From: a virus | Taxonomy: Duplodnaviria; Heunggongvirae; Uroviricota; Caudoviricetes | IMG/VR virus record: IMGVR_UViG_2541047802_000007 | DNA length: 64,000 nucleotides | Direction: 5' to 3' (one strand) | Shown: positions 1-64,000 of the stretch, piece after piece | How the letters are laid out: each line of letters opens with the position of its first letter | How positions within the stretch are numbered: position 1 is the first letter of the stretch | The notes under the pieces: generated by a model | Told to the model about the DNA's origin: nothing | The model's input: the letters and a program-made list of their open reading frames with translations, nothing else | The model's database searches: none | Position numbers and translations under genes: made by a program

Positions 1-2049
1 AAGGGGACAGTTATTGCCACGAGTCCAAGGGGCGCAAGCGCCCTGGTCGGCTGCCGCCTCCTGAATGTCAACGGCCTTACGAACCATTTTCCACTTCACC
101 GCATGAGTGCAGATCTTGCCCTCTGCAATGGGTGACCAGATGCCATAAATACGAATACCGTGATCGCCATAGGCGGTCGGCTCTTCGTTGATTTCATAAG
201 CGGTTCTGATGAGGTGATATTTGCGGGGAACCAGTACGCCGCCCTGCTTCATGATGTAGGTGGCAAAACAACCAGCATCAGCAGCGGCTAGGATGGCATC
301 AAGGCGCGGGTTATCCAGTACCGGCGCACCTGCTTTTTTGTCCCCCTGTTGCCTTGCCGCCTGACCAGCCAGCAATCGCAGTTCACGGTAAGCCTGACGC
401 CCCGGAATGCCAAAGAAGCGGAATTGCTGAACACGATGCAGAGACGCCCAGGCATTAACGTATTCAGCGTTATCACGCAGGGATTTACCCGTTTCCTTGC
501 TGATCTCGCCAGCCAGACCACGCCCGTCAATGTTCTTACTGATGTATTTCGCGATGTAGCTTGTTGGCGTACCTTTGCGCGGGTTTATCAGCTCAGACTT
601 AAAGCGTGGTTCCGTGTTATTACCCAGCTCCTCGCGGTCTTCACGAATGGCAAACTTACGCAACAAAGCAGTAATGGCGCGGCGATCTTTTTTGCGCATA
701 AAACACAACAGGTGCCAGTGAACTGTACCGTCATGATGCGGCTCAGCCACCCGCACGCCATACCAGCGTAATCCGGCTTTGTGCATCGCCTTACGAAATG
801 CAGCAAACATACCGACCAGATAATCACTGCTTTGTCTTACCGTCGCATTTGTCCAGGTCGGGTTGGGCCTGCCGTTATTTAGCGTGGAATGGAAACGTGA
901 CGGACAGGTGATGGTGTAGAAAACGGCGCAGTCACCGCGCATTTCCGCGATAAGCTCCAGACCTTTAACACAGGCCATCATCTCATTGCGGCGATGCGCA
1001 GGGTTGCTGCTGCTGGCGTTTACCACGTCTTCCATATCCAGCGTGTCGCCGTCTTCGTTCACCAGTTCATGAGAACGGAAAAACTCCAGCGACTTACGGC
1101 GCTGCTCACGTTTATGCATCACGGCTTCATAGCTGACATAGGGAGATGCTTTTTTGCTGACCAGGCAAACAGCACGCAACTGCTCTTCCCGCCATTCGCA
1201 ACGCATCTTCCATAATTTCCGATACCACCAGTCGGCGCATAACATACGCGCCAGCGAACCCGGAATGAGTTCATAAGGCACGGGTTTACGGCGGTTTCTT
1301 TTCCGACGGAGTTGCTCAAACGCAGGCGGGATAACATCCAGACGCAGGGTTTCCGCTGCCACCTTTTCCCATGTTTTGCGGATTTCTTCTGGCTTAATGT
1401 CATCGGTGGCATACAAATCACCACAAGCTGCATCAAGGCACATGCTCATATGCGCGGCGACAAGGGTAGACAGGCGCTTCACCTGATCCTGACTCATTTC
1501 AGGCAGGATCAGCAGGCCGTCCAGCCCTTCATGGCTTGCCATAAAGCGAAAAGAAGTGGATAGCTGACAGTCGCGTACATGCTCCAGTCGTTCCAGACAT
1601 GGCTTAATCGTCTCACGCAAATAGCGGGAATAAGCCTTTGGCCTGCCCAGGCTGCTGAAGTATTCAATACGTTGCATCAGCGGCTTGCTGATATGGGAAG
1701 GCTGGGCGTTAACGTCCGCCAGAATGACCATGTCTGGATTAAAACGCTGCTGCTCATGCGCCAGCTTTGCCCGGCTAATGAGCTTATCCTGCTCCATTTC
1801 GCGTTGGACAGGATCACGGGATTCATTAAAGAAATAACGCTCCCAGGCCTGATCACTCAGTGCCTCGCGGCGCAGCTGTTCCTGCTCGTTATCGGCAGCG
1901 TACAGAGTGATCAGGTTTGAAAGCGCAGAAACCGGCGCGACTTCCGCCGGGTCCAGATAAGGGTTAATGGCCTTTTTCGGGCTGTTCCATGAGAACGCTG
2001 CGGCAGCCTCGTTAAAGCCGCAGCAGTTGTTCATATCGGCATGACTCAT
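1..2049 (-). CDS. A: Phage replication initiation protein gpA-like, partial (3' end beyond window start)
   Basis: Mirror of 28089..30176; start codon region at 2041-2049 is revcomp of atgagtcat. Confidence 0.75.
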
Positions 2050-2903
2050 GCACGTACTCCGTACACGGCTGAACTATCCACGCCACGCGAATAATCAAAT
2101 CCCACCCAGCAGCGTGTCCCGGAAACAGCGATGATTTCTGTTGCAGATTTACTCTCACCAGCTGCTACGCCGATGCTGCGTTTTGCCTTGATGTAGTGGT
2201 GAGTAAAATTGCGATACAGCGAACGGATCAGGGATGTGTCACTGTTAGAAACAATGACCGGATGTCCTTCTGATGACCGATGTTCAAGAAGGGATGCCAG
2301 GTGATACTGGTCATCTTCAGTGAAGCCGTCAGTGTGATAGTCGGAAAACGTACCGTCATAAGGCGGATCGCAATACACCACATCCCCCGCCTTCAACATC
2401 GCCAGCGTTTCATCAAAGCTGGCGCATATAAACGTTGCCCGCTGGGCTTTCTCTGCAAATGCGCGAATTTCTTTTTCAGGGAAATACGGATTTTTATAAT
2501 TACCGTACGGAATGTTGAAATGCCCGCTCTTGTTATAGCGACATAACCCACGGTAACCATGACGATTGAGATACAGGAAATATACCGCTTTCATGAAATC
2601 AGTAATTTCAATGGAGTAATTAAACTCCTGCCTTATGTTGTAATAAGCCACATCCCTGTTTGCTTCCTCAAATAAAGCTCTGGCACGAGATATAAACGCC
2701 TCGCAATCAGCAGCAACCTTTTTATAGAGGTTGATTAAATCAGGATTAATATCCGCAACAAGATAGCTGGGGTAATCCGTCTCCATCATCACAGCACAGG
2801 AACCCGCGAAAGGTTCAACCAGTCGCGAGCCAGCAGGAAGATGTTTTTTCAGTTCGGACATAATGGCGGTTTTATTTCCCGCCCATTTCAGGATGGTGCT
2901 CAT
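2046..2903 (-). CDS. dam: DNA adenine methyltransferase (Dam-like)
   Basis: Mirror of 27235..28092; [12 protein letters not shown]-terminus, FAGSCAV and DPPY motifs. Confidence 0.85.
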
Positions 2904-3127
2904 ACAACACCTCCGTTGTAATGTTTGCCTTTCAGCTCTGCGATTTCCTGACAGGTAATGCAAAGCTGCACTCCAGGAATGGCGCGGCGTCGTGCTGGCG
3001 GAATTGGCGCTTCACATTCAATACAAAGCACACGAGACACGCCCGGTGTTTTGGCACGGGCAGCACGGATATAGCGCTGGCGTTCTTCTTCAACGCGCTG
3101 CTGTACGAGATCCATTGCATCTGCCAT
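2900..3127 (-). CDS. TraR/DksA-type C4 zinc-finger protein
   Basis: CIECEAPIP...CITCQ four-Cys motif, 75 aa; mirror of 27011..27238. Confidence 0.6.
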   Translation of the reverse strand: MADAMDLVQQRVEEERQRYIRAARAKTPGVSRVLCIECEAPIPPARRRAIPGVQLCITCQEIAELKGKHYNGGVV

Positions 3128-3360
3128 TAGTGGATCTCCTGCGCTTCGTTCTGGATTGCTTCAGCAGTCACACGCAGCAGTTCTGCCGCTTCGACGTGGT
3201 TTAGCTGGCGGGATGTGATATGACACGCCAGGCTATCAAGGCGAGCTGCCATTGCTTCAGCCCTTGCCCGGCGTTCTTCCAGACGAGCCTCTGTCAGTAA
3301 AATATTAAGCCCTGCATCATCCGGTCCGGTTTTAGTCGTGAGGGTTTCAATATTACGCAT
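3127..3360 (-). CDS. Hypothetical phage protein
   Basis: ORF track; mirror of 26778..27011. Confidence 0.4.
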   Translation of the reverse strand: MRNIETLTTKTGPDDAGLNILLTEARLEERRARAEAMAARLDSLACHITSRQLNHVEAAELLRVTAEAIQNEAQEIH

Positions 3361-3427
3361 AATCAATTCTCCTGAATTTAGATAAAGGGATGCCCGGCGG
3401 GTTTACGCCATTAATTTCATTAGTTGC

Positions 3428-3769
3428 TTAATTCGGCATGGTTAGCCGTCTGGGAAATAAGCTCACCACTGCACGAAAATGATTCATTGCTTTAATCAAC
3501 TCCCGCTTTTCGTCAGTGGTCAGCTCATTAATGCTGATGCTATGACGTTCAGCTGGAATTTTTGCCATAAAGAATATGGCAGCCAGTGCTCGTTTATTTT
3601 GTTCGTTATTGATATCCCGTGGATCACGCATATCTTTAATAAACCGCTCAAGCTCTGACTCAATATTCAGGCCAAATACTTTCGCCCTTAACTCCGCAAT
3701 GTGATTAAGTCCATTCAGGCGTTCACCGGGGCTTAATGGAACAGTCGCCGCAGCGCCATTAATTGCCAT
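3428..3769 (-). CDS. Hypothetical phage protein
   Basis: ORF track 113 aa; mirror of 26369..26710. Confidence 0.45.
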   Translation of the reverse strand: MAINGAAATVPLSPGERLNGLNHIAELRAKVFGLNIESELERFIKDMRDPRDINNEQNKRALAAIFFMAKIPAERHSISINELTTDEKRELIKAMNHFRAVVSLFPRRLTMPN

Positions 3770-3791
3770 AATTCATATCCCCAAAACGCAA

Positions 3792-4016
3792 CTATCGTTC
3801 TTTGTTCTTACGGTAACGTTCAAGAGGAGATACATTTTTTCGTATCGTCTCTTTAACCTGCTCTCCCCGTAAAAACGTCCCATCCCTTAGCGTGAAAAAG
3901 TAACTGCCATCGCCCGACAACGACGGATAACAACAGAGCAAATCATCTTCAGGTACTGAATAACTCTCCCCTCTGTAACGAAACTGATAAACCACTTCAC
4001 TTTCCGCTGCATACAT
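3792..4016 (-). CDS. Hypothetical small phage protein
   Basis: ORF track 74 aa; overlaps neighbouring ORF in another frame. Confidence 0.3.
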   Translation of the reverse strand: MYAAESEVVYQFRYRGESYSVPEDDLLCCYPSLSGDGSYFFTLRDGTFLRGEQVKETIRKNVSPLERYRKNKER

Positions 4017-4183
4017 TTTGACTTTCTCCGTTTCCTCGTGGTCAATTCAGACAGCAATTCATCTTGTGAATGACATGGATGCCAGCGTTTACCATCCTCA
4101 CCCATGATCCAGCCGTGACCGTAGTGCATTGCCGGGCTTTGTTTTACCAGCAGCGATGCAAATGATGGTTCTTTCGTCAGCAT
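3887..4183 (-). CDS. Hypothetical small phage protein
   Basis: ORF with RBS-like gaggtg before internal ATG in right-arm copy. Confidence 0.3.
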   Translation of the reverse strand: MLTKEPSFASLLVKQSPAMHYGHGWIMGEDGKRWHPCHSQDELLSELTTRKRRKSKCMQRKVKWFISFVTEGRVIQYLKMICSVVIRRCRAMAVTFSR

Positions 4184-4190
4184 AAGCACC

Positions 4191-4700
4191 TCACAGCAAA
4201 CCGAATGAAGCACCGAGGCCAGTCACGGTATCAACTGCACTCACCATCGCAGGATTAGCCTGTAAACGGGCCTGCAATGAAACAGCCGCCAGCGCCATCA
4301 GTCGTGTTACAGAGTTAATGCTGCTGATAGCATCACGACGACCGGCACTAGTTTTTACATCACCAGATACCGCACCTGCTGCAACACGCCCGATCTCTGC
4401 AGTTGCGCTCATGACGTAATGCGGCAGTTTCTCTTTTGCCACCTCATTAATCGGTACACATGGCAGACAATGAATCTGTGCCAGAAAACCATCTACCAGC
4501 GTTGAATCTTCAGTCAGATCGGTAAGCAGCCAGATTTCTGGTGCGGTTAATAAATGAGGCTGAGCTGGGTTCAGCTTGTTCCGCAGAATCTGCACATTCA
4601 TGCCTGCACGTTCTGCCAGTTGCACCAGGTTGTGACGCAGTGCAAAAGCCCTACAGGCTTCATCGAAATGCGGATGTTTGGAAATCTTGTAATCAAACAT
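4191..4700 (-). CDS. cII: CII-like phage regulatory protein (186 family)
   Basis: 169 aa, position directly after apl in the early operon; mirror of 25438..25947. Confidence 0.65.
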
Positions 4701-4732
4701 GGTGCCCCCTTAGAAAGTTCCCATAATTGAAC

Positions 4733-4975
4733 TTACTTACCAACAATGACGCGGAAGTTGGAATGACCGAGGGATTCACGGACCTGATCAGTTTTGTACA
4801 TCAGATAACGAAGGCTTACGCGGCCTTTATTTTTTTCTTTCTTGACCATGTACTTAGCAAGTTGACCATGGTGAATTTTTTGGTAAACAGAGCCACGGGA
4901 AATGCCCTCCCACTCTGCGAACTCTGCAGGCGTAGCCATCTCTTTTGGTACACGAATTGAAATATCAGTACTCAT
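4733..4975 (-). CDS. apl: Apl/Cox-like small HTH excisionase-repressor
   Basis: 80 aa, first gene of rightward early operon opposite cI. Confidence 0.55.
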   Translation of the reverse strand: MSTDISIRVPKEMATPAEFAEWEGISRGSVYQKIHHGQLAKYMVKKEKNKGRVSLRYLMYKTDQVRESLGHSNFRVIVGK

Positions 4976-5096
4976 AGTGCAGTATCTCTTACTTTGTGTG
5001 CGTGTTAGTTCGTTTTAGCTCGTCTCTTTAACTCTCACATCAAGAGACACGAAGACATTACGATCTTGATTCAAGATTGTCAAATGGAGATTACCA
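4976..5096. promoter_or_regulatory. cI / apl switch region (divergent early promoters and operators)
   Basis: 121-bp intergenic region between divergent cI and apl with short inverted repeats (atcttgattcaagat). Confidence 0.4.
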
Positions 5097-5729
5097 ATGT
5101 TAAACATCAGAATGGGTTCCGATACGGGAGGTAAGGCAGCTATTGAGAGGCTGCTTGAGGCTTATGGATTCACAACTAAGCAGGCATTAAGCGAGCACCT
5201 GAATGTCTCAAAAAGTACTATGGCAAACAGAGTGTTACGTGACAGTTTTCCTGCTGACTGGATAATTCAGTGTGCACTAGAAACCGGTGTTTCGTTACTT
5301 TGGTTAGCCACTGGACAGGGAAGCATGAAAGAAGGATACGAGTCTGAGAAAAGATCTCATAACGAGAACAAACAAGCAATTAAACCGTTATCCAAACTCA
5401 TAACTCCATCTATTCCTAAAGGAACCTTGGAAAATGGACAACTCAGTATTGATGAAGAGATTTTCCTAGACCACAGCATATTACCTGCAGATTATGAAGA
5501 ATCGATGTTCTTAGAAACCCCTACTGATTGTTATCTCATCGATAAATCAGTTAAACAAGTCAGCAATGGATTCTGGCTTATCAATATTGATGGAATGATT
5601 ATTATTGCAAAAATCATGCGGATTCCCGGCAATAAGATTGTAGTAAATCAAGATGAAGCGTCTTTCGAGTGCTCTGCCGATGATGTGGAAGTTATTGGGC
5701 GTGCAGTCAAAGTAATAAAGAGTATCTAA
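5097..5729 (+). CDS. cI: CI-type immunity repressor
   Basis: 210 aa, N-terminal HTH-like region, adjacent to int and opposite apl. Confidence 0.7.
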   Translation: MLNIRMGSDTGGKAAIERLLEAYGFTTKQALSEHLNVSKSTMANRVLRDSFPADWIIQCALETGVSLLWLATGQGSMKEGYESEKRSHNENKQAIKPLSKLITPSIPKGTLENGQLSIDEEIFLDHSILPADYEESMFLETPTDCYLIDKSVKQVSNGFWLINIDGMIIIAKIMRIPGNKIVVNQDEASFECSADDVEVIGRAVKVIKSI

Positions 5730-5731
5730 AC

Positions 5732-6751
5732 ATGACTGTCAGAAAACAGCCAAACGGTAAATGGTTGTGCGAGTGCTATCCCAATGGACGCAATGGCAAG
5801 CGCGTGCGTAAGCAATTTGCTACGAAAGGCGAAGCCATTGCTTTTGAAAGCTTCACAATGGAAGAAGTGAACAAAAAACCATGGCTGGGGGAAAAGGAAG
5901 ATCGGCGACACCTATCAGAATTAATTGAGCAGTGGTATTCCCTGTATGGTCAAACACTCGCAGACCCCAAGCGCCTCATAGCGAAACTTAGAATTATCTG
6001 TAATGGTCTAGGCGATCCCATCGCTTCAGAACTGACAGCCGGTGACTTTACGAAATACCGCGAAGCACGGTTAAAAGGTGAAGTACGAAATGAAGATGGC
6101 ACGTTTATGTCGCCCGTTAAGCCCCGCACGGTAAACCTTGAACAGCGCAATCTATCATCTGTTTTTGGTACACTGAAAAAGCTGGGCCACTGGTCAGCCC
6201 CCAACCCGCTTGCTGGGCTGCCAACATTTAAAATTGCTGAGAGTGAATTGGCGTTCCTGACCCCGGAAGAAATTAAACGTCTGCTGGATGCCTGCGCCGA
6301 TTCTCAAAGCTCCAGCCTGCTTTTGATTGCAAAAATATGCCTGGCCACCGGCGCACGCTGGAGCGAAGCCGAAAACCTGCAGAGTCATCAGGTATCAAAA
6401 TACCGTATCACTTATACCAAGACCAAAGGCAAGAAAAACCGAACTGTGCCTATTTCTAAGGATTTATATGAAGAACTGCCTAAGAATAGGGGGAAGTTAT
6501 TCACCCCATGCAGAAAAGCCTTTGAGCGTGCAGTAAAGCGAGCCGGTTTAGAACTACCAGAAGGCCAATGTACCCATGTTCTGCGCCATACATTTGCCAG
6601 TCATTTTATGATGAACGGTGGAAATATACTGGTACTGCGCGATATTCTTGGACATGCCGATATAAAAATGACGATGATTTACGCTCATTTTTCCCCAGAT
6701 CATCTTGAAGATGCAGTAACTAAAAACCCATTAGCAACCTTGATGGATTAA
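5732..6751 (+). CDS. int: Tyrosine integrase (P2/186 family)
   Basis: 339 aa; C-terminal HxLRHT...Y catalytic region (VLRHTFASH, MIYAHF). Confidence 0.9.
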   Translation: MTVRKQPNGKWLCECYPNGRNGKRVRKQFATKGEAIAFESFTMEEVNKKPWLGEKEDRRHLSELIEQWYSLYGQTLADPKRLIAKLRIICNGLGDPIASELTAGDFTKYREARLKGEVRNEDGTFMSPVKPRTVNLEQRNLSSVFGTLKKLGHWSAPNPLAGLPTFKIAESELAFLTPEEIKRLLDACADSQSSSLLLIAKICLATGARWSEAENLQSHQVSKYRITYTKTKGKKNRTVPISKDLYEELPKNRGKLFTPCRKAFERAVKRAGLELPEGQCTHVLRHTFASHFMMNGGNILVLRDILGHADIKMTMIYAHFSPDHLEDAVTKNPLATLMD

Positions 6752-6755
6752 GCAC

Positions 6756-7979
6756 ATGCGCAACATTATCGAATTAGAACAGATATCGGAAGAACTAAAA
6801 AAACATGAACTATTGCAACCCCCATTCATTGCCGAGGGAAAACTAATTTCTGACTTTTCTAAGAGAGTCGAGTGCTATTTAGAATTAATTGACTCCATTA
6901 GAAATAAATATCCTGACAACGAGATAATTAAACAAGTAAAGATTCGCACAAAATCAATAATATATTTATCTGATAAAATAATAGAAACTCTTAAGCTATT
7001 TTTAATAGGAAATGTTAAAGAAGCTTATAAAAAATTCGATTTGGCAATTACCAAGTCATCAATGCATACTCATCTTTATAAGATGACTGTTCCTCTAACT
7101 AAATTATGCAACCCACACACCCCTTTATTTCGCGTAAGGAAAAGTGAGTGCATCCTAAAACAAAGAGAAGAATTATTTCATATACCATTTAAAAATAGAC
7201 ATTTAGTTAGCGCACAAAGATTTTCTGTATCCGGTCTTCCATGTTTATATCTTGGAACATCAATATTTGTATGTTGGCAAGAAATGGGAAAACCTGACTT
7301 TGATAAACTTTACATATCTTCCTTCATATCCGATAAAGAAAATTCAAATATAAGAATTTTAGATCTTGGGTACAATTTAACATCTGCACTTCGTACAAAA
7401 CCGGGAGATCTTTGGTATTCATTCGAACAAGGTTCAGATGATGATTACGATCTAAATAATGATAATTTCATGGATCAAATTAATGATAAAATTTCAAAGT
7501 TGATTGCATGGCCTTTAGTCCTTGCATGTAACTATACAAAAGATAATGAAAACGCAAGTTTTAATAAAGAATACATAATACCAAACCTATTAATGCAATG
7601 GATTAGTAGTGACAGAAACAAAAATATATCAGGGATATCGTATCGATCAACAAAGATATTAAACCAAAAAGATAGCGATATTGGGATTAATGTAATTATC
7701 CCCCCAAAAATAGAAAACATAGTTGAAACCAATGATACCCACTGTCCTGTTTTAAAAAAAATATTTAGAGTTACAAACCCTGTTTCCTGGACTGTGTTTA
7801 GTACACTAGAAGCCACCCCCTATCTATACAAAAATAATTTTAATTTTTCGACCTATAATCCCGCAAAAGGATGGATTGAAGACTTTGATGAATCCCTTGT
7901 TGAACATTATGAAAATACCACTTTTAGAAAAGTTGAACTCCTTATTCATCAAATGATGAAGTATGAATATTTAAAATAA
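6756..7979 (+). CDS. AT-rich cargo protein with RES-domain-like motif
   Basis: 407 aa; QRFSVSGLPCLYLGTSIFVCWQE resembles RES Arg-Glu-Ser signature; sits between int and att. Confidence 0.45.
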   Translation: MRNIIELEQISEELKKHELLQPPFIAEGKLISDFSKRVECYLELIDSIRNKYPDNEIIKQVKIRTKSIIYLSDKIIETLKLFLIGNVKEAYKKFDLAITKSSMHTHLYKMTVPLTKLCNPHTPLFRVRKSECILKQREELFHIPFKNRHLVSAQRFSVSGLPCLYLGTSIFVCWQEMGKPDFDKLYISSFISDKENSNIRILDLGYNLTSALRTKPGDLWYSFEQGSDDDYDLNNDNFMDQINDKISKLIAWPLVLACNYTKDNENASFNKEYIIPNLLMQWISSDRNKNISGISYRSTKILNQKDSDIGINVIIPPKIENIVETNDTHCPVLKKIFRVTNPVSWTVFSTLEATPYLYKNNFNFSTYNPAKGWIEDFDESLVEHYENTTFRKVELLIHQMMKYEYLK

Positions 7980-8095
7980 GAGTGGCGGCATAATGGCGGC
8001 AAAGAGTTAAAAACACATAAAACAAGGTAATACATCGTAAACTTAAGTGATTGAAAATTAACATAAATAGTTGTTTTGCAACATGTTATAATGGT

Positions 8096-8140
8096 ATGTA
8101 GGAATTTCGGACGCGGGTTCAACTCCCGCCAGCTCCACCA
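8096..8140 (+). other. ssrA: ssrA (tmRNA) 3'-end fragment ending CCA = prophage att core
   Basis: atgtaggaatttcggacgcgggttcaactcccgccagctccacca matches tmRNA 3' end; upstream tmRNA body absent. Confidence 0.8.
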
Positions 8141-8267
8141 ATCATGATTGGACGGTGTAAGGACAACACCAACAAAAACAGGAAGTTAGAAGTCTCAGCA
8201 GGACACCGACCAGACGGTGAGGAGACATAAAAGGATACGCAAAGGAGCCGCGGCTCCGAAGTGAAAT

Positions 8268-8293
8268 GAAAGCCCGCTGATGCGGGCTTTTTT
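8268..8293 (+). terminator. Rho-independent terminator
   Basis: gcccgc-tgat-gcgggc hairpin followed by T6. Confidence 0.5.
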
Positions 8294-8525
8294 GCTTCTT
8301 CTCTTTAGCCTGATTCGACACTCTCAATGCGGCCATAAACAACAACCCACTTTTCTTATACCGTAGCCTGTCCCCCTCTTCCTGCTTTCTAACCATAACA
8401 GATGTGAGCGTTTGCTATGAGCGATATATAGTCATTCGTACCCTCCGATACTAATCATCACAGAAATTAATATATTCATTCCTTACTGAAAAGCTATGAA
8501 GTAGATATATAGGATTGGGGCGCGT

Positions 8526-8723
8526 ATGGCACTGGACAGTTATGCATCTCCGAATATTATTCCGGAGCTAAGACAACCGAATGCCGCAGCAGGTAAGATC
8601 ACGCTAGGGGGGCTGGACAGAATGGCTGTTACGCCCAGTGTGAAGAAAAGAAGGCTAAGTATGGTAGAATTTCCATACGCACAGACCTTGTTATCCGACT
8701 ATACAGCCTGGAAGGCACTATGA
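8526..8723 (+). CDS. Hypothetical small protein, 4-nt overlap with next gene
   Basis: ORF track 65 aa. Confidence 0.3.
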   Translation: MALDSYASPNIIPELRQPNAAAGKITLGGLDRMAVTPSVKKRRLSMVEFPYAQTLLSDYTAWKAL

Positions 8724-9508
8724 CAAATCTACAACTGGAAGAAAGATTTAGGGCGCTTGAGAAAGATTACGATGCGCTCATTTCCACAAAATATACTGCG
8801 CAGAACGTTCTCACTCACACTATGGAAACCTATGTTGATTCTGGTAAATATAAAAACTGGATCGCCAGAGTGAAAAAGTTAATAGAGGACAGCTACGGAA
8901 AAGAGTCTGATTATTACAATGACTTCAATACTGTAAACAGCAGGTGGTCTTCTAATTACAATACACTGATCAAAAGTTATAAACCGTTGTTTGATGCGGC
9001 GAGAGATGATCTTGCGCACTCTGCTGTCAGTACTAATACTCCTCAAGAAGGTTCGCCGCTGAGCCTCGTACTTAATATTCTTAACAGGTTTCCGACCTTT
9101 GTTCGCCAGTTAAAGAGGCGGTACAACGGCCGTGCGCCGCTTGAAGTTAATGATGAGTATGACGTACAGGATTTGATTTATGCACTGCTGACGCTTCATT
9201 TTAATGATATTAGGGCGGAAGAGTATACCCCCAGCTTTGCGGGCGCGGCCTCAAGACAGGACTTTCTTTTGAAAAAAGAGAAAATTGTGATAGAGGTGAA
9301 GAAAACCCGTGAATCTCTGGGAGCGGGTAAAGTTGGTGGAGAGTTGCTTATTGATATGGCGCGCTACCGCGCTCACCAAGACTGCGATACGTTGATCTTG
9401 TTTGTATATGACCCGGATTGCTACATAAATAATCCTTTGGGCGTGAAAACCGATCTGGAATCTAAAGACGCGGAAGGAAAAGTGAAGGTTGTTATTGCGC
9501 AGTTCTGA
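8720..9508 (+). CDS. Hypothetical protein with PD-(D/E)xK-like nuclease motif
   Basis: 262 aa; C-terminal D...IVIEVKK pattern. Confidence 0.45.
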   Translation: MTNLQLEERFRALEKDYDALISTKYTAQNVLTHTMETYVDSGKYKNWIARVKKLIEDSYGKESDYYNDFNTVNSRWSSNYNTLIKSYKPLFDAARDDLAHSAVSTNTPQEGSPLSLVLNILNRFPTFVRQLKRRYNGRAPLEVNDEYDVQDLIYALLTLHFNDIRAEEYTPSFAGAASRQDFLLKKEKIVIEVKKTRESLGAGKVGGELLIDMARYRAHQDCDTLILFVYDPDCYINNPLGVKTDLESKDAEGKVKVVIAQF

Positions 9509-9595
9509 CACGCTTAAGTGTCACCTTACAGGATTAGGTTTGCGGCCGTGCCAGCAGGACGAGCATGAAAAAGGCCGCTGGCACGGCCGGATTTG

Positions 9596-9889
9596 TCATC
9601 TTTGCCAGGTCAAATCAAAATCTACGTGAAAATCCGCAGGCTTAAGCTCGCAACTGCCACCACGCCCAATTAACGACGTTATGTTTACAACGTTTGAACC
9701 TGTTGAGATGGCAAGTTGAGTGTCATCTGTAAACGTGATGATTAGCATTTCAGTCTGATGAACCTGTACTCCAGTTTTCTGAAAACCAATCTGGACAGAT
9801 TTCACCGTTTTCCCAACCATTTCACGGGCTTGATTGATAGAGTAATTAGCTTCAACTTGTAGGTCATTCCTGAACTTGGGTAGTGTCAT
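9596..9889 (-). CDS. Hypothetical small protein
   Basis: ORF track 97 aa. Confidence 0.35.
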   Translation of the reverse strand: MTLPKFRNDLQVEANYSINQAREMVGKTVKSVQIGFQKTGVQVHQTEMLIITFTDDTQLAISTGSNVVNITSLIGRGGSCELKPADFHVDFDLTWQR

Positions 9890-10099
9890 TTTACATCCTC
9901 TTTAGTGAAGTTTTCGCTATTTAAATCAGCAGCATTCCTTTTAAATCACTGGCATGTCAGCAGTGGATAGTCTGAGTGTAACGTCCAGTGAGGGGAATAA
10001 ATATTGGTCAGACTTTGCACAAAAGAGCCAACTATCGCGGGCTCTCTCTCATCATGTGCGAAAATTGACCACAATATGAAATCCAGTTCCATTCCGAAA

Positions 10100-10924
<825 letters not shown>

Positions 10925-11034
10925 TCAATTGACAACTTATAATCCCTACTAGTTAGCATTATGATTTCCAGAGTGAGGAATATAAAAATCTCTGTTTCTG
11001 GCACATAACAGCCCTTAAGATCGTAGCTCGCCAT

Positions 11035-11080
11035 CATGGGGTGTCGGGGGGCGGAGGTTCAAATCCTCTCGTGCCGACCA
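11035..11080 (+). other. tRNA-Pro (proL-like) 3' fragment ending CCA; probable att-site remnant
   Basis: catggggtgtcggggggcggaggttcaaatcctctcgtgccgacca matches 3' portion of tRNA-Pro; 5' half missing. Confidence 0.65.
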
Positions 11081-11092
11081 AAAATCCCTTAA

Positions 11093-11121
11093 GAACCAGC
11101 CTATTATGGCTGGTTTTTTTA
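11093..11121 (+). terminator. Rho-independent terminator after tRNA-Pro fragment
   Basis: aaccagcc-tattatg-gctggtt hairpin then T-run. Confidence 0.55.
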
Positions 11122-11288
11122 TGATTGTTTTTTATGCGGAGAAATACCGGGGAATAATTGGGGTAAAACACCTTTAGGCTATTCACTTAGCCTACCACCA
11201 TCAAAATCTTTCCGAATGTATCCATCTCTTTTTTCTTATGCAGCTAAAACGAAGTCTTGATACTGTTTATTTACACAGATAAGAATAA

Positions 11289-11308
11289 TACTGTCTACAA
11301 ACGCAGTA
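11289..11308. promoter_or_regulatory. LexA-box-like sequence
   Basis: tactgtctacaaacgcagta = CTGT-N8-GCAG, one mismatch from CTGT-N8-ACAG. Confidence 0.35.
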
Positions 11309-11321
11309 CAAAAGAAGTGTT

Positions 11322-11500
11322 ATGCGTATTGAGATCTCCATAGCCAAAGACAAAATGACCAAATGCCAAACGGCGCTGTGGACGCGTTAAAGGAAGAATT
11401 AACCCAACACATTGGCAAGCGTTATGACGATGTGGAGATGATCGTAAAAGCCACCAGCAACGATAGTTTTTCAGTTAGACATACTGCAGATAAAGATTGA
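11322..11500 (+). pseudogene. dinI-like gene disrupted by frameshift
   Basis: [11 protein letters not shown] in one frame, ...[25 protein letters not shown]... in another; both halves DinI-like. Confidence 0.4.
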
Positions 11501-11924
11501 GCTAAAACTTTCGTTCAGGAAACTCTGAATGATACCTGAGAGTCTACTGAAGAGTTGTTTGTTCACTAGTTAGCACGTAGGAAATCATTCAATACTCGCA
11601 CTATCGGAAGTTCACCAGCCAGTCGTAGCACGTCCTTGCAAACGACGTGCCTACGGTTTCAATCACCTCTCACCATCAATTCTATCAATAATAATTAAAC
11701 AGCGCCTAGACAAAATAAATAACAACAAGTCAACAACCTCGACAGGATGCCGATGGGATGATGAAGAGATAAGAAAGAATAACCAGTAAAGCCCTAAAAC
11801 GTCAGCGTTCAGACGCGTTTTTTACTTAATCGGTAACAAATACGTTGTATCATAGCAAAATAAAATGATTGTTCTAAATCAGATTAACTCCTCACTTTTG
11901 TACAATGTCGCTTACAGGTATACC

Positions 11925-13814
11925 ATGAAATCCGAGACGCTAACTGTCCAACAACTTTTTCAAGACCGCCGACAATACTGTGTTCCATTCTATCAACGTG
12001 CCTATGTATGGACTCAGCAAGACCAGTGGTCAGCTCTACTGGAGGATATCCTAGAGAAAGTACAATCCCGGCTCTCGGGTACAAAACCAACTCCCCATTT
12101 CCTTGGTGCGGTTGTACTGGAACCTCAATCAAAAAAAGGATTATTAGGTGTAGATTCCATACATATTATTGATGGTCAGCAACGATTGACCACTCTTCAA
12201 TATGTTCTGGCATCCATCCGATTAGCATTACGTGCTACGGATCTTTCCAGCTTAGAGGCTCTCATTTCGCCTTGCCTGAAAAACTCAAACGAAGACACAA
12301 TGCGAAATAAAGAAGTAGAACGCTTCAAACTGTGGCCAACTTTTCGGGATCAAACTCATTTTATTCAAAGTTTTAATGTTGAAAATATTGACGATCTCCG
12401 GGACGTATTCTCTGATAGTTTCACGCAGCATGGTACGTTGCGTAAGCATTTTAATCACCCGCCATCACTAGAAGCATTATGTTTTTTTACTGAAGCCTTT
12501 ATAAAATGGATTAAAATAGAAAACCACTCACCACAAGAAAATGCTGTAGCTCTAATTGAGGCTGTCTTAACAGATCTGAAACTGGTAAGCATATTTCTCG
12601 AAGCTGAAGATGATGCCCAAATAATTTTTGAAACATTAAATGGGCGAGGGGCGGAACTTCATGCTACGGATCTTATTCGCAACTATATCTTTATGTGCGC
12701 TGAGCATGAAAATATTAATGCTATTGAATTATATGAAAATGAGTGGAAGAGCTTTGAAGATAAATACTGGTCGGAAAAACAACGCCGTGGACGTATTAAT
12801 AAACCACGCATGGAGTGGCTAGTACATGCGACATTGCAATCAGAAAGGCAACGTGAAATTGATCTGTCTCGCCTTTACAATGAGTATCGTGATTATGTAA
12901 GTAAGGACTTGTCTTCACAACGAGCAGATCTGCAAGTAAAGCGCCTCAAACAATATGCATCACAATATAAAGAATTGGTTGATGGTTTTGGCACAACCCC
13001 CATCTCACACTTTGGATATCGCATCGCAGACTATGATGTGACGACACTTTATCCGCTTGCTTTGTTCATTTCGATAGCTAACATCGCTGATGATGAGAAA
13101 GCAGCCATGTATAATGATCTTGTCTCCTACGTAGTACGAAGAGCCGTATGTGGCCTGACGCCAAAGAATTACAACAATGTATTTATGAATGTATTGCGGC
13201 ACTTGGCTAAAACGGAAATTTCCAGTGTTGAGTTACGTAATATCCTCAATAACTTAAATGGCGAAGCCTCACGTTGGCCTGGTGACTCAGAATTTCTCAA
13301 CGCTTGCATCAATGCTCCACTTTATCCTGGCAGGCTCGACGCACCGAAAATGCGCTCAATGTTAACGGAACTTGAAAGAGAACTTTGTCGCCAAGTAAAG
13401 ACAGAAAAGCCTGATGTTCCAAATCTTTCTAATCTCGATATCGATCATCTTATGCCTCAAAGTTGGTATTCCTGTTGGCCTCTCGAAAATGGTCGTATGG
13501 TGACAAATTCAGATGCTACGGTATTGAACCAAATTGTTCTGTCTGGAACCGATCTTACCCCTGAACAGCTACTGGTAAGGAAACGGCAACAAGCGATATC
13601 TACTTTGGGAAATCTAACTTTGCTTAACCTTAGCGTAAACCGTTCTGTTCAGAATGCTGTATTTCTGAAAAAACGTGATGCTCTCATCGTCCACACCAAT
13701 CTACGACTGAACATTCCACTTATAGTTAAGGATAAATGGGATGAGGATGAAATCCTGGAGCGGGGTAAAAAGTTGGGGGAAATTGCATTGAAAGTATGGC
13801 CAAAACACGATTAA
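11925..13814 (+). CDS. GmrSD-like type IV restriction endonuclease (DUF262 + DUF1524)
   Basis: FYQRAYVW and IDGQQR motifs N-terminal; DIDHLMPQSW...GNLTLLNLSVN C-terminal; track start 11865, ATG 11925 preferred. Confidence 0.7.
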   Translation: MKSETLTVQQLFQDRRQYCVPFYQRAYVWTQQDQWSALLEDILEKVQSRLSGTKPTPHFLGAVVLEPQSKKGLLGVDSIHIIDGQQRLTTLQYVLASIRLALRATDLSSLEALISPCLKNSNEDTMRNKEVERFKLWPTFRDQTHFIQSFNVENIDDLRDVFSDSFTQHGTLRKHFNHPPSLEALCFFTEAFIKWIKIENHSPQENAVALIEAVLTDLKLVSIFLEAEDDAQIIFETLNGRGAELHATDLIRNYIFMCAEHENINAIELYENEWKSFEDKYWSEKQRRGRINKPRMEWLVHATLQSERQREIDLSRLYNEYRDYVSKDLSSQRADLQVKRLKQYASQYKELVDGFGTTPISHFGYRIADYDVTTLYPLALFISIANIADDEKAAMYNDLVSYVVRRAVCGLTPKNYNNVFMNVLRHLAKTEISSVELRNILNNLNGEASRWPGDSEFLNACINAPLYPGRLDAPKMRSMLTELERELCRQVKTEKPDVPNLSNLDIDHLMPQSWYSCWPLENGRMVTNSDATVLNQIVLSGTDLTPEQLLVRKRQQAISTLGNLTLLNLSVNRSVQNAVFLKKRDALIVHTNLRLNIPLIVKDKWDEDEILERGKKLGEIALKVWPKHD

Positions 13815-13926
13815 TGCAATTAATAAAATGATTATAGTGGCCTTACATTAGTAAGGCCGCTACTCACTATTAAATACTTTAATTTGCATCAAGAACAGCA
13901 GTGTCAGCCCTAGGTCTCGGACTTTG

Positions 13927-14049
13927 TACCGCTTATCTTGTCTTCAAAAATCAGCTCGCATCCTGCACAGTTCAGCGCATTACGTTGTAGATCTGTGTTC
14001 TGGTCATTTGTTGACACACGTACATAGCCAATAAGCATGGTAGATCTCC
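13927..14049 (-). pseudogene. Pin-like serine invertase, truncated after ~41 codons
   Basis: MLIGYVRVSTNDQNTDLQRNALNCAGCELIFEDKISGTKSE then stop; intact homolog at 56819..57436. Confidence 0.75.
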
Positions 14050-14092
14050 CTGACAAAAGCAGGAATGATGCCATTTGCTCGTTATTTCTGCA

Positions 14093-14118
14093 TTTTCATA
14101 AACGTTGGTTTGGGAGAA
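14093..14118. other. 26-bp invertase crossover site (pix/hix-like), left
   Basis: ttttcataaacgttggtttgggagaa; inverted copy at 16020..16045. Confidence 0.7.
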
Positions 14119-14559
14119 GCGGCAAAACGGAATGTGGGCAACGGGGAAAACCAAATCCCTGATATGTCTTTCTGGACGGTTACTGGTGGCAATGGAAATT
14201 TTGTGATTCGTCAACCTGACGGGCTAATCATTCAGATGGTTACTGTAAGTATAAGCGGCCCAGTGGCGATGAATGGAATGACTGATAATGCTTATGCCAT
14301 CACAGGTTCTAATAAGTCTTATATTGCCACAGCCACATTGCCCTTTGTATTTCCTAATAAGGTGCTGGGCGTTATCCCTCTGGTATCAACAACAGCTTAT
14401 GGTGGTGTATCCAGTAATATTACAGGTTCATACGCGACGGCGGTTTGTTCTTTTGCCGCTGTCAGGGGGAATAATACGATTGTGTTCAAAGTCGACAAAC
14501 CACTGAATGCAGCCTTTCCTTCAGATACCAGCGTCTCAGCGTTAATCATTGGACGGTAA
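14119..14559 (+). CDS. Tail-fibre C-terminal variable segment (Sv type), no own start
   Basis: Open frame runs through crossover site (FINVGLGE); track ORF 14065..14559 has artefactual N-terminus. Confidence 0.6.
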   Translation, partial: AAKRNVGNGENQIPDMSFWTVTGGNGNFVIRQPDGLIIQMVTVSISGPVAMNGMTDNAYAITGSNKSYIATATLPFVFPNKVLGVIPLVSTTAYGGVSSNITGSYATAVCSFAAVRGNNTIVFKVDKPLNAAFPSDTSVSALIIGR

Positions 14560-14561
14560 TA

Positions 14562-15005
14562 ATGAACTCAGTATTCTTTTCACCCGGAAGTAAAAGTTTT
14601 TATCTGCAAGAATTGTTTCCAGAATATGAGGATGCGGGAACGCTTCCTGATGATGTTATTGAAATTACCAGAGAAACATATGAGCAATTTCTTGGTCTGC
14701 ATCCAGAAGGGAAAGAAATTGGCGCTGACAGTTCAGGACGGCCAGTATGGATTAATTCCCCACCCCCTTCAAAAGAGGATGAGGTGTTGACGGCTGAAAT
14801 GAAAAAAATATCTTTGGTTTCAGAAGTCAATACCTACATCAATACCCATCAGTGGCCTGGCAAAGCTGCTATTGGTCGTCTGAAAGGCGAGGAACTGGCG
14901 CAATATAATTCGTGGCTGGATTATCTGGACGCACTGGAACTGGTCGATACTTCCTGTGCGCCAGATATTGAATGGCCTACGCCTCCGGCAGTTCAGGCCA
15001 GATGA
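14562..15005 (+). CDS. Tail fibre assembly chaperone
   Basis: 147 aa directly after Sv; C-terminal DIEWPTPP. Confidence 0.65.
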   Translation: MNSVFFSPGSKSFYLQELFPEYEDAGTLPDDVIEITRETYEQFLGLHPEGKEIGADSSGRPVWINSPPPSKEDEVLTAEMKKISLVSEVNTYINTHQWPGKAAIGRLKGEELAQYNSWLDYLDALELVDTSCAPDIEWPTPPAVQAR

Positions 15006-15579
15006 CATCCGGCGCTGTGCTGGTATTTGTTGCCGTCACCGCGTCAATGTAATCCAGCACAGCGTTAAGCCGGGTTGTTTCTGCCTGCATCAGCTTCCGT
15101 CCGGCCTGTAATTTCAGCTGAATCAGACCGATGGAAGCCATTGCAGCATCAATCAGTGACTGACGCTGTGCTTCTGCCGCGTCTACTGCGGCGCTATGCT
15201 GTGCCTCAGTATCGGTCACCCATTTCTCACCATCCCATTTATCGTATGGCGTTAATGGGGCAATAGTGGTTGTATTTTCGGGGTAATCACCCGGTGCTGT
15301 GATTTGTTTTGATTCTCCCGTTTCGGTGTTATAGACGATTTCACCGCGATGGTCTGGCACATATTCCCATGAATTTAAATTCACAGAACGACAGATAGCA
15401 TAACCCGCCTTATGTATACCTGGTGCATCCAGACAGGAATATGCCGGGATACCAACACCAACGGCAAGATATTCACTTGAAGTGGAAATATATTCCCGAG
15501 TTTCACCATCATAGTTATAAACGGTAATATCCCCTGCCTTTGTAGCAACAAGTCCACTATTTAATATTGCTTTATCCAT
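14977..15579 (-). CDS. Tail fibre assembly chaperone (TfaE-like), near-identical to prophage gpG at 47600..48202
   Basis: 200 aa MDKAILNSGLVATKAGDITVYNYDGETREY...; TAATG overlap with Sv' stop. Confidence 0.75.
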   Translation of the reverse strand: MDKAILNSGLVATKAGDITVYNYDGETREYISTSSEYLAVGVGIPAYSCLDAPGIHKAGYAICRSVNLNSWEYVPDHRGEIVYNTETGESKQITAPGDYPENTTTIAPLTPYDKWDGEKWVTDTEAQHSAAVDAAEAQRQSLIDAAMASIGLIQLKLQAGRKLMQAETTRLNAVLDYIDAVTATNTSTAPDVIWPELPEA

Positions 15580-16019
15580 TATGCTGCTCTCACGATATAG
15601 TTAAATGCAATGTTGCGTGGACGGGTATCGACGGGGTTAACGGCCACTGTACCCGACACGGACTGGTCATTACCGTTGCTAACGGTAATGTTACTACTGG
15701 TTGATCCAATCCCTACTGAATCGGTAAATTTAGCACCTGAGCCGCTCAAAGTTCCCGAGATGATAGCTAGCTCCACATAAAAAGTACCTACAGTTGGCTC
15801 TTGTGTTGACAGCACCGCACGCCTTGAATCAACGCCGCGCCCATCATCCCAGCCACGAATAAACTCACCACGTAAATCAGGCAATTTATTTGTCGGATAA
15901 GCCTTTGCCAGTTCCGGGTATTCTTCAGCAGAAAAAGCCGCACCGTTGCATTTCAGCCAGCCTGTTGGCGGTGTGGCTGAAGGCCATGGAACAGGCACAC
16001 CAACAGGTAATGCAGAGCC
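15579..16019 (-). CDS. Tail-fibre C-terminal variable segment (Sv' type), no own start
   Basis: GEGSALPVGVPVPWPSATPPTGWLKCNGAAF... shares N-part and last 13 aa with gpH C-terminus. Confidence 0.65.
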   Translation of the reverse strand, partial: GSALPVGVPVPWPSATPPTGWLKCNGAAFSAEEYPELAKAYPTNKLPDLRGEFIRGWDDGRGVDSRRAVLSTQEPTVGTFYVELAIISGTLSGSGAKFTDSVGIGSTSSNITVSNGNDQSVSGTVAVNPVDTRPRNIAFNYIVRAA

Positions 16020-16045
16020 TTCTCCCAAACCAACGTTTATGAAAA
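16020..16045. other. 26-bp invertase crossover site, right
   Basis: ttctcccaaaccaacgtttatgaaaa. Confidence 0.7.
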
Positions 16046-16088
16046 TGCAGAAATAACGAGCAAATGGCATCATTCCTGCTTTTGTCAG

Positions 16089-16211
16089 GGAGATCTACCA
16101 TGCTTATTGGCTATGTACGTGTGTCAACAAATGACCAGAACACAGATCTACAACGTAATGCGCTGAACTGTGCAGGATGCGAGCTGATTTTTGAAGACAA
16201 GATAAGCGGTA
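16089..16211 (+). pseudogene. Pin-like serine invertase, truncated after ~41 codons
   Basis: Same N-terminus as Gin at 56819..57436, then abrupt divergence and stop. Confidence 0.75.
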
Positions 16212-16323
16212 CAAAGTCCGAGACCTAGGGCTGACACTGCTGTTCTTGATGCAAATTAAAGTATTTAATAGTGAGTAGCGGCCTTACTAATGTAAGGCCA
16301 CTATAATCATTTTATTAATTGCA

Positions 16324-18213
16324 TTAATCGTGTTTTGGCCATACTTTCAATGCAATTTCCCCCAACTTTTTACCCCGCTCCAGGATTTCATCCTCATCCC
16401 ATTTATCCTTAACTATAAGTGGAATGTTCAGTCGTAGATTGGTGTGGACGATGAGAGCATCACGTTTTTTCAGAAATACAGCATTCTGAACAGAACGGTT
16501 TACGCTAAGGTTAAGCAAAGTTAGATTTCCCAAAGTAGATATCGCTTGTTGCCGTTTCCTTACCAGTAGCTGTTCAGGGGTAAGATCGGTTCCAGACAGA
16601 ACAATTTGGTTCAATACCGTAGCATCTGAATTTGTCACCATACGACCATTTTCGAGAGGCCAACAGGAATACCAACTTTGAGGCATAAGATGATCGATAT
16701 CGAGATTAGAAAGATTTGGAACATCAGGCTTTTCTGTCTTTACTTGGCGACAAAGTTCTCTTTCAAGTTCCGTTAACATTGAGCGCATTTTCGGTGCGTC
16801 GAGCCTGCCAGGATAAAGTGGAGCATTGATGCAAGCGTTGAGAAATTCTGAGTCACCAGGCCAACGTGAGGCTTCGCCATTTAAGTTATTGAGGATATTA
16901 CGTAACTCAACACTGGAAATTTCCGTTTTAGCCAAGTGCCGCAATACATTCATAAATACATTGTTGTAATTCTTTGGCGTCAGGCCACATACGGCTCTTC
17001 GTACTACGTAGGAGACAAGATCATTATACATGGCTGCTTTCTCATCATCAGCGATGTTAGCTATCGAAATGAACAAAGCAAGCGGATAAAGTGTCGTCAC
17101 ATCATAGTCTGCGATGCGATATCCAAAGTGTGAGATGGGGGTTGTGCCAAAACCATCAACCAATTCTTTATATTGTGATGCATATTGTTTGAGGCGCTTT
17201 ACTTGCAGATCTGCTCGTTGTGAAGACAAGTCCTTACTTACATAATCACGATACTCATTGTAAAGGCGAGACAGATCAATTTCACGTTGCCTTTCTGATT
17301 GCAATGTCGCATGTACTAGCCACTCCATGCGTGGTTTATTAATACGTCCACGGCGTTGTTTTTCCGACCAGTATTTATCTTCAAAGCTCTTCCACTCATT
17401 TTCATATAATTCAATAGCATTAATATTTTCATGCTCAGCGCACATAAAGATATAGTTGCGAATAAGATCCGTAGCATGAAGTTCCGCCCCTCGCCCATTT
17501 AATGTTTCAAAAATTATTTGGGCATCATCTTCAGCTTCGAGAAATATGCTTACCAGTTTCAGATCTGTTAAGACAGCCTCAATTAGAGCTACAGCATTTT
17601 CTTGTGGTGAGTGGTTTTCTATTTTAATCCATTTTATAAAGGCTTCAGTAAAAAAACATAATGCTTCTAGTGATGGCGGGTGATTAAAATGCTTACGCAA
17701 CGTACCATGCTGCGTGAAACTATCAGAGAATACGTCCCGGAGATCGTCAATATTTTCAACATTAAAACTTTGAATAAAATGAGTTTGATCCCGAAAAGTT
17801 GGCCACAGTTTGAAGCGTTCTACTTCTTTATTTCGCATTGTGTCTTCGTTTGAGTTTTTCAGGCAAGGCGAAATGAGAGCCTCTAAGCTGGAAAGATCCG
17901 TAGCACGTAATGCTAATCGGATGGATGCCAGAACATATTGAAGAGTGGTCAATCGTTGCTGACCATCAATAATATGTATGGAATCTACACCTAATAATCC
18001 TTTTTTTGATTGAGGTTCCAGTACAACCGCACCAAGGAAATGGGGAGTTGGTTTTGTACCCGAGAGCCGGGATTGTACTTTCTCTAGGATATCCTCCAGT
18101 AGAGCTGACCACTGGTCTTGCTGAGTCCATACATAGGCACGTTGATAGAATGGAACACAGTATTGTCGGCGGTCTTGAAAAAGTTGTTGGACAGTTAGCG
18201 TCTCGGATTTCAT
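16324..18213 (-). CDS. GmrSD-like type IV restriction endonuclease (DUF262 + DUF1524)
   Basis: Mirror of 11925..13814. Confidence 0.7.
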   Translation of the reverse strand: MKSETLTVQQLFQDRRQYCVPFYQRAYVWTQQDQWSALLEDILEKVQSRLSGTKPTPHFLGAVVLEPQSKKGLLGVDSIHIIDGQQRLTTLQYVLASIRLALRATDLSSLEALISPCLKNSNEDTMRNKEVERFKLWPTFRDQTHFIQSFNVENIDDLRDVFSDSFTQHGTLRKHFNHPPSLEALCFFTEAFIKWIKIENHSPQENAVALIEAVLTDLKLVSIFLEAEDDAQIIFETLNGRGAELHATDLIRNYIFMCAEHENINAIELYENEWKSFEDKYWSEKQRRGRINKPRMEWLVHATLQSERQREIDLSRLYNEYRDYVSKDLSSQRADLQVKRLKQYASQYKELVDGFGTTPISHFGYRIADYDVTTLYPLALFISIANIADDEKAAMYNDLVSYVVRRAVCGLTPKNYNNVFMNVLRHLAKTEISSVELRNILNNLNGEASRWPGDSEFLNACINAPLYPGRLDAPKMRSMLTELERELCRQVKTEKPDVPNLSNLDIDHLMPQSWYSCWPLENGRMVTNSDATVLNQIVLSGTDLTPEQLLVRKRQQAISTLGNLTLLNLSVNRSVQNAVFLKKRDALIVHTNLRLNIPLIVKDKWDEDEILERGKKLGEIALKVWPKHD

Positions 18214-18637
18214 GGTATACCTGTAAGCGACATTGTACAAAAGTGAGGAGTTAATCTGATTTAGAACAATCATTTTATTTTGCTATGATACAACGTATTT
18301 GTTACCGATTAAGTAAAAAACGCGTCTGAACGCTGACGTTTTAGGGCTTTACTGGTTATTCTTTCTTATCTCTTCATCATCCCATCGGCATCCTGTCGAG
18401 GTTGTTGACTTGTTGTTATTTATTTTGTCTAGGCGCTGTTTAATTATTATTGATAGAATTGATGGTGAGAGGTGATTGAAACCGTAGGCACGTCGTTTGC
18501 AAGGACGTGCTACGACTGGCTGGTGAACTTCCGATAGTGCGAGTATTGAATGATTTCCTACGTGCTAACTAGTGAACAAACAACTCTTCAGTAGACTCTC
18601 AGGTATCATTCAGAGTTTCCTGAACGAAAGTTTTAGC

Positions 18638-18816
18638 TCAATCTTTATCTGCAGTATGTCTAACTGAAAAACTATCGTTGCTGGTGGCTTTTACGATCAT
18701 CTCCACATCGTCATAACGCTTGCCAATGTGTTGGGTTAATTCTTCCTTTAACGCGTCCACAGCGCCGTTTGGCATTTGGTCATTTTGTCTTTGGCTATGG
18801 AGATCTCAATACGCAT
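18638..18816 (-). pseudogene. dinI-like gene disrupted by frameshift
   Basis: Mirror of 11322..11500. Confidence 0.4.
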
Positions 18817-18829
18817 AACACTTCTTTTG

Positions 18830-18849
18830 TACTGCGTTTGTAGACAGTA
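18830..18849. promoter_or_regulatory. LexA-box-like sequence
   Basis: Mirror of 11289..11308. Confidence 0.35.
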
Positions 18850-19016
18850 TTATTCTTATCTGTGTAAATAAACAGTATCAAGACTTCGTTTTAGCTGCAT
18901 AAGAAAAAAGAGATGGATACATTCGGAAAGATTTTGATGGTGGTAGGCTAAGTGAATAGCCTAAAGGTGTTTTACCCCAATTATTCCCCGGTATTTCTCC
19001 GCATAAAAAACAATCA

Positions 19017-19045
19017 TAAAAAAACCAGCCATAATAGGCTGGTTC
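19017..19045 (-). terminator. Rho-independent terminator
   Basis: Mirror of 11093..11121. Confidence 0.5.
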
Positions 19046-19057
19046 TTAAGGGATTTT

Positions 19058-19103
19058 TGGTCGGCACGAGAGGATTTGAACCTCCGCCCCCCGACACCCC
19101 ATG
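19058..19103 (-). other. tRNA-Pro 3' fragment (att remnant)
   Basis: Mirror of 11035..11080. Confidence 0.65.
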
Positions 19104-19213
19104 ATGGCGAGCTACGATCTTAAGGGCTGTTATGTGCCAGAAACAGAGATTTTTATATTCCTCACTCTGGAAATCATAATGCTAACTAGTAGGGATTATA
19201 AGTTGTCAATTGA

Positions 19214-20038
<825 letters not shown>

Positions 20039-20248
20039 TTTCGGAATGGAACTGGATTTCATATTGTGGTCAATTTTCGCACATGATGAGAGAGAGCCCG
20101 CGATAGTTGGCTCTTTTGTGCAAAGTCTGACCAATATTTATTCCCCTCACTGGACGTTACACTCAGACTATCCACTGCTGACATGCCAGTGATTTAAAAG
20201 GAATGCTGCTGATTTAAATAGCGAAAACTTCACTAAAGAGGATGTAAA

Positions 20249-20542
20249 ATGACACTACCCAAGTTCAGGAATGACCTACAAGTTGAAGCTAATTACTCTA
20301 TCAATCAAGCCCGTGAAATGGTTGGGAAAACGGTGAAATCTGTCCAGATTGGTTTTCAGAAAACTGGAGTACAGGTTCATCAGACTGAAATGCTAATCAT
20401 CACGTTTACAGATGACACTCAACTTGCCATCTCAACAGGTTCAAACGTTGTAAACATAACGTCGTTAATTGGGCGTGGTGGCAGTTGCGAGCTTAAGCCT
20501 GCGGATTTTCACGTAGATTTTGATTTGACCTGGCAAAGATGA
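20249..20542 (+). CDS. Hypothetical small protein
   Basis: ORF track 97 aa. Confidence 0.35.
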   Translation: MTLPKFRNDLQVEANYSINQAREMVGKTVKSVQIGFQKTGVQVHQTEMLIITFTDDTQLAISTGSNVVNITSLIGRGGSCELKPADFHVDFDLTWQR

Positions 20543-20629
20543 CAAATCCGGCCGTGCCAGCGGCCTTTTTCATGCTCGTCCTGCTGGCACGGCCGCAAAC
20601 CTAATCCTGTAAGGTGACACTTAAGCGTG

Positions 20630-21418
20630 TCAGAACTGCGCAATAACAACCTTCACTTTTCCTTCCGCGTCTTTAGATTCCAGATCGGTTTTCACGCCCA
20701 AAGGATTATTTATGTAGCAATCCGGGTCATATACAAACAAGATCAACGTATCGCAGTCTTGGTGAGCGCGGTAGCGCGCCATATCAATAAGCAACTCTCC
20801 ACCAACTTTACCCGCTCCCAGAGATTCACGGGTTTTCTTCACCTCTATCACAATTTTCTCTTTTTTCAAAAGAAAGTCCTGTCTTGAGGCCGCGCCCGCA
20901 AAGCTGGGGGTATACTCTTCCGCCCTAATATCATTAAAATGAAGCGTCAGCAGTGCATAAATCAAATCCTGTACGTCATACTCATCATTAACTTCAAGCG
21001 GCGCACGGCCGTTGTACCGCCTCTTTAACTGGCGAACAAAGGTCGGAAACCTGTTAAGAATATTAAGTACGAGGCTCAGCGGCGAACCTTCTTGAGGAGT
21101 ATTAGTACTGACAGCAGAGTGCGCAAGATCATCTCTCGCCGCATCAAACAACGGTTTATAACTTTTGATCAGTGTATTGTAATTAGAAGACCACCTGCTG
21201 TTTACAGTATTGAAGTCATTGTAATAATCAGACTCTTTTCCGTAGCTGTCCTCTATTAACTTTTTCACTCTGGCGATCCAGTTTTTATATTTACCAGAAT
21301 CAACATAGGTTTCCATAGTGTGAGTGAGAACGTTCTGCGCAGTATATTTTGTGGAAATGAGCGCATCGTAATCTTTCTCAAGCGCCCTAAATCTTTCTTC
21401 CAGTTGTAGATTTGTCAT
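20630..21418 (-). CDS. Hypothetical protein with PD-(D/E)xK-like motif
   Basis: Mirror of 8720..9508. Confidence 0.45.
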   Translation of the reverse strand: MTNLQLEERFRALEKDYDALISTKYTAQNVLTHTMETYVDSGKYKNWIARVKKLIEDSYGKESDYYNDFNTVNSRWSSNYNTLIKSYKPLFDAARDDLAHSAVSTNTPQEGSPLSLVLNILNRFPTFVRQLKRRYNGRAPLEVNDEYDVQDLIYALLTLHFNDIRAEEYTPSFAGAASRQDFLLKKEKIVIEVKKTRESLGAGKVGGELLIDMARYRAHQDCDTLILFVYDPDCYINNPLGVKTDLESKDAEGKVKVVIAQF

Positions 21419-21612
21419 AGTGCCTTCCAGGCTGTATAGTCGGATAACAAGGTCTGTGCGTATGGAAATTCTACCATACTTAGCCTTCTTTTCTTCACAC
21501 TGGGCGTAACAGCCATTCTGTCCAGCCCCCCTAGCGTGATCTTACCTGCTGCGGCATTCGGTTGTCTTAGCTCCGGAATAATATTCGGAGATGCATAACT
21601 GTCCAGTGCCAT
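21415..21612 (-). CDS. Hypothetical small protein
   Basis: Mirror of 8526..8723. Confidence 0.3.
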   Translation of the reverse strand: MALDSYASPNIIPELRQPNAAAGKITLGGLDRMAVTPSVKKRRLSMVEFPYAQTLLSDYTAWKAL

Positions 21613-21844
21613 ACGCGCCCCAATCCTATATATCTACTTCATAGCTTTTCAGTAAGGAATGAATATATTAATTTCTGTGATGATTAGTATCGGAGGGTAC
21701 GAATGACTATATATCGCTCATAGCAAACGCTCACATCTGTTATGGTTAGAAAGCAGGAAGAGGGGGACAGGCTACGGTATAAGAAAAGTGGGTTGTTGTT
21801 TATGGCCGCATTGAGAGTGTCGAATCAGGCTAAAGAGAAGAAGC

Positions 21845-21870
21845 AAAAAAGCCCGCATCAGCGGGCTTTC
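21845..21870 (-). terminator. Rho-independent terminator beyond att
   Basis: Mirror of 8268..8293. Confidence 0.5.
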
Positions 21871-21997
21871 ATTTCACTTCGGAGCCGCGGCTCCTTTGCG
21901 TATCCTTTTATGTCTCCTCACCGTCTGGTCGGTGTCCTGCTGAGACTTCTAACTTCCTGTTTTTGTTGGTGTTGTCCTTACACCGTCCAATCATGAT

Positions 21998-22042
21998 TGG
22001 TGGAGCTGGCGGGAGTTGAACCCGCGTCCGAAATTCCTACAT
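21998..22042 (-). other. ssrA: ssrA 3'-end fragment = prophage att core
   Basis: Revcomp matches tmRNA 3' end ending CCA; 3' end points away from prophage. Confidence 0.8.
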
Positions 22043-22158
22043 ACCATTATAACATGTTGCAAAACAACTATTTATGTTAATTTTCAATCACTTAAGTTTA
22101 CGATGTATTACCTTGTTTTATGTGTTTTTAACTCTTTGCCGCCATTATGCCGCCACTC

Positions 22159-31436: not shown

Positions 31437-32846
31437 ATGTCTTTTCTTGATATAAAAAAAATGAGTAAAGAGAGGTTTAATGCTTTTGTTGATTGGACCA
31501 GAATGCCAAATACTGAACTTTTAGGCTATGAGTTTGAGTGGTACTGTAGTCCGAGAGAGTTCCTGCTAGGGGCACTATTATTGGATCAAATCGATGAAGA
31601 TTATAGCGGTATTGTTTTAGCAAGAGACTTAAGTGGGAGATATAGATGTATTGACCTATTTACTAGTGTTTCAGAAATGAATTCTGCACGAGCAAAACTA
31701 AAGAAATTAATGCGGAAGCATACTAAATTAAACGTAAAAGTATTTCCACAAGGTGATGAAACTTATAAAGCAATGGATTTATTCACACCTATAGTTACAC
31801 CAGATAAACTTCATCATCATTTTTCATTATTTGGTAAATATGCGAACTGGTCGCCTGCAACAGGGATAATCAAGGAAATGATGAATCATTTTGAGGATGT
31901 CGACGGGAATTTTATAGAGCAGTTTCAGACAACAGGTTTTGATGCCCGGCTATGGGAGTTATATCTTTTCGCATATTTACGAGAGGAACACTTTTGGCTA
32001 GATAGGCAGTTTAATGCCCCTGATTATGTGGCACGTAAGTATGGTAATACTATTTGCATTGAAGCTGTAACGGTTAATCCAACAGGGAATGATATTAATC
32101 AATCATCTGAAATGCTATCTGAACCTAAAAGTAAGGAAGAATTGCTAGAGAAAATAGAGAATTATATGCCGATTAAATTTGGAAGTTCTCTCTATTCTAA
32201 ACTGAAAAAGAAAACTCGATACTGGGATCTAGAACATGTTAAGGGGAATCCTTTAATTTTCGCAATTGCTGATTTTCATGAACCAAACTCTATGATTTGG
32301 TCCCATAGTGCACTTTGGCAGTATCTTTATGGTATTCGCTATGAGCATGTTAAATCTGAAGATGGATGTTACAGTTTAGCAACTAAGAAAATTATATCGC
32401 ATCAATTTGAGAAAAAGGAAATTCCTTCAGGCTTTTTCTTCTTGGATGAGTCTGAAAATATTTCGGCCGTCCTTAGTTCTAATAGTGGTACTATATCGAA
32501 GTTTAATCGGATGGGAAAACTGGCTGGTTTTGGAAGAAGTGACCTTAGATTATTTAGGAGTGGTTACTGCCATGATCATGACCCAGAGGCATTATATCCA
32601 GCAGCATTTAGTTTTGAAGTGAAAGAAGGCGATATTACAGAAACATGGGCAGAAGGTTTAAATATGTATCATAATCCTAATGCTAAATATCCTGTAGATC
32701 CTGATTTATTTCCTTCAATAGCACATCATTTTCTTGAAAATGGAGAGGTTAAAAGTATAGTGCCTGACTTTCATCCGTATACATCTATTACCATAAATGT
32801 CTTAACTCAAAATAATAAAAAACAAAAAATCAGAGTAGATGAGTAA
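31437..32846 (+). CDS. AT-rich cargo protein of unknown function, 469 aa
   Basis: Long ORF in low-GC island between cos-like site and portal gene; no recognisable motif. Confidence 0.6.
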   Translation: MSFLDIKKMSKERFNAFVDWTRMPNTELLGYEFEWYCSPREFLLGALLLDQIDEDYSGIVLARDLSGRYRCIDLFTSVSEMNSARAKLKKLMRKHTKLNVKVFPQGDETYKAMDLFTPIVTPDKLHHHFSLFGKYANWSPATGIIKEMMNHFEDVDGNFIEQFQTTGFDARLWELYLFAYLREEHFWLDRQFNAPDYVARKYGNTICIEAVTVNPTGNDINQSSEMLSEPKSKEELLEKIENYMPIKFGSSLYSKLKKKTRYWDLEHVKGNPLIFAIADFHEPNSMIWSHSALWQYLYGIRYEHVKSEDGCYSLATKKIISHQFEKKEIPSGFFFLDESENISAVLSSNSGTISKFNRMGKLAGFGRSDLRLFRSGYCHDHDPEALYPAAFSFEVKEGDITETWAEGLNMYHNPNAKYPVDPDLFPSIAHHFLENGEVKSIVPDFHPYTSITINVLTQNNKKQKIRVDE

Positions 32847-32865
32847 TTAATTAGGTTTATTCTTG

Positions 32866-32892
32866 TTAACCACCTCATAGAGGTGGTTATTA
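32866..32892. terminator. Bidirectional terminator hairpin between convergent genes
   Basis: aaccacctc-ata-gaggtggtt. Confidence 0.5.
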
Positions 32893-32893
32893 A

Positions 32894-33931
32894 TTAGTCT
32901 AGGGATAGTTGATATTCTTTGAATGTAATAATATTATTTTTTAGCCATAAATTTAATTCTTCGAAACGTTTTTGCAAAGGTATTAATTCATTACGAACAA
33001 ATACCCGACTTGCCTTCTCCACATCCCCAAACCCCCCAACATTATTCGGCAAAATTCCCATCATCTGAGGCGGTACGCGGTGTGCAGCCATCATGTCGTC
33101 CCGGCTCACGTTCTTGATGTTCAGAAATTCATCTTTCGCTGCGACTTCTGACAACGGGATGATCTGAAGCCCGTCCTTTTTGCCGTTAGGCGAGTACATA
33201 AACAGGTTGCGGAAGTTGCCAGGGCCTTTGGCGCTTTTCATCGCGTTGCGGAGGTTGTTCACATCTTCCTGGTTCTGCGCGGCGTCGGTCATATACATGA
33301 TGAAGCCTGCATGACTGCCGTTAATGTAATACTTGCGGCGGAACAGCGTGGCAGACTCGTTGAGCAGGGCGGATGGAATAGCAGAAAGATAACCGGGCAG
33401 GCCGTAGATCTCCTGGTTGATGTCCGGTTCCATCAGATGAAAGATGCTGCCTTTCGTGAACTGATATGGCTGCGTGGTCATACCGTATTGCACAAACCAG
33501 TAGGTATCCAGGTCTAACCCGCGTCGGGTGTATTTTGCCAAGGCAGGTTCAAGGGCGATAACTTCACCGAAGCGGTTCGTGCGTTTCTCCAGGTAGGCGT
33601 TACCAAATACCAGATAGTCCTGCACAAAACGCGAAAAAGCCTGCTGGCTGAGCAGCGGGTGAGGGATGTAGGTGCTGGTCAGAATGTTGCACTTTACTGC
33701 AATCGGGGAACTATGATGAACGGCAGCGCGGAAGGTGCGCGCCAGTCCGTCAAAGCTGACGGGCGGCTCATACCAGCGGTCCATCTGTACGCATTCCACA
33801 TAATCCAGCAGTTCTCGGCGGTCCAGAACAGGAACGGGATCGCCGAAGCTGAATGCTTCGGCTGTAGTTTGACTTTTAAGCTGGATCTGTTTCGTCGCCG
33901 CAGCGCGGTTCTTCTTACTCTTTCCCATCAA
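32894..33931 (-). CDS. Q: Portal protein (gpQ-like)
   Basis: 345 aa; P2 order Q-P opposite O-N-M-L. Confidence 0.8.
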   Translation of the reverse strand: MMGKSKKNRAAATKQIQLKSQTTAEAFSFGDPVPVLDRRELLDYVECVQMDRWYEPPVSFDGLARTFRAAVHHSSPIAVKCNILTSTYIPHPLLSQQAFSRFVQDYLVFGNAYLEKRTNRFGEVIALEPALAKYTRRGLDLDTYWFVQYGMTTQPYQFTKGSIFHLMEPDINQEIYGLPGYLSAIPSALLNESATLFRRKYYINGSHAGFIMYMTDAAQNQEDVNNLRNAMKSAKGPGNFRNLFMYSPNGKKDGLQIIPLSEVAAKDEFLNIKNVSRDDMMAAHRVPPQMMGILPNNVGGFGDVEKASRVFVRNELIPLQKRFEELNLWLKNNIITFKEYQLSLD

Positions 33932-35694
33932 AAAATCTCCACAATATTGCTGGTATTGGCGGATTCGCCCTGCAGCGGTTCGTTAAACAGTGCGTGCATC
34001 GTTGCCCAGGCCAGATCGGCGTGGCTGGCTTCTTCGCTGCGGCTGGCTTCATAGGTCGGGCGGTTGCCACTGGCGGTGGTGGCGCGGCGGATTGCCATAA
34101 AGGACTGCGCTATGTCGGTGTGTCCGGCGTCAAACTCCAGACGGCGGTGGCTGATAATGTCGTAGGCCTTGAGTACCAGGGCGTTTTTAACGTTGGGGTT
34201 GTAGACAAACTCCCGGACGGCAGGAAAAAACGCTTTCACGTTCTCGTAAACCCCGTGACCAACGCCGGTTGAGTCGATACCGATATAGGTCACGTTGTAC
34301 TGTTCGGTCAGTTTTTTGATGGCGTCAGCCTGGGCGCGGAAGTCCATTCCGCGCCACTGGTGACGCTCAAGAATGCGGAACTTACCGCCCGGCACGGCTG
34401 GCGGCGCCACCACCACGCATCCGGCGCTGTCGCCGTTCTGCGTACCTTTCGCCGGGTCATATCCGATCCACACTTCGCGCCAGCCAAACGGGCGCAGGGC
34501 CAGTGCATGAAAGTCGGTCCAGACTTCCCAACTGTCCACCATGCACGCCTGCAGCTCGCTGAGTGGGAACACAGACGCGAGATCGTCCACGAACTCACAC
34601 ATCAGCAGGTTCTGGTATTCGTCCGGGCTGTACTCCATGCGCAACTGGTCGAGGTCGAACAGGTTACAGCCGCCGCGCACCGCATCTTCCACAGTGACTA
34701 TCTGGCGGTACTGCCCGTCTGCGCACAGCAGGCCGGGGGCCAGATTGCTGTGGGACAGGTCGATGTCCACCTTATCGGCTTTGTTGCGCCCTCGGTTGAA
34801 CAGCGCACCGGACCAGAACGGATAAGCACTGTGTGTCAGGCTGGATGGCGTGGAAAAATAGGTTTGTCGCCATTTTTTGTGAATAGCCATACCGGAAGCC
34901 ACTTTGCGCAGCTCCTGGAATTTCGGTATCCAGAAATATTCATCCAGATACAGGTTGCCGTGGTAACTCTGGGCCGTGCGGGCATTGGTGCCGAGGAAGT
35001 ACAGCGTGGCCCCGTTAGGAAGCACCATCGGATCGCCTTTCAGCTCCACCTCCACTTCTTTGGCGAAGTCGATGATGTACTGCTTAAAGACGTGGGCCTG
35101 AGCCTTGCTGGCGGAAAGGAAAATCTGGTTACGCCCGGTTAGCAGGGCGTCAATCAGGGCTTCACGGGCAAAATAGAAGGTCGCGCCGATCTGGCGTGAC
35201 TTCAGCAGGTTGCGGATGCGGTTGGTTTTTCCGGCTTCCCACCAGTGGCGCTGGTAGTTGAACATGGAGGAATGGAAGATTTCTTCCAGCTTCTCAATCT
35301 GTTCATCGGTGAAAACGTTCTTTTCCGGCTGACGGCGCGGGCCTTTGTTGCGGTTGGCGACGTTAGGGTTTAAGTCGGCTTCGTTGCCGCCATTGTTAAA
35401 CTTGCCGATCCGCGCATGGCGCTCCGACTGGCGCGCCAGCAGGTCAATCTCTTTGAAATCTTTCCCTTCTTTGTGCTCCTTCATAATGAGCTGGCAGTAG
35501 CGTGCGGCGGTGGTGAGCTGCATCTGATCCAGCGGCCCATAGTCACCCCACTTGTCGCGTTTTTTCCAGCTGTGAACGGTTGCAACTTTCTCGCCCAGCA
35601 TTTCAGCAATGCGGGCTACGCGGTATCCCTGAAAGTACAGCAGCATGGCCTGCCGACGGGGATCGAGATCTGCGGGTGTCAGTGTGGTGTTCAT
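33928..35694 (-). CDS. P: Terminase large (ATPase) subunit (gpP-like)
   Basis: 588 aa; overlaps Q start. Confidence 0.85.
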   Translation of the reverse strand: MNTTLTPADLDPRRQAMLLYFQGYRVARIAEMLGEKVATVHSWKKRDKWGDYGPLDQMQLTTAARYCQLIMKEHKEGKDFKEIDLLARQSERHARIGKFNNGGNEADLNPNVANRNKGPRRQPEKNVFTDEQIEKLEEIFHSSMFNYQRHWWEAGKTNRIRNLLKSRQIGATFYFAREALIDALLTGRNQIFLSASKAQAHVFKQYIIDFAKEVEVELKGDPMVLPNGATLYFLGTNARTAQSYHGNLYLDEYFWIPKFQELRKVASGMAIHKKWRQTYFSTPSSLTHSAYPFWSGALFNRGRNKADKVDIDLSHSNLAPGLLCADGQYRQIVTVEDAVRGGCNLFDLDQLRMEYSPDEYQNLLMCEFVDDLASVFPLSELQACMVDSWEVWTDFHALALRPFGWREVWIGYDPAKGTQNGDSAGCVVVAPPAVPGGKFRILERHQWRGMDFRAQADAIKKLTEQYNVTYIGIDSTGVGHGVYENVKAFFPAVREFVYNPNVKNALVLKAYDIISHRRLEFDAGHTDIAQSFMAIRRATTASGNRPTYEASRSEEASHADLAWATMHALFNEPLQGESANTSNIVEIF

Positions 35695-35836
35695 GGCACA
35701 AACCTACAGCCTTGAATGAAGGCTTTCCCCGCCTGCGGTTTGTGTGGTTGTCGGTACAAATACCGCGCATTGTTTCACTGCCCCCATCACCGCAACCATA
35801 AGGCTCCAGTAAGTTTTTTCTAACGGAGCACGGCTC

Positions 35837-36670
35837 ATGACAGTGAAAGCAAAGCGTTTTCGCATCGGGGTGGAAGGTGCCACCACCGACGGACGCGAAA
35901 TCCAGCGTGAATGGCTGGAACAGATGGCAGCCAGCTACAACCCGGCGGTGTATACCGCGCTGATTAACCTTGAGCACATCAAGTCTTATCTGCCGGACAG
36001 CACCTTTAACCGCTACGGCAAGGTGACGGCGCTGTTTGCTGAAGAAATCACGGAAGGTCCGCTGGCAGGCAAGATGGCGCTGTATGCCGACGTTGAGCCA
36101 ACGGAGTCCCTGGTGGAACTGGTGAAAAAAGGCCAGAAATTATTCACCTCTATGGAAGTCAGCCCGAAGTTCGCTGATACGGGCAAAGCCTATCTGGTCG
36201 GCCTGGCTGCCACTGATGACCCTGCCAGTCTGGGTACGGAAATGCTGACATTCAGCGCCAGTGCAGCCCATAACCTGCTGGCAAACCGCAAGCAGAATCC
36301 TGCCAATCTCTTTACCGCTGCAGAGGAAACGGTGATCGAACTGGAAGAAATCCAGGACGACAAACCGTCCCTGTTTGCCCGCGTCACGGCGCTGTTTACC
36401 AAAAAAGAGCAGTCCGATGACGCCCGGTTCTCTGATGTGCATAAGGCCGTGGAGCTGGTCGCCACTGAGCAGCAGAACCTGAGCGCACGCACCGAAAAAT
36501 CCCTGTCTGAGCAGGAAGAACGCCTGTCTGAGCTGGAGACTGCCCTGCAGGCACAGCAAACCGCCTTTAACGAACTGGTGGACAAGCTGAGTCATGAAGA
36601 CAGTCGCCAGGACTACCGCCAGCGTGCAACAGGCGGTAACGCCCCCGCTGACACTCTGACCAATTGCTGA
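35837..36670 (+). CDS. O: Capsid scaffolding protein (gpO-like)
   Basis: 277 aa, divergent from P. Confidence 0.75.
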   Translation: MTVKAKRFRIGVEGATTDGREIQREWLEQMAASYNPAVYTALINLEHIKSYLPDSTFNRYGKVTALFAEEITEGPLAGKMALYADVEPTESLVELVKKGQKLFTSMEVSPKFADTGKAYLVGLAATDDPASLGTEMLTFSASAAHNLLANRKQNPANLFTAAEETVIELEEIQDDKPSLFARVTALFTKKEQSDDARFSDVHKAVELVATEQQNLSARTEKSLSEQEERLSELETALQAQQTAFNELVDKLSHEDSRQDYRQRATGGNAPADTLTNC

Positions 36671-36686
36671 TGGAGCACAAAACCCG

Positions 36687-37745
36687 ATGAAGAAGAATAC
36701 CCGCTTTGCTTTTAACGCTTACCTGCAGCAGCTGGCGCGTCTGAACGGTGTGGCAGTTGAAGAACTGTCCAGCAAGTTCACCGTGGAGCCGTCTGTGCAG
36801 CAGACGCTGGAAGACCAGATCCAGCAGTCCGCCGCTTTCCTGACGCTGATTAACGTCACGCCAGTGACTGAGCAGTCCGGTCAGCTGCTGGGGCTGGGAG
36901 TTGGCAGCACCATTGCCGGAACCACTGACACCACCGCGAAAGAGCGTGAACCTGTCGATCCGACGCTGATGGTCGATGTGGAATATAAATGCGAGCAGAC
37001 CAACTTTGACACGGTGCTGACCTACGCGAAGCTGGACCTGTGGGCGAAGTTTCAGGATTTCCAGGTGCGCATCCGTGACGCCATCGTGAAACGTCAGGCT
37101 CTGGACCGCATCATGATCGGCTTTAACGGCGTGAAGCGTGCGAAAACCTCCAACCGTAGCGAAAACCCGCTGCTGCAGGATGTGAACAAAGGCTGGCTGC
37201 AGAAAATCCGTGAAGATGCACCGGATCACGTCATGGGCAGCACCACCACGGGCGGTGAAACCACACCGGGTGCGGTGAAAGTCGGGAAAGGTGGCGAATA
37301 TGCCAACCTGGACGCCGTGGTGATGGATGCCGTCAATGAGCTTATCGATGTGGTCTACCAGGACGATGACGATCTGGTGGTGATTTGCGGTCGTGAACTG
37401 CTGTCTGACAAGTATTTCCCGCTGGTCAACAAAGAGCAGGAAAACAGTGAAAAACTGGCTGCTGATATGATCATCAGTCAGAAACGCATGGGTGGCCTGC
37501 AGGCCGTGCGTGCGCCGTTCTTCCCGCCGAATGCACTGCTGATCACCCGTCTGGATAACCTGTCCATCTACTGGCAGGAAGACACCCGCCGCCGCTCAGT
37601 TATCGACAACCCGAAACGTGACCGGATTGAAAACTTTGAATCCGTTAACGAAGCCTATGTGGTTGAGGACTACCGCTGCGCCGCACTGGTGGAAAACATC
37701 CAGATTGGCGACTTCAGCGCCGCAGCAGCAGAAACCGGAGCGTAA
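36687..37745 (+). CDS. N: Major capsid protein (gpN-like)
   Basis: 352 aa after scaffold. Confidence 0.8.
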   Translation: MKKNTRFAFNAYLQQLARLNGVAVEELSSKFTVEPSVQQTLEDQIQQSAAFLTLINVTPVTEQSGQLLGLGVGSTIAGTTDTTAKEREPVDPTLMVDVEYKCEQTNFDTVLTYAKLDLWAKFQDFQVRIRDAIVKRQALDRIMIGFNGVKRAKTSNRSENPLLQDVNKGWLQKIREDAPDHVMGSTTTGGETTPGAVKVGKGGEYANLDAVVMDAVNELIDVVYQDDDDLVVICGRELLSDKYFPLVNKEQENSEKLAADMIISQKRMGGLQAVRAPFFPPNALLITRLDNLSIYWQEDTRRRSVIDNPKRDRIENFESVNEAYVVEDYRCAALVENIQIGDFSAAAAETGA

Positions 37746-37748
37746 TTC

Positions 37749-38399
37749 ATGAGCCTGAGTCCCGCACGGCAGCATCGCCTGCGCGTTCAGGCTGAACAGG
37801 CCGCCCGCGAGGGCGGCAGCGTTCGCCACGCGTCGGGCTATGACCTGATGCTGCTGCAACTGGCGGAAGACCGCCGCCGTCTCAAGGGCGTTCAGTCCAC
37901 GGTCAAAAAAGCGGAAATCAAGGTGGAGCTGCTGCCGAAGTACGCCGCCTGGGCGGAGGGTGTCCTGGCTGCCGGAGGCGCTCAACAGGATGACGTGCTG
38001 ATGTACGTGATGCTGTGGCGCATTGATGCCGGAGATTATGCCGGGGCGCTGGAGATCGGGCGTCACGCCCTGCGTCATGGCTGGGTGATGCCGTTAGGTA
38101 ACCGCAACGTGCAGACCGTGCTGGCAGAGGAAATGGCAGATGCAGCCCAGAGCGCAATGCTTGCCGCCACCGGCTTTGATACCGATCTGTTGCTGAAGAC
38201 CCTGGAGCTGACAGACGGTATGGATATGCCGGACCAGTCACGGGCGCGTCTGCATAAAGCGATTGGCGCTGTCCTGAGTGAAAGAAATCCGGCGTCTGCC
38301 CTTAATCATCTCAACCATGCGTTACAGCTCGATCCCCGCTGTGGCGTGAAAAAAGACAAACAGCAGCTAGAGCGCAGACTGCGCAATGACAGCCGCTGA
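37749..38399 (+). CDS. M: Terminase small/endonuclease subunit (gpM-like)
   Basis: 216 aa, position after N. Confidence 0.7.
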   Translation: MSLSPARQHRLRVQAEQAAREGGSVRHASGYDLMLLQLAEDRRRLKGVQSTVKKAEIKVELLPKYAAWAEGVLAAGGAQQDDVLMYVMLWRIDAGDYAGALEIGRHALRHGWVMPLGNRNVQTVLAEEMADAAQSAMLAATGFDTDLLLKTLELTDGMDMPDQSRARLHKAIGAVLSERNPASALNHLNHALQLDPRCGVKKDKQQLERRLRNDSR

Positions 38400-38494
38400 C
38401 AGAACGTGCCCCCGCGCACGGGCGGCACGGGGTGGCGAAAGGCACTGCCACATCAAAACCCCGTCCACCGCCCTCTATTTCAGGAGAAAGCAGC

Positions 38495-38959
38495 ATGAAG
38501 TTTGTTGCGCCAGAACAGGCACCGGAACAGGCGGAAATCATCAGGAATACGCCGTTCTGGCCTGATGTGGACCTGTCGGAGTTTCGCAGTGTGATGCGCA
38601 CTGACGGCACGGTGACGCAGCCGCGTTTAAAACAGGTTGCCCTGTCGGCAATTTCGGAGGTCAACGCAGAGCTGTATGAGTTTCGCAGACGCCAGCAGAT
38701 GCTGGGGTATGCCTCGCTGGCAGAAGTCCCGGCGGAACAACTGGACGGCAAAAGCGAGCGCATTCAGCACTATTTCAACGCGGTTTACTGCTGGGCACGC
38801 GCCATGCTCAACGAACGTTACCAGGACTATGACGCCACGGCATCCGGTGCGAAGCGAGGCGAGGAACTGGCGGAAGCAAGCGGTGATTTATGGCGTGACG
38901 CCCGCTGGGCCATCAGCCGGGTGCAGGATGCGCCGCACTGCACAGTGGAGCTTATCTGA
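38495..38959 (+). CDS. L: Head completion protein (gpL-like)
   Basis: caggagaaag RBS then ATG at 38495. Confidence 0.7.
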   Translation: MKFVAPEQAPEQAEIIRNTPFWPDVDLSEFRSVMRTDGTVTQPRLKQVALSAISEVNAELYEFRRRQQMLGYASLAEVPAEQLDGKSERIQHYFNAVYCWARAMLNERYQDYDATASGAKRGEELAEASGDLWRDARWAISRVQDAPHCTVELI

Positions 38960-39162
38960 TGAAAGTGCGTGCGCATCAGTATGACACGGTGGACGCACTT
39001 TGCTGGCGTCATTACGGGCGCACGCAGGGTGTCACGGAGCAGGTACTGAAGGCAAATCCGGGGCTTGCCGAATACGGCCCCTTTTTACCTCACGGGCTGC
39101 AGGTGGAGCTGCCGGACATTCCGACCACCACCACCGTGCAGACCGTCCAGCTATGGGACTGA
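38959..39162 (+). CDS. X: Tail protein X-like
   Basis: 67 aa, ATGA overlap with L. Confidence 0.6.
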   Translation: MKVRAHQYDTVDALCWRHYGRTQGVTEQVLKANPGLAEYGPFLPHGLQVELPDIPTTTTVQTVQLWD

Positions 39163-39165
39163 ATT

Positions 39166-39381
39166 ATGACGCTTGAGCGAATCAGCGCCTTTATCACGTA
39201 TTGCATCGCCGTCGTGCTGGCCTGGCTGGGCGATTTGTCCATCAAGGATGCCTCAACGCTGGGCGGCCTGATGATCGGTGTGCTGATGCTGGCTATCAAC
39301 TGGTACTACAAACACAAAGCCTACCAGCTTCTGCGCGACGGGCAGATCTCGCGGGAGGACTATGAATCCATCAATCGTTAA
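39166..39381 (+). CDS. Holin
   Basis: 71 aa, hydrophobic segments, charged C-terminus, precedes lysozyme. Confidence 0.65.
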   Translation: MTLERISAFITYCIAVVLAWLGDLSIKDASTLGGLMIGVLMLAINWYYKHKAYQLLRDGQISREDYESINR

Positions 39382-39874
39382 ACGCTGCCTTGTCGGGGCC
39401 GTGCTGGCTATTGCTGCCACGCTGCCGGGGTTTCAGCAGCTTCACACCTCCGAGGAGGGACTGAAACTGATCGCTGATTATGAAGGCTGTCGTCTGCAGC
39501 CGTATCAGTGCAGCGCGGGTGTCTGGACCGACGGCATTGGTAATACGTCGGGCGTCATTCCCGGCAAAATTATTACGGAACGACAGGCAGCTGAAGGGCT
39601 GATCTCCAACGTGCTACGAGTGGAGCGGGCGTTGGAAAGGTGTGTGAAGCAACAGCCGCCGCAGAAGGTGTATGACGCTACGGTGTCGTTTGCCTTCAAC
39701 GTGGGGACGGGCAATGCCTGTAGTTCCACGCTGGTGAAATTGCTCAATCAGCGGCGCTGGGCGGATGCATGCCGACAGTTGCCGCGCTGGGTTTATGTGA
39801 AAGGTGTTTTTAATCAGGGGCTGGATAACCGCCGTGCGCGGGAGATGGCCTGGTGTTTACAGGGAGCAAACTGA
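39362..39874 (+). CDS. Endolysin (lysozyme-like), possible signal-anchor
   Basis: 170 aa; hydrophobic N-terminus; EG...DG...GIG lysozyme-like pattern. Confidence 0.7.
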   Translation: MNPSIVKRCLVGAVLAIAATLPGFQQLHTSEEGLKLIADYEGCRLQPYQCSAGVWTDGIGNTSGVIPGKIITERQAAEGLISNVLRVERALERCVKQQPPQKVYDATVSFAFNVGTGNACSSTLVKLLNQRRWADACRQLPRWVYVKGVFNQGLDNRRAREMAWCLQGAN

Positions 39875-39875
39875 A

Positions 39876-40253
39876 ATGAAAAAGAAATTAATCAGCGGAC
39901 TGTTTCTGATGTTATGGATGGCGCTGTTAATCGCAGCAATGGTGTATCCGCAGGGGATTTTTCCGGTACTGGCAGCGTCCGGCGTTTGGGTAGCCTGTTT
40001 GCTGACATGGGCGGTAATTCCGGTAGCACTGGCTGCGTTAATTAAGAATGGCCCGCTCTGGCAGGAGTTAAGGGCATCTTTGCTGAAGACAATTACTCGA
40101 AAAGAAAACGTATTTACCAGTTGGGTGATGCGATTGCTGATTGTTGTAAGTCTCGCCTGGACGGGGTGGGCTATTACCCTGGTCTTTTATCTACTGACCG
40201 TTATTGCCTTCTGGATCACCCGTAATCAGATGGCGCAACAGGTAGCAGCATGA
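39876..40253 (+). CDS. LysA-like membrane protein
   Basis: MKKKLISGLFLMLWMALLIAAMV... multiple hydrophobic helices. Confidence 0.5.
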   Translation: MKKKLISGLFLMLWMALLIAAMVYPQGIFPVLAASGVWVACLLTWAVIPVALAALIKNGPLWQELRASLLKTITRKENVFTSWVMRLLIVVSLAWTGWAITLVFYLLTVIAFWITRNQMAQQVAA

Positions 40254-40678
40254 ACCGGTTGCTGCTGGTTGTGCTGACGTTATTACTGGCGGCGCTGGGC
40301 TGGCAGACGTGGCGGCTGGCTGATGCCAGCCAGACCATCAGCACGCAGGCAGACGAGCTGCAGAGCAAAAGCCAGGCACTGGCAAAGAGCAATAGCCAGC
40401 TTATCAGCCTGTCCATTCTGACTGAAACCAATAACCGGGAGCAGGCGCGGCTCTATGCCGAAGCAGAACAGACCAGCACGCTGCTGAGACAACGACAACA
40501 CCGGATCGAGGAACTGAAACGTGAGAACGAGGATTTACGCCGCTGGGCTGATACTCCTTTGCCTGCTGACATTATCCGGCTGCGGAAACGTCCGGCACTC
40601 ACCGGAGGTATGGCTTACCGTCAGTGGTTGTCCGCGAGTGACGCCGTGTCGGCTGGATCAGGCAACGCCGCGCACTAA
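40250..40678 (+). CDS. LysB-like inner-membrane spanin
   Basis: N-terminal TM helix then coiled-coil-like region. Confidence 0.55.
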   Translation: MNRLLLVVLTLLLAALGWQTWRLADASQTISTQADELQSKSQALAKSNSQLISLSILTETNNREQARLYAEAEQTSTLLRQRQHRIEELKRENEDLRRWADTPLPADIIRLRKRPALTGGMAYRQWLSASDAVSAGSGNAAH

Positions 40679-40811
40679 CGGTGATCTGAACGCGTTGCTG
40701 GATGAAACGGAGGCCGCCTGGGCGGTCTGTGCAGACAAAGTGGACATGATTATTGCGTGTCAGGAGCGAAACAGTGAACAAACCACAATCCCTGCGCCAC
40801 GCCCTCAATAA
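40521..40811 (+). CDS. LysC-like outer-membrane lipoprotein spanin, overlapping LysB in another frame
   Basis: Lipobox LLTLSGCG. Confidence 0.5.
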   Translation: MRTRIYAAGLILLCLLTLSGCGNVRHSPEVWLTVSGCPRVTPCRLDQATPRTNGDLNALLDETEAAWAVCADKVDMIIACQERNSEQTTIPAPRPQ

Positions 40812-41205
40812 AGCGGTGCCTTATGTCCGCAATAACCCGGACAAACTGCATCTGTTTGTGGATAACGGTTCGCTGGTTGCCACGGGGGCCAGCTCCATGT
40901 CGTGGGAGTACCGTTACACACTGAACGCGGTGATTGAGGATTTCAGCGGCGACCAGAATCTGCTGATGGCCCCGGTTTTGCTGTGGCTGAGGGATAACCA
41001 GCCCGATGCCATCAATAACCCGGCGTTACGGGAAAAGCTATTCACCTTTGAGGTGGATATTCTGCGCAACGATGTCTGTGATATCAGCCTGAACCTGCAA
41101 CTGACGGAACGTGTGCTGGTCAGCACTGACGGCAGTGTGTCGAGCGTTGAAGCTATAGCGGAACCTGATGCACCTGAAGAAATGTGGACGGTGAAATGTG
41201 GCTGA
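40774..41205 (+). CDS. R: Tail completion protein (gpR-like)
   Basis: caggag RBS then GTG; position before S. Confidence 0.6.
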   Translation: MNKPQSLRHALNKAVPYVRNNPDKLHLFVDNGSLVATGASSMSWEYRYTLNAVIEDFSGDQNLLMAPVLLWLRDNQPDAINNPALREKLFTFEVDILRNDVCDISLNLQLTERVLVSTDGSVSSVEAIAEPDAPEEMWTVKCG

Positions 41206-41656
41206 ACTGCAGAAGGTGGACGACTGGCTGAGTGCCTTGCTGGCGAATCTGGAACCAGCCTCGAGAAGCCGCATGATGCGCCAGCTGGCGCAGGAACTTC
41301 GCCGGACACAGCAGCAGAATATCAGGATGCAGCGCAACCCTGACGGCAGCAGCTATGAACCGCGACGGGTAACAGCACGCAGTAAAAAAGGCCGTATCAA
41401 ACGTCAGATGTTTGCAAAGCTGCGCACCACAAAATACCTGAAAACTGCCGCCAGCGCCGACTCTGCCAGCGTGCAGTTTGAAGGTAAGGTACAGCGCATT
41501 GCCCGTGTTCACCATTACGGTCTGCGTGATCGCGTCAGTCGCAAAGGACCGGACGTACGGTATGCAGAGCGGCGTTTGTTGGGTATTAACAATGATATTG
41601 AGAACAACGTTAAGAATGTTTTTTATCAATGGTTAATTAATAACAATAAGCCGTAA
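41198..41656 (+). CDS. S: Tail completion protein (gpS-like)
   Basis: 152 aa. Confidence 0.65.
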   Translation: MAELQKVDDWLSALLANLEPASRSRMMRQLAQELRRTQQQNIRMQRNPDGSSYEPRRVTARSKKGRIKRQMFAKLRTTKYLKTAASADSASVQFEGKVQRIARVHHYGLRDRVSRKGPDVRYAERRLLGINNDIENNVKNVFYQWLINNNKP

Positions 41657-41682
41657 AAATTTTAGATTAAAAATAAGTTATG

Positions 41683-41709
41683 AACGGGTGGCCTAGGAGG
41701 CCACCCGTT
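41683..41709. terminator. Bidirectional terminator hairpin between S and convergent cargo gene
   Basis: aacgggtggcc-tagga-ggccacccgtt. Confidence 0.6.
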
Positions 41710-41711
41710 AT

Positions 41712-43412
41712 TTATTCAAGGTGATTTGAAAGAGTAATTAATGGCTCAATCGGTTGGAACGCTTTTAAGGATGTTAATATGTTTTTAACTTCCTTTGATA
41801 CGATAGATAACGGGTTGTCTGTTACAGATAAGTAGGTGGTTAAATCTTGACCTGAAACACGGATAACATGTGGTAATATCGCAGTTATAACTGGTGTCCA
41901 AAGGTCGATTAAATCATCCAGAGAGTTATTTTTAGATAATGCTGTATCATATTTATATTTTATTTTCTTCTTGTTCAAAGGTTTATCTGTTAATTCTTCA
42001 AGTATTTCTCCGATGACGGATATTAAAAAGAATCGAGACTTTAAATTTTGGAGGAATAATAAGTTATCCTCATCTACTTTAATTTTATTCTCTTTTGCAC
42101 GGATTTGAGATTTTACTTTTTCTATAGCTTTTGAAATAGTGTAAGCACATAAAATATGCTGGGCTTTCGAATCATGAAAGGCATTGTCATAGGCTGATTT
42201 TGTATCGAAAACGTAGTTTTTACCTCTATTGGCGCTAACATAATCCCCATGTAACGCTATCAGCGGTTGAGCAACAGACTCAATGCCAAATAAAGAACCA
42301 GTATTTTCGAAGCCGCGTTTCAGTGAATATGTATAACCAAGAGTGGAAAATTCTTCTGCCACCTGTTTTTGTTCTGTGCTGTTAGAGTAGTGATCCCAGG
42401 TTGTAATATGATTCTGAGTATTATTATACTGGACTATTTTTTTTACTTTGTCCGCATCATTACATTCAATAACCTTACAAAGGACTTTTAGGCCATCTAA
42501 TTTTTGTATATCTTGAACTGAACCAATAGAACCAGTGGTTTGAGCTCCATTTATGATTGAAACTCCTTCCAACAACCCTTTTTCTTTGTTGAATTTTGTT
42601 GTTAGGATTGATACACCATTGTTAAAGACAAAGAAGTCTTTTGGGGATGTTTCTGCGGTATTCTTAATTGATGAGTTTATTTTTCTTCTCTTATTTAATC
42701 CCATGAACCCCCTATAATTAGCAGAAAATAATTCTGCTCCATAATTTTTGTATAAATAATTTAGCCAAGTGCCGTTTGCAAAGCCAACATGTGAAGTCCA
42801 GCCATCACCTTGTACAGAATTTATAAGTTCGCCATTGAACTTTATATTGTCAGTCACAACAATTTGTTGTGATAGCGCAATATACAATTTTTCAAGACTA
42901 TTAACACCAAGTTCTCTGTAAGTTACCTCAATTTCTTTGTCTGCAAATCTACCTGCTAGATAGTCACGACAAGTTTCAAGCTCAGTTTTAACCTGCTCAG
43001 ATTCGGCACAATTATGGATATATAATAATTCAACAGCTTCAATTTCGTTATCATCAATTAATTTTCTAACCTCAGAAATTTTTGCTCTTAATTTTGCATT
43101 TGGAGACTCTCCTGAGCCTGCCATAATCCACGCTAAAGCAGTGTTTAAGTCAGAAGCTTTATTTGCAGGCGCAACTATTTTAAGTGCTTGCTGATTGCAG
43201 TAGTAACCCTGAGCAATAAATAACGTTGAATTAATTACGGTAATGAAGTCTATTTTCTTATCGTTTCCACCATCAGTAAGTCCATCAGATGCTAGCTTAT
43301 CAAAATCGGATTCATCTAAGTAAAGACCTAATGACCATAAAAGATGTGCGTTACTAGTCCCGTACTTTTCTAACAGGGAAGTTTTATTTTGCAGTTGTCT
43401 TAAGTGTTCCAT
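41712..43412 (-). CDS. AT-rich cargo protein, 566 aa, possibly Abi/AIPR-like
   Basis: Opposite-strand ORF in low-GC island between S and V; contains NGAQT; family not verified. Confidence 0.55.
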   Translation of the reverse strand: MEHLRQLQNKTSLLEKYGTSNAHLLWSLGLYLDESDFDKLASDGLTDGGNDKKIDFITVINSTLFIAQGYYCNQQALKIVAPANKASDLNTALAWIMAGSGESPNAKLRAKISEVRKLIDDNEIEAVELLYIHNCAESEQVKTELETCRDYLAGRFADKEIEVTYRELGVNSLEKLYIALSQQIVVTDNIKFNGELINSVQGDGWTSHVGFANGTWLNYLYKNYGAELFSANYRGFMGLNKRRKINSSIKNTAETSPKDFFVFNNGVSILTTKFNKEKGLLEGVSIINGAQTTGSIGSVQDIQKLDGLKVLCKVIECNDADKVKKIVQYNNTQNHITTWDHYSNSTEQKQVAEEFSTLGYTYSLKRGFENTGSLFGIESVAQPLIALHGDYVSANRGKNYVFDTKSAYDNAFHDSKAQHILCAYTISKAIEKVKSQIRAKENKIKVDEDNLLFLQNLKSRFFLISVIGEILEELTDKPLNKKKIKYKYDTALSKNNSLDDLIDLWTPVITAILPHVIRVSGQDLTTYLSVTDNPLSIVSKEVKNILTSLKAFQPIEPLITLSNHLE

Positions 43413-43550
43413 TTACCAAGCTTCTTTTTTGTTAATGAGATAACTCTCAATAATTTATAGATAGTAGTCGTTTTTTGCCAGTTGTTTGTGACAGCCGTGA
43501 TACAACTATCAAAGCTACTTCTCAATTTTGAGATATAGCAGTCTATTTTC

Positions 43551-44129
43551 ATGAACACACAACTAACCGAAATCATGCGCCTTATCACCAACCTGATCCG
43601 CACTGGGGTAGTCACCGAAGTGGACCGGGAAAACTGGCTTTGTCGGGTGAAAACAGGCGACTTAGAAACCAACTGGATCAGCTGGCTGACCCTGCGTGCC
43701 GGGAATGCCCGGACATGGTGGCGACCATCGGAAGGTGAGCAGGTGGTGCTGCTGAGTCTGGGCGGCAATCTGGAGACCGCCTTTGCGCTGCCCGCTGTCT
43801 ATTCGAATCAGTTCGCACCACCGTCGACGTCGGCGGACGCCTGCGTGACAGAACATCCTGACGGTGGCTGGTTTGAATACGAACCCGCCACCGGGCGCTG
43901 GTATGTCAGGGGCATCAAATCCATGGTTATTGAGGCTGCCGACAATATCACCCTGAAAACCAGTGAGTTTGTGCTGGAGGCTGACCGCACGCGTATTAAT
44001 AGTGAAGTAGTGATCAATGGCGGCGTTACCCAGGGCGGCGGTGCGATGAGTTCTAACGGGATCGTGGTTGATGCGCATCAGCATACTGGCGTCCTGAAAG
44101 GCGGCGATACAACCGGAGGCCCGGTATGA
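43551..44129 (+). CDS. V: Baseplate assembly protein V
   Basis: 192 aa. Confidence 0.75.
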   Translation: MNTQLTEIMRLITNLIRTGVVTEVDRENWLCRVKTGDLETNWISWLTLRAGNARTWWRPSEGEQVVLLSLGGNLETAFALPAVYSNQFAPPSTSADACVTEHPDGGWFEYEPATGRWYVRGIKSMVIEAADNITLKTSEFVLEADRTRINSEVVINGGVTQGGGAMSSNGIVVDAHQHTGVLKGGDTTGGPV

Positions 44130-44485
44130 CGCTTTATAGCGGGATGAACAATACCAGCGGTAAAGCCATTACTGATATTGACCATCTGCGCCAGTCGGTG
44201 CGGGACATTCTGCTGACACCGCAGGGTAGCCGCATTGCTCGCCGGGAATATGGTTCCCTGCTGTCGGCACTGATAGATCAGCCACAAAATCCGGCATTAC
44301 GCCTGCAGGTCATGTCGGCAGTGTATGTGGCGCTGAGTCGCTGGGAGCCACGGCTGATGCTGGATTCCATCACCATCAACAGCAATTTTGACGGTTCAAT
44401 GATGGTGGAGCTGACCGGGCGGCGGAATAACGGTGTACCTGTGTCCCTTTCCGTATCAACAGGAGCAGAGAATGGCAGTGATTGA
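44126..44485 (+). CDS. W: Baseplate protein W
   Basis: 119 aa, ATGA overlap with V. Confidence 0.7.
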   Translation: MTLYSGMNNTSGKAITDIDHLRQSVRDILLTPQGSRIARREYGSLLSALIDQPQNPALRLQVMSAVYVALSRWEPRLMLDSITINSNFDGSMMVELTGRRNNGVPVSLSVSTGAENGSD

Positions 44486-45380
44486 CCTTTCGCAGTTGCC
44501 TGCACCGCAGATTGTGGATGTGCCGGACTTTGAGACGCTGCTTGCCGAACGCAAGGCAGAATTTGTGGCGCTTCATCCGAAAGATGAGCAGGAAGCAGTG
44601 ATCCGCACGCTGGAACTGGAATCTGAACCCGTCACCAAATTGTTGCAGGAGAACGCTTATCGTGAGTTGCTTCTGCGCCAGCGCATTAACGAAGCCGCGC
44701 AGGCGGTGATGGCGGCTTATGCCATAGGGAGCGATCTGGACCAGCTCGCTGCCAATTACAACGTGAAACGCCTGACGGTGACGCCTGCTGATAATGACGC
44801 TGTGCCGCCCGTTGCGGCAGTGATGGAAAGTGATGAAGCGTTACGCCTGCGTGTGCCTGCAGCCTTTGAAGGGCTTTCAGTTGCGGGGCCAACTGCAGCT
44901 TATGAATTTCATGCCCGAAGCGCCGACGGTCGGGTGGCGGATGCCAGTGCAACCAGCCCGGCACCTGCAGAGGTGGTGCTGACTGTCCTTAGCCGCGAAG
45001 GCGACGGAACAGCAGAAAAAGACCTGCTGGATGTGGTGGAGAAAGCCCTGAACAGTGAGAACGTCCGCCCGGTGGCTGACCGTCTTACGGTTCGCAGCGC
45101 AGAAATCATCCCGTACCGCGTGGAAGCCACCATTTTTCTCTATCCGGGGCCCGAAGCAGAGCCGGTAATGGCAGCGGCAAAAGCCAGCCTGCAGAAGTAC
45201 ATCGCCAGTCAGACGCGGCTTGGTCGGGATATTCGCCGTAGTGCCATTTTTGCCGCGCTGCATGTTGAGGGGGTTCAACGTGTGGAGCTGGCTTCACCGC
45301 TGGCTGATGTGGTCCTGAACAAAACACAGGCCGCATCATGTACGCAGTGGAGCGTAACCAACGGAGGAACGGATGAATAG
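44472..45380 (+). CDS. J: Baseplate protein J
   Basis: aggagcagag RBS then ATG at 44472. Confidence 0.75.
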   Translation: MAVIDLSQLPAPQIVDVPDFETLLAERKAEFVALHPKDEQEAVIRTLELESEPVTKLLQENAYRELLLRQRINEAAQAVMAAYAIGSDLDQLAANYNVKRLTVTPADNDAVPPVAAVMESDEALRLRVPAAFEGLSVAGPTAAYEFHARSADGRVADASATSPAPAEVVLTVLSREGDGTAEKDLLDVVEKALNSENVRPVADRLTVRSAEIIPYRVEATIFLYPGPEAEPVMAAAKASLQKYIASQTRLGRDIRRSAIFAALHVEGVQRVELASPLADVVLNKTQAASCTQWSVTNGGTDE

Positions 45381-45978
45381 TCTGCTGCCACCGGGTTCAA
45401 CTTCACTGGAGCGCCGACTGGCGCAGACCTGTAGCGGGATTTCTGATCTGCAGGTGCCGCTGCGTGACTTGTGGAATCCGGCAACCTGTCCGGTCAGTTT
45501 CCTACCTTATCTCGCCTGGGCGTTCTCTGTGGATCGCTGGGATGAGGGCTGGACAGAAAGCGTCAAGCGCCAGGTGGTGAAGGATGCTTTTTATATTCAT
45601 CAGCATAAAGGGACCACCAGTGCCGTGCGGCGGGTGGTGGAGCCGTTCGGCTTTCTGATCCGCATTATTGAGTGGTGGCAGACCGGAGAGACACCGGGCA
45701 CGTTTCGTCTGGATATCGGCGTGCAGGACCAGGGCATCACTGAAGATACCTATCTGGAACTTGAGCGACTGATAAGCGATGCCAAACCATGTAGCCGTCA
45801 CATGATCGGCATGTCCATCAACCTGCAGACCAGCGGCCCGCATTGGGTGGGAGCCGCCAGCTATCTTGGCGAAGAAATCACGATCTATCCGTATATCAAC
45901 GAAACAATTATTTCCGGCGGCACCGCGCATGAAGGCGGGGCGGTCCATGTTATTGACACAATGAGAGTGAATCCATGA
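45373..45978 (+). CDS. I: Tail protein I
   Basis: 201 aa. Confidence 0.7.
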   Translation: MNSLLPPGSTSLERRLAQTCSGISDLQVPLRDLWNPATCPVSFLPYLAWAFSVDRWDEGWTESVKRQVVKDAFYIHQHKGTTSAVRRVVEPFGFLIRIIEWWQTGETPGTFRLDIGVQDQGITEDTYLELERLISDAKPCSRHMIGMSINLQTSGPHWVGAASYLGEEITIYPYINETIISGGTAHEGGAVHVIDTMRVNP

Positions 45979-47600
45979 GCACAAAATTTTATACCCTGCT
46001 GACGGATATTGGCGCGGCGAAACTTGCCAGCGCCGCCGCGCTCGGTGTGCCTTTAAAAATTACCCATATGGCGGTCGGCGATGGCGGCGGAACATTGCCA
46101 ACGCCGGACGCCAAGCAGACAGCATTGGTAAATGAGAAACGCCGGGCTGCGCTGAATATGCTCTATATCGACCCGCAGAACAGCAGCCAGATTATTGCTG
46201 AACAGGTGATCCCTGAAAACGAGGGCGGTTGGTGGATACGTGAAGTGGGCCTGTTTGATGAGTCCGGGGCATTGATTGCCGTGGGAAACTGCCCGGAAAG
46301 CTATAAGCCGCAACTGGCTGAAGGCAGCGGACGTACCCAGACCGTGCGCATGGTGCTGATAACCAGCAGCACGGACAATATCACCCTGAAAATCGACCCT
46401 GCCGTCGTGCTGGCAACCCGCAAGTATGTGGATGATAAGGTACTGGAGCTGAAGGTGTACGTGGATGACCTGATGGCAAAACATCTTGCCGCACCGGACC
46501 CGCATTCACAGTATGCACCCAAAGAAAGTCCGACGTTTACCGGGACACCCAAAGCGCCAACGCCAGCAGCAGGGAATAACACCACGCAGATTGCGACCAC
46601 CGCGTTTGTTCAGGCGGCTCTGACGGCTCTTATTAATGGTGCGCCAGCCACCCTGGACACGCTGAAAGAAATAGCCGCAGCCATTAACAATGATCCGAAA
46701 TTCAGTACCACCATTAACAATGCACTGGCACAAAAAGCGCCGCTGTCGAGTCCGGCACTCACCGGAACGCCAACAGCTCCCACGGCGGCGCAGTCGGTCA
46801 ACAATACACAGATTGCCACTACCGCTTTTGTGAAATCGGCAATTGCAGCAATGGTGGGTTCTGCACCTGCGGCACTGGATACGCTGAACGAACTGGCAGC
46901 GGCGCTGGGGAATGATCCGAACTTTGCCACGACAATAACTAACTCCCTTGCGGGGAAGCAGCCAAAGGATGCTACTTTAACGGCGTTGGCAGGGCTTTCT
47001 ACATCAAAAGATAAACTCCCTTATTTTACAGGGGAAGATCGAGCTGCCTTAACTGCACTGACAAGTGTTGGGCGTACCATTCTTAGCAGGCCCAGCGCAC
47101 AGGGCGTTCTTGATTATCTTGGTTTAGGGGATGGCTCTGCATTACCTGTTGGTGTCCCTGTTCCGTGGCCTTCTGCCACTCCACCGACAGGCTGGCTGAA
47201 ATGCAACGGAGCGGCTTTTTCGGCTGAAGAATATCCCAAACTGGCAAAGGTTTATCCGACAAATAAATTGCCTGATTTACGTGGTGAGTTTATTCGTGGC
47301 TGGGATGATGGGCGTGGTATTGATGCTGGGCGTGCTTTATTGAGCCTTCAGGCTGGAATGCTGGAAAAACACCGCCATATGGTTGTAGCCAACGATGGGT
47401 ATGATTCAAAAGAGGAATGGGAACTGGCGGCAATCTTCAGAAAAGCATATACGCAAGGCCGGGGGCTTGATGCTGCCGATGCCGGAGGGACTCTGATTCC
47501 ATCACCAACGCTACATACACGAGGGAGTATTGGTAACACAGGTGGGAGCGAAACCCGTCCACGAAATATTGCATTTAACTATATCGTGAGAGCTGCGTAA
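45975..47600 (+). CDS. H: Tail fibre protein H
   Basis: 541 aa; repeated ATTAFV...AAL motifs. Confidence 0.85.
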   Translation: MSTKFYTLLTDIGAAKLASAAALGVPLKITHMAVGDGGGTLPTPDAKQTALVNEKRRAALNMLYIDPQNSSQIIAEQVIPENEGGWWIREVGLFDESGALIAVGNCPESYKPQLAEGSGRTQTVRMVLITSSTDNITLKIDPAVVLATRKYVDDKVLELKVYVDDLMAKHLAAPDPHSQYAPKESPTFTGTPKAPTPAAGNNTTQIATTAFVQAALTALINGAPATLDTLKEIAAAINNDPKFSTTINNALAQKAPLSSPALTGTPTAPTAAQSVNNTQIATTAFVKSAIAAMVGSAPAALDTLNELAAALGNDPNFATTITNSLAGKQPKDATLTALAGLSTSKDKLPYFTGEDRAALTALTSVGRTILSRPSAQGVLDYLGLGDGSALPVGVPVPWPSATPPTGWLKCNGAAFSAEEYPKLAKVYPTNKLPDLRGEFIRGWDDGRGIDAGRALLSLQAGMLEKHRHMVVANDGYDSKEEWELAAIFRKAYTQGRGLDAADAGGTLIPSPTLHTRGSIGNTGGSETRPRNIAFNYIVRAA

Positions 47601-48202
47601 TGGATAAAGCCGTATTAAATAGCGAACTTATTGCCACGAAGGCGGGGAATATTACCGTCTATAACTATGATGGTGAAACACGGGAATATATTTCTGAATC
47701 AACTGAATATCTTGCTGTTGGCGTCGGTATTCCCGCACATTCGTGTTTAGATGCTCCTGGTTCATATAAGTCAGGTTATGTGTCCTGTCGAACTCTGGAT
47801 TTGAGATCATGGGAATATGTGCCAGACCATCGCGGTGAAATCGTCTATAACACCGAAACGGGGGACTCAAAAGAAATCACAGTGCCGGGAGATTACCCTG
47901 AAAAGACAACCACTATTGCTCCGTTAACACCATACGATAAGTGGGATGGTGAGAAATGGGTGACGGATACCAAAGCGCAACATAACGCAGCAGTGGAAGG
48001 GGCTGAACTGCAACGCCAGTCACTGATTGATGATGCCATGTCTTCCATTGTTCTGATTCAACTAAAATTGCAGGCGGGAAGAAAATTAACTGCGGAAGAA
48101 ACAGTAAAGCTCGATTCCGTTCTTGACTATATCGACGTGGTAGCAGCAATAGATATCAGCACAGCCCCTGATATTAACTGGCCCAAACTACCAGAAATTT
48201 AA
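47600..48202 (+). CDS. G: Tail fibre assembly protein G
   Basis: 200 aa; TAATG overlap with H. Confidence 0.8.
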   Translation: MDKAVLNSELIATKAGNITVYNYDGETREYISESTEYLAVGVGIPAHSCLDAPGSYKSGYVSCRTLDLRSWEYVPDHRGEIVYNTETGDSKEITVPGDYPEKTTTIAPLTPYDKWDGEKWVTDTKAQHNAAVEGAELQRQSLIDDAMSSIVLIQLKLQAGRKLTAEETVKLDSVLDYIDVVAAIDISTAPDINWPKLPEI

Positions 48203-48336
48203 ATTCCTGCCCCGCGCCTGCGGGGATTTTTTCGCCCCGTCGTTGTGCCATTTTCCATACAAAACCCATCGCGTGCACCCTGCGTGTATCAACCAGAACA
48301 TAGGCAGACCCCCTCTACAACCGGAGAGACTGCCTT

Positions 48337-49509
48337 ATGGCTCAGGATTACCACCACGGGGTGCGCGTTGTTGAAGTCAACGAAGGCACCCGATCCATTA
48401 CCACGGTGAGCACCGCCATCGTGGGCATGGTCTGCACGGGCGATGATGCCGATGCAAAAATGTTTCCTCTTAATAAACCCGTACTGATCACTGATGTGCT
48501 GACTGCCAGCGGTAAAGCGGGTGAGTCCGGCACGCTGGCCCGTTCGCTGGATGCCATCGCTGACCAGGCAAAACCCGTGACCGTTGTTGTGCGTGTGCCG
48601 CAGGGTGAAACGGAAGACGAAACCACGACCAATATCATCGGCGCAGTGACTGCTGAAGGTAAAAAAACAGGTATGAAAGCCCTGTTATCTGCCCAGTCAC
48701 AGCTCGGCGTTAAACCGCGCATTCTGGGTGTACCTGGTCACGACACCAAGGCGGTAGCTACTGAGTTGCTGAGCGTGGCGCAAAGCCTGCGTGGGTTTGC
48801 TTACCTGTCAGCGTATGGCTGCAAGACGATACAGGAGGCGATCACTTACCGTGAAAACTTCAGCCAGCGCGAAGGGATGCTGATCTGGCCTGACTTTACT
48901 GGCTGGGACACGGTGCTGAATGCCGAAGCAACGGCATATGCCACCGCCCGTGCGCTTGGTCTGCGCGCCAAAATTGACGAGCAGACCGGATGGCACAAAA
49001 GCCTGTCCAACGTGGGCGTGAACGGTGTCACCGGAATTTCTGCAGATGTGTTCTGGGATCTGCAGGACCCGGCAACCGATGCAGGTCTGCTGAACCAGAA
49101 CGACGTCACCACGCTTGTGCGTAAAGACGGTTTCCGCTTCTGGGGTTCCCGCTGCCTGAGTGATGACCCGCTCTTTGCCTTCGAAAACTACACCCGCACG
49201 GCGCAGGTGCTGATGGACACGATGGCAGAAGCACACATGTGGGCGGTGGATAAACCGCTTAACCCGTCGCTGGCCCGCGACATTATCGAAGGTATCCGCG
49301 CCAAAATGCGCAGCCTGGTCAGTCAGGGCTATCTCATTGGTGGTGATTGCTGGCTGGATGAGTCGGTGAACGACAAAGACACGCTGAAAGCCGGAAAACT
49401 CACCATCGACTACGACTACACGCCAGTGCCGCCACTTGAAAACCTGATGCTGCGTCAGCGCATCACCGATCAGTACCTGGTGAATTTCGCCAGCCAGGTC
49501 AGCGCGTAA
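48337..49509 (+). CDS. FI: Tail sheath protein FI
   Basis: 390 aa. Confidence 0.85.
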
Positions 49510-49518
49510 GGGGACAAC

Positions 49519-50034
49519 ATGGCTTTACCACGCAAATTAAAACACCTGAACCTGTTTAACGACGGGAACAACTGGCAGGGGATCGTTGAGTCGCTGACGC
49601 TGCCGAAATTTACCCGCAAATATGAGAAGTATCGCGGCGGCGGAATGCCGGGTGCGGTGGATGTGGATCTGGGGCTTGATGACAGTGCGCTGGACACAGA
49701 ATTTTCCATTGGTGGTACTGAATTGCTGCTGTTTAAACAGATGGGTAAAGCCACGGTGGATGGCATCCAGCTGCGCTTTACCGGCTCTATTCAGCGTGAC
49801 GATACCGGGGAAGTGCAGGCCGTGGAGCTTGTCGTGCGTGGACGTCACAAAGAAGTGGATTCCGGCGAGTGGAAGACGGGCGAAAGCAACACCACCAAAG
49901 TGACCAGTACCAACAGCTACGCGAAGCTGACCATCAATGGTGAGGTGCTCTATGAAGTGGACCTTATCAACATGGTGGAAATTGTGGACGGTGTGGACCT
50001 GATGGAAGCGCACCGCAACGCCCTCGGCCTCTGA
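49519..50034 (+). CDS. FII: Tail tube protein FII
   Basis: 171 aa. Confidence 0.8.
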   Translation: MALPRKLKHLNLFNDGNNWQGIVESLTLPKFTRKYEKYRGGGMPGAVDVDLGLDDSALDTEFSIGGTELLLFKQMGKATVDGIQLRFTGSIQRDDTGEVQAVELVVRGRHKEVDSGEWKTGESNTTKVTSTNSYAKLTINGEVLYEVDLINMVEIVDGVDLMEAHRNALGL

Positions 50035-50088
50035 TATATCTGAACGGCGCGGGATACCGCGCCAGAACCCAATTGACAGGACAGCAAA

Positions 50089-50391
50089 ATGAGCGATAAG
50101 CAGACTGAAAAGACCATTCAACTGGATACCCCCATCAAGCGCGGTAAAACAGAAATCACCGAAATTGTGCTGCGTAAACCGCAGTCCGGTGCGCTGCGCG
50201 GTACACGCCTGCAGGCCATTATGGATATGGATGTAAACGCGATGATGACCGTGATCTCCCGCATCTCCAGTCCGGCACTGACTGCACAGGAAATTGCAGA
50301 GATGGACCCGGCAGATCTCACTGCCATGTCGGTTGAGGTTGTCACTTTTTTATTGAAGAAGTCGGTGCTTGCCGGTTTACCGACAGCCTGA
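50089..50391 (+). CDS. E: Tail assembly chaperone gpE
   Basis: 100 aa ending just after slippery site. Confidence 0.7.
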   Translation: MSDKQTEKTIQLDTPIKRGKTEITEIVLRKPQSGALRGTRLQAIMDMDVNAMMTVISRISSPALTAQEIAEMDPADLTAMSVEVVTFLLKKSVLAGLPTA

Positions 50392-50525
50392 CGGTTGACG
50401 ATCTGGTGGCAGATATCGCCACCATTTTTCACTGGCCGCCATCCGTTACTGACGTTATGCCGCTGACCGAAGTGCTGGAATGGCGGTATAAAGCGATTCA
50501 GAGAAGCGGGGCCAACGATGAGTGA
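50089..50525 (+). CDS. gpE+E' product of programmed -1 frameshift
   Basis: Slippery T_TTT_TTA at 50346..50352; -1 frame open to stop at 50523..50525, overlapping T start. Confidence 0.6.
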
Positions 50526-53500
50526 TAACAACCTGCGTCTGCAGGTCATTCTTAATGCGGTTGACAAGCTCACCCGCCCATTTCGATCTGCGCAGGCCAG
50601 TTCAAGAGAACTGGCTGCTGCTGTCAAAAAATCCCGCGATGCAATAAAGCAGCTTGATCAGGCCGGGAGCAGTCTGGACAGCTTCCGAAAGCTGCAGGCA
50701 GAAAATCAGAAATTAGGCGACAGGCTGAACTATGCCCGCCAGCGTGCAAATTTGCTCAGTCAGGAACTGGGAGCGATGGGGCCGCCTTCGCAACGTCAGG
50801 TTGTTGCTCTGGGCCGTCAACGGCTGGCTGTTCAGCGCCTGGAAGAACGCCAGAAAAAGCTGCAGCGGCAGACGGCGCTTGTGCGTGCTGAACTGTACCG
50901 GGCGGGAATTTCTGCGAAAGACGATGCGGGAGCAACTGCCCGTTTAGCCCGTGAAACATCACGTTATAACCAGGAACTTTCGAAACAGGAGGCGCGGCTG
51001 AAGCGACTGGGGGAAGCTCAGCGCAGGATGAATGCAGCGCGTGCCAGTTATGCCCGTTCGCTGGAGGTGCGTGATCGTATTGCAGGTGCCGGAGCCACCA
51101 CCACGGCTGCAGGGCTGGCAATGGGTGCGCCAGTGATGGCGGCAGTAAAAAGCTATACCAGCATGGAAGATGCCATGAAAGGTGTGGCAAAGCAGGTCAG
51201 TGGTTTGCGTGACGATAATGGCAACCGCACTGCACGTTTTTATGAAATGCAGGATGCCATCAAGGCTGCCAGCGAACAGTTGCCGATGGAAAACGGTGCG
51301 GTGGACTTCGCTGCACTGGTTGAAGGTGGTGCGCGCATGAACGTCGCAAACCCTGACGACAGCTGGGAAGATCAGAAACGTGACCTGCTGGCCTTCGCCA
51401 GTACGGCAGCAAAGGCGGCAACAGCCTTTGAGCTGCCAGCGGATGAACTGTCAGAAAGTCTGGGGAAAATCGCCCAGCTCTACAAAATCCCCACCCGCAA
51501 TATTGAACAGCTCGGTGATGCGCTGAACTATCTGGATGATAACGCCATGTCGAAAGGGGCAGACATCATTGATGTGATGCAACGTCTGGGCGGTGTGGCT
51601 GACCGTCTGGATTATCGTAAAGCGGCGGCGCTGGGTTCCACCTTCCTGACACTGGGCGCTGCGCCAGAGGTTGCAGCCAGTGCAGCAAACGCGATGGTGC
51701 GTGAATTGTCCATTGCCACCATGCAAAGCAAGAGTTTCTTTGAAGGGATGAATCTGCTGAAACTCAATCCTGAAGTGATTGAAAAGCAGATGACGAAGGA
51801 TGCGATGGGAACCATCCAGCGCGTGCTGGAGAAGGTAAACGCGCTGCCGCAGGACAAGCGCCTGTCTGCCATGACTATGTTGTTTGGTAAAGAGTTTGGC
51901 GATGACGCGGCGAAACTGGCAAACAACCTGCCGGAACTGCAGCGTCAGTTAAAACTGACAGCGGGCAATGATGCGCTTGGCTCCATGCAGAAAGAATCCG
52001 ACATTAACAAGGATTCACTTTCTGCGCAGTGGTTGCTGGTCAAAACCGGAGCGCAGAACACCTTCAGCAGCCTGGGCGAAACGCTGCGCCAGCCGCTGAT
52101 GGATATTCTGTACACGGTGAAAAGCGTCACGGGGGCGTTGCGTCGCTGGGTGGAAGCTAACCCGGAACTGACAGGCACACTGATGAAAGCATCGGCTGTT
52201 GTGGCTGCGGTTACCGTCGGCCTCGGCACCTTAGCGGTGGCGCTGGCTGCAGTGCTGGGGCCGCTGGCAGTGATCCGTCTGGGATTCTCTGTGTTGGGTA
52301 TCAAAACGTTATCTTCCGTTACGGCAGCAGTAACTCGAACCAGCAGCGCGTTGTCCTGGCTGGCTGGCGCACCACTGGCACTGCTGCGACGCGGGCTTGC
52401 TTCATCGGGCAACGCCGCAGGTTTACTTACTGCGCCGTTGTCGTCTTTGCGCCGCACGGCATCACTGACGGGAAATGTCCTGAAAACTGTAGCAGGTGCG
52501 CCGGTTGCACTTTTGCGGTCTGGATTATCCGGTTTACGTGCTGTTGCTGTGATGTTTATGAATCCTCTGGCGGTACTGCGCGGTGGACTGGCCGCCGCAG
52601 GCACGGTGCTGCGAGTACTGGCATCTGGTCCACTGGCGATGCTGCGCGTTGCCCTGTATGCCATATCTGGTCTGTTAGGTGCTCTGCTCAGTCCGATAGG
52701 TCTTGTGGTTACTGCACTGGCGGGCGTGGCGCTGGTTGTCTGGAAATACTGGCAACCTATCACCGCATTTCTCGGTGGCGTGGTGGAAGGATTCAAAGCG
52801 GCGGCAGGTCCCATCAGTGCAGCGTTCGAACCGCTTAAGCCCGTGTTCCAGTGGATTGGCGACAAAGTGCAGGCGCTGTGGGGCTGGTTTACTGATCTAC
52901 TGACGCCCGTTAAGTCGACCTCTGCCGAACTGCAGAGCGCAGCGGCAATGGGGCGGCGATTCGGGGAGGCACTGGCGGAAGGGCTGAATATGGTCATGCA
53001 TCCGCTGGACTCCCTGAAATCCGGCGTTTCCTGGTTGCTGGAGAAGCTCGGCATTGTCAGTAAAGAGGCCGCAAAGGCAAAACTGCCGGAAAGCGTGACG
53101 CGTCAGCAACCTGCGACGGTGAATGCAGACGGTAAAGTGATGATGCCATCGGGTGGTTTTCCATCATGGGGATATGGCTTTGCGGGGATGTATGACAGCG
53201 GCGGGTATATCCCGCGCGGGCAGTTTGGCATCGTCGGTGAAAACGGGCCGGAAATTGTTAACGGCCCGGCAAATGTGACCAGCCGGAGAAATACAGCTGC
53301 ACTGGCTGCCGTTGTTGCCGGAATGATGGGCGTTGCTGCCGCGCCAGCAGAGCTTCCACCGTTGCACCCCTTGGCACTTCCCGCGAAAGGTGGAGAAGCA
53401 ATTGTGAGTCGCGCAGCCACTGTGCCACTCGTTCAACGGATTGAGGCACCGACGCAGATCATCATTCAGACGCAGCCAGGACAAAGTGCGCAGGATATTG

Positions 53501-53595
53501 CGCGGGAGGTGGCACGCCAGCTTGATGAACGTGAACGCAGGCTGAAGGCAAAAGCCAGGAGTAACTACAGCGATCAGGGGGGATACGACGCATGA
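50518..53595 (+). CDS. T: Tail tape measure protein T
   Basis: 1025 aa, Ala/Leu-rich repeats. Confidence 0.85.
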   Translation: MSDNNLRLQVILNAVDKLTRPFRSAQASSRELAAAVKKSRDAIKQLDQAGSSLDSFRKLQAENQKLGDRLNYARQRANLLSQELGAMGPPSQRQVVALGRQRLAVQRLEERQKKLQRQTALVRAELYRAGISAKDDAGATARLARETSRYNQELSKQEARLKRLGEAQRRMNAARASYARSLEVRDRIAGAGATTTAAGLAMGAPVMAAVKSYTSMEDAMKGVAKQVSGLRDDNGNRTARFYEMQDAIKAASEQLPMENGAVDFAALVEGGARMNVANPDDSWEDQKRDLLAFASTAAKAATAFELPADELSESLGKIAQLYKIPTRNIEQLGDALNYLDDNAMSKGADIIDVMQRLGGVADRLDYRKAAALGSTFLTLGAAPEVAASAANAMVRELSIATMQSKSFFEGMNLLKLNPEVIEKQMTKDAMGTIQRVLEKVNALPQDKRLSAMTMLFGKEFGDDAAKLANNLPELQRQLKLTAGNDALGSMQKESDINKDSLSAQWLLVKTGAQNTFSSLGETLRQPLMDILYTVKSVTGALRRWVEANPELTGTLMKASAVVAAVTVGLGTLAVALAAVLGPLAVIRLGFSVLGIKTLSSVTAAVTRTSSALSWLAGAPLALLRRGLASSGNAAGLLTAPLSSLRRTASLTGNVLKTVAGAPVALLRSGLSGLRAVAVMFMNPLAVLRGGLAAAGTVLRVLASGPLAMLRVALYAISGLLGALLSPIGLVVTALAGVALVVWKYWQPITAFLGGVVEGFKAAAGPISAAFEPLKPVFQWIGDKVQALWGWFTDLLTPVKSTSAELQSAAAMGRRFGEALAEGLNMVMHPLDSLKSGVSWLLEKLGIVSKEAAKAKLPESVTRQQPATVNADGKVMMPSGGFPSWGYGFAGMYDSGGYIPRGQFGIVGENGPEIVNGPANVTSRRNTAALAAVVAGMMGVAAAPAELPPLHPLALPAKGGEAIVSRAATVPLVQRIEAPTQIIIQTQPGQSAQDIAREVARQLDERERRLKAKARSNYSDQGGYDA

Positions 53596-54077
53596 TGATG
53601 GTGCTGGGATTGTACGTGTTTATGCTGCGCACCGTTCCGTATCAGGAACTGCAGTATCAACGCAGCTGGCGACATGCGGCAAACAGTCGGGTAAACCGAC
53701 GTCCGTCCACGCAGTTTCTGGGACCGGAAAACGACATGCTGACGCTTTCCGGTGTTCTTATGCCGGAAATAACAGGCGGCAGGCTGTCGTTGCTGGCACT
53801 GGAGCAGATGGCAGAACAGGGGAAAGCATGGCCCCTGATTGAAGGCAGCGGCACGATTTACGGCATGTATGTGATTGAGGGACTGAATCAGACTAAAACG
53901 GAGTTTTTCCGCGACGGTATGCCGCGCCGGATTGAGTTCACCCTGTCGCTCAAACGAGTGGATGAATCCCTGTCCGATATGTTCGGTGATCTCAGTGCGC
54001 AACTGAATAATCTGCAGGACACGGCAACGTCTGCCTTAAGCGATATCAGTAAAACGGTGGGAGGGCTGCTGTCGTGA
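53592..54077 (+). CDS. U: Tail protein U
   Basis: 161 aa. Confidence 0.7.
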   Translation: MMMVLGLYVFMLRTVPYQELQYQRSWRHAANSRVNRRPSTQFLGPENDMLTLSGVLMPEITGGRLSLLALEQMAEQGKAWPLIEGSGTIYGMYVIEGLNQTKTEFFRDGMPRRIEFTLSLKRVDESLSDMFGDLSAQLNNLQDTATSALSDISKTVGGLLS

Positions 54078-55174
54078 ATTTCAGCTCTGAACTGCTTAAC
54101 AAAGGCAACAAAACTCCCGCATTCAGCATCAGTATTGAGGGCAGGGATATCACCACTGTGCTGGATAACCGCCTGATGAGTTTGACGCTGACGGATAACC
54201 GGGGCTTTGAAGCGGACCAGCTTGATCTGGAGCTGGATGACGCTGACGGAAAAATCGTGCTGCCGCGCCGTGGTGCGGTTATTACGCTGGCGCTGGGCTG
54301 GAAGGGGCAGCCGCTTTTCCCGAAAGGGGCATTCACAGTGGACGAGATTGAACACACTGGCGCACCGGACCGCCTGACTATCCGGGCGCGAAGTGCTGAT
54401 TTTCGGGAAACGCTGAATACCCGCCGTGAAAAATCGTGGCATAAGACCACCGTCGGGGAAGTGGTGAAGGAAATAGCCGCGCGGCACAAGCTGAAGATGG
54501 CACTGGGTAAAGACCTGTCGGATAAGCCCGTGGAGCATATAGACCAGACTAATGAGAGTGACGGCAGTTTTCTGATGCGGCTGGCGCGACAGTACGGTGC
54601 CATCGCGTCGGTGAAAAATGGCAATCTGTTATTCATCCGGCAGGGGCAGGGCAAAAGCGCCACTGGTAAACCTCTGCCAGTGATCACTATCACACGCAAG
54701 GACGGCGACAGTCACCGATTTACCCTGGCAGATCGCGGAGCCTACACGGGCGTAATTGCCAGCTGGTTGCATACCCGCGAACCTGCGAAGAAAGAAAGCA
54801 CCACGGTGAAGCGTAAGCGCAGAACTAAGAAGCAGAAGAAAGAGCCGGAAGCGAAGCAGGGCGATTACCTGGTGGGTACGGATGAAAACGTGCTGGTACT
54901 TAATCGCACTTATGCCAACCGGAGCAACGCTGAACGGGCAGCGAAAATGCAGTGGGAACGCCTGCAACGCGGCGTTGCGTCATTCTCGCTACAACTGGCG
55001 GAAGGGCGGGCAGATCTTTACACGGAAATGCCAGTGAAAGTTAGTGGCTTTAAACAACCGATAGATGATGCGGAATGGACCATTACGACTCTGACTCATA
55101 CCGTCAGCCCGGATAATGGTTTTACGACCAGTATTGAACTCGAAGTGAAGATTGATGATCTTGAAATGGAATAA
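54074..55174 (+). CDS. D: Tail protein D
   Basis: 366 aa, last tail gene. Confidence 0.75.
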   Translation: MNFSSELLNKGNKTPAFSISIEGRDITTVLDNRLMSLTLTDNRGFEADQLDLELDDADGKIVLPRRGAVITLALGWKGQPLFPKGAFTVDEIEHTGAPDRLTIRARSADFRETLNTRREKSWHKTTVGEVVKEIAARHKLKMALGKDLSDKPVEHIDQTNESDGSFLMRLARQYGAIASVKNGNLLFIRQGQGKSATGKPLPVITITRKDGDSHRFTLADRGAYTGVIASWLHTREPAKKESTTVKRKRRTKKQKKEPEAKQGDYLVGTDENVLVLNRTYANRSNAERAAKMQWERLQRGVASFSLQLAEGRADLYTEMPVKVSGFKQPIDDAEWTITTLTHTVSPDNGFTTSIELEVKIDDLEME

Positions 55175-55242
55175 AGTGTTCTCAATATTGATATTTTGTG
55201 TATCATTACAATGATTCTGATAGCAAAGGTAGGGATCTGGAT

Positions 55243-55329
55243 ATGATGAATTGTCCAAAGTGTGGTCATGCGGCACACACAAGGAGCAGTTTTCAAGTAA
55301 CTGAAAGCACCAAAGAGCGTTACTGCCAG
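55243..55329 (+). pseudogene. ogr: Ogr/B-type zinc-finger late activator, truncated after codon 29 by Mu-like insertion
   Basis: MMNCPKCGHAAHTRSSFQVTESTKERYCQ then stop supplied by first bases of inserted element. Confidence 0.7.
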
Positions 55330-55410
55330 TGAAGCGGCGCACGAAAAGCGCGAAAGCGTTTCAAATAAAATACGAAAACTCAAAACTTTCGCGCTTCAAT
55401 TGAGACAGTT
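55330..55410. promoter_or_regulatory. Mu-type right end with transposase-binding repeats
   Basis: tgaagcggcgcacgaaaagcgcgaaagcgtttcaaataaaatacgaaaac closely resembles the Mu R-end as recalled. Confidence 0.75.
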
Positions 55411-55422
55411 GTTTTATGTATG

Positions 55423-55869
55423 TCAGTTTCGTTTACATTTATATGTCTTAAAAATATTCACATCATCTCGGATATAAAGATTTTTTCCTGATTTATCAAC
55501 GATAAAATACTTTATAACCGCAGGATTTCTAGTCAAAGCATAGAGATAATCAGTCCCTTTAATCTTTTCATCCTTGTCTTGTTCGTCAATTTGGCCTGTT
55601 TCTATCTGAGTGTATAGTTCACCTGTATCAAGGTCTGTCCATGACCCCATATCAACGCCCATATGCATACGAATACCGTGGCAGGTCCAAAAACCAGAGG
55701 CAGGGGCTTTATTTGCAACACTCTTATCTGGATCTATCCCGGCGGACCTTAAGACTGCATCAGCAGCCACTTCAGGATCAAAATCTTTTTCTTGAGCGTG
55801 ATTGACTGAGGAGGCGGTTAGTACGAATAGGCTGATGATGGTACTGATTAGCAATTTTGATTTTTTCAT
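55423..55869 (-). CDS. Secreted hypothetical protein (signal peptide), AT-rich
   Basis: MKKSKLLISTIISLFVLTASSVNHA signal-like N-terminus; between mom and element end. Confidence 0.5.
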   Translation of the reverse strand: MKKSKLLISTIISLFVLTASSVNHAQEKDFDPEVAADAVLRSAGIDPDKSVANKAPASGFWTCHGIRMHMGVDMGSWTDLDTGELYTQIETGQIDEQDKDEKIKGTDYLYALTRNPAVIKYFIVDKSGKNLYIRDDVNIFKTYKCKRN

Positions 55870-55913
55870 CTAATATGCTCCGTATGTGAGTAAATACATA
55901 AATTTATATGATA

Positions 55914-56651
55914 CTAATCAGAACTGCTTTTTGGGTATGGCTGAATCCTGAATAGTTTGGTATTTAGCCGCTTTCTTGCTCGCTTGTTCAGGAACCTGAT
56001 GTAGCGATACTGATTAAATTTGTGCACCACGGCACGCTCTTTATTAGCCCGTAAATACATGCCTCGTTGTCCACCGCGCTTAATTGCGTTCATCGTTATC
56101 TCGTGATACCACTCACCATCCAGCTCGTAGAACGTGCTTTCATGGCTGCCAATAAAATCAAAATTTGACGCCTGATACACAACGCCAGCACGTCCGCAGC
56201 GTTCGTCTGCAAAAGACTGAACCCACTCCACTGACGGATACAGTAACCTTATGGTTTTCAGTGCATAACTGATGGCCCGTGATTCAGAGTTGCGGGGCAT
56301 GTCGTCGTGTAGCCACATGCGGTTCAACTCCATATAGCCCCGGTTATCCGTTTCAAGCACGACACGACGACCAGAGTTGGGGTTAAGGGCATATCCCCAC
56401 TGGAGAACGCCAACCAGATCGCGTCCGCTGAATACTCCCAAGTGGAGGTAAGAGTTATTCACAAAACGGCGGGAATAGTGCTTTGTCTGAATAATTGTGC
56501 GGGCCAGCCAGCAGGATATGGTTTCAACGCGCAGCTCCTTTGAACCATAGCCAACAATCTGGCTTTCATACTCAATAACGCACGGTTTCGTCAGAATGCG
56601 TGATTTCTTCTCTTTTCCCACAATGTTTCTCCGTGGGATGCTCGCAGGCAT
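55914..56651 (-). CDS. mom: Mom-like DNA modification protein (start uncertain)
   Basis: 245 aa ORF overlapping com 3' end, downstream of gin-com. Confidence 0.55.
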
Positions 56652-56760
56652 TCAGCATTATGATATGACGTTTGCAACGCGGACACCTGATTTCAATGTG
56701 ATCAAAGGAATCCGCCTTAAATAACAGTTTGTTGCAGTTTTTACAGCGAATTGATTTCAT
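56572..56760 (-). CDS. com: Com zinc-finger translational activator of mom
   Basis: 62 aa [14 protein letters not shown]...RCPRCKRH four-Cys finger. Confidence 0.7.
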
Positions 56761-56818
56761 CTCACCTCCTTTGCATCAATTCGCCACTATCTTAAAAAAC
56801 ATCGTGGGTTGAGTGTGG

Positions 56819-57436
56819 TTATTGGGGCATAATCGATCTGTATTGCCGATCGATTTGATTGATTCGATCGTCGTTTTCTATATGCGTTCGTTTCGCGGGG
56901 TGTTTTTTATACAGAGTTGACAGAGCCACATCATAGATCAATGCAACCTGCTTGCGGGGGATTCCTTGTACTAATAAACGCCCGGCCTGCTCCCATTCCG
57001 CTTTGGTTAGTTTAGGTGGTCGCCCACCAATACGGCCTTTATTTCTGGCGGCAGCAAGTCCAGCCATCGTTCGCTCGATGATTAGTTCTCGTTCCATTTC
57101 AGCCAGGGCACCCATAACGTGGAAGAAAAAACGCCCCATTGGAGAAGATGTGTCTATGCTGTCGGTAAGACTGCGAAAATTAATCCCTCGCTCCCGTAGT
57201 TCCCCGACGAGGGAAATCAGATGTTTCATGCTTCGCCCGAGGCGATCCAGTTTCCAGACAACCAGTGTGTCACCTTTTTGAAGGCGCTTTAACGCGCGTT
57301 TTAATCCAGGTCTGTCTGTCCTTGTTCCGCTTAATTTATCTTCAAATATTTGTTCACATCCTGCACAAACAAGAGCGTTTCGTTGCAGGTCTGTATTCTG
57401 GTCATTTGTTGATACCCTTACATAGCCAATCAGCAC
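56819..57436 (-). CDS. gin: Gin/Pin-family serine DNA invertase, intact
   Basis: 205 aa; catalytic Ser in YVRVSTNDQ; C-terminal HTH. Confidence 0.85.
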   Translation of the reverse strand: MLIGYVRVSTNDQNTDLQRNALVCAGCEQIFEDKLSGTRTDRPGLKRALKRLQKGDTLVVWKLDRLGRSMKHLISLVGELRERGINFRSLTDSIDTSSPMGRFFFHVMGALAEMERELIIERTMAGLAAARNKGRIGGRPPKLTKAEWEQAGRLLVQGIPRKQVALIYDVALSTLYKKHPAKRTHIENDDRINQIDRQYRSIMPQ

Positions 57437-57490
57437 TCTGGATCTCCCGTTTAAAAGCGCAAATCACGCCATGCAGGCCGGAAACAACCA

Positions 57491-57516
57491 TTATCTAAAA
57501 CCTCGGTTTACAGGAA
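57491..57516. other. gix crossover site (invertase-proximal)
   Basis: ttatctaaaacctcggtttacaggaa, inverted repeat of 60486..60511. Confidence 0.75.
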
Positions 57517-58377
57517 ACGGTAAACAGGGCTGGTAACGCCGTGCAAAAAAATGGCGATACCTTGTCCGGTGGGCTTACTTTTGAAAATGACTCAATCCTT
57601 GCCTGGATTCGAAATACTGACTGGGCGAAGATTGGATTTAAAAATGATGCCGATGGTGACACTGATTCATACATGTGGTTTGAAACAGGCGACAACGGCA
57701 ATGAATATTTCAAATGGAGAAGCCGCCAGAGCACCACAACAAAAGACCTGATGACGCTGAAATGGGATGCACTAAATATTCTGGTAAATGCCGTCATTAA
57801 TGGCAGTCTTGGAGTTGGTACGACGAATGCGTTAGGTGGTAGCTCTATTGTTCTTGGTGATAATGACACCGGATTTAAACAGAATGGAGACGGCATTCTG
57901 GATGTTTATGCTAATAGTCAGCGTGTATTCCGCTTTCAGAATGGAGTGGCTATTGCTTTTAAAAATATTCAGGCTGGGGATGGTAAAAAATTCACGCTAT
58001 CCAGCTCCAACAACTCCACGAAGAACGTAGGGTTTAATTTATGGGGCGCTTCGTCAAGGCCAACTGTTGCAGAGCTTGGCGATGATTCTGGCTGGCATTT
58101 CTATAGTCAGCGAAATACAGATAACTCAGTAATATTTGCTGTTAACGGTCAGATACAACCCAGCAACTGGGGGAATTTTGATTCCCGCTATGTGAAAGAT
58201 GTTCGCCTAGGTACGCGTGTTGTTCAATTGATGGCGCGTGGTGGTCGTTATGAAAAAGCCGGACACGCAATTACCGGATTAAGAATCATTGGTGAAGTAG
58301 ATGGCGATGATGAAGCCATCTTCAGACCAATACAAAAATACATCAATGGCACATGGTATAACGTCGCACAGGTGTAA
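57517..58377 (+). CDS. Alternative tail-fibre variable segment S'v (silent in this orientation)
   Basis: Frame opens at crossover site and would fuse to Sc after inversion. Confidence 0.65.
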   Translation, partial: TVNRAGNAVQKNGDTLSGGLTFENDSILAWIRNTDWAKIGFKNDADGDTDSYMWFETGDNGNEYFKWRSRQSTTTKDLMTLKWDALNILVNAVINGSLGVGTTNALGGSSIVLGDNDTGFKQNGDGILDVYANSQRVFRFQNGVAIAFKNIQAGDGKKFTLSSSNNSTKNVGFNLWGASSRPTVAELGDDSGWHFYSQRNTDNSVIFAVNGQIQPSNWGNFDSRYVKDVRLGTRVVQLMARGGRYEKAGHAITGLRIIGEVDGDDEAIFRPIQKYINGTWYNVAQV

Positions 58378-58380
58378 ATT

Positions 58381-58914
58381 ATGCAGCATTTAAAAAATAT
58401 TAAGTCAGGAAATCCAAAAACAAAAGAGCAATATCAGCTAACAAAGAATTTTGATGTTATCTGGTTATATACAGAAGACGGTAAAAACTGGTATGAGGAA
58501 GTAAATAACTTTCAGGAAGACACCATAAAGATTGTTTACGACGAAAATAATATTATTGTTGCCATAACCAAAGATGCCTCCACACTTAACCCTGAAGGTT
58601 ATAGCGTCGTTGAGATTCCTGATATTACCGCCAACCGGCGTGCTGACGACTCAGGTAAATGGATGTTTAAAGATGGCGCAGTCATTAAACGTGTATATAC
58701 CGAAGAAGAGTTGCGCCTACAGACGGAAAACCAGAAAAAAATATTATTACAGCAGGCCAGAGAAAAAACGCAGTTCTGGCAAACACAGCTTGCGCTGGGA
58801 ATTATCAGCGATTCAGACAGGCAAAGACTCATTAACTGGATGTTATACATGCAGCAGGTTGATGCCACAGATACCTCTGTTCTTCCTGTAACATTCCCGG
58901 AACAACCAGAATGA
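58381..58914 (+). CDS. Tail fibre assembly protein U'
   Basis: 177 aa. Confidence 0.7.
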
Positions 58915-58942
58915 GACAAGGCCCGCTATCGGGCCTTAATTT

Positions 58943-59470
58943 TTATTCAGGCTTTTGTGGCCATTCAGGCTTTGCCGTATCTACACGGCTGACCAGAACG
59001 CTGTAGCGTTCCCATGATTCCAGCCGTGTGCGTTCCTTGTCTGTTGCCATATTCAGCCTTACAGCACGTTCCAGCGGTTGAATCACAGACTCCGCTTCAG
59101 AAAGCAAAGCGGCTTTTTGTAACTCAGCCTGCTGCTGCAGTTCCTGTTCTGTATATTCCCGTTTTACCACTTTACCATTCAGAAACATCCAGTTTCCGTA
59201 ATTATCTGCGCGACGATTTGCCGTAATATCGGATACTTCAACAACACTTAAACCTTCCGGGTTAATAGTTGAAACATCTTTGCTTACGGTAACAATCACA
59301 TTATTTTTATCGTATGCAATTTTTATAGTATCTGGTTGAAAGTTTTTTTGTTCTTCGTACCAGTTTTTACCATCTTCAGTATAAAGCCAGACAACTCCAG
59401 CTTTTTTGGTTAACTGGTATTGTTCTGGTGTTTTTGGGTTTCCTGCTTTAATGTTTTTTAAATGCATCAT
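58943..59470 (-). CDS. U: Tail fibre assembly protein U
   Basis: 175 aa. Confidence 0.7.
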
Positions 59471-59471
59471 G

Positions 59472-61007
59472 TCAAATACTCACAACGTTATAATATGTCC
59501 CACCAATCAACTTCTGAATAGGTCTTCTGGTTAATGTATCAATAAACTCATCGGTGTTGCTGTTTCCGGCTGCGGTCAGAACATATCCAGAAGTATCCCA
59601 ATAACCAGGGCCTCGCCATGCTGATATTGATTCTGCGCTACCAAGTCGAATGTCTCTTACATATGTGCTATTGAGATAATCAGCTAAATTTGAACCCCAA
59701 CACCCGCCAAATATATTTCCATCGGTGTTATAACGGATGCCACCCGCAACAAGAGCACCCGGTGAAATAAAAGATTTATCGTTCGGGTTAAACTGCCATA
59801 AAGCATCATTACCGCCATCGCCACGCATATGAATACATGGAACCGGAAATCCATACTGTTCTGTCAGCAAATAACCAAAGCTGACCGCGCCGGGATAGCC
59901 CTGTCCATTGCGAATGGACAAGCCCTTAACTATCGGCACGTAATGACCACCAGGAGTGGGATTCCAGGCAAACTGCGTCTGAACAAAAGGCGCGGTGGCA
60001 TTATTCAACTGGTCTGCAAATGCGCCACTTCCATCAGGAATTATTCCCTGATGAATATATGCAACCCGCTTATAAAAATCAGCAGATGCGGGTTGAAGCC
60101 CGAATGCCAGTTGTCCATTTGAATAGAATAAAAGGACACCGTCGCCGCCCTGTTTAATACCAGTGTCGTTATCTCCGAGAGTAATGGAATTACCGCCCAG
60201 TGCGTTATCTGTACCAAGCGCCAGCCCACCATCAATTTTGGCCCCGTGGCTGACCGATATAGCTCCTGTTCTCAGATTTATAGCGAATGGCCTTAATGGG
60301 CCGATATCACCGTTTTCGCCTTGTCCTTCAGCCGTAGGGATGAAATGAAGGTACTCTTCTGAACGACGGAAAATAAGACCGAAGGCATCATTAAAAATTC
60401 GCAGCGCATTCATCGTGCCAATTTTCAGTTCTCCGGTCATTTTATCGCCGGAACGCTGAACGGCGTTACCAGCCTTGTTTACCGTTTCCTGTAAACCGAG
60501 GTTTTGGATAAACAGCGGCTTATTGGGAATATCTGCTCCGTTCCGGTCTTTTGCCAGACGGGCATTGGCATTATCCATCGCAATTTTCACCGCTTTTGCA
60601 GTGGCTGCCAGCGTTTCACTGGGGCTGTCAGTGGCACTGGTTAGCTGAACGAGTCCTTTTTTGTTCAGGCTGGCATCATAGATATCCAGATTTTCACGTG
60701 CTGTACGCTGTGCTGATGCCCCGGCAGTTTTAATTTCGCTGAGGTTATTTTTTATCAGCAGCGCGTTATTGCTCATAATGGCTTTAATGGACAGTGCAAG
60801 CTGGTTTAATTTTGTTTTATCCGGTTGAATACCGGCTTCTTCCAGCGTGTTTAATAACTCCGCCTGCACAATATTAAACCAGTCCATGCCGGGCCATGTG
60901 ATAACATTATTCCCGTCACCTTCTGAAAACCAGCGAACGATAGCACTACGCTGGGCGGATACGGGCGGCATGACGGTTACGCCGCTGTCGTTATCAATAT
61001 AAAACAT
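59472..61007 (-). CDS. S: Tail fibre protein S (constant Sc + variable Sv, current orientation)
   Basis: 511 aa; gix site lies in frame (FIQNLGLQE) inside the gene. Confidence 0.8.
60486..60511. other. gix crossover site (inside S)
   Basis: ttcctgtaaaccgaggttttggataa. Confidence 0.75.
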
Positions 61008-61549
61008 TAGTTATCTCCGTCATGGTAAACAAATTTATAAATCTGATGTGCGGGTTTATATTTCTCCAGTAAACATTCCAGCGCACCCGATTCATAAACA
61101 CGTAACGGCGTCAGAACATTATCCAGCACCGTTGCGTTGCGATAATTTTTAATACCGTAAATATTGACCTGCGTAACCCACTGGCCTTCTGTGGAATCCG
61201 TCAGCCTAACGGTAAAACCGTACTGTGCAGCCAGCCATTCATAAAAGCGCCGACTCAGATTGCCGGTCATACGCATTTTATTCGCGGCAGCCCGCTGGCG
61301 TTCGGACAAGGTGCCGTTTTCGCTGGTACAGTCCGGCAACCCCAGAAATGATTCCCACTCCCCCAGATACCAGCGGGATGTGGACGGGAAACGCTCCCGC
61401 AGCATTTGCCGCGCATCATCCGCCGCAGTGGCAATCACGTCGCTGATGGCCTGCGCCAGCGCAGATAATTTGCTGTCGGGGCTTTTATTCCAGGCAAGCC
61501 CTGACGGCAGTAATTGCAGAAAGGCCGTCTGATAGGGTGTTACAGCCAT
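61007..61549 (-). CDS. Tail protein (Mu gp48-like)
   Basis: 180 aa, position between baseplate J-like gene and S. Confidence 0.55.
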   Translation of the reverse strand: MAVTPYQTAFLQLLPSGLAWNKSPDSKLSALAQAISDVIATAADDARQMLRERFPSTSRWYLGEWESFLGLPDCTSENGTLSERQRAAANKMRMTGNLSRRFYEWLAAQYGFTVRLTDSTEGQWVTQVNIYGIKNYRNATVLDNVLTPLRVYESGALECLLEKYKPAHQIYKFVYHDGDN

Positions 61550-62622
61550 TCAATTGTCCCCGGTGTTAACAGTTCCGTATTCTCCGAACGCTGGATCTCT
61601 GTCGGGAAACGCACTTCAAAATCATCCAGACCGGTAACACCTGCCACCGCACGGATAATACGGGAGGGGGCAAGTGCGCCGCCCGGCGTCACCTCATTAA
61701 AAAACATGGTATTAATGGCGTGGGTAATAGCCTGTTTCAGTTCGGCTGTCTTCGGTGATATATAAATCCGTGGATTTACCGGCTTTGCCTTTGGCGCAAA
61801 TACAGTGACATTTACACCGTCAGGCTGTCCGACAATCAGACCGGTGATCGGGTCAGTATGACCGGCGATATAATCCGCCACGCGTTCCACGTCTGCCGGT
61901 TGTGGAAAAATATTGCTCCGGTTATCCATAACAAACGTCACCCCGACTGTGCCACCGCCTTTCCATGTCGGAAAACACCAGGCACGGGTAACGCCGCTGA
62001 CTTCACGTGCCCAGCGAACGTAATCAAACTGATTACCGCCGAACGGAGGGTACTGGACACGATATTCCAGCCGTGACAGCAGTTCCGCTGCACTCTCAAT
62101 ATCAGCTCCACCGGAAAACCCTTTTACAGTGATGGCATCGGAAACAACACAGGCAACCGGGGTGATCAACGTTAAAAGGGTATTCTCACCGGTATTTCCT
62201 GCTTCACCGGCAGCCAGTGCGGTAACGGTAATTTCCGTCGTTCCTGCACGGTCAATCACAATGGCATCAGCCAGGCTGTAAACCACACCATCAGCACGCT
62301 GCCAGCGTGTACCGGCAGGAATGGTGGTCGCTGCCGATGTGGTGACAGTCAGCGGGCCGCTGGCGGCTGTCGCCTGTTTGCGGCGCACGCCCCAGAACCG
62401 GCAGTGCTCCAGCAACTCATCTTCATCTGCTGTCGACGGGATAATCTGCCGTCCAACCCATGAAATATGCTCGTGACAACCGGCAGCAAGCCCTGCCTGG
62501 GCGTAAGCAATGGCACTCAGCGTTTTTTCACGGGCCTGAGGCCAGCTACCCGGCAGGCGCTGTTCAATATTCTGTTCTGTACGGGCAATCAGCGATGATA
62601 ATGTCGGTGGTGAATAAGCCAT
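61540..62622 (-). CDS. Baseplate J-like protein (Mu gp47-like)
   Basis: 360 aa. Confidence 0.65.
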   Translation of the reverse strand: MAYSPPTLSSLIARTEQNIEQRLPGSWPQAREKTLSAIAYAQAGLAAGCHEHISWVGRQIIPSTADEDELLEHCRFWGVRRKQATAASGPLTVTTSAATTIPAGTRWQRADGVVYSLADAIVIDRAGTTEITVTALAAGEAGNTGENTLLTLITPVACVVSDAITVKGFSGGADIESAAELLSRLEYRVQYPPFGGNQFDYVRWAREVSGVTRAWCFPTWKGGGTVGVTFVMDNRSNIFPQPADVERVADYIAGHTDPITGLIVGQPDGVNVTVFAPKAKPVNPRIYISPKTAELKQAITHAINTMFFNEVTPGGALAPSRIIRAVAGVTGLDDFEVRFPTEIQRSENTELLTPGTIEWL

Positions 62623-63060
62623 TTAAACCCCGTTAAATGCTGCTTTAAACTCATAAGGAATAACGGAACCATCCGGTAATGTCAGTGCAATGTAGAGGTA
62701 TAACCAGCCCTGATGTAACTGTTCCGCTCTGACGTTAACCGCACTTACCCGGCCTGCTGTTTTCAGCCATTCCAGCGCCTCTTCGGCATACCCTCTGGCA
62801 CGTTCCAGCGTATCCTGTGTGGCTTTTTCACGTGATAACAGCCACAACCGCGAACCAATGGGGCGGTCGCGGTAACTGTCACCCCACCATCCACGGCGAT
62901 CATCTGAACCATCCGGCAGCGTGTCAGAATCCAGCGCGCGCCGGTCGGTAAACAGGGAGATTGTCACATCGGTTGTCAGGCTGTCGTCGGTCAGCATATC
63001 AATGCCATCCTGTGCAATATCGCCGCGTCCGTTCGTCCAGATAATGGCTAAATCGGTCAT
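62623..63060 (-). CDS. Baseplate protein (Mu gp46-like)
   Basis: 145 aa. Confidence 0.55.
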   Translation of the reverse strand: MTDLAIIWTNGRGDIAQDGIDMLTDDSLTTDVTISLFTDRRALDSDTLPDGSDDRRGWWGDSYRDRPIGSRLWLLSREKATQDTLERARGYAEEALEWLKTAGRVSAVNVRAEQLHQGWLYLYIALTLPDGSVIPYEFKAAFNGV

Positions 63061-63650
63061 TGCATTGGCCCCGTGGTTCCGCCGCTGTCGCCACGGTGGA
63101 TATGCTTATCCGTCGATTTGCCATTGATGATGGCATCCGGGGCAGTAATATTGCTGTCGAACTGGCTTTTACCTTTAACGCCCAGACCTTTCTGGATCTC
63201 AACGTCGCCGGTAAACGTGGTTCTGGGTGTATCAACGGTCATACTTTCATCGGCGTAAATCTCAACCGTTTTACAGGTAATGATGCAGCGCCCGTCCTTT
63301 GTCAGCCTGATACGATGTCCCTCGTGGTGGTAAATGCCTGCATCACCCGGTTCAAGATTTGTCGGGCGGTAGCGGCGGTCTTCCACCACAACGGCAATCC
63401 CCTGATCACGTTGTGCACCCACACAGGCAATCAGCGCCTCTGCGCCCGGCAGAGGAACGCTGAAATGCCCGTAATTTTGCAGGCGCTCCACTTCATCAGA
63501 TTCCTCATCATCCAGCAGACCGACCTGCAGGTTCTGAACCTTTCGCCCGTCGTTAATCACGTTAACAACGGCACGCGCAAGCATCAGACGCACACGACGC
63601 ATCAGCGGTGCCAGCAGGCGGTTCATGGCGGAATCATTTACTCTTTCCAC
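63057..63650 (-). CDS. Baseplate assembly/spike protein V-like (Mu gp45-like)
   Basis: 197 aa. Confidence 0.6.
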   Translation of the reverse strand: MERVNDSAMNRLLAPLMRRVRLMLARAVVNVINDGRKVQNLQVGLLDDEESDEVERLQNYGHFSVPLPGAEALIACVGAQRDQGIAVVVEDRRYRPTNLEPGDAGIYHHEGHRIRLTKDGRCIITCKTVEIYADESMTVDTPRTTFTGDVEIQKGLGVKGKSQFDSNITAPDAIINGKSTDKHIHRGDSGGTTGPMQ

Positions 63651-64000
63651 GGCGGCGTTTTCTCCGGGTGTCTGCGATAATAATCTTCAACCAGCGCATC
63701 AATACCGCCGTTACTGTCGCCGCCTTTCCTGTTTTTACGGTCGCTTTCAACCGGCACCAGAAAGCCTTCGCGTGGTGCAAGGCTGACGCGGGTTTTCAGC
63801 CCGTCCTGGTCATTCAGTATCAGGGTGACTTTGCTGACCAGTAATTCTGTGGTTTTGATGGCATATATCGAGGCATCAATAGTGACCAGCAGGTTCGGCA
63901 TCCAGAGTTGCCCGTCCTTGCGTGTCCATCCGTCAATTTCTGCCTCAAAGGTGATGGATTTTGCCAGTCTGCGGCGTTGCTCACGCAGGGCGCGGGCCTG
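63638..64000 (-). CDS. Tail/baseplate protein (Mu gp44-like), partial: 5' end beyond window
   Basis: Frame stays open upstream of track M at 63901 to window edge. Confidence 0.45.
   Translation of the reverse strand, partial: QARALREQRRRLAKSITFEAEIDGWTRKDGQLWMPNLLVTIDASIYAIKTTELLVSKVTLILNDQDGLKTRVSLAPREGFLVPVESDRKNRKGGDSNGGIDALVEDYYRRHPEKTPPWKE

Follow-up and report, generated by a model that had tools for sequence, protein, structure and literature searches.

The window, the whole 64,000-nt stretch of DNA analysed here (IMG/VR record IMGVR_UViG_2541047802_000007), carries at 14093–16045 a cassette of phage tail fibre genes delimited by two 26-bp crossover sites in inverted orientation, whose central dinucleotides, TT and AA, are compatible. 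The left site (14093–14118) reads TTTTCATAAACG-TT-GGTTTGGGAGAA in the window. The right site (16020–16045), which faces the remnant of an invertase gene and is called the stub-side site below, reads TTCTCCCAAACC-AA-CGTTTATGAAAA and is identical to the pinE-side site of the e14 element of Escherichia coli K-12; the left site is its exact reverse complement.

A domain search shows that the segment encodes two variable fibre ends facing in opposite directions, and that each is paired with an assembly gene of its own. On the plus strand, the Sv ORF (14065–14559) consists of an 18-codon stub-side leader and a variable module of 146 aa with a Gp53-like_C match (24.2 bits, slightly below the 24.9 cutoff), and is followed by its cognate assembly gene tfa (14562–15005), a Caudo_TAP protein. 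This Sv ORF (WP_001115559.1) is the counterpart of e14 StfE2, with the same leader and, as its variable part, a different sequence module with the same Pfam domain. On the minus strand, the Sv' ORF (15579–16073), a homologue of StfE, joins an 18-codon stub-side leader to a variable module with a Collar domain; its cognate assembly gene tfaE (14977–15579) is also a Caudo_TAP protein. The tfaE gene is 89% identical to tfaE of e14 and 80% identical to the G gene of a P2-like prophage elsewhere in the window (47600–48202), while the distal 217 nt of Sv' match the P2-like H gene (47119–47335) with 90% identity. Both pin-side ORFs are 164 aa long, and both frames remain open across the crossover sites, with 18 codons each (MMPFARYFCIFINVGLGE). 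The Sv-tfa-tfa'-Sv' layout and the read-through of the variable frames, both proposed in the first-pass annotation, are confirmed. The element is a canonical Din-family (Pin/Gin/Cin/Hin) invertible tail-fibre segment, P-type, of the e14 family.

Outside the right site lies a pin stub (16100–16228, plus strand) with a Resolvase N-terminal domain: its first 41 codons are those of PinE, including Ser9, followed by a T and a stop, and it spans positions 2–48 of the 145 in the Resolvase profile. A mirror-image copy occupies 13910–14038 on the minus strand (42 codons, then the stop). No intact serine invertase gene adjoins the cassette; 41 PinE-identical codons remain, and the 3' three quarters of pin are replaced by a defence island that begins with a GmrSD-type type IV restriction enzyme (16324–18273, minus strand; mirror copy at 11865–13814, plus strand). 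To judge by its coding sequence, the invertase next to the cassette is non-functional, a mere stub, and RefSeq genome annotation carries it as the same pseudogene. The right stub also contains a putative Fis-dependent recombinational enhancer (16121–16185) with two Fis-like 15-mers, located +95.5 and +144.5 relative to the centre of the site; these motifs are common to the stub, pinE and gin, and the region from +88 to +152 is 100% identical to that of the functional pinE. The predicted position agrees with that of the 65-bp enhancer that sits ∼100 bp from hix (PMC3798978). A promoter and terminator scan of 15900–16400 gave no consensus match.

Together, the flanks of the cassette make up one inverted repeat, perfect over its observed length of 14,119 nt. 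Read on the opposite strand, the left arm (1–14119) matches the right arm (16019–30137) with 0 mismatches, and the length is a lower bound because the left arm is cut by the edge of the window. A perfect repeat of 14 kb rules out a chance origin. Between the arms lies a non-palindromic loop of 1,899 nt, bounded by the two crossover sites, and flank gives way to segment exactly at the central dinucleotide plus the inner half-site. Mirrored in the flanks are GmrSD, PD-T4-3, a DpnII-MboI-like nuclease, the P2-like int/CI genes and part of gene A. The same invertase stub of about 41 codons had been noted on both sides of the cassette in the first-pass annotation; the identical stubs are present, but they are only the innermost piece of the 14,119-nt repeat.

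Complete genomes of E. coli provide the normal context. The right arm is 100% identical to and collinear with E. coli S88, and the agreement with this genome extends over 16019–51000 (100%, collinear) and 50378–55331 (99.98%). The same S88 sequence, read on the opposite strand, is collinear with positions 1–16038, which include the whole left arm. Since the left and right halves each match S88 on opposite strands, the window corresponds to two valid haplotypes overlapped on the segment. The cassette itself is 100% identical in E. coli S88, IHE3034, APEC O1 and ATCC 11775. In S88 and IHE3034, one side of it is occupied by the in-frame constant region (Sc) of a 247-aa fibre gene and a complete prophage, with the pin stub on the other side only; Sc is likewise present and in frame beside identical cassettes in APEC O1 and the other public contexts shown, and ATCC 11775 has the normal arrangement. 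In the public contexts shown (10 places, with 12 more flagged as similar), Sc, YmfQ, baseplate J and the rest of the prophage lie on one side, and in these 10 places the stub and GmrSD are confined to the side opposite Sc. The host prophage of the native cassette adjoins ssrA in ExPEC E. coli; in S88-type genomes ssrA lies beyond the Mu insertion, and a tRNA/tmRNA scan of the window found none.

The native 101-aa Sc (MHRIDTK…ALENLGLGE) is absent from the whole window (tblastn, best E=5.3). The lack of a constant region reported in the first-pass annotation therefore stands for the window itself but not for the element: Sc is adjacent and in frame in S88 and IHE3034, which the first-pass annotation itself had named as the observation that would speak against an orphan state, and with 100%-identical genomes carrying it beside the cassette, the description as an ‘orphan’ falls away. 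The P2-like H gene shares the distal variable part only. Nor is a truncated invertase on both sides a property of the element, the two-stub arrangement occurring in none of 5,426 complete E. coli genomes, where the best match, with a coverage of 95%, is flanked differently on the right. The two sites of native genomes equal the functional e14 pair of K-12: the Sc-side site would read CTCTCGAAAACC-TT-GGTTTGGGAGAA, the junction of Sc with the segment being expected as …CTCTCGAAAACC|TTGGTTTGGGAGAA… or …GGACGGCACGGTGAAAACGGCTCTCGAAAACC|TTGGTTTGGGAGAA…. The native inverted repeat is perfect over 15 bp only.

Both orientations of the segment occur among the complete genomes with the same stub: 47 have the stub next to Sv' and 79 have it next to Sv. 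As both stub junctions are found, the segment flips in nature. The left junction of the window is of the S88 type and the right junction of the IHE3034 type, so that each alone is a genuine junction of one orientation. Because pin is cut after codon 41 while the sites and the putative enhancer region are kept, inversion would depend on an invertase supplied in trans. The intact Gin invertase of a Mu-like prophage (56819–57436, minus strand; gix sites at 57491–57516 and 60486–60511), whose presence in the window was correctly predicted, is inferred to be the obvious candidate, 41 kb from the cassette. Inversion in trans, also suggested in the first-pass annotation, is plausible on these grounds: the sites are identical to the functional e14 sites of K-12, the putative enhancer region matches pinE at 100%, and both orientations are found. 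Segments of this kind are documented to be flipped in trans (PMC12529663, PMC4134206), including the flipping of the e14 segment by PinQ (PMC12529663), and clonal cultures hold both orientations side by side (PMC4272514).

Among the closest known systems is the P segment of e14. The cassette in its native setting shares with it the gene order ymfQ, Sc-Sv, tfa, tfa', Sv', pin and type IV restriction gene, and both native 26-bp sites are identical to those of e14. The native Sc differs from that of e14 in 3 of 101 residues and is near-identical to the StfP N-terminus; over the aligned parts, DNA identity is 95% in Sv' and 95% at the 5' end of pin, beside the 89% of tfaE. The two systems differ in that pin is cut after codon 41 in the cassette, that the cassette Sv and its tfa are another module than stfP/tfaP, and that GmrSD takes the place of mcrA. 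Moreover, e14 is a remnant at icd, whereas the native host prophage of the cassette is complete and lies at ssrA. The P segment of e14 and its invertase PinE, from E. coli K-12, were reportedly the subject of work by Plasterk and van de Putte in 1985. The system is treated further in PMC4272514 and PMC12529663.

Other known systems resemble the cassette in part. In the Phi4 prophage of E. coli EC958 (Forde et al. 2014, PMC4134206), an invertible tail-fibre segment is likewise accompanied by its own severely truncated invertase, and both orientations were found in one culture, which was attributed to an invertase of another prophage acting in trans. Phi4 is, however, not the same prophage: its segment is 3.1 kb long, its sites are gix-like, and its truncation removes the HTH domain only, whereas the pin of the cassette keeps only 41 codons. 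An other-prophage invertase acting in trans is also the principle by which PinQ flips the e14 P segment (Kirigo et al. 2025, PMC12529663), although in K-12 pinE is still intact. StfE/StfE2 of K-12 has a pin-side start with the same 18-codon leader as the cassette ORFs and gains a new C-terminal module; the product of this ORF with its new module blocks T2 adsorption in K-12 (PMC12529663). The Mu G segment and Gin within the window (56819–60511) share with the cassette a Din-family serine invertase, 26-bp sites with an AAACC..GGTTT core and the Sv-U-U'-Sv' logic. Gin is 83% identical to the pin stub over 42 residues, with Fis-like motifs at the same offsets, but the G segment differs in its 3-kb length, its 55-nt inverted repeats and its variable modules. 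The biology of the cassette itself is thus already known, from E. coli EC958 and K-12.

In the native element, a late operon runs through the 101-aa Sc and on into Sv or Sv', depending on which variable module is turned towards it. Flipping of the 1.9-kb segment is the work of a serine invertase, which swaps strands at the central dinucleotide of both 26-bp sites. The defence island starting with GmrSD has cut the resident pin after codon 41, with retention of both sites and of the putative enhancer region in the first 125 nt of pin, and inversion would since be carried out by an invertase in trans. Very probably, the locus is a P segment of the known e14/Pin type whose pin is truncated and which is flipped in trans, and its two-stub layout is an assembly fold-back. 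In such a fold-back, the stub-side junctions of the two orientations would have been fused in the window via the shared segment; the result, rc(B)-segment-B, has arms that match perfectly over 14.1 kb or more. Such a fusion would be possible only with reads of both orientations present, and because the native inverted repeat is perfect over 15 bp only, the misjoin needs real reads of both junctions. From the sequence comparisons, the two-stub palindrome is most likely a product of assembly and not part of the element.

Independent metagenome assemblies also yield the segment with stub-side flank at both ends, up to the k-mer limit. A metaSPAdes contig of 2,009 nt from ENA, found in three samples (L027), coincides exactly with window 14065–16073 and extends the segment by 55 nt of stub-side flank on either side; it shows the topology to the k-mer depth of 55 nt, not to 14 kb. 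Further contigs (L028, from 11 samples; L029–L035; L014) end exactly at the 55-mer boundary or at the central TT. An exact-protein look-up of both 164-aa ORFs and Gin returned no contig with long palindromic arms, L027 being the only one with flank on both sides. Artefactual duplications and hairpins at such loci have published precedent (PMC4134206).

The palindrome could instead be physically real, which is improbable. In this case, an invertase would have exchanged the Sc-side site of one sister chromosome with the stub-side site of the other, to give rc(B)-segment-B and the reciprocal A-segment-rc(A). The outcome would be an inverted dimer of the chromosome, or an inverted duplication that has become fixed in place of the prophage side. 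The switch at the central dinucleotide and inner half-site is what a serine-invertase crossover would leave, but a graph misjoin is expected to be equally precise, since each junction is by itself a genuine sequence of one orientation. Strain 2022E04-002 has an invertase-type hybrid site with a recombinase gene on both sides, so that exchanges between non-partner sites appear to occur, and an intact Gin is encoded in the same window. However, wild-type Gin and Hin need two inverted sites on one supercoiled molecule and a Fis enhancer, and it is well established that intermolecular exchange is strongly disfavoured. With two origins and its dif sites in inverted orientation, an inverted dimer should not be inherited either. 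None of the 5,426 complete genomes has the arrangement, nor does any of the contexts shown for contigs with the ORF, and zero divergence over 14 kb suits an artefact at least equally well. That a product of exchange between non-partner sites, whether inverted dimer or fold-back duplication, was abundant or stable enough in this Gin-carrying strain to be assembled is less probable still; if true, it would represent an in vivo intermolecular reaction thought to lie beyond wild-type Din invertases.

A truly orphaned cassette, without a nearby Sc or promoter and kept as a reservoir of receptor-binding modules flipped by Gin, is very unlikely. The absence of Sc from the window and the apparently intact cis elements agree with it, and the stretches of 80–90% identity common to Sv'/tfaE and the P2-like H/G genes at 47–48 kb make an exchange of modules by homologous recombination conceivable. 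The reservoir, however, needs the palindromic arrangement to be real, and in genomes with 100% identity a complete tail-fibre operon has the cassette as its working end. Least credible is a generic long-read hairpin chimera at a contig end, unrelated to the segment, as would arise from a nanopore fold-back read or from a SMRTbell adapter that was missed: contig ends are known to carry artefactual hairpins (PMC4134206) and the left arm of ∼14 kb is of read-length scale, but such chimeras fold at a point and at random positions, and the hinge here is a 1.9-kb loop delimited exactly by the sites (1,899 nt, bounded to the base; coincidence odds roughly 1 in a million), for which reason this origin was rejected.

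The probable assembly fold-back carries a caution: a phage segment that flips in a sequenced culture can make an assembler produce a mirror-image contig, which then passes for an exotic ‘orphan cassette with two invertase stubs’. In the native element, the truncation of pin appears to spare exactly those cis elements that inversion needs, as would fit with switching still being under selection. What has been published on StfE2 further raises the possibility that the pin-side ORF, and not the phage fibre alone, may be the selected product.

The tail-fibre segment is bounded by two 26-bp crossover sites, the left at 14093-14118 (TTTTCATAAACG-TT-GGTTTGGGAGAA) and the right at 16020-16045 (TTCTCCCAAACC-AA-CGTTTATGAAAA), whose outer ends are the limits (14093-16045) that the first-pass annotation gave to an invertible cassette. 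Between the sites, four open reading frames follow the classical arrangement for such segments: Sv (14065-14559, plus strand; Gp53-like_C, 24.2 bits, just under the Pfam cutoff of 24.9) and its assembly gene tfa (14562-15005, plus; Caudo_TAP) face tfaE (14977-15579, minus; Caudo_TAP) and the opposed variable module Sv' (15579-16073, minus; Phage Tail Collar). The Sv and Sv' frames are open through the sites and have identical first 18 codons (MMPFARYFCIFINVGLGE). The annotated Sv-tfa-tfa'-Sv' order is thus borne out by sites and frames, as is the truncated invertase of about 41 codons: the same fragment (MLIGYVRVSTNDQNTDLQRNALNCAGCELIFEDKISGTKSE-T-stop) lies at either side of the cassette, its residues 1-41 matching K-12 PinE exactly and spanning positions 2-48 of the 145 in the Resolvase profile.

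The annotation had noted the same stub on both flanks; both copies are present, but they are merely part of a much larger perfect repeat that it overlooked. Window 1-14119 is the reverse complement of 16019-30137, at least 14,119 nt with 0 mismatches (the arm reaches the window edge), and the composition profile is mirror-symmetrical around position 15069. Left of the cassette stands the right flank reversed: a GmrSD type IV restriction gene, a DinI pseudogene, PD-T4-3, a DpnII/MboI-like nuclease and, beyond it, the integrase, CI and early genes of a P2-like prophage.

The cassette and right flank are 100% identical to finished ExPEC E. coli genomes; S88 is collinear with window 16019-51000 at 100% identity and is 99.98% identical over 50378-55331. 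In S88 and IHE3034 a complete prophage, with terminase, portal, HK97-type capsid, sheath, tube, tape measure, baseplate J and YmfQ, has the cassette at its distal end. There the fibre gene entering the segment encodes 247 aa, a 101-aa constant region (Sc; MHRIDTK…ALENLGLGE) joined in frame to a variable module, Sv in IHE3034 and Sv' in S88; the native Sc-side site is CTCTCGAAAACC-TT-GGTTTGGGAGAA, and the pin stub and GmrSD occur only on the opposite side. All 10 displayed public contigs with the 14065-14559 ORF have this layout (24 contexts were read, with 12 more flagged as similar). Across 5,426 complete E. coli genomes the two-stub arrangement is absent; the best match has 95% coverage and a different right flank. 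Sc is absent from the whole window, as the annotation stated, but an in-frame Sc adjoins the identical cassettes of S88 and IHE3034; their layout and the survey of complete genomes indicate that neither orphanhood nor a stub on both sides belongs to the element.

The K-12 element e14, with its gene order ymfQ-stfP-tfaP-tfaE-stfE-pinE-mcrA, shares this architecture. Both sites of the native pair are the e14 sites to the base, Sc differs at 3 of 101 residues, and tfaE and the pin 5' end are 89% and 95% identical, likenesses that identify the cassette as an e14-family P segment. The element is of a known kind, with close precedents already published. Unlike e14, it has a different Sv/tfa module, its pin is cut after codon 41, and GmrSD (16324-18273; 1415 bits to the PADLOC type IV model) followed by PD-T4-3 (19232-20038) stands in place of mcrA. 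The defence island (16228-21418, mirror copy 8720-13910), which ends with the DpnII/MboI-like nuclease (20630-21418), begins exactly at the pin truncation point. Since e14 carries mcrA at the same place after pinE, this position seems to be a hotspot at which anti-phage genes are exchanged.

In the P2-like prophage, full-length PD-T7-1 (31437-32846; 652 bits) sits between gene A and the portal gene, and the late genes include a low-GC insert that carries an AIPR/AbiU-like gene (41712-43412); a 407-aa ORF beside the prophage integrase (22159-23382, 36-37% GC) has no Pfam or PADLOC match. Gene A (replication endonuclease, 27175-30176) is frameshifted into two ORFs, as in the S88 annotation; the prophage is probably replication-defective. 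Its tail-fibre gene G is 80% identical to tfaE (stretch 47549-48195 against 14984-15630) and its tail-fibre gene H 90% identical to the distal part of Sv' (stretch 47119-47335 against 15817-16033); this likeness, 31 kb away, gives homologous recombination a substrate for swapping receptor-binding modules between two prophages in the same genome. In strain 2022E04-002 (NZ_CM132301.1, 8117-10900) the pin stub lies to the left of the same cassette, and to its right come a hybrid site (TTCTCCCAAACC-AA-CGTTTTCGTCTT), an intact 199-aa recombinase gene and then P2-like tail genes. This layout reflects a genuine inversion involving the invertible cassettes of two prophages, or else a further assembly fault. 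A Mu-like prophage is inserted in the P2-like ogr (region 55243-55380), which is cut after codon 29 at 55331, with the Mu right end (TGAAGCGGCGCACGAAAAGCG…) starting at 55332; in S88 ogr is intact and followed by ssrA. The Mu-like G segment (57491-60511) has 55-nt inverted repeats, 95% identical. Mu-like prophages with an identical Gin lie at many chromosomal sites, and public contigs bearing this Gin show both G orientations, their S proteins being 460 or 511 aa long.

The cis requirements for inversion look intact, because the sites are functional K-12 sites and the stub stretch at the enhancer position (window ~16121-16185; +88 to +152 relative to the site centre) matches pinE at every base. 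The Hin enhancer is 65 bp long, with a Fis site at either end, ~100 bp from hix (PMC3798978). Two Fis-consensus-like 15-mers lie in the stub at +95.5 and +144.5, both present in the window's gin too, and the stretch is a putative Fis-binding enhancer. Both orientations exist in nature among complete genomes bearing this stub, which abuts Sv' in 47 and Sv in 79. PinQ of Qin inverts the e14 segment in trans (PMC12529663, where PinE is cited as complementing gin), and Phi4 of EC958, a prophage whose own invertase is truncated, shows both orientations within one culture (PMC4134206). The window strain has an intact Gin on its Mu-like prophage, a plausible candidate for the flipping enzyme; the cis elements, the orientation counts and the three published cases support the proposal that the cassette could be inverted in trans.

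From the left, window positions 1-16038 read as a valid haplotype in the S88 orientation, on the minus strand (stub-side flank, stub, site, Sv…); from the right, positions 14100-55331 read as a valid haplotype in the IHE3034 orientation (…Sv', site, stub, the same flank). The two overlap across the entire 1.9-kb segment, and the flank-to-segment switch falls at the central dinucleotide plus inner half-site. The native inverted repeat is perfect for 15 bp only, which no assembler would cross by repeat collapse, and both junction sequences must therefore have been among the reads. With both orientations in the reads, the stub-side flank would be linked to both segment ends in the assembly graph, and a walk from the reversed flank through the segment and back into the flank would be locally supported throughout, yielding a two-stub, Sc-less contig. 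This linkage is directly visible in independent assemblies. Among ENA metagenome contigs, L027 (metaSPAdes, 3 samples) equals window 14065-16073 exactly and comprises the 1,899-nt segment with exactly 55 nt of stub-side flank per end; L028 (11 samples) begins at the central TT (14105) and ends at 16073, and L029-L035 and L014 all end at the same 55-mer boundary. Forde et al. explicitly warn that such loci can give artefactual duplications and that contig ends can bear hairpins (PMC4134206). These observations make it probable that the two-stub layout is a fold-back misjoin. That many independent gut-metagenome contigs end at the orientation-shared 55-mer or the central TT suggests that natural populations of E. 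coli contain the segment in mixed orientations.

The same junctions would result, in a physically real palindrome, if an invertase recombined two sister chromosomes, one at its Sc-side site and the other at its stub-side site. This origin is improbable: the intermolecular reaction is disfavoured by wild-type Din invertases, the resulting inverted dimer should not be heritable, and no finished genome (0 of 5,426) contains the palindrome. The orphan reservoir of receptor-binding modules proposed in the first-pass annotation hinges on that palindrome being real and is more doubtful still. Least credible is a generic hairpin-read chimera, ruled out by a 1.9-kb loop with the sites as its exact bounds.

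If the window does contain a fold-back misjoin, that misjoin in turn indicates indirectly that the sequenced material contained both orientations at once. The chief value of the case is as a caution about mirror-image contigs where phage segments actively invert.

Follow-up and report, generated by a model that had tools for sequence, protein, structure and literature searches.

One of the closest described counterparts of the locus analyzed here is the pinE/P segment of the e14 prophage of Escherichia coli K-12, where an invertible tail-fiber segment of 1.8-1.9 kb contains two tfa genes and the invertase gene lies just outside it. PinE, PinQ and PinR all invert the e14 site, and the invertases of other cryptic prophages flip the e14 P segment experimentally (PMC12529663); the cross-reactivity of Pin with Hin and Gin substrates is cited in the same work. 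In the Hin system, Fis sites mark the two ends of a 65-bp enhancer that is located approximately 100 bp from hixL, and gin carries three Fis sites in its coding region. As for restriction genes in prophages, cleavage of glc-5hmC/5hmC DNA and restriction of T-even phages have been published for Eco94GmrSD and for UTI89_C2960 (the 'UT enzyme'), and the GmrSD location was described in that publication as 'immediately downstream of the tail fibre genes' (PMC4437046). Finally, variable hotspots of defense cargo, or 'morons', at prophage ends (e14 mcrA; P2 old/tin/fun) are made up of swappable genes between conserved flanks.

In a stretch of viral DNA of 64,000 nucleotides (the window), we found the 5' end of a pinE gene just outside an invertible tail-fiber segment, in the same layout as in K-12 e14 and with the segment likewise containing two tail-fiber assembly genes. 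However, only 41-50 of the 184 codons of K-12 pinE are left here, with no catalytic core past the Ser motif and no DNA-binding domain, and the downstream neighbor of this stub is a GmrSD gene on the opposite strand rather than mcrA. Unlike in the usual cargo hotspots, with which the locus otherwise shares the swappable genes between conserved flanks, the left boundary of the exchange falls inside the invertase gene and not in an intergenic region, and the neighboring gene is disabled. Taken together, the evidence makes it very likely that cargo at the right-hand end of e14-family prophages was replaced long ago and that the junction is the scar left behind. The features on which the following description is based are:

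14120-16018, no strand: invertible tail-fiber segment of 1899 bp, with two alternative fiber C-termini and two tail-fiber assembly genes
16020-16045, no strand: pixR crossover site, TTCTCCCAAACC AA CGTTTATGAAAA, with the core AA at 16032-16033
16100-16228, plus strand: pinE remnant (the stub), 42 codons and a stop, the TAG being at 16226-16228
16121-16207, no strand: Fis-dependent recombinational enhancer (predicted), within the pin 5' end that remains
16222-16247, plus strand: decayed pin tail, codons 42-50, where a net -1 frameshift in the window allele creates the TAG stop
16250-16323, minus strand: imperfect palindrome of 74 nt in the GmrSD 3' flank, its core (16277-16302) being a hairpin with a stem of 11-12 bp and a 4-nt loop
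16324-18213, minus strand: GmrSD type IV restriction endonuclease, single-chain, intact, 629 aa, with the stop codon at 16324-16326
18214-22025: rest of the cargo region, up to an ssrA-derived attachment remnant (from Pfam, PADLOC and the way the identical stretch is annotated in IHE3034 and MS7163), with the four features that follow
about 18599-18816: DinI-like pseudogene
19265-20038, plus strand: PD-T4-3 GIY-YIG gene
within 18214-22025, listed between PD-T4-3 and the nuclease: ORF of 97 aa
20630-21418, minus strand: DpnII/MboI-like nuclease

The window corresponds to an MS7163/S88-like chromosome segment, whose first part is the right end of a prophage that is integrated at ssrA and has Mu-type tail genes. 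The cargo of the ssrA prophage (GmrSD, a dinI pseudogene, PD-T4-3 and a DpnII-like nuclease) is followed by a P2-like prophage at ~22.0-55.3 kb, which carries PD-T7-1 and an AbiU-like AIPR gene. Over the 39,313 nt from 16019 to 55331, there is a single mismatch between the window and strain MS7163 (99.997% identity). The P2 ogr gene is broken at 55331 by a Mu-type right end (TGAAGCGGCGCACGAAAAG...), after which come mom, gin and a G segment. This Mu-in-ogr junction was not found among the IMG/VR contigs with the pin'-GmrSD junction or among the exact-protein matches of GmrSD and Mom. The window contains no tmRNA gene.

The stub ORF opens at the ATG at 16100 and reads MLIGYVRVSTNDQNTDLQRNALNCAGCELIFEDKISGTKSET* in the ORF listing of the window. 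Its start, MLIGYVRVST, is the same as that of PinE, and the catalytic-Ser motif YVRVST is kept. The nucleotide identity to intact pinE alleles is 100% up to 16221; for the K-12 e14 allele, identity to the stub over the first 122 nt is 97.5%. Pfam aligned residues 3-41 to positions 2-48 only of the 145 positions of the Resolvase profile (PF00239). About two-thirds of the catalytic domain is missing, as is all of the HTH_7 domain (PF02796), which the intact Gin of the window does contain at residues 138-181. A serine invertase is recognized by a complete N-terminal resolvase domain, which the stub lacks. Having lost its DNA-binding domain and the greater part of its catalytic domain, the 42-aa product cannot recombine DNA. 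A tblastn search of the whole window with PinE and Gin (E <= 10) located residues 1-44 at 16100-16231 and in a mirror copy of the junction, and nothing else; no pin C-terminus was obtained in any window frame with two PinE proteins and the window Gin as queries at the same threshold. The similarity between the stub and the window's own Gin is restricted to 16064-16221 (repeat search; tblastn). In genomes such as IHE3034 and MS7163, PGAP labels the same stretch 'recombinase family protein; incomplete; missing C-terminus', and its neighbor 'DUF262 domain-containing protein'. The stub is therefore an already annotated pinE pseudogene, an ordinary and known feature.

To place the breakpoint, diverged copies of the junction were aligned with intact pinE. 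The frame-preserving alleles (L022, L023; strains CFSAN064036, RHB23) have no indel after AAGTCCGA, and 17 of their 27 positions match pinE codons 42-50 without gaps (P ~4e-4 at p = 0.3). Over the three 27-nt blocks that follow, the matches fall to chance level (8/27). Through the decay of codons 42-50, RPGLKKLL has become SLGLTVLF. Similarity between the window and the ~1,180 genomes with an intact pinE ends at 16221, at 100% identity in many of them, and some blastn alignments to intact pinE extend to 16234-16245 at lower identity. As judged from these alignments, pin-derived sequence ends near 16247, at about codon 50. The simplest reading of the drop in identity to pinE from 100% to ~63% at 16221 is that a tract from later recombination or conversion with a live pinE allele has its edge here; alternatively, the decayed 26-nt patch could reflect repair-associated or local mutation at the original joint.

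These positions refine the first-pass annotation, which had let the match to the invertase end at about codon 41. That boundary holds for the Gin match and for full identity (to 16221), but decayed pinE homology continues to ~16247, about codon 50. In the same way, the stop (TAG) and the hairpin that it had noted past codon 41 are both present, but the sequence there becomes unrelated to pinE some 26 nt later than described. Its distance of 110 bp to the convergent GmrSD stop has to be corrected, as we measured 95 nt from the stop of the stub and 102 nt from the end of pinE identity. The proposal that the neighbor of the invertase had been swapped for a restriction module was borne out by a BLAST comparison of the e14 prophage of K-12 with that of strain CFSAN064036, which occupies the same icd site. 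The gene order is pinE-mcrA-icd'-iraM in K-12 and pin'-GmrSD-icd'-iraM in CFSAN064036. Sequence shared by the two prophages is limited to the baseplate genes, to the pix site together with pin nt 1-136 (90%) and, beginning at the att core, to the icd'/iraM flank (99.6%). A block of 1584 bp in K-12, comprising the 3' end of pinE and mcrA, is exchanged for one of 2811 bp, comprising the hairpin, GmrSD and ~830 bp upstream of it. The ends of the swapped block displayed no shared 8-mers, direct or inverted, no terminal repeats and no target-site duplication, and the annotation contains no transposase or integrase inside the block.

Relatives of the window's ssrA prophage with an intact pinE are found in PA11, YZ22PE165 and GPEC349-628. 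In these, a convergent LEM-3-like GIY-YIG gene (PD-T4-3 according to PADLOC) comes after pinE, and next either an AraC gene or a type II restriction-modification pair. The order in these intact loci is pinE (+), GIY-YIG (-), as compared with pin' (+), GmrSD (-), dinI' (-), GIY-YIG (+) in the window, and the GIY-YIG genes of the two arrangements are 75% identical at the DNA level. The cargo seen between such flanks includes McrA, GmrSD, PD-T4-3, type II restriction-modification systems and the DpnII-like nuclease.

Using megablast with positions 16100-16800 as the query and a coverage of at least 80%, we found the junction in ~298 of 5,426 complete E. coli genomes (~5%), with 91-100% identity among the carriers. 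It occurs in at least three backgrounds, namely the ssrA Mu-tail type, e14 at icd, and lambdoid prophages. The lambdoid copies of pin'-GmrSD(-dinI'), in strains 800, Iso00270 and 167, lie beside gpJ/lom/tail-fiber genes, those of Iso00270 and 167 being further rearranged, and in RHB23 the pin'-GmrSD block adjoins the integrase of another element. The divergence is similar across the stub, the flank and GmrSD (94-96% identity for the stub and 93-96% for GmrSD in diverged alleles); the conservation of the stub does not exceed that of GmrSD and gives no positive sign of selection on cis elements. By these comparisons, the truncation is old and widely inherited, and predates alleles as diverged as 91%. 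The range of identity and the similar divergence of the three parts argue for one old event followed by spread through flanking homology. Everything from about codon 50 of pin to the prophage end would have been exchanged once, with the left side formed by illegitimate joining, and the module would then have spread by homologous recombination through conserved flanks, using the invertible segment and the pin 5' end on one side and the att site or host flank on the other.

Three other origins of the truncation can be weighed against this cargo replacement. If the invertase were truly intact, the truncation would be a sequencing or assembly error (a frameshift or a local misassembly), and the window allele does have a net -1 frameshift relative to the frame-preserving alleles and lies in a window that holds a suspicious palindrome. 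However, no C-terminal pin sequence exists in any of the six frames by tblastn, the sequence past ~16247 is unrelated to pinE (8/27 matches), and the identical junction recurs in ~298 independent complete genomes, where PGAP annotates the gene as partial. No single-base correction, which the first-pass annotation had named as the sign of such an error, can restore a full invertase, and we reject this explanation, whose probability is practically nil. The arrival of GmrSD in pinE as an autonomous mobile cassette (IS, transposon-like or integrase-borne) would be in keeping with the presence of the pin'-GmrSD-dinI' block in several unrelated prophage backgrounds and with the IS elements that often adjoin it. 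It is nevertheless very unlikely, given that the swapped block has no terminal inverted repeats, target-site duplication, transposase or integrase, that the 3' two-thirds of pinE is absent instead of displaced, and that the stub accompanies the block in every context, and the invertible segment in most. Since the block always carries the stub, spread by flanking homology is favored over repeated insertions at one and the same nucleotide. We regard as highly improbable that the junction arose from an inversion with a breakpoint in pinE, produced for example by Pin at a pseudo-site. Such an event would explain why the PD-T4-3 GIY-YIG gene is flipped relative to pin when compared with the intact loci, but the inverted 3' part of pinE expected beside the GIY-YIG gene is absent from the window (tblastn), and an identity of only 75% at the DNA level marks the GIY-YIG genes as different alleles or modules and not as the outcome of a recent flip; a simple inversion is excluded on these two grounds.

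The incoming sequence begins with the hairpin flank of GmrSD. On the GmrSD strand, the hairpin has a minimum free energy of -26.2 kcal/mol (z = -5.8), a stability reached by 0 of 200 shuffled sequences, and it is kept in the diverged alleles, which have a stem of 10 perfectly paired bp. A stem-plus-T-run scan detected no U-run terminator on either strand, the tails being A/T-rich rather than T-runs, and neither a sigma-70-like promoter nor a canonical terminator was called in 15900-16500. The hairpin probably acts as a transcript end or as an insulator between the convergent genes, in that it would terminate the GmrSD transcript and stop read-through from the orphan pin promoter. A donor of 16248-16323, that is, a GmrSD gene with the same 3' flank but without the stub, was not found in the collections searched: phage and plasmid collections yielded only the same junction or gene-only homologues at 72%, and one scan of a genome collection yielded two loci, the closer of which (Enterobacteriaceae bacterium B14, 77% aa) loses its similarity at the stop codon.

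The GmrSD protein itself matches GmrSD_N (DUF262, PF03235; E = 7e-34) over the full profile and GmrSD_C (DUF1524, PF07510; E = 4e-20) over its full length in Pfam, and PADLOC assigns it to mREase_IV over residues 1-629 of 629 (1415 bits). The DGQQR motif is located at residue 83, and D507, H508 and N522 are present. Eco94GmrSD and UTI89_C2960 have the same length (629 aa) and domains, the DGQQR motif and D507-H508-N522, and are prophage-borne as well (PMC4437046). The window protein is 93% identical to Eco94GmrSD. He et al. 2015 (PMC4437046) make no mention of an invertase stub separating GmrSD from the tail-fiber segment; there is otherwise no difference of substance. The exact protein is found in 7,944 blocks of a public protein collection, and in IHE3034 and MS7163 the stretch with 100% identity bears the accession WP_000834402.1. 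NCBIfam gave no matches for seven proteins of the window. With GmrSD characterized and the pseudogene annotated, both sides of the junction are already known.

On the other side of the junction, the stub lies next to a segment bounded by 26-bp inverted crossover sites. The pixR site contains CCTTCTCCCAAACCAA, which is identical to the inversion site of the e14 P segment (PMC12529663). Its natural partner in the tail-fiber gene shares the inner half and the core, but differs in the outer half, GGTTTTCGAGAG. Pfam recognized Gp53-like_C, Caudo_TAP (twice) and Collar in the segment. Candidate Fis cores of the form G-N13-C, a weak motif, are located at coding nt 22-36, 71-85 and 94-108 of the stub and are shared with the gin gene of the window. 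The first of them is ~96 bp from the pix center and 49 bp from the second, and all three fall inside 16121-16207, within the fully conserved block. This placement, which draws on the texts of eLife 2013 and NAR 2012 and on a crude motif scan, is suggestive of a Fis enhancer in the stub. The stub thus appears to keep the cis elements for inversion, namely pixR, the spacing of ~96 bp and the predicted enhancer.

Using 701-nt orientation-specific junction queries, we found the segment beside the junction in both orientations at 100% identity, in 67 and 79 complete genomes, respectively. IHE3034 and APEC O1 carry it one way, NU14 and MS7163 the other way, and we take these four strains to be closely related members of one lineage, ST95. 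The window also contains a candidate for a trans-acting enzyme:

56819-57436, minus strand: intact Gin-type invertase of the Mu-like prophage, with Pfam Resolvase and HTH_7 in full length

This Gin is 78% identical to PinE at the protein level, is encoded 41 kb from the stub, and adjoins mom and the G segment, which has 55-nt inverted repeats. Flipping of the segment would be driven in trans by invertases of the Pin/Gin family that co-resident prophages supply, in this case the Mu-like Gin. The arrangement resembles the trans inversion by PinQ and PinR in K-12 (PMC12529663) in the site, the segment architecture, the presence of a heterologous invertase in the genome, and the occurrence of both orientations in nature. 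However, the cognate PinE is intact in K-12, whereas here the cognate enzyme is dead and any inversion would be entirely trans-driven.

The segment is, in addition, the spacer of a large palindrome in the window, the parts of which are:

1-30137, no strand: perfect inverted repeat, with arms at 1-14119 and 16019-30137 of at least 14,119 bp each, the left arm meeting the window edge
13815-14118, minus strand: mirror copy of the junction (13815-14049), with pix at 14093-14118, the pin remnant at 13910-14038, and the hairpin flank
11925-13814, plus strand: mirror copy of GmrSD

The arms are exact reverse complements of each other (100% identical) around the 1899-bp segment, and their length is a lower bound, since the left arm ends at the window edge. 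On its inner side, each arm ends exactly at a pix site, and both pix sites have a pixR-type outer half. In usual genomes the segment, in either orientation, separates the tail-fiber and baseplate genes of the prophage from pin'-GmrSD. None of the 5,426 complete E. coli genomes contained both arms, and the palindrome was absent from nine IMG/VR contigs with the junction and from nine contig places listed for the exact GmrSD protein.

Two questions follow from these observations, namely whether the segment still flips and what the palindrome represents. On the first, sequence comparison leads us to lean towards ongoing inversion of the tail-fiber segment in trans; as the truncation is older than the carriers, the flips would have come after the loss of the cognate invertase. 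Less probably, the stub is a neutral scar beside a frozen segment, with the two orientations reflecting an old polymorphism or the import of modules by homologous recombination. The conservation of the stub, which is no higher than that of GmrSD, agrees with this, as do the visible mosaicism of prophage modules and at least one carrier (PMV-1) without a second pin-like 5' region by blastn. However, the orientations are split near-evenly (67:79) at 100% identity, with related strains included on both sides, and the truncation is common to alleles down to 91%, and so older than the orientation carriers. A frozen segment is also at odds with the experimental inversion of identical e14 sites by heterologous Pin-family enzymes (PMC12529663), and with the complete genome NZ_CM132301, in which the segment has recombined with the invertible region of a P2-like prophage having an intact invertase. 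As for the palindrome, it is likely a misassembly from mixed segment orientations, because a mixed-orientation culture supplies exactly the two junction types from which an assembler could build B'-segment-B. A real inverted duplication, arising by pixL x pixR exchange of sister chromosomes or by template switching at the pix repeats, is in our view quite unlikely. The coincidence of the arm ends with the pix sites, with R-type outer halves as expected from exchange at the core AA, would fit such an origin, an apparently active Gin is present, and exchange between prophages at such sites does exist (NZ_CM132301). Yet the same sequence is expected from an assembler joining mixed-orientation junctions, the arms are 100% identical, the body of the prophage that owns the segment is missing from the window, and the palindrome is absent from the 5,426 complete genomes and from both sets of nine contigs or contig places. 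Moreover, a chromosome dimerized head to head could be neither resolved nor segregated, and intermolecular sites are strongly disfavored by Fis-dependent invertases. Artifact or real, the palindrome hints at segment flipping in the sequenced culture. It is doubtful, on the other hand, that the stub has been retained as an 'orphan switch', with the segment invertible only by the Pin or Gin of another prophage and the palindrome as a record of this trans activity.

In itself, the junction matters little: it is an example of an exchange of defense cargo at prophage ends that disables a neighboring gene. For users of assembled sequences, the window illustrates how an invertible segment of this kind can give rise to a perfect palindrome (at least 14 kb) during assembly, and this palindrome should be treated as suspect. 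The occurrence of both orientations despite a dead cognate invertase supports the published idea that Pin-family enzymes service each other's segments. If the stub did act as an orphan switch, the palindrome would stem from a culture of mixed orientation or, with lower probability, from a genuine pix x pix exchange between molecules, and the tail-fiber/anti-adsorption phase variation of the prophage would be coupled to the prophages with which it is co-resident.

Window positions 1-14119 and 16019-30137 form a perfect (100%) inverted repeat around the 1899-bp invertible tail-fiber segment, with arms of at least 14,119 bp, a lower bound because the window edge cuts the left arm. The inner ends of the arms coincide exactly with the pix sites, the crossover sites of the segment, and the 14,119-bp inverted repeat was not found among 5,426 complete E. 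coli genomes. The repeat is probably a misassembly from a source culture that was mixed for segment orientation; a real product of intermolecular pix x pix recombination is the less likely explanation.

Homology to the copies of the pin stub (the 5' remnant of the pinE invertase) and GmrSD restriction-gene block in lambdoid prophages ends at window position 18558. In YZ22PE165, a strain with an intact pinE, a sequence (L007, 10702-10950) that is 95% identical to the ssrA-proximal att region of the window (21846-22025) lies immediately next to a stretch with 83% similarity to window 18476-18558, the region just upstream of GmrSD. Judging from these alignments, position 18558 may be the second boundary of the GmrSD module. 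An e14 prophage at icd (NZ_CP028166.1, ~5390-5440) carries a tandem (GGTTGGTG)n repeat within the ~830 bp of sequence upstream of GmrSD.

The cargo of the P2-like prophage includes two defense-type genes, PD-T7-1 being identified by PADLOC at 652 bits. A Mu-type right end (TGAAGCGGCGCACGAAAAGCGCGAAAGCGTTTCA) sits within the ogr gene of this prophage, cutting Ogr after 29 codons, with the junction at window position 55331. The cargo genes and the Mu-like sequence are as follows:

31437-32846 and 41712-43412: PD-T7-1 and AIPR/AbiU-like protein, cargo of the P2-like prophage
55331-64000: sequence beyond the Mu-type right end, with a 148-aa ORF followed by mom (55914-56651), gin (56819-57436) and the G segment
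57491-57545 / 60457-60511: 55-nt inverted repeats bounding the G segment of the Mu-like phage

In other assemblies, the same Mu-like phage lies at many different chromosomal sites. The P2-type replication endonuclease gene (gpA, 28089-30529) is split into two ORFs of 695 and 118 aa, and the identical gene in MS7163 is labeled 'frameshifted' by PGAP; the P2-like prophage is therefore probably defective.

Two further strains carry altered versions of the invertible region. In NZ_CP178648.1 (2240-4940), ISCro1, an IS66-family element, lies within pixR a few bases off the crossover core, at a point equivalent to window 16038/16039, and because it interrupts pixR the segment of this strain should be locked. 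A second IS66 element truncates GmrSD at the same locus. In strain 2022E04-002 (NZ_CM132301.1, 8417-11200), the pin stub and GmrSD lie on one flank of the same invertible segment, while the opposite flank has P2-like tail genes together with an intact recombinase. The invertible regions of two separate prophages have apparently recombined with each other here, an event that would be equivalent to inverting a large part of the chromosome.

What the first reader, a model, noticed from the sequence alone, without database searches (positions are those of the whole stretch)
16324..18213. GmrSD-like type IV restriction enzyme next to the invertase stub
A single 630-650 aa protein carries an N-terminal DGQQR-type domain and a C-terminal HNH-like domain, the architecture of modification-dependent restriction enzymes. 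It is AT-rich relative to the phage backbone and sits with a dinI-like pseudogene and a tRNA fragment, a typical decayed defence islet. A second copy lies at 11925..13814 in the mirrored arm.
Basis: partly seen in the sequence, partly recalled or inferred. Interest (0 to 1): 0.55.

Follow-up and report, generated by a model that had tools for sequence, protein, structure and literature searches.

The report
Known prophage GmrSD restriction enzyme
The gene is an intact copy of an already studied E. coli enzyme (the UTI89 "UT" GmrSD) that cuts the sugar-modified DNA of T-even phages, so it is ordinary; its "second copy" lies in a perfect mirror duplication seen in no other genome, which is probably an assembly artefact.

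Summary
16324..18213 (-) is an intact 629-aa ORF; an in-frame ATG at 18273 would give 649 aa. It has a GmrSD_N/DUF262 domain with DGQQR and a GmrSD_C/DUF1524 His-Me nuclease domain with D507, H508 and N522. The dinI pseudogene, the tRNA-Pro 3' fragment, the 42-codon invertase stub, the low GC (0.41 against 0.51-0.57) and the identical copy at 11925..13814 are all present.

The protein is 100% identical to UTI89 WP_000834402.1, which I take to be UTI89_C2960, the published "UT enzyme". Published work reports that it restricts T2, T6 and RB69 but not T4, and is insensitive to T4 IPI*. Its position just downstream of prophage tail-fibre genes is also published.

The gene occurs at 90% identity or more in 306 of 5,426 complete E. 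coli genomes. It is cargo at the ssrA-proximal end of a prophage, next to an intact PD-T4-3 nuclease.

The second copy exists only because window 1-14119 is an exact reverse complement of 16019-30137. The mirror is centred on the invertible tail-fibre segment, with junctions inside its recombination sites. No other genome examined has this arrangement. It is most likely an assembly fold-back, less likely a real invertase-mediated sister exchange.

The parts
16324..18213 (-). GmrSD CDS (629 aa plus stop), identical to UTI89 WP_000834402.1 (EcoUTI89GmrSD, the 'UT enzyme')
18214..18273 (-). In-frame upstream extension of 20 codons to an alternative ATG. It is probably not translated. The family model and RefSeq both start at 18213.
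17446..18192 (-). GmrS part: DUF262/GmrSD_N, the ParB/Srx-like NTPase domain (residues 8-256)
   Evidence: coordinates checked
17953..17967 (-). DGQQR motif (residues 83-87), in the context IIDGQQRLTTL
   Evidence: family motif from PMC4619093
16357..16863 (-). GmrD part: DUF1524/GmrSD_C, the His-Me finger (HNH) nuclease domain (residues 451-619)
16648..16695 (-). Catalytic residues D507-H508 (16690-16695) and N522 (16648-16650). They correspond to D507/H508/N522 of Eco94GmrSD, whose alanine variants lose endonuclease activity.
   Evidence: PMC4437046
16280..16299 (.). GC-rich hairpin (GGCCTTAC-taat-GTAAGGCC) between the 3' end of gmrSD and the invertase stub. It is likely a bidirectional terminator.
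   Evidence: read from the sequence; not called by the consensus scan
16100..16228 (+). Pin/Gin-type serine invertase stub of 42 codons. The sequence diverges from intact invertase genes after about 16221.
16020..16045 (.). Right hix/gix-like recombination site, TTCTCCCAAACC-AA-CGTTTATGAAAA
   Evidence: The comparison with hix and gix sites rests on my own knowledge.
14120..16018 (.). Invertible tail-fibre segment with two variable fibre ends and two tail-fibre assembly genes. It is the spacer of the mirror duplication. Both orientations occur in natural genomes.
14093..14118 (.). Left recombination site in the window. It is an exact reverse complement of the right site. In natural genomes the outer half differs.
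11925..13814 (+). Mirrored second copy of the GmrSD CDS, with an identical product
1..14119 (.). Left arm of the perfect inverted duplication, the reverse complement of 16019-30137. It is cut by the window start.
18599..18816 (-). DinI-like pseudogene with a frameshift and an internal stop
19053..19103 (-). tRNA-Pro 3' fragment (a former att site), followed by a terminator-like hairpin at 19020-19047
   Evidence: not called by ARAGORN
19232..20038 (+). PD-T4-3, a single-gene GIY-YIG anti-T-even defence. It is intact. The RefSeq start is 19265.
   Evidence: PMC12409345
20249..20542 (+). 97-aa ORF with no family match. It is conserved alongside PD-T4-3.
20630..21418 (-). 262-aa protein with a DpnII-MboI-type PD-(D/E)XK nuclease domain. 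Its function has not been tested.
21998..22045 (-). ssrA (tmRNA) 3' fragment. It is the att-core duplicate that marks the end of the islet and the start of the tandem P2-like prophage.

Best explanation
The ORF is the gene for EcoUTI89GmrSD, the 'UT enzyme'. This is a single-chain Type IV (modification-dependent) restriction endonuclease of the GmrSD family.

It is cargo at the far end of a myovirus-type prophage integrated at ssrA. It lies just beyond the invertible tail-fibre segment, where the insertion that brought it cut the pin-type invertase down to 42 codons.

Proposed mechanism:
- The N-terminal DUF262 (ParB/Srx-like) domain, with DGQQR, binds and hydrolyses NTP.
- The C-terminal DUF1524 His-Me finger nuclease (D507-H508...N522) cleaves incoming DNA that carries glycosylated hydroxymethylcytosine.
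- The host's own unmodified DNA is spared, so no methyltransferase partner is needed.
- The lysogen is thereby protected from T-even-type phages. The adjacent PD-T4-3 GIY-YIG nuclease acts on an overlapping set that includes T4.

Shown here: the intact ORF, the domains, the motifs, exact identity to the UTI89 protein, and the genomic context. Taken from the literature: the restriction spectrum and the catalytic residues. Inferred: the roles of the domains in this particular enzyme, and any complementarity with PD-T4-3.
For: - Pfam GmrSD_N and GmrSD_C both score far above their cut-offs.
- PADLOC mREase_IV scores 1415 bits over the full model.
- The protein is 100% identical to UTI89 WP_000834402.1, and the DNA is 100% identical over 4.58 kb to UTI89, S88, NU14 and IHE3034.
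- DGQQR, IDHLMPQ, N522 and the C-terminal W...W motif are present, matching the family motifs of PMC4619093.
- PMC4437046 reports that the UT enzyme is a fused GmrSD, is insensitive to IPI*, restricts T2 and T6 but not T4, is 93% identical to Eco94GmrSD (where D507A, H508A and N522A abolish activity), and is prophage-borne next to tail-fibre genes.
- PMC6024577 reports that it restricts RB69.
- The same context recurs in every public contig examined.
- The gene is in 306 of 5,426 complete genomes, 147 of them at 99% identity or more.
Against: - No experiment was done on this strain.
- Equating RefSeq WP_000834402.1 with the old locus tag UTI89_C2960 is an inference. It rests on this being the only close Eco94GmrSD-type gene in UTI89 and on its position next to tail-fibre genes.
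- Two of the five published consensus motifs match only with a one-residue spacing difference (LGNLTLLNLSVN and NAVFLKKR).
- No convincing promoter was found.
Confidence: 0.95

Rival explanations
1. The two copies are real. The source genome carries a true palindromic duplication of at least 14 kb. It would arise when a Gin/Pin-type invertase recombined the left site on one sister chromosome with the right site on the other. That event doubles the defence islet.
For: - Both junctions fall inside the 26-bp hix/gix-like sites, where natural left and right sites share only about 15 bp. That is short for a k-mer mis-join.
- An intact gin lies in the same window (56819-57436).
- The segment is found in both orientations in nature although its own invertase is a stub, so it is flipped in trans.
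- Another genome shows a gross rearrangement at these sites.
Against: - 0 of 5,426 complete E. coli genomes have the arrangement, and none of the 32 contigs read that carry the exact protein do.
- Arms that are 100% identical are equally expected from an assembler that walks out of a flipping segment along the same flank twice.
- From general knowledge, Gin-family invertases strongly disfavour intermolecular reactions.
- The source record could not be found, so neither reads nor coverage could be checked.
Confidence: 0.2
2. The gene is a dead remnant, as 'decayed islet' would suggest: intact-looking but not expressed or not active.
For: - The neighbours include a pin stub, a dinI pseudogene, and tRNA and tmRNA fragments.
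- No promoter stood out above shuffled sequence.
- Some genomes carry IS insertions in or beside the gene.
Against: - The 629-codon ORF is uninterrupted and all catalytic motifs are intact.
- The exact protein sequence is listed in 7,944 blocks of the public collection.
- The cloned UTI89 enzyme restricts phages (PMC4437046).
Confidence: 0.03
3. It belongs to a different DUF262 system: a phosphorothioate-sensing SspE/DndB-type protein, or a BREX-embedded BrxU-type enzyme that needs partner genes.
For: PADLOC also gives SspE hits (E about 1e-16) and Orf5 and HEC-06 hits. DUF262 is shared by all of these.
Against: - The SspE hits cover only the N-terminal 100 or so residues, whereas mREase_IV covers the full length at 1415 bits.
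- No ssp, dnd or BREX genes are annotated in the annotated stretches inspected in UTI89, S88 and NZ_CM132301.1 (up to about 46 kb on one side in S88) or in the contigs carrying the same protein.
Confidence: 0.02

Closest known systems
EcoUTI89GmrSD (UTI89_C2960, 'UT enzyme'; RefSeq WP_000834402.1)
   Same: The 629-aa sequence and the flanking 4.6 kb are identical. The prophage position next to the tail-fibre genes is the same.
   Different: The gene itself does not differ. In this window it appears twice because of the mirror duplication. A P2-like prophage, with a Mu-like insertion in its ogr gene, follows the islet as in S88 rather than as in UTI89.
Eco94GmrSD (E. coli STEC_94C) and EcoCT596GmrSD
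   Same: Both are single-chain DUF262 plus DUF1524 enzymes. Eco94GmrSD is also 629 aa and 93% identical, with D507-H508-N522 at the same positions. Both are prophage-borne, and they cut glc-hmC or hmC DNA (PMC4437046).
   Different: Those two enzymes are blocked by T4 IPI* and restrict T4 lacking ip1. The UT allele is reported to be insensitive to IPI* and not to restrict T4, with or without IPI. It does restrict T2, T6 and RB69.
BrxU (GmrSD-family enzyme of the pEFER BREX island; solved structure)
   Same: The two-domain architecture is the same, and cleavage of modified DNA is NTP-dependent. [quoted passage not shown]
   Different: The sequences are distant: phmmer against the PDB found only 9jfl_B (E 2e-8) and not BrxU. 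The gene here is not embedded in a BREX locus.
McrA next to pinE in the e14 element, and com/mom next to gin in Mu
   Same: The slot is the same: DNA-modification or restriction cargo immediately beyond the invertase at the end of a Mu-type tail-fibre module. The Mu case is visible in this window and in related loci. The e14 layout is from my own knowledge.
   Different: The proteins are unrelated: McrA is an HNH enzyme that targets 5mC, and Mom is a modification enzyme. Here the cargo insertion destroyed the invertase.

Membership tests
GmrSD family, Type IV restriction enzymes | N-terminal DUF262/GmrSD_N (ParB/Srx-like) domain | tested here: met
   PF03235 scores 118.1 bits against a cut-off of 33.2 and covers model positions 1-199 of 199.
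GmrSD family, Type IV restriction enzymes | (I/V)(I/V)DGQQRLTT motif, described as nearly invariant in the family | tested here: met
   IIDGQQRLTTL at residues 81-91. The motif definition is from PMC4619093.
GmrSD family, Type IV restriction enzymes | C-terminal DUF1524/GmrSD_C His-Me finger domain | tested here: met
   PF07510 scores 72.6 bits against a cut-off of 23 and covers model positions 1-137 of 138.
GmrSD family, Type IV restriction enzymes | Catalytic (E/D)-H...N residues, and the motifs (I/L/V)(E/D)H(I/L/V)xPQ, L(G/A)NLxLLxxxN, NxxFxxKK and W...W | tested here: met
   IDHLMPQ is at 506-512, N522 is present, and the W...W motif is at 605-625, all exact. LGNLTLLNLSVN and NAVFLKKR are present but differ from the written consensus by one residue of spacing.
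GmrSD family, Type IV restriction enzymes | Alpha-helical linker of about 200-400 residues between the two domains | tested here: inconclusive
   About 195 residues separate the two Pfam envelopes. No structure was predicted, so helicity was not checked.
GmrSD family, Type IV restriction enzymes | Modification-dependent cleavage and restriction of hmC or glc-hmC phages | not testable with these tools
   Reported for the identical UTI89 protein in PMC4437046 and PMC6024577.
GmrSD family, Type IV restriction enzymes | Stand-alone enzyme with no cognate methyltransferase | tested here: met
   No methyltransferase lies in the islet, 16229-22045. The Dam gene at 27175-28092 belongs to the P2-like prophage.
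BrxU / BREX-associated GmrSD | Embedded in a BREX operon (pglX, brxC and others) | tested here: not met
   The neighbours are tail-fibre genes, a pin stub, a dinI pseudogene and PD-T4-3.
SspE / DndB-type DUF262 proteins | Adjacent phosphorothioation genes, and a full-length match to the SspE models | tested here: not met
   The SspE models match only about residues 22-142, at E 1e-16 or weaker. No ssp or dnd genes are nearby.
Din-family (Gin/Pin/Hin/Cin) invertible tail-fibre switch, the context of the gene | Inverted 26-bp crossover sites flanking two alternative fibre ends and their assembly genes, and a functional invertase next to them | tested here: inconclusive
   The sites and the gene layout are present, and both orientations occur in nature. 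The resident invertase is a 42-codon stub, so inversion must depend on an invertase supplied in trans. The enhancer was not examined.

The most novel reading that the evidence does not exclude
The mirror duplication is real. A Gin-type invertase, supplied in trans by the Mu-like prophage in the same genome, recombined the crossover sites of the invertase-less tail-fibre switch between sister chromosomes. That produced a palindrome of at least 30 kb which doubles a defence islet (GmrSD, PD-T4-3 and the early region of the P2-like prophage). It would be a natural example of a phase-variation switch driving large palindromic amplification of immunity genes.
Probability: 0.12. Interest if true: 0.45.

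Novelty: already known. Interest (0 to 1): 0.1.

Why it matters
For the gene itself it matters little. The enzyme, its motifs, its prophage location beside tail-fibre genes and its phage spectrum are all published. The gene is common in B2-type extraintestinal E. coli such as UTI89, S88, NU14, IHE3034 and APEC strains.

Two side points have some practical value:
- GmrSD(UT) is reported not to restrict T4, and its neighbour PD-T4-3 is reported to act on T2, T4 and T6. The two sit side by side in about a hundred complete genomes, and their interplay has not been tested. This is relevant to phage therapy against these lineages.
- The mirrored arm is a warning that invertible segments can produce fold-back structures. 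It should not be counted as a gene duplication without read-level support.

Tried and rejected
- I looked for the source record through the unique Mu-ogr junction (45-mer at 55,3xx). There was no exact match in genome contigs, viral contigs or metagenome contigs.
- An exact-protein look-up of the Mu-like Mom returned only other insertion sites.
- An exact-protein look-up of GmrSD returned only the normal one-copy context.
- ARAGORN and Rfam at gathering thresholds found nothing in the window. The tRNA-Pro and ssrA remnants appeared only with BLAST or relaxed thresholds.
- The promoter and terminator consensus scan around the gene did not exceed shuffled controls.
- The primary paper on the UT enzyme (the reference for its phage spectrum that PMC4437046 cites as ref. 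12; recalled from memory as Rifat et al. 2008) could not be read: the PMC id I tried from memory is not held. Its results are therefore cited second-hand through PMC4437046.
- I considered Mu replicative transposition as the cause of the mirror and rejected it. From general knowledge, it duplicates Mu rather than host DNA.
- A short-read k-mer mis-join at the natural inverted repeat seems unlikely, because only about 15 bp are shared. A mis-join made through overlaps inside the 1.9-kb segment, in a culture holding both orientations, remains the favoured artefact model.
- I did not run the large homology searches or a structure prediction, because exact identity to a characterised protein made them unnecessary.

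Full report
**What is at the coordinates**

The minus strand is open from 18273 to 16324, giving 649 aa. RefSeq uses that start in UTI89 and S88. It is also where the PADLOC family model begins: residues 21-649 match model positions 1-629 of 629.

Pfam gives GmrSD_N (PF03235, 118 bits, cut-off 33.2) over residues 28-276 of the long ORF. It gives GmrSD_C (PF07510, 72.6 bits, cut-off 23) over residues 471-639. PADLOC gives mREase_IV at 1415 bits.

In 629-aa numbering the protein has these motifs:
- IIDGQQRLTTL at 81-91
- IDHLMPQ at 506-512, which contains D507 and H508
- N522
- the C-terminal W...W motif at 605-625

Two further published motifs are present with a one-residue spacing difference: LGNLTLLNLSVN and NAVFLKKR. 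The motif definitions come from PMC4619093.

All of these are present:
- GC is 0.412 for the gene and 0.425 for the islet. It is 0.513 for the P2-like prophage as a whole and 0.566 for its structural genes.
- The invertase stub is 42 codons long (16100-16228, MLIGYVRVSTNDQ...GTKSET*) and has a Resolvase N-terminal hit. Its similarity to intact phage invertase genes stops at about 16221.
- The dinI-like pseudogene at about 18599-18816 (-) is frameshifted and has an internal stop.
- At about 19053-19103 (-) there is a 3' portion of a tRNA-Pro gene. It matches annotated tRNA-Pro genes at 89-94% identity and is followed by a terminator-like hairpin. ARAGORN does not call it as a gene.
- Beyond it lie an intact PD-T4-3 GIY-YIG gene (19232-20038; PADLOC E 8.6e-137), a 97-aa ORF, and a protein with a DpnII-MboI-type nuclease domain (20630-21418; Pfam E 9.5e-49).
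- A 3' fragment of ssrA sits at 21998-22045 and marks the end of the islet.

**What it is**

The 629-aa product is identical, residue for residue, to UTI89 WP_000834402.1. The 4.58 kb around it is 100% identical to UTI89, S88, NU14, IHE3034 and many other strains.

UTI89's prophage-borne single-chain GmrSD is the published 'UT enzyme', UTI89_C2960 or EcoUTI89GmrSD. PMC4437046 reports the following:
- It is a fused enzyme and is insensitive to the T4 inhibitor IPI*.
- It does not restrict T4, with or without IPI, but does restrict T2, T6 and other T-even-like phages.
- It is 93% identical to the 629-aa Eco94GmrSD, in which D507A, H508A and N522A abolish endonuclease activity.
- These genes lie on prophages immediately downstream of the tail-fibre genes.

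PMC6024577 adds that the UTI89 enzyme restricts RB69. PMC4619093 used the UT protein as its reference sequence for the family.

Equating the RefSeq protein with the old locus tag is my inference. It rests on this being the only gene of this type in UTI89 and on its position next to the tail fibres.

**Context and likely history**

In every natural contig examined the gene order is the same: prophage tail and baseplate genes of the Mu type; the tail-fibre gene; the invertible segment with two alternative fibre ends and two assembly genes; the pin stub; gmrSD; the dinI pseudogene; the tRNA-Pro fragment; PD-T4-3; the 97-aa ORF; the DpnII-MboI-like gene; and ssrA.

The islet is therefore cargo at the ssrA-proximal end of a prophage. 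The dinI and tRNA-Pro remnant resembles the right end of another, lost prophage. This suggests the islet was built up by successive tandem integrations and decay. The defence genes stayed intact while the scaffolding around them decayed.

In S88 and in this window a P2-like prophage has integrated in tandem at ssrA. The slot beyond the invertase also holds com/mom in Mu, which is visible in this window at 55914-56651. From my own knowledge, the same slot holds mcrA in e14.

The gene is found at 90% nucleotide identity or more in 306 of 5,426 complete E. coli genomes, at 99% or more in 147, and always on chromosomes.

**How it most likely works**

This section rests on the literature and on inference; it was not tested here. 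The DUF262 domain, with DGQQR, binds and hydrolyses NTP. The DUF1524 His-Me finger then cuts DNA that carries glycosylated hydroxymethylcytosine (PMC4619093, PMC4437046). [quoted passage not shown]

No methyltransferase is needed, and none lies in the islet.

PD-T4-3 next door is reported to act on T2, T4 and T6 and on other Tevenvirinae (PMC12409345). The two nucleases may therefore cover each other's gaps. That is an untested inference.

**The second copy**

Window 1-14119 is an exact reverse complement of 16019-30137. The left arm is cut by the window edge, so its true length is unknown.

The 1,899-bp spacer is the invertible segment. The junctions lie inside hix/gix-like 26-bp sites. The right site is TTCTCCCAAACC-AA-CGTTTATGAAAA. 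The natural left site in UTI89 is TCTCGAAAACC-TT-GGTTTGGGAGAA. The two share only about 15 bp in inverted orientation.

Each junction taken alone is natural. The left junction matches the segment orientation of UTI89 and S88. The right junction matches that of IHE3034. Both orientations therefore occur in nature although the resident invertase is a stub, which means the segment is flipped by an invertase supplied in trans.

The combination with the stub flank on both sides is not found in any of 5,426 complete genomes. It is also absent from the 32 contigs read that carry the exact protein.

The window also holds an intact gin (56819-57436). It belongs to a Mu-like prophage whose right end is inserted in the P2-like ogr gene at 55330/55331. 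That junction is unique as well and was found in no collection.

I see two readings:
- An assembly fold-back, about 0.8. Reads from a culture holding both orientations were joined through the segment, so the assembler walked out along the same flank twice.
- A real invertase-mediated exchange between sister chromosomes, about 0.2.

Only raw reads or coverage can decide between them.

**Verdict**

The enzyme is already known and characterised, so interest is low. The only unusual feature is the mirror duplication, and it is unverified.

Noticed in passing
window 1-14119 and 16019-30137; spacer 14120-16018: A perfect inverted duplication of at least 14.1 kb is centred on the invertible tail-fibre segment, with junctions inside the recombination sites. 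It is absent from all 5,426 complete E. coli genomes searched. It is either an assembly fold-back or an invertase-mediated sister exchange.
   Followed up: partly
window 55331-64000 (junction at 55330/55331): The right end of a Mu-like prophage (a 148-aa ORF, mom, com, intact gin, G segment, tail fibre, baseplate) is inserted inside the ogr gene of the P2-like prophage. It is 97% identical to Yersinia phage vB_YpM_3 and to Mu/D108 relatives. The junction was found in no public collection searched.
   Followed up: partly
window 31437-32846 (+), 41712-43412 (-) and 22159-23382 (-): The P2-like prophage carries AT-rich cargo genes: PD-T7-1 (PADLOC E 1.3e-196), an AIPR/AbiU-like gene, and a 407-aa ORF beside the integrase with GC 0.31 and no family match.
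   Followed up: partly
window 20249-20542 (+) and 20630-21418 (-): A 97-aa ORF with no family match and a 262-aa protein with a DpnII-MboI-type nuclease domain (also hit by the PADLOC 'Aga_Helical-REase' models) accompany PD-T4-3 in nearly all the contigs examined (8 of the 9 places shown; L007 keeps these two genes but no PD-T4-3 gene was called there). They could be untested defence genes.
   Followed up: partly
window 28089-30529 (+): The P2-like replication gene gpA is split into two overlapping ORFs. RefSeq annotates it as frameshifted in S88, so this prophage is probably defective for replication.
   Followed up: no
L003 (NZ_CM132301.1) 10917-13700: In this urinary isolate the same segment has the pin stub on one side. 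On the other side are a full-length recombinase and P2-type tail genes. This is a natural large rearrangement at these sites.
   Followed up: partly
window 14984-15630 and 15817-16033 against 47119-48195: The tail-fibre collar and assembly genes of the invertible segment are 80-90% identical to the tail-fibre genes of the P2-like prophage 31 kb away. That offers a substrate for homologous exchange between the two prophages.
   Followed up: no

Follow-up and report, generated by a model that had tools for sequence, protein, structure and literature searches.

Why should a long AT-rich gene lie on the opposite strand in the middle of a phage tail cluster, and what is it likely to do there? The question arises in a 64,000-nucleotide stretch of DNA from a tailed virus (IMG/VR record IMGVR_UViG_2541047802_000007; this whole stretch is referred to below as the window), in which an earlier note, made from the sequence alone, had singled out such a gene and guessed that its product belongs with the AIPR-type abortive infection proteins. 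The same prophage is present in E. coli S88 at 99.997% identity, where its late genes are annotated as P2-type morphogenesis genes. A Mu-like prophage has broken up the ogr gene of this P2-like prophage within the window, and the S88 annotation marks gpA as frameshifted.

The S-V cargo site

The gene occupies positions 41712-43412 on the minus strand, starts with ATG and encodes a protein of 566 amino acids (aa). Its GC content runs at 0.32-0.36 along the ORF (34%), against 0.55-0.60 in both flanks. On one side lies the P2-type tail gene S (41198-41656; Phage_tail_S, virion morphogenesis) and on the other V (43551-44129; baseplate V). The earlier note had the coordinates, strand and composition of this opposite-strand gene between S and V right, and also its orientation against the tail cluster: every other gene of the late cluster, including S, V, W, J, I, H and G, is on the plus strand. 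The length of the ORF is far beyond chance. In 2000 shuffles of the surrounding AT-rich island, the longest ORF averaged 81 aa and reached 177 aa at most, and the chance of 566 stop-free codons at the composition of the island is about 3e-20.

The boundaries of this island were placed by comparison with Escherichia phage 500465-1, a close relative in which S and V are adjacent, as they are in many Klebsiella P2-like phages. The match to this phage ends at 41602 and restarts with the start codon of V (43551), which delimits the swapped segment as 41603-43550, an island of 1948 bp with a GC content of 0.34 that stands in place of 110 bp in the empty site. It is found at 100% identity in four of 5426 complete E. 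coli genomes. The island also reaches into S, since an AT-rich segment on the plus strand (41603-41656) forms roughly the last 18 codons and the stop of that gene and differs from the sequence of empty-site phages. Residues 1-152 of S are matched only by three IMG/VR loci that carry the AIPR gene, and the matches to other loci stop at residues 146-148 or 150.

The 3' ends of S and the AIPR gene converge, and a perfect 12-bp G+C-rich hairpin (41683-41709) separates them. It is a candidate bidirectional intrinsic terminator. Its folding energy is -23.8 and -22.6 kcal/mol on the two strands (z -4.9 and -5.9), none of 200 shuffles was equally stable, and the T-tract is better on the plus strand. 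The gene had been described as bracketed by a strong bidirectional terminator. One strong hairpin is indeed present at its 3' end, but the 5' side holds promoters and no terminator, and with this single hairpin on the 3' side the gene is not bracketed.

On the 5' side, reading of the sequence suggests a weak candidate sigma-70 promoter for the AIPR gene (CTGGCA-N16-TATAAA; 43454-43481, minus strand), and a scan for consensus promoters returned no minus-strand promoter upstream of the gene. The candidate sits between the AIPR gene and a TGT-N12-ACA dyad (43487-43504, plus strand), which serves the late promoter pV as an Ogr/Delta-type activator site and is centred 55.5 bp before the start codon of V. 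An empty-site phage has the identical dyad at the same distance from V. The annotated pV activator-binding site of P2 is likewise centred 55.5 bp from the V start, and the exact TGT-N12-ACA dyad was not found in P2. As the spacing of the dyad is kept, the cassette is expected to preserve Ogr-dependent expression of the V operon.

To see what else occupies this position, the S-V site was surveyed in 80 IMG/VR loci of related viral contigs, fetched via the S protein. The S-V gap is shorter than 100 bp, and thus empty, in 71 of them, so the AIPR gene is not a conserved tail gene. Three loci carry the same AIPR island. The other six contain inserts of 750-970 bp, each with 32-33% GC and one opposite-strand gene, which fall into four mutually unrelated kinds (231, 271, 253 and 245 aa). 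None of these four cargo genes has a PADLOC match, and only one reaches a Pfam cutoff (DUF6216); the remainder comprise an HNH-like protein and a pair of proteins that match no family significantly. P2 itself, which the earlier note had described as carrying an AT-rich insertion here, does so. Its S-V site consists of the O-operon terminator, then Orf30 and then the pV activator site, and Orf30 (261 aa, GC 0.34) is a nonessential gene on the opposite strand. The reading of the AIPR gene as cargo is thus borne out by empty sites in close relatives, by unrelated alternative cargo and by Orf30 at the same site, and with its conserved flanks the S-V site is a hotspot.

Cargo hotspots in P2 are established (PMC9122126, PMC9519451, 10.1101/2024.10.15.618418), and the cargo sites of the P2 late region have been described as defence hotspots (PMC9519451). 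A 2026 preprint places AbiU in both P2 and P4 elements and likewise describes defence hotspots within the P2 late genes (10.64898/2026.02.27.708500). An identification of the S-V site with the 'Z/fun' hotspot that Vassallo et al. described was considered and rejected, since P2 is annotated with fun(Z) at the G-FI boundary.

Family membership and predicted domains of the AIPR protein

The guess at family membership proved correct when the protein was compared with profiles of AIPR and other Abi families. Pfam AIPR (PF10592) matches residues 229-498 over profile positions 1-289 of 308 (E = 1.6e-25; 90.9 bits against a cutoff of 25), and all 46 aligned homologs match it as well. The PADLOC AbiU profile (PDLC02357) matches residues 115-511 over positions 138-513 of 537 (E = 1.7e-24; 84.9 bits), leaving the N-terminal ~114 residues uncovered, and PHROG 1841 ('Abi alpha-like') matches over the full length at 4e-146. 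The identical RefSeq protein, WP_000400690.1, is named 'AIPR family protein' and occurs in four of the 5426 complete E. coli genomes (S88, MS7163, N53 and BEN5202). The ORF call, the profile matches and the RefSeq entry together define a monocistronic gene of the AIPR/AbiU family. This family is widespread and comprises thousands of clusters: an exhaustive profile search reached 7667 representative clusters at E<=1e-3 and 393 at E<=1e-30, and the full-length architecture of ~570-600 aa occurs across phyla.

An identity as MzaE was rejected. The NCBIfam profile NF041935 scores 50.3 bits, far below its equivalog cutoff of 1050, and PADLOC MzaE matches at 5e-9. The AIPR-type segment is common to both proteins, but the MZA system has MzaA-D as neighbours whereas the AIPR gene is flanked by the tail genes S and V. 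Makarova et al. state that AIPR proteins carry an N-terminal HEPN domain and link AbiU1/AIPR to R-M systems and to DndB, a regulator (PMC3506569). No HEPN fold or profile match was found in the AIPR protein, so the HEPN statement is unsupported for this member.

The predicted structure divides the protein into three parts, all encoded on the minus strand. The N-terminal part (42867-43310; approximately residues 35-182) is a PD-(D/E)xK nuclease-like domain of the Mrr/FokI type, with a predicted restriction-endonuclease-like alpha/beta fold and the motifs TD47GGND51KKID55, AQ68GY70, ANK85ASDLN and H133-N134. At D51, D55, Q68 and K85, 236-238 of 238 full-length members agree, D55 and Q68 being invariant. 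The lysine position of the canonical Q-x-K is occupied by Y70 in 216 of the 238, and K85 is present in 237. The sole member with a lysine at position 70 is also the sole member that lacks K85, and the same K/G pattern is seen in pFR77, an AIPR gene of a P4 satellite. This reciprocal pattern of substitution is compatible with a catalytic lysine that may have been relocated to K85, a reading we prefer to that of a dead site. An independent published review reports that the lactococcal AbiUi superimposes on FokI (PMC13064643).

The central part (42285-42866; approximately residues 183-376) comprises a beta-sheet linker and the AIPR core, for which a ParB/sulfiredoxin-like fold is tentatively predicted. 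Its motifs are N232-Y-R234-G-F, F-N264-N-G266, I-N288-G-A-Q-T292 and N330-N-T-Q-N334. The NGAQT segment that the earlier note had picked out corresponds to residues 288-292 (42537-42551) and lies at a strand-to-helix junction of the core. NYRGF, NNG, INGAQT and NNTQN are invariant motifs of the 238 full-length members, with N288, G289 and Q291 strictly so and A290 and T292 nearly so, and in the forms NxR, NNG, (I/V)NGAQT and NNxQN they also occur in pFR77 and in a Klebsiella phage AIPR protein. Two of the core motifs, together with a neighbouring KRGF segment, lie in or beside the three lowest-confidence loops of the model. Such a placement of invariant motifs suggests a ligand-binding site, and the core probably binds nucleotide or DNA.

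BrxU and SspE are among the structural neighbours of this core. A Foldseek search of the full model against the PDB gave nothing at E<=0.001, searching PDB sequences with a profile yielded no more than a chance match, and none of the 46 members matched the Pfam profiles ParBc, DndB or GmrSD_N at E<=5. Alignment of the AIPR family profile with the window's own GmrSD by hhalign gave a probability of 0.4%, which is a weak test given the single-sequence template. The remaining C-terminal part (41715-42284; approximately residues 377-566) is predicted from secondary structure to be all-helical (pLDDT 80-96). It is the most variable part of the protein: its dN exceeds that of the other two parts in three of the four comparisons with orthologs.

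Orthologs of the gene are mobile and solitary. At 84-85% identity they are found in the S-V site of P2-like prophages (one metagenome contig and one Salmonella), and at 80% on the outer margin of a P2-like prophage in Pantoea. A 76% ortholog is carried by ~41 plasmids of Klebsiella pneumoniae, and a carbapenem-resistant blaNDM-1 strain is the source of one or more of these. On one of the ~41 plasmids the ortholog adjoins an IS3 element and a NACHT gene. More distant copies lie beside thrC on an Aeromonas chromosome (58%) and near IS110 on Burkholderia plasmids (45%), and the gpA-Q (old/tin) hotspot of P2-like phages of Klebsiella is home to a paralog of 31% identity. Lactococcal AbiU is absent among the matches listed, which are the best 40 of 107 plasmid matches. 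Across seven genomic contexts the orthologs stand alone and share no neighbour; their upstream regions and flanks are unrelated, and for every ortholog in a different setting the stop codon is immediately followed by a hairpin that is particular to that copy. The surroundings of the AIPR gene and of the examined orthologs contained no partner genes of dnd, ssp or R-M type.

All copies have 33.5-35% GC regardless of host. The protein is under purifying selection, with a dN of 0.12-0.19 against the orthologs and the AIPR core as the most constrained region. The one dN/dS ratio obtained, for a core domain, is 0.04; the others were not computable because dS is saturated in nearly all comparisons.

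Candidate function of the cassette

Based on these observations, we consider it probable that the gene is a stand-alone, single-gene AIPR/AbiU anti-phage defence cargo lodged in the S-V site, and the most likely function of its product is that of a predicted single-gene anti-phage nuclease. The data establish the family, the cargo status, the solitary occurrence, the purifying selection and the predicted folds; a defence phenotype, nuclease activity, nucleotide binding and a trigger for the protein are what we infer. The cassette sits at the boundary of two late operons, after the end of the O operon and before the Ogr-activated pV, where it supplies a candidate terminator hairpin and keeps the geometry of pV. 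With a candidate promoter of its own, and at a boundary position with a terminator and a retained pV, the gene could therefore be transcribed in the lysogen without disturbing the tail genes. Its three parts, an N-terminal Mrr/FokI-like nuclease, a conserved AIPR core and a variable helical C-terminus, would then divide the work. The core and the C-terminal domain may hold the nuclease off until an infection is sensed, after which the nuclease would cut nucleic acid early in infection and block phage development, as with the delayed phage transcription reported for lactococcal AbiU.

Several lines of evidence support this reading: the family matches, the defence-rich prophage, the hotspot site, the solo orthologs, the constraint on the protein, the conserved residues of the putative active site, the phage resistance published for AbiU and the reported presence of AbiU in P2 and P4 elements. 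The same prophage carries PD-T7-1 in its gpA-Q hotspot and, next to its integrase end, is accompanied by PD-T4-3 and a GmrSD type IV enzyme; a NACHT gene is also close to the Klebsiella plasmid ortholog. Counting against it are the fact that pFR77 was not validated, the modest EOP effect of lactococcal AbiU, the tyrosine at the position of the canonical lysine, the empty-handed Foldseek and PDB searches, the weakness of the candidate promoter and the rarity of the gene (4 of 5426 genomes). Separately, pFR103, listed as 'Putative HEPN, P2, E. coli S88' in Rousset Table S2B, was ruled out as the gpA-Q cargo of this prophage.

A more specific version of the mechanism can be put forward only tentatively. 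The AIPR family may represent a nucleotide-gated nuclease in which an Mrr-type PD-(D/E)xK domain, its catalytic lysine moved to the neighbouring helix, is coupled to a ParB/sulfiredoxin-fold switch with NGAQT replacing DGQQR/GERR; it would then be a single-gene, non-HNH counterpart of GmrSD/SspE with the domains in reversed order. As a separate and equally speculative point, S-V may be a distinct hotspot whose other cargos are undiscovered defence genes.

Among the alternatives, the one that survives best, although we think it unlikely, is direct immunity rather than abortive infection. The protein would then act as a modification-dependent (type IV-like) restriction nuclease in which the ParB/Srx-like core plays the role that the DUF262 NTPase has in GmrSD, BrxU and SspE, cutting modified phage DNA and sparing the unmodified DNA of the host and of P2.

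Less probable again is a role outside anti-phage defence, with the gene as selfish or regulatory cargo to the advantage of the mobile element; it might encode a DNA-binding regulator resembling DndB, an addiction module or a factor directed against plasmids or satellites. The relation that Makarova et al. draw between the AIPR core and the regulator DndB (PMC3506569) would fit such a role, as would the occurrence of orthologs on plasmids as well as prophages and the tested P4 AIPR gene without validated anti-phage activity. However, the nuclease-type residues of the N-terminal domain are strictly conserved, these hotspots otherwise hold validated defence genes, dnd, ssp and R-M partners are missing from the neighbourhood, and the lactococcal homolog confers phage resistance. 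That the gene is a decaying, non-functional passenger of a crippled prophage, as the damage to ogr and gpA might suggest, is very improbable in view of an intact 566-aa ORF that is 100% identical in four genomes, strong purifying selection across genera and the presence of all family-invariant residues.

The finding is real and its earlier interpretation as an AIPR-type cargo gene essentially right. It concerns an uncharacterised member of a known family at a known kind of site, already annotated as such, and its novelty is low: it would not surprise a specialist, as standard tools already assign the gene to AIPR/AbiU and cargo hotspots in P2 are amply documented. The locus is a further example of P2-like late-operon boundaries serving as plug-in sites for single-gene defence cargo, with PD-T7-1 at one site of this prophage and the AIPR gene at another. 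The modest added value lies in a testable domain model for AIPR/AbiU and in an S-V hotspot with several uncharacterised cargos. The E. coli carriers of the gene, S88 and relatives, belong to a lineage of extraintestinal pathogens; given this and the carriage of an ortholog on K. pneumoniae plasmids, a defence phenotype, if real, would bear on host range in phage therapy.

Comparison with known systems

The founding AIPR-type abortive infection protein is reportedly lactococcal AbiU (AbiUi/AbiU1), said to have been described by Dai et al. in 2001. It comes from a different host phylum than the E. coli AIPR protein and is encoded on a lactococcal plasmid, in contrast to the P2 tail-gene cargo site occupied here; it also has an adjacent HEPN gene, AbiUii, whereas the E. 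coli gene is without one. AbiU confers phage resistance in Lactococcus as a single gene and delays phage transcription, with modest reductions in EOP of only 10- to 100-fold (PMC13064643). A mechanism for the AIPR/AbiU family was not found in the literature searched, in which the whole word 'AIPR' returned almost only unrelated acronyms.

A closer parallel in setting is pFR77 from E. coli E1167, which was cloned and tested by Rousset et al. (2022, Table S2B) against 8 phages and is listed among the 'additional tested systems', not validated. It resembles the gene described here in being a lone AIPR gene within a P2/P4-system hotspot, and its product likewise has an Mrr-type domain at the N-terminus. 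It differs in hotspot and in element, and has the canonical Q-S-K where the present protein has Q-G-Y and K85. The two proteins align only over residues 225-366, the core, at 30% identity, and because no more than the core is common to them, at that level, the negative result weighs only lightly. It does show that AIPR membership is no guarantee of a phenotype on a small phage panel.

GmrSD, BrxU and SspE offer a possible working analogy, in which one polypeptide combines a ParB/Srx-fold domain with a nuclease and acts alone in defence. Membership in this group was rejected, as there is no sequence-level relationship. These enzymes join a DUF262 ParB-like NTPase with a DGQQR motif to a DUF1524 HNH nuclease, whereas the AIPR protein has NGAQT and a PD-(D/E)xK domain, in reversed order.

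The P2 cargo genes are the nearest comparison in genome organization. In sequence, the AIPR protein has no similarity to either Orf30 or Fun(Z), and profile alignment by hhalign gave a probability of 0.2% for both. In design, however, the P2 Orf30, Fun(Z) and old/tin sites are the same as the one described here: at each, a nonessential AT-rich gene on the opposite strand is set between the terminator of one late operon and the Ogr-dependent promoter that comes next. Fun(Z) lies at another boundary, that between G and FI, while Orf30 occupies the identical site to the AIPR gene.

Cargo genes at the S-V site

The AIPR/AbiU-family gene lying between tail genes S and V belongs to a group whose base composition is uniform. 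Its orthologs in four loci (L004, L007, L010 and L096) all have a GC content of 33.5-35%, while their host genomes, from four genera, are much richer in GC, and synonymous sites among the orthologs are saturated. Taken together, these observations suggest that low GC has been maintained in these genes and is not the signature of a recent transfer. A more distant relative, the AIPR paralog of Klebsiella phage ST512-KPC3phi13.2 (L015 3953-5704), has an annotated start at 4259, and the frame is open for approximately 100 codons upstream. As this extension contains the conserved N-terminal nuclease motif, the deposited annotation probably cuts the gene short.

Other P2-like viral contigs carry different cargo at the same site, in each case a single AT-rich gene on the opposite strand (L020 6439-7247, L021 6442-7414, L031 6445-7195 and L071 6442-7292). 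These four genes are mutually unrelated, with products of 231, 271, 253 and 245 aa. One matches DUF6216 and another weakly matches HNH_5; one contains the stretch RRDTGVH, which resembles the HEPN Rx4-6H motif, and by eye two have apparently hydrophobic, possibly membrane-spanning segments. None of the four is represented in PADLOC, and we consider them candidate new defence genes.

Integrity of the prophage and its assembly

The left end of the window is occupied by a perfectly complementary inverted repeat of 14,119 nt per arm (1-14119 and 16019-30137) with a spacer of 1,899 nt; because the left arm begins at base 1, its full length in the source may be greater. In the complete E. coli S88 genome, window 1-16038 corresponds to 2824241-2840278 in forward orientation, and 16019-55331 to 2838359-2799047 in reverse, with the remnant of a tail-fibre invertible segment at the centre of the fold-back. 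Among complete E. coli genomes, none has a match across the left junction at ≥99% identity. The repeat is likely to be an assembly fold-back artefact, but it may instead represent a real inverted duplication.

On the right of the window, the extreme right end of a Mu/D108-like prophage (55329-64000, junction 55329/55330) lies inside ogr of the P2-like prophage, of which approximately 29 codons are left. The inserted end reads TGAAGCGGCGCACGAAAA..., followed by mom, com and gin, and matches Mu_3F6 and D108 up to their last base at 99.3-99.8% identity. The insertion therefore destroyed the late-gene activator of the P2-like prophage in the source strain; the ogr/Mu junction is absent from all complete E. 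coli genomes. Replication of the prophage may be defective as well, since the reading frame of the P2 replication endonuclease gpA (28089-30529) stops at 30176 and the S88 homologue is annotated as a frameshifted pseudogene.

Cargo at the gpA-Q site and possible cargo beside the integrase

In its gpA-Q (old/tin) hotspot the P2-like prophage has an AT-rich gene (31437-32846, + strand, 469 aa) that is PD-T7-1 (full-length PADLOC match, E 1.3e-196); RefSeq names the product 'hypothetical protein'. With this identification, one prophage carries two defence cargos in two hotspots.

Immediately outside the integrase end of the prophage we also observed a defence cluster (16324-21418, mirrored at 8720-13814), comprising a type IV restriction enzyme of the GmrSD type (16324-18273; PADLOC mREase_IV, 1415 bits), PD-T4-3 (19232-20038; 8.6e-137) and a protein whose REase domain resembles Aga_Helical-REase (20630-21418).

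Adjoining the integrase gene itself (23387-24406) is an ORF of 407 aa and approximately 32% GC (22159-23382, - strand) that has no match in Pfam or PADLOC. It is possibly a further cargo or defence gene, given that P2 elements are described as having a cargo site between integrase and att, to which its position corresponds.

Follow-up and report, generated by a model that had tools for sequence, protein, structure and literature searches.

The analysed window, a 64,000-nt stretch of a Caudoviricetes record (IMG/VR IMGVR_UViG_2541047802_000007), carries two loci in which a gene for a tail-fibre tip is followed by one for a predicted assembly chaperone: H and G of a P2-like prophage, and Sv1 and U1 of an invertible cassette (Table 1). 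The N-terminus of H (residues 1-150) matches the whole of the Pfam profile PF12571 (1-150 of 150, E = 1.9e-65, 219.9 bits), and the Collar domain PF07484 is found at residues 393-440 (E = 5e-14). The open reading frames follow the order I-H-G-sheath, as expected from the late operon of P2-like phages, in which the sheath and tube genes come after V-W-J-I-H-G, and the identical locus of strain S88 is annotated as baseplate V, W/gp25 and J, tail protein I, fibre, assembly protein, sheath and tube. G scores 104.6 bits against PF02413 (Caudo_TAP) over residues 78-199 and U1 scores 105 bits, the curated cut-off being 22.1. Lambda Tfa, Mu U, P2 G and e14 TfaE belong to the same chaperone family, whose role in the trimerisation and folding of fibres is thereby predicted for G and U1 as well. 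Collar and Caudo_TAP are present at both loci, and each chaperone gene lies immediately downstream of its own fibre gene, the two overlapping in a TAATG stop/start (47598-47602 for H/G, 15581-15577 for Sv1/U1). A hairpin 3' of G may act as a terminator. The P2-like prophage looks defective, with a frameshifted gpA and an interrupted ogr (ogr::Mu junction), and H and G may therefore not be expressed.

Table 1. Features of the P2-like H/G locus, the invertible cassette and the associated invertases.
Feature	Coordinates	Strand	Basis
Sv2 (gp53-like C-terminus, to 14559) and chaperone U2 (14562-15005), alternative cassette half	14120..15005	+	ORFs; PF21882 (weak), PF02413
U1, cassette chaperone (TfaE type, predicted), 200 aa	14977..15579	-	Pfam Caudo_TAP; tfaE in IHE3034 and S88
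Sv1, fibre C-terminus of the collar type, its insert unlike that of H	15579..16019	-	ORF; Pfam Collar E = 1e-15
Left 26-bp crossover site (TTTTCATAAACG TT GGTTTGGGAGAA)	14093..14118		Comparison with IHE3034 left site
Right 26-bp crossover site, mirror of left	16020..16045		Repeat search and sequence comparison
Serine invertase stub, ~42 codons (MLIGYVRVSTNDQ...)	16100..16228	+	ORF; annotation in relatives
H, gpH-type tail fibre of the P2-like prophage, 541 aa	45975..47600	+	ORF; Pfam; 100% match in S88 and MS7163
Degenerate Din-type crossover site in H (TTCTTGATTATC TT GGTTTAGGGGAT)	47107..47132	+	Sequence comparison
Block 1, predicted first half of collar domain (GLG-GSALPVGVPVPWPSATPPTGWLKCNGAAF...GWDDGRG)	47119..47335	+	90.3% identity to cassette; aligned to gp37
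Variable, putatively receptor-binding H insert (residues ~455-526)	47336..47548	+	Unalignable to cassette; matches gp37 D11 position
Conserved H end, TRPRNIAFNYIVRAA, predicted strand returning to collar	47549..47600	+	15/15 aa; aligned to gp37 1003-1026
G, tail-fibre assembly chaperone gene (gpG/TfaE type, predicted), 200 aa	47600..48202	+	Pfam PF02413
Terminator-like hairpin (CCCCGC GCCT GCGGGG + T run) after G	48210..48232	+	Sequence inspection
Intact Gin-type serine invertase of the Mu-like prophage	56819..57436	-	Pfam Resolvase and HTH_7

The cassette is bounded by two inverted 26-bp crossover sites. A first-pass annotation of this DNA had described it as an orphan, which is accurate inside the window, where the fibre constant part is absent upstream of the cassette and the left flank is instead an inverted copy of the right one. 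The description does not extend to related strains, since the constant part is found in S88, joined in frame to Sv1 to encode a 247-aa protein, and in IHE3034, joined to Sv2 rather than Sv1. The cassette thus lies in opposite orientations in S88 and IHE3034, and junctions of the two kinds are found at 100% identity, in PMV-1 and ATCC 11775; the 341-nt junction queries are confounded, because their collar-block and invertase-stub portions match many other cassettes (968 and 160 genomes), and are used here solely to establish both junction types at 100% identity, not to count orientations. The natural left site, as seen in IHE3034, reads CTCTCGAAAACC TT GGTTTGGGAGAA, and that of the window has the invertase-side outer half-site in place of the constant-part one. 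No functional serine invertase adjoins the cassette. The stub, mirrored on the minus strand at 13910-14038, retains about 125 nt of coding sequence from the 5' part, where the invertase genes of Din-family cassettes hold a Fis-dependent enhancer, resembles the beginning of the Mu-like gin gene at 75% identity and is annotated as 'recombinase family protein, incomplete' in both IHE3034 and S88. Hence, flipping of the cassette would need an enzyme supplied in trans, and the sole complete invertase of the window, a Gin-type enzyme whose gene is adjoined by mom and com in related genomes, is a candidate for this role.

When the two loci are compared, H and Sv1 display a pattern of conserved, variable and conserved segments. 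It is recovered as two BLASTN matches (E = 4e-80 and 6e-148), far above chance, and a repeat search of the window yields the same pairs. The first conserved block corresponds to 16033-15817 of the cassette, with 196 of 217 nt and 65 of 71 encoded amino acids identical. The middle segments (213 nt in H against 186 nt at 15816-15631) reach about 36% identity, which amounts to no real alignment, and the protein regions that they encode are unrelated. Similarity then resumes in a second block of 647 nt (47549-48195 against 15630-14984) at 80% identity, and the stop codon of G is the limit of all similarity to the cassettes. The pattern proposed by the first-pass annotation is thereby borne out, and pairwise alignment places sharp boundaries at 47335/47336 and 47548/47549 instead of the uniform divergence that might have been found. 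The same annotation was right that the fibre ends are identical, but they share 15 residues (90% identity at the nucleotide level) and not 13, and its estimate of 85-90% identity between the two chaperones was too high, the measured values being 156/200 (78.0%) for amino acids and 78.9% for nucleotides. What H and Sv1 do not have in common is precisely the putative receptor-binding insert. At the other edge, the similarity sets in at the central TT (47119-47120) of a degenerate Din-type site in H, in which 9 of 12 bases of the inner half-site and 6 of 12 of the outer half are matched, and this site may be a relic of a crossover site.

The boundaries can be related to a known fold. A search of PDB sequences matched the H tip to that of T4 gp37 (2XGF, E = 1.5e-18). 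The match falls into two stretches, with query 13-98 aligning to chain 27-106 and query 143-166 to chain 219-242, which are residues 811-890 and 1003-1026 of gp37. According to PMC6957217, the collar domain D10 of gp37 comprises residues 811-881 and 1010-1026, and D11 (882-1009) is inserted between these two parts. The conserved blocks of H are thus predicted to match both halves of the gp37 collar, with the variable stretch as the needle/tip inserted there. Tips of the gp37 type form an intertwined trimer; a single-sequence AlphaFold2 monomer of H residues 376-541 was unusable (pLDDT 34.2, pTM 0.24), and the domain mapping is therefore based on sequence alignment to gp37. The H insert contains one His-x-His motif (H466-R-H468), which aligns with a gp37 HSH. 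The insert of Sv1, unlike gp37, has no His-x-His motif and may for this reason have another fold.

Of 5426 E. coli genomes, 434 carry the H insert, in several phage contexts that include P2-like H genes, invertible cassettes beside pinE and 116 places on plasmids. Its presence in the E1 invertible cassette of the same family (96% identity), in O157:H7 (82%) and on a ~90-kb plasmid (83-84%) shows that P2-like fibres and such cassettes are supplied from one pool. Although the H insert is common in E. coli prophages, a comparison with 50,697 deposited phage genomes gave no close match, the nearest being 57.5% in one 95-kb phage. Every good match in these records consists of two pieces flanking the insert, in P2-like, HK97, Klebsiella, Salmonella and Citrobacter phages. 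The Sv1 insert is found in only 109 genomes and always at the cassette locus. A protein search with it returned, from two candidates, one 116-aa ENA protein (96%), and in phage sequences tblastn detected nothing beyond a C-terminal match in Erwinia phage EtG; at the sensitivities of these searches, no distant relatives were detectable.

The relatedness of the chaperones is uncoupled from that of the tips. G is just 79-80% identical to the TfaE proteins adjoining H-type tips, despite its own tip being 96% like that of E1, whereas U1, whose tip has no His-x-His, is 87.5-90% identical to such proteins (the TfaE of E1, O157:H7 and BEN2908). Identity between G and U1 is 79% over residues 1-77, 86% over 78-140 and 68% over 141-200, and the N-terminal domain of TfaE/gpG-type chaperones is about 80-90% identical across unrelated tips. 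This uncoupling hints that a given chaperone may be able to work with more than one insert. It has also led us to a more specific proposal, which we put forward as speculative and rather unlikely: that, in this collar-type fibre family, TfaE/gpG-type chaperones recognise the conserved split collar and the C-terminal strand, not the variable tip, so that collar and chaperone make up a universal socket. If this were true, unrelated receptor-binding inserts could be exchanged without a change of chaperone. The possibility that H/G resemble the S/U genes of the Mu-like prophage (57.5-61 kb) was also considered and was rejected for want of BLASTP hits; the Mu-like U and U' likewise have no BLASTP match to G or U1. 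Against PDB sequences, G matched none of the solved chaperones, its sole hit being due to chance (E = 0.13).

The sharp boundaries, together with the conflicting relationships of individual segments to other E. coli loci, demonstrate recombination within this fibre-tip gene family. Compared with the window cassette, H is 90% identical in block 1 and 36% in the insert; compared with the E1 cassette or the P2-like H of BEN2908, the values are 79% in block 1, 96% in the insert and 98% in the H end. In a segment-by-segment comparison of six sequences, informative sites divide 33:8 between the window cassette and the E1 cassette as the partner of H in block 1, and 8:103 in the segments that follow (Fisher test, p = 2e-18).

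Module exchange, as suggested by the first-pass annotation, is hence upheld for the gene family, but not as a direct event between the two loci of the window. Recent gene conversion or reciprocal recombination between H/G and the cassette in this genome would have had material to work on, given that the loci are inverted relative to each other at a distance of 31 kb and have an exact match of 63 nt (47252-47314) in common, long enough for RecA-dependent recombination, and that block 1 of H is nearer to the window and O157:H7 cassettes (90-91%) than to E1 and BEN2908 (79%). Such an exchange is nonetheless highly improbable. Identity in the shared blocks reaches no more than 90% and 80%, the 63-nt stretch is the longest exact match, and synonymous differences are many, affecting 14 of the 71 codons of block 1 and 58 of the 201 of G. 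The cassette is also nearer to O157:H7 than to H/G, both in block 1 (96.8% nucleotide identity, as opposed to 90.3% to H) and in its chaperone (89.5% aa, as opposed to 78% to G). Moreover, S88 has a 100% identical H/G and the same annotated arrangement of cassette chaperone, Sv2 and truncated invertase, so that nothing has moved since S88 and the window strain diverged. With shared blocks at 80-90% identity and closer relatives elsewhere, the H/G and cassette of the window are not supported as each other's donors.

We also hold it very unlikely that an ancestral gene pair diverged in place, without recombination, the middle of the tip evolving fast under diversifying selection. Receptor-binding regions do evolve fast, and G shows a gradual loss of identity (86% to 68%) as its 3' end is approached; but the middles differ in length (213 and 186 nt) and have no residual protein similarity just bases away from flanks at 90%, and the same insert (96%) is tied elsewhere to a block 1 of 79%, in the segment conflict tested above. 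Finally, positions 1-14119 are the perfect reverse complement of 16019-30137 (14,119 nt), a palindromic arrangement around the cassette that was not seen in any complete E. coli genome and that is probably an assembly artefact as regards the inverted left-flank copy, yet the notion that this assembly also created the H/G-cassette similarity, or the cassette itself, can practically be dismissed, for IHE3034, APEC O1 and many other strains contain the cassette interior and its right flank at 100% identity, H/G has its identical counterpart in S88, and only the left flank is suspect, which leaves the comparison unaffected.

In our view, it is very likely that H/G and Sv1/U1 are two products of a shared pool of host-range units, with unrelated inserts and no recent mutual exchange. 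Each unit would consist of a T4 gp37-type fibre tip followed by a TfaE/gpG-type chaperone, the stop of the fibre gene overlapping the start of the chaperone gene. Within the tip, the chain would form the first collar half, extend into the needle/tip that touches the receptor and then double back, its last ~15 residues completing the collar. Because the chain leaves and rejoins the collar, many phages would have kept the collar-coding block and the C-terminal strand along with the chaperone gene, and the stretch between the conserved blocks would be a replaceable insert that presumably determines the receptor. The conserved blocks may in turn provide a foothold for homologous recombination, by which P2-like prophages, e14/Mu-tail-type invertible cassettes, large plasmids and lambdoid phages would come to trade inserts and, separately, chaperones. 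The breakpoints at 47119, 47335/47336 and 47548/47549 fall where the gp37-type tip has its domain boundaries. These observations carry little weight as a discovery, the genes being identical to annotated genes of well-studied ExPEC strains. They may have modest practical value in pointing to natural splice points at which P2-based delivery particles or tailocins could be engineered for other host ranges.

Several known systems share parts of this organization. Like the Din-family host-range segments (the e14 P segment, pinE-stfE-tfaE; Mu G; P1 C; p15B Min), the cassette holds two opposed sets of tip and chaperone between inverted 26-bp sites, with a chaperone annotated as tfaE and both orientations represented among strains. 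It differs from them in its stub invertase and in the replacement of the constant-part side by an inverted invertase-side flank, while the P2-like H/G locus has no invertible segment and only a degenerate half-site where the similarity begins. By sequence, T4 gp37 (2XGF) shares with H a collar split by an inserted needle/tip, the presence of His-x-His and a C-terminal NIAFNYIVR motif, but its insert has 128 residues and seven iron-binding His-x-His motifs, as opposed to 68 residues (about half) and one motif in H, and its chaperones are gp38/gp57A instead of the Caudo_TAP type. TfaMu (PDB 5YVQ) has a conserved C-terminal Caudo_TAP domain in a two-domain chaperone layout (PMC9608196). G has the same domain and layout, although it has no sequence match to solved chaperones and the Mu-like U and U' of the window are unlike G and U1 by BLASTP.

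The mosaicism of H and the cassette is therefore an instance of the already known shuffling of modules among phage host-range genes, which is textbook biology. In 1992, Haggard-Ljungquist, Halling and Calendar (J Bacteriol 174:1462) reportedly described how genes for tail fibres had passed horizontally between P2, Mu, P1, lambda and T-even phages, which is now an established result. That 1992 paper stands in the reference list of PMC9594776. The H/G genes of P2, whose H has 669 aa as opposed to 541 aa in the window, are like those of the window in their gene order (I-H-G, then sheath), in the N-terminal P2-type fibre domain and in the combination of a constant fibre part with a borrowed tip, the C-terminus and chaperone being common to unrelated phages.

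The tip of H, the tail-fibre gene of the P2-like prophage, has the conserved-variable-conserved organization in common with the invertible cassette that the first-pass annotation had described. BLASTN yields two matches around an unalignable middle: block 1, the stretch coding for the first half of the collar (90.3% over 217 nt, E = 4e-80; 65/71 residues identical), and a second match (84.1%, E = 6e-148) that a search of the window for repeats lengthens to 647 nt at 80%. Between them, a global alignment finds only chance-level identity (213 nt in H vs. 186 nt in the cassette), and all similarity ends at the chaperone stop codon. Nucleotide alignment thus reveals sharp breakpoints instead of uniform divergence, and the mosaic pattern is real. 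The common C-terminus is indeed identical, over 15 residues (TRPRNIAFNYIVRAA) and not 13, and the assembly chaperone G, previously put at 85-90% identity to its cassette counterpart U1, reaches 78.0% at the amino-acid level.

Features of the window bearing on the H/G mosaic
Feature	Position	Strand	Remarks
H, P2-like tail fibre	45975-47600	+	541-aa ORF
G, tail-fibre assembly protein	47600-48202	+	200-aa ORF
Invertible cassette	14120-16018		two opposed fibre tip and chaperone sets
Sv2/U2 (tip/chaperone)		+	cassette half
Sv1/U1 (tip/chaperone)		-	cassette half
Sv1 insert	15631-15816	-	variable stretch, ~62 aa
Block 1, H vs cassette	47119-47335 vs 16033-15817
Second match, H/G vs cassette	47549-48079 vs 15630-15100
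Inverted-repeat arms	1-14119 and 16019-30137		14,119 nt each, around 1,899-nt cassette
Cassette invertase	16100-16228		stub of ~42 codons
DUF262/GmrSD-type gene	16324-18273	-	adjoins cassette
Its mirror copy	11865-13814	+
gpA-type replication gene	27175-28092, 28089-30176		two overlapping frames
PD-T7-1 homologue	31437-32846	+	E = 1e-196; adjoins portal gene
AIPR/AbiU-like gene	41712-43412	-	between tail-completion and baseplate genes
ogr/Mu-like junction	55330
Mu-like prophage region	55330-64000
Mu-like Gin	56819-57436

This pattern had been attributed to an exchange of receptor-binding modules between prophage and cassette. Four further loci, all carrying the insert of H, were fetched: a P2-like prophage (BEN2908), two cassettes of the same family, adjoining a truncated invertase stub in strain E1 and an intact pinE in O157:H7, and an 89-kb plasmid. 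Segment identities conflict among the compared loci. In block 1, informative sites of H favour the window cassette over E1 by 33:8, and in the segments after it they favour E1 (8:103; Fisher p = 2e-18). Recombination within the fibre-tip family is therefore demonstrated. Neither of the window loci was the partner of the other: the blocks common to H/G and the window cassette diverge by 10-20%, for the most part at synonymous positions, their longest exact match is 63 nt and each block has a closer relative elsewhere. Module exchange hence stands for the family but not as a direct transaction between prophage and cassette: the mosaic is explained by shuffling across the family.

Segment identities among fibre-tip loci
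Comparison	Block 1	Insert	H end	G C-terminal third
H/G vs window cassette	90%	36%	90%	70%
H/G vs E1 or BEN2908	79%	96%	98%	70%
Window cassette vs O157:H7	96.8%	32%	88%	93.5%

The breakpoints also follow the architecture of the protein. H carries a P2-type fibre domain at its N-terminus (PF12571, E = 1.9e-65) and a collar domain at residues 393-440 (PF07484), while G is a Caudo_TAP assembly protein (PF02413, 104.6 bits). A PDB sequence search with the C-terminal 166 residues of H hits the receptor-binding tip of T4 gp37 (2XGF, E = 1.5e-18) in two stretches, H 388-473 aligning with gp37 811-890 and H 518-541 with gp37 1003-1026. PMC6957217 assigns residues 811-881 and 1010-1026 of gp37 to the collar domain D10, and describes D11 (needle and tip, 882-1009) as an insertion into it. 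The split alignment and this layout indicate that each conserved block of H forms half of a single domain, into which a receptor-binding element, the variable stretch, is inserted; the mosaic breakpoints coincide with domain boundaries. A single His-x-His in H (H466, H468) aligns with an iron-binding motif of gp37, and Sv1 has none. Modelling of the H tip without an alignment gave no usable model (pLDDT 34).

A 26-bp site of Din invertase type lies at each end of the cassette (TTTTCATAAACG TT GGTTTGGGAGAA); in the natural left site of IHE3034, the outer half alone differs from the window site. Similarity between H and the cassettes starts at the central TT and inner half-site, where H reads TTCTTGATTATC TT GGTTTAGGGGAT, matching the inner half at 9/12 bases and the outer half at 6/12. 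We infer that this may be a decayed crossover site, the former joint of a P2-type constant part with a cassette-type tip. In the P2-like prophage of BEN2908, parts of an opposed tail-fibre assembly gene and of an invertase helix-turn-helix domain lie 3' of G (3344-3589 of that locus). These remains of an invertible cassette are evidence that a P2-like H/G pair was captured from one; no such remnant is present at H/G in the window.

The cassette itself, initially deemed an orphan, is not so in S88 and IHE3034, where it lies in opposite orientations at the end of a prophage with HK97-type head and Mu-type tail, fused to a short constant part to give a 247-aa fibre. The window lacks this context: the fibre constant part and baseplate genes that relatives have on the side of the left arm are replaced, and the two arms flanking the cassette are perfect reverse complements, the left one running up to position 1, the edge of the window. 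A genuine inverted duplication is possible. However, the arrangement has no counterpart among 5426 complete E. coli genomes, and the repeat switches within the 26-bp crossover site, as expected of a wrong assembly-graph path when both orientations coexist in culture. An assembly fold-back from a culture mixed for cassette orientation is thus most likely. Since the cassette invertase is a stub and yet both orientations occur among strains, flipping presumably relies on a trans-acting invertase, for which the Mu-like Gin of the window would be a candidate. Next to the cassette lies a type IV methyl-directed restriction enzyme (DUF262/GmrSD type), an anti-phage defence gene. In strain 2022E04-002 (NZ_CM132301.1; 9917-13215 of the fetched locus), the same cassette has the invertase stub and DUF262 gene on one side and a full-length recombinase with P2-type tail genes on the other, in what looks like a chromosomal rearrangement through recombination between crossover sites of two prophage cassettes.

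H/G is found at 100% identity over 2,228 bases in S88, MS7163 and other E. coli strains, annotated as tail fibre and assembly protein; in S88 it resides inside a P2-like late operon, beside ssrA. In the window, the gpA-type gene is split (it is annotated as frameshifted in S88 too) and the end of a Mu-like prophage (TGAAGCGGCGCACGAAAAGCGCGAAAG) interrupts the ogr late-activator gene after ~32 codons, before the last zinc-finger cysteine. The P2-like prophage carrying H/G is therefore probably defective. The ogr junction occurs in no complete E. coli genome of the collection; beyond it come mom, com, gin and a G-type invertible segment. Two further anti-phage defence genes are present: one for an AIPR/AbiU-like protein within the P2-like prophage, and a PD-T7-1 homologue adjoining the portal gene.

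In Tfa chaperones, the N-terminal domain binds the fibre and the C-terminal one is conserved, as PMC9608196 states in summarizing North et al. 2019. Among G, U1 and the chaperones of E1, O157:H7 and BEN2908, similarity does not track that of the tips. U1, beside a tip without His-x-His, is 87.5-90% identical to the latter three, which adjoin H-type tips, whereas G, itself beside an H-type tip, reaches just 79-80%. This uncoupling suggests, as a working hypothesis, that inserts travel independently of chaperones and that the conserved collar may be what the chaperone recognizes.

The two inserts differ in their spread. Of 5426 complete E. coli genomes, 434 carry that of H, 116 of its locations being on plasmids. 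Among deposited phage records, matches to the H-G region come from P2-like, HK97-like, Klebsiella, Salmonella and Citrobacter phages, and all those listed fall in two pieces either side of the insert. The Ser/Gly/Thr-rich Sv1 insert occurs in 109 of the 5426 (at least 95% identity), always single-copy, chromosomal and at one locus. Relatives of this insert are all but absent: a 5.8-billion-protein database yields one match, and 50,697 phage records none but a C-terminal match in a single Erwinia phage.

Haggard-Ljungquist, Halling and Calendar reportedly noted in 1992 that P2, Mu, P1, lambda and T-even phages have fibre C-termini and assembly genes in common, and are said to have taken this as evidence of horizontal transfer. 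The study (J Bacteriol 174:1462) is cited in PMC9594776. According to PMC9942202 and PMC9594776, giving P2 fibres a P1 S' or S16 gp37 segment as a new tip, along with the matching chaperone, is now routine. The H/G mosaic, built from genes already annotated in public genomes, is an instance of this phenomenon, already known in kind.

Follow-up and report, generated by a model that had tools for sequence, protein, structure and literature searches.

Phage Mu inserts near-randomly along DNA. Its target pentamer follows the consensus N-Y-S-R-N (PMC2602771). The late operons of P2-family phages need Ogr/B, a zinc-finger activator with the motif CX2CX22CX4C that acts at TGT-N12-ACA sites (PMC3931495). 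Here we describe a locus at which the two systems meet, within a stretch of viral DNA of 64,000 nt that was analysed as a whole (the window): a Mu right terminus (5'-TG) is joined between codons 29 and 30 of ogr/B. We surmise that a D108-type Mu-family phage entered ogr/B of a 186-like (Peduoviridae) prophage by MuA/MuB-mediated transposition, which we regard as the best explanation of the data and as likely to be correct.

The Mu terminus inside ogr/B

The features surrounding the join are the following:

54074-55174, plus strand: gpD (late control D / tail protein), the last late gene before ogr (Pfam Phage_GPD; annotated in MS7163 as 'phage late control D family protein')
55243-55332, plus strand: truncated ogr/B, 29 codons and a TGA from the Mu terminus; C4 and C7 kept, C30 and C35 lost
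55325-55329, no strand: GCCAG pentamer adjoining the Mu end, predicted to be one copy of a 5-bp target duplication; fits N-Y-S-R-N
55330-64000, minus strand: right arm of the D108-type Mu-family prophage, which leaves the window, its genes reading toward 55330; colinear with vB_YpM_3, D108, Mu_3F6 and Mu
55340-55356, plus strand: MuA-binding site R1 (consensus match; annotated homologue in D108)
55362-55378, plus strand: MuA-binding site R2 (consensus match; annotated homologue in D108)
55386-55402, minus strand: MuA-binding site R3, inverted (consensus match)

At 50518-55174 are tape measure T, U and D, the final late genes of a P2-family prophage, and ogr/B follows directly after gpD at the right end of this prophage. 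An earlier reading made from the sequence only had described a zinc-finger activator frame that stays intact for 29 codons, and this is what we find: the gene starts with ATG at 55243, its 29 codons (55243-55329) read MMNCPKCGHAAHTRSSFQVTESTKERYCQ, and TGA follows at 55330-55332. The assignment of the gene to ogr/B likewise holds on homology (Pfam PF04606) and on its position after gpD, the intact Ogr being 67% identical to the B protein of 186 and 56% to the Ogr of P2. A PDB sequence search with Ogr returned no matches. In E. coli MS7163, the intact allele encodes 72 aa with the zinc motif at C4, C7, C30 and C35; the window copy ends at Q29, leaving CX2CX22CX4C incomplete with only C4 and C7, and the insertion point lies directly before the codon of Cys30, the third zinc ligand. 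In keeping with this, the 29-aa fragment covers positions 1-27 of the 47 in Ogr_Delta (E = 2e-10) vs. positions 1-47 for the intact 72-aa allele (E = 9e-21). On these grounds, we take the window ogr to be a disrupted member of the Ogr/Delta family and not a functional one.

Alignment of window positions 16019-55331 with the MS7163 chromosome revealed one mismatch and no gaps over 39,313 nt, the single difference (51205 T/C) being synonymous. The match continues through 55331, with complete divergence beyond that point, inside ogr. At the MS7163 locus, the intact 72-aa 'ogr/Delta-like zinc finger family protein' is followed by a 160-aa ORF and then by ssrA. Judged by this alignment, the host of the window is very closely related to E. 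coli MS7163; in this closest sequenced relative, the prophage is ssrA-adjacent. The sequence from 55330 reads TGAAGCGGCGCACGAAAAG..., in longer form TGAAGCGGCGCACGAAAAGCGCGAAAGCG..., and its first three bases, TGA, terminate the ogr frame. The bases TG at the join are common to ogr codon 30 (TGC) and the Mu terminus, an overlap that is a coincidence. The coordinates given by the sequence-only reading for a Mu-like end inside ogr/B (55243-55410) were accurate, and its description is correct at base level.

Several lines of evidence identify this terminus: 1) position 55330 aligns with the last base of the linear Mu_3F6 and D108 records, and positions 55330-55331 are TG, the same base at which the Mu, D108 and Mu_3F6 records and 20 related prophages end; 2) the terminal 91 nt, when aligned to Mu attR as had been proposed, are about 84% identical to Mu by our count, differ from D108 by a single 1-nt indel and are identical to Mu_3F6, with the first 2,171 nt from 55330 showing 99.9% identity to Mu_3F6 and 99.4% to D108; 3) the MuA-site consensus YMNNWRAARYRCGAAAR, as used in the D108 annotation, has exactly three matches in the 64 kb vs. 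a shuffle expectation of 0.07, a count reached in none of 100 shuffles; and 4) these matches have the attR arrangement, with R1 and R2 direct and R3 inverted, all within about 80 bp of the end. The 20 related prophages, retrieved from public assemblies via look-ups with gene 56 and the 511-aa S protein, are D108-like and lie at 20 distinct chromosomal sites, all ending in ...GCCGCTTCA at the same nucleotide as here. Flanking pentamers fit N-Y-S-R-N in 15 of these 20 insertions, where one in eight would be expected by chance. The pentamer at our junction, GCCAG (CTGGC on the other strand), conforms too. Strain Esc30 served as a positive control: there, a phage of this type interrupts ldtD and is flanked by a perfect duplication of 5 bp (CTGAT).

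Beyond the terminal sites, the right arm comprises the following genes:

55423-55869, minus strand: D108 gene 56, D108-specific, with a signal peptide, absent from Mu (D108 annotation)
55914-56651, minus strand: mom (Pfam Mom; D108 annotation)
56572-56760, minus strand: com (Pfam Zn_ribbon_Com)
56819-57436, minus strand: gin invertase (Pfam Resolvase and HTH_7)
57491-60511, no strand: G segment plus S'/U' and U/Sv (inverted repeats; ORFs; D108 annotation)
59472-63650, minus strand: tail fibre S (59472-61007) and baseplate gp48, gp47, gp46 and gp45 (ORFs, protein look-ups)

The 8.7 kb past the junction thus keeps the Mu gene order of gene 56, mom, com, gin, G segment, S and baseplate genes. The earlier claim of a Mu right end with transposase-binding repeats stands: R1-R3 are present, and mom, com, gin and the G segment come after them. 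The element is of D108 type, however, and not Mu proper. All 12 proteins of this arm are identical to counterparts in other D108-like prophages, indicating that the visible 8.7 kb is undamaged.

The G segment is bounded by 55-nt inverted repeats (57491-57545 and 60457-60511). Its orientation here gives the 511-aa S; two otherwise identical prophages have the opposite orientation and a 460-aa S. Gene 56, situated between mom and the Mu right end, encodes a 148-aa protein with an N-terminal signal peptide. The AlphaFold prediction is a beta-barrel of eight strands, with a mean pLDDT of 78 that rises to >90 over residues 60-148. Compared with the PDB, this model is closest to the Tp0751 lipocalin fold, and only weakly so (E = 0.05, TM 0.4-0.5). 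The protein had no Pfam or PADLOC match; it belongs to PHROG 15648 (unknown function) and has homologues of 45-57% identity in Salmonella, Citrobacter and Hafnia. In the public Mu_3F6 record (LR595867.1), positions 1-149 are non-Mu DNA ahead of the Mu left terminus, probably a packaged host flank left in the deposit.

The far junction and competing explanations

Mu genomes are about 37 kb, of which 8.7 kb falls inside the window; these 64 kb contain neither the Mu left end nor a second target pentamer beside it, nor the 43 codons that would complete ogr. The earlier view of a prophage inserted in a prophage is thus borne out at one junction, that of the right end, with the other lying outside the window. 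If the copy is complete, the left end would sit about 37 kb (36-38 kb) rightward of 55330, and beyond it would come a second GCCAG and then the last 43 codons of ogr. We predict this far junction as ...GTGAATCAATACA-GCCAG-TGCCAAAATATTAAC..., or, in other excerpts, as ...GAATCAATACA-GCCAG-TGCCAAAATATT..., with TGCCAAAATATT as the rest of ogr, and as CTTCAAGTGAATCAATACA GCCAG TGCCAAAATATTAACTGCGGG. Both the 5-bp duplication of GCCAG and the completeness of the Mu copy are predictions; L1-L3, the repressor gene c, ner and the transposase genes A and B would be expected about 28-37 kb beyond the window end.

Mu replicative transposition generates inversions and deletions bracketed by Mu copies. 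Accordingly, the Mu end could be real without marking a simple insertion, either with Mu truncated or with the junction a product of intramolecular replicative transposition, so that the far side is not the rest of ogr. That a single junction is visible, with neither the left end nor the 3' part of ogr in the window, is compatible with such an event. However, the 8.7 kb of Mu in view shows no damage, all its proteins having identical counterparts in other prophages, and the 39-kb host flank is colinear with MS7163. In addition, each of the six complete genomes with this phage type carries one Mu copy, and Esc30, the one complete-genome control examined, is a simple insertion with a 5-bp duplication. 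We therefore consider a non-simple event unlikely.

The junction could also be an assembly chimera or belong to a rare subpopulation of molecules, e.g. from lytic Mu transposition, with the bulk of ogr intact. The join was found in none of the public genomes searched. Megablast against 5,426 complete E. coli genomes gave no record that spans the ogr/Mu junction, and exact scans for it were empty in IMG/VR, the JGI metagenomes and the GTDB representative genomes, as was an exact scan of the JGI metagenomes for the predicted left junction with a gap of 0-25 nt. Exact look-ups in protein and gene indexes returned neither the truncated Ogr, the two junction-spanning antisense ORFs nor the predicted left-junction ORF MNQYSQCQNINCGS..., and this insertion site did not appear among those returned by the look-ups with gene 56 and the 511-aa S protein.

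Also in favour of a chimera is a fold-back elsewhere in the contig, which shows the assembler mixing alternative states. As an exact reverse-complement pair, 1-14119 and 16019-30137 form a perfect 14,119-nt inverted repeat that reaches the first base of the window and is centred on 14120-16018. The turning point is the core of a pix-like invertase crossover site (TTCTCCCAAACC-AA-CGTTTATGAA) flanking an invertible tail-fibre segment, with the left junction in the MS7163 orientation and the right junction in the inverted one, which is present at 100% identity in >340 complete genomes (IHE3034, APEC O1 and PMV-1 among them). The fold-back is most likely an assembly artefact from a population of mixed orientation, the assembler having walked through the invertible segment. 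It does not involve the ogr/Mu junction, yet the contig assembly is not fully trustworthy.

Against a chimera, the fold-back can be traced to the invertible segment, which exists in both orientations in the lineage, whereas the ogr/Mu join has only 2 nt (TG) common to both partners, so that there is no repeat to mislead an assembler and repeat-induced misassembly is no plausible source. The join also falls exactly at the Mu terminal nucleotide and next to a pentamer that fits the consensus; real DNA molecules must have carried it. As for a subpopulation, lytic transposition scatters widely, and a single junction would presumably reach assembly coverage only if clonal. Taken together, we judge a chimera or subpopulation molecule very unlikely.

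Of a Pin/Gin-like invertase gene beside the invertible segment, no more than the initial ~41 codons are left (13916-14038, minus strand); they show 75% similarity to the Mu gin region (57315-57472) at its 5' end. With its invertase reduced to this remnant, the cryptic segment must be flipped by one encoded elsewhere, and Gin from the nested Mu is a candidate for flipping 14120-16018 in this strain. That Gin of the nested Mu is needed for this flipping was rejected, since the two orientations are both found, at 100% identity, among hundreds of complete genomes from this lineage.

Homologues of Ogr are full length: among the 15 listed members of its 90% cluster (368 members), 14 have 72 aa and one has 66 aa, and 211 of the 219 homologous records in the phage collection span at least 80% of the protein, with no naturally short homologue seen in either set. 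A natural end of ogr at codon 29, or a coincidental resemblance to the Mu end, has the in-frame stop in its favour and nothing else, and is of negligible probability when the former is excluded by these full-length homologues and the Mu identity extends for 8.7 kb with three MuA sites vs. 0.07 expected. We thus retain the insertion of a D108-type phage into ogr/B by transposition as the reading of choice.

The resident prophage and its late genes

The features of the resident prophage that bear on its type and on late activation are the following:

23387-25947, no strand: integrase and 186-type CI and CII (Pfam Phage_integrase, Phage_CI_repr / Phage_CI_C, Phage_CP76)
35741-35758, plus strand: TGT-N12-ACA dyad in the P/O divergent intergenic region, presumed Ogr/B target (consensus PMC3931495)
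43487-43504, plus strand: TGT-N12-ACA dyad upstream of the V operon, presumed target (consensus PMC3931495)
48244-48261, plus strand: TGT-N12-ACA dyad upstream of FI, presumed target (consensus PMC3931495)

The resident prophage had been called 186-like; with its 186-type CI and CII, its integrase, Dam and gpA, this label is a fair one. Its nearest nucleotide relatives are phages such as 500465-1 and KP12 and not 186 itself, and its late gene order is of P2 type (Q, P, O, N, M ... FI, FII, T, U, D). The corresponding prophage of MS7163 has an annotated DinI-like gene, a putative equivalent of 186 tum. Gene A (28089-30176) contains a 26-nt tandem duplication, with CCCCTTGGACTCGTGGCAATAACTGT present twice (30106-30131 and 30132-30157), which shifts the frame after residue 684 of the ~803-aa replication protein and leaves the C-terminal 118 codons as a separate ORF (30173-30529). 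The same lesion is found in MS7163, where PGAP flags the gene as 'frameshifted'. The prophage may therefore have been defective already before Mu arrived, in which case Mu may not have been the first inactivating event and the phenotypic effect of its insertion may be redundant.

The prophage and its surroundings also carry genes for defence against phages: PD-T7-1 (31437-32846, between genes A and Q) and an AIPR/AbiU-like protein (41712-43412, between genes S and V). To the left of the integrase (16324-21418) are a type IV methyl-directed restriction enzyme (GmrSD/DUF262), PD-T4-3 (GIY-YIG) and a DpnII/MboI-like REase, and a 407-aa protein of unknown function is encoded at 22159-23382.

Across the window, 19 TGT-N12-ACA dyads were found vs. 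17 expected, i.e. without enrichment, but 3 of the 19 lie in the three late-promoter gaps (~0.4 kb of the 64 kb), where we estimate that ~0.1 would occur by chance; only this placement is informative, and not the window-wide count. As for a substitute activator, no other complete Ogr-type finger was found in any frame of the window. With Cys30, Cys35 and the C-terminal 43 residues lost, the 29-aa product should be unable to form a zinc-centred fold or activate late promoters, and is almost certainly null. The late targets would appear to be intact with their activator gone, and the loss of late activation put forward by the sequence-only reading is what we, too, infer from the missing zinc ligands.

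Immunity of the 186-like prophage would be kept because CI is intact, while its head, tail and lysis genes should stay unexpressed, with no late transcription, particles or prophage-driven lysis unless another ogr/delta acts in trans. In addition, the gain of ~37 kb, if the Mu copy is complete, would yield a composite of ~70 kb, too large for a P2-type head. It is conceivable that the insertion was not neutral, with the loss of ogr/B and the doubled size permanently grounding a prophage that carries defence genes, so that selection would have favoured the disarming of one temperate phage by another; this seems to us quite improbable. Were it so, the host and the incoming Mu would keep the immunity and defence cargo of the prophage, comprising PD-T7-1 and the AIPR/AbiU-like protein, together with the neighbouring type IV restriction and PD-T4-3, free of lysis risk or competition.

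Comparison with known systems

D108-type right ends were found in 6 of the 5,426 complete E. coli genomes, at 4 sites, none in a prophage. The gene 56 protein occurs in 3,273 blocks of a draft-assembly collection, the D108 type being far commoner there than in complete genomes. Prophage DNA makes up several percent of such genomes; with near-random Mu insertion and a target of this size, an occasional insertion into a prophage gene is to be expected. That Mu landed in ogr, a gene of 219 bp, was fortuitous but not remarkable, the ordinary outcome of near-random insertion. The instance is new but the biology is known, and no new mechanism is revealed. Its value lies in showing a clear natural case of a nested prophage, in which a resident P2-family prophage would have lost its master late activator to a transposable phage; this is one way in which prophages may become locked in place. 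In automated annotation, such a locus would come out as two adjoining 'prophage regions' with ogr missing or very short, so that the composite has to be recognised as such.

Among described phages, Escherichia phage D108 (GQ357916 / NC_013594; genus Muvirus) has the same gene order and shares the D108-specific gene 56. Over the 8.7 kb, its record gives 79% coverage and 95% identity, with differences in the content and orientation of the G segment and in the variable parts of the tail fibre; the left half that defines D108 immunity (c, ner, A and B) lies beyond the window. 'Escherichia virus Mu_3F6' (LR595867; genus Muvirus) has an identical right terminus and the same gene order from gene 56 to the baseplate. 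The attR of Mu (AF083977) is alike in its terminal TG, its R1-R2-R3 arrangement and the order mom, com, gin, but Mu has no gene between mom and the end, where gene 56 (55423-55869) is found here.

On the side of the resident prophage, the MS7163 prophage and those of related strains such as S88 and ATCC 11775 share with the window the 26-nt duplication in gene A as well as the defence cargo, and differ from it in having an intact ogr and no Mu at ogr. Compared with 186 B and P2 Ogr (PF04606), the intact allele has 72 aa, the CX2CX22CX4C motif and a position after gpD, whereas the window copy retains two of the four zinc ligands.
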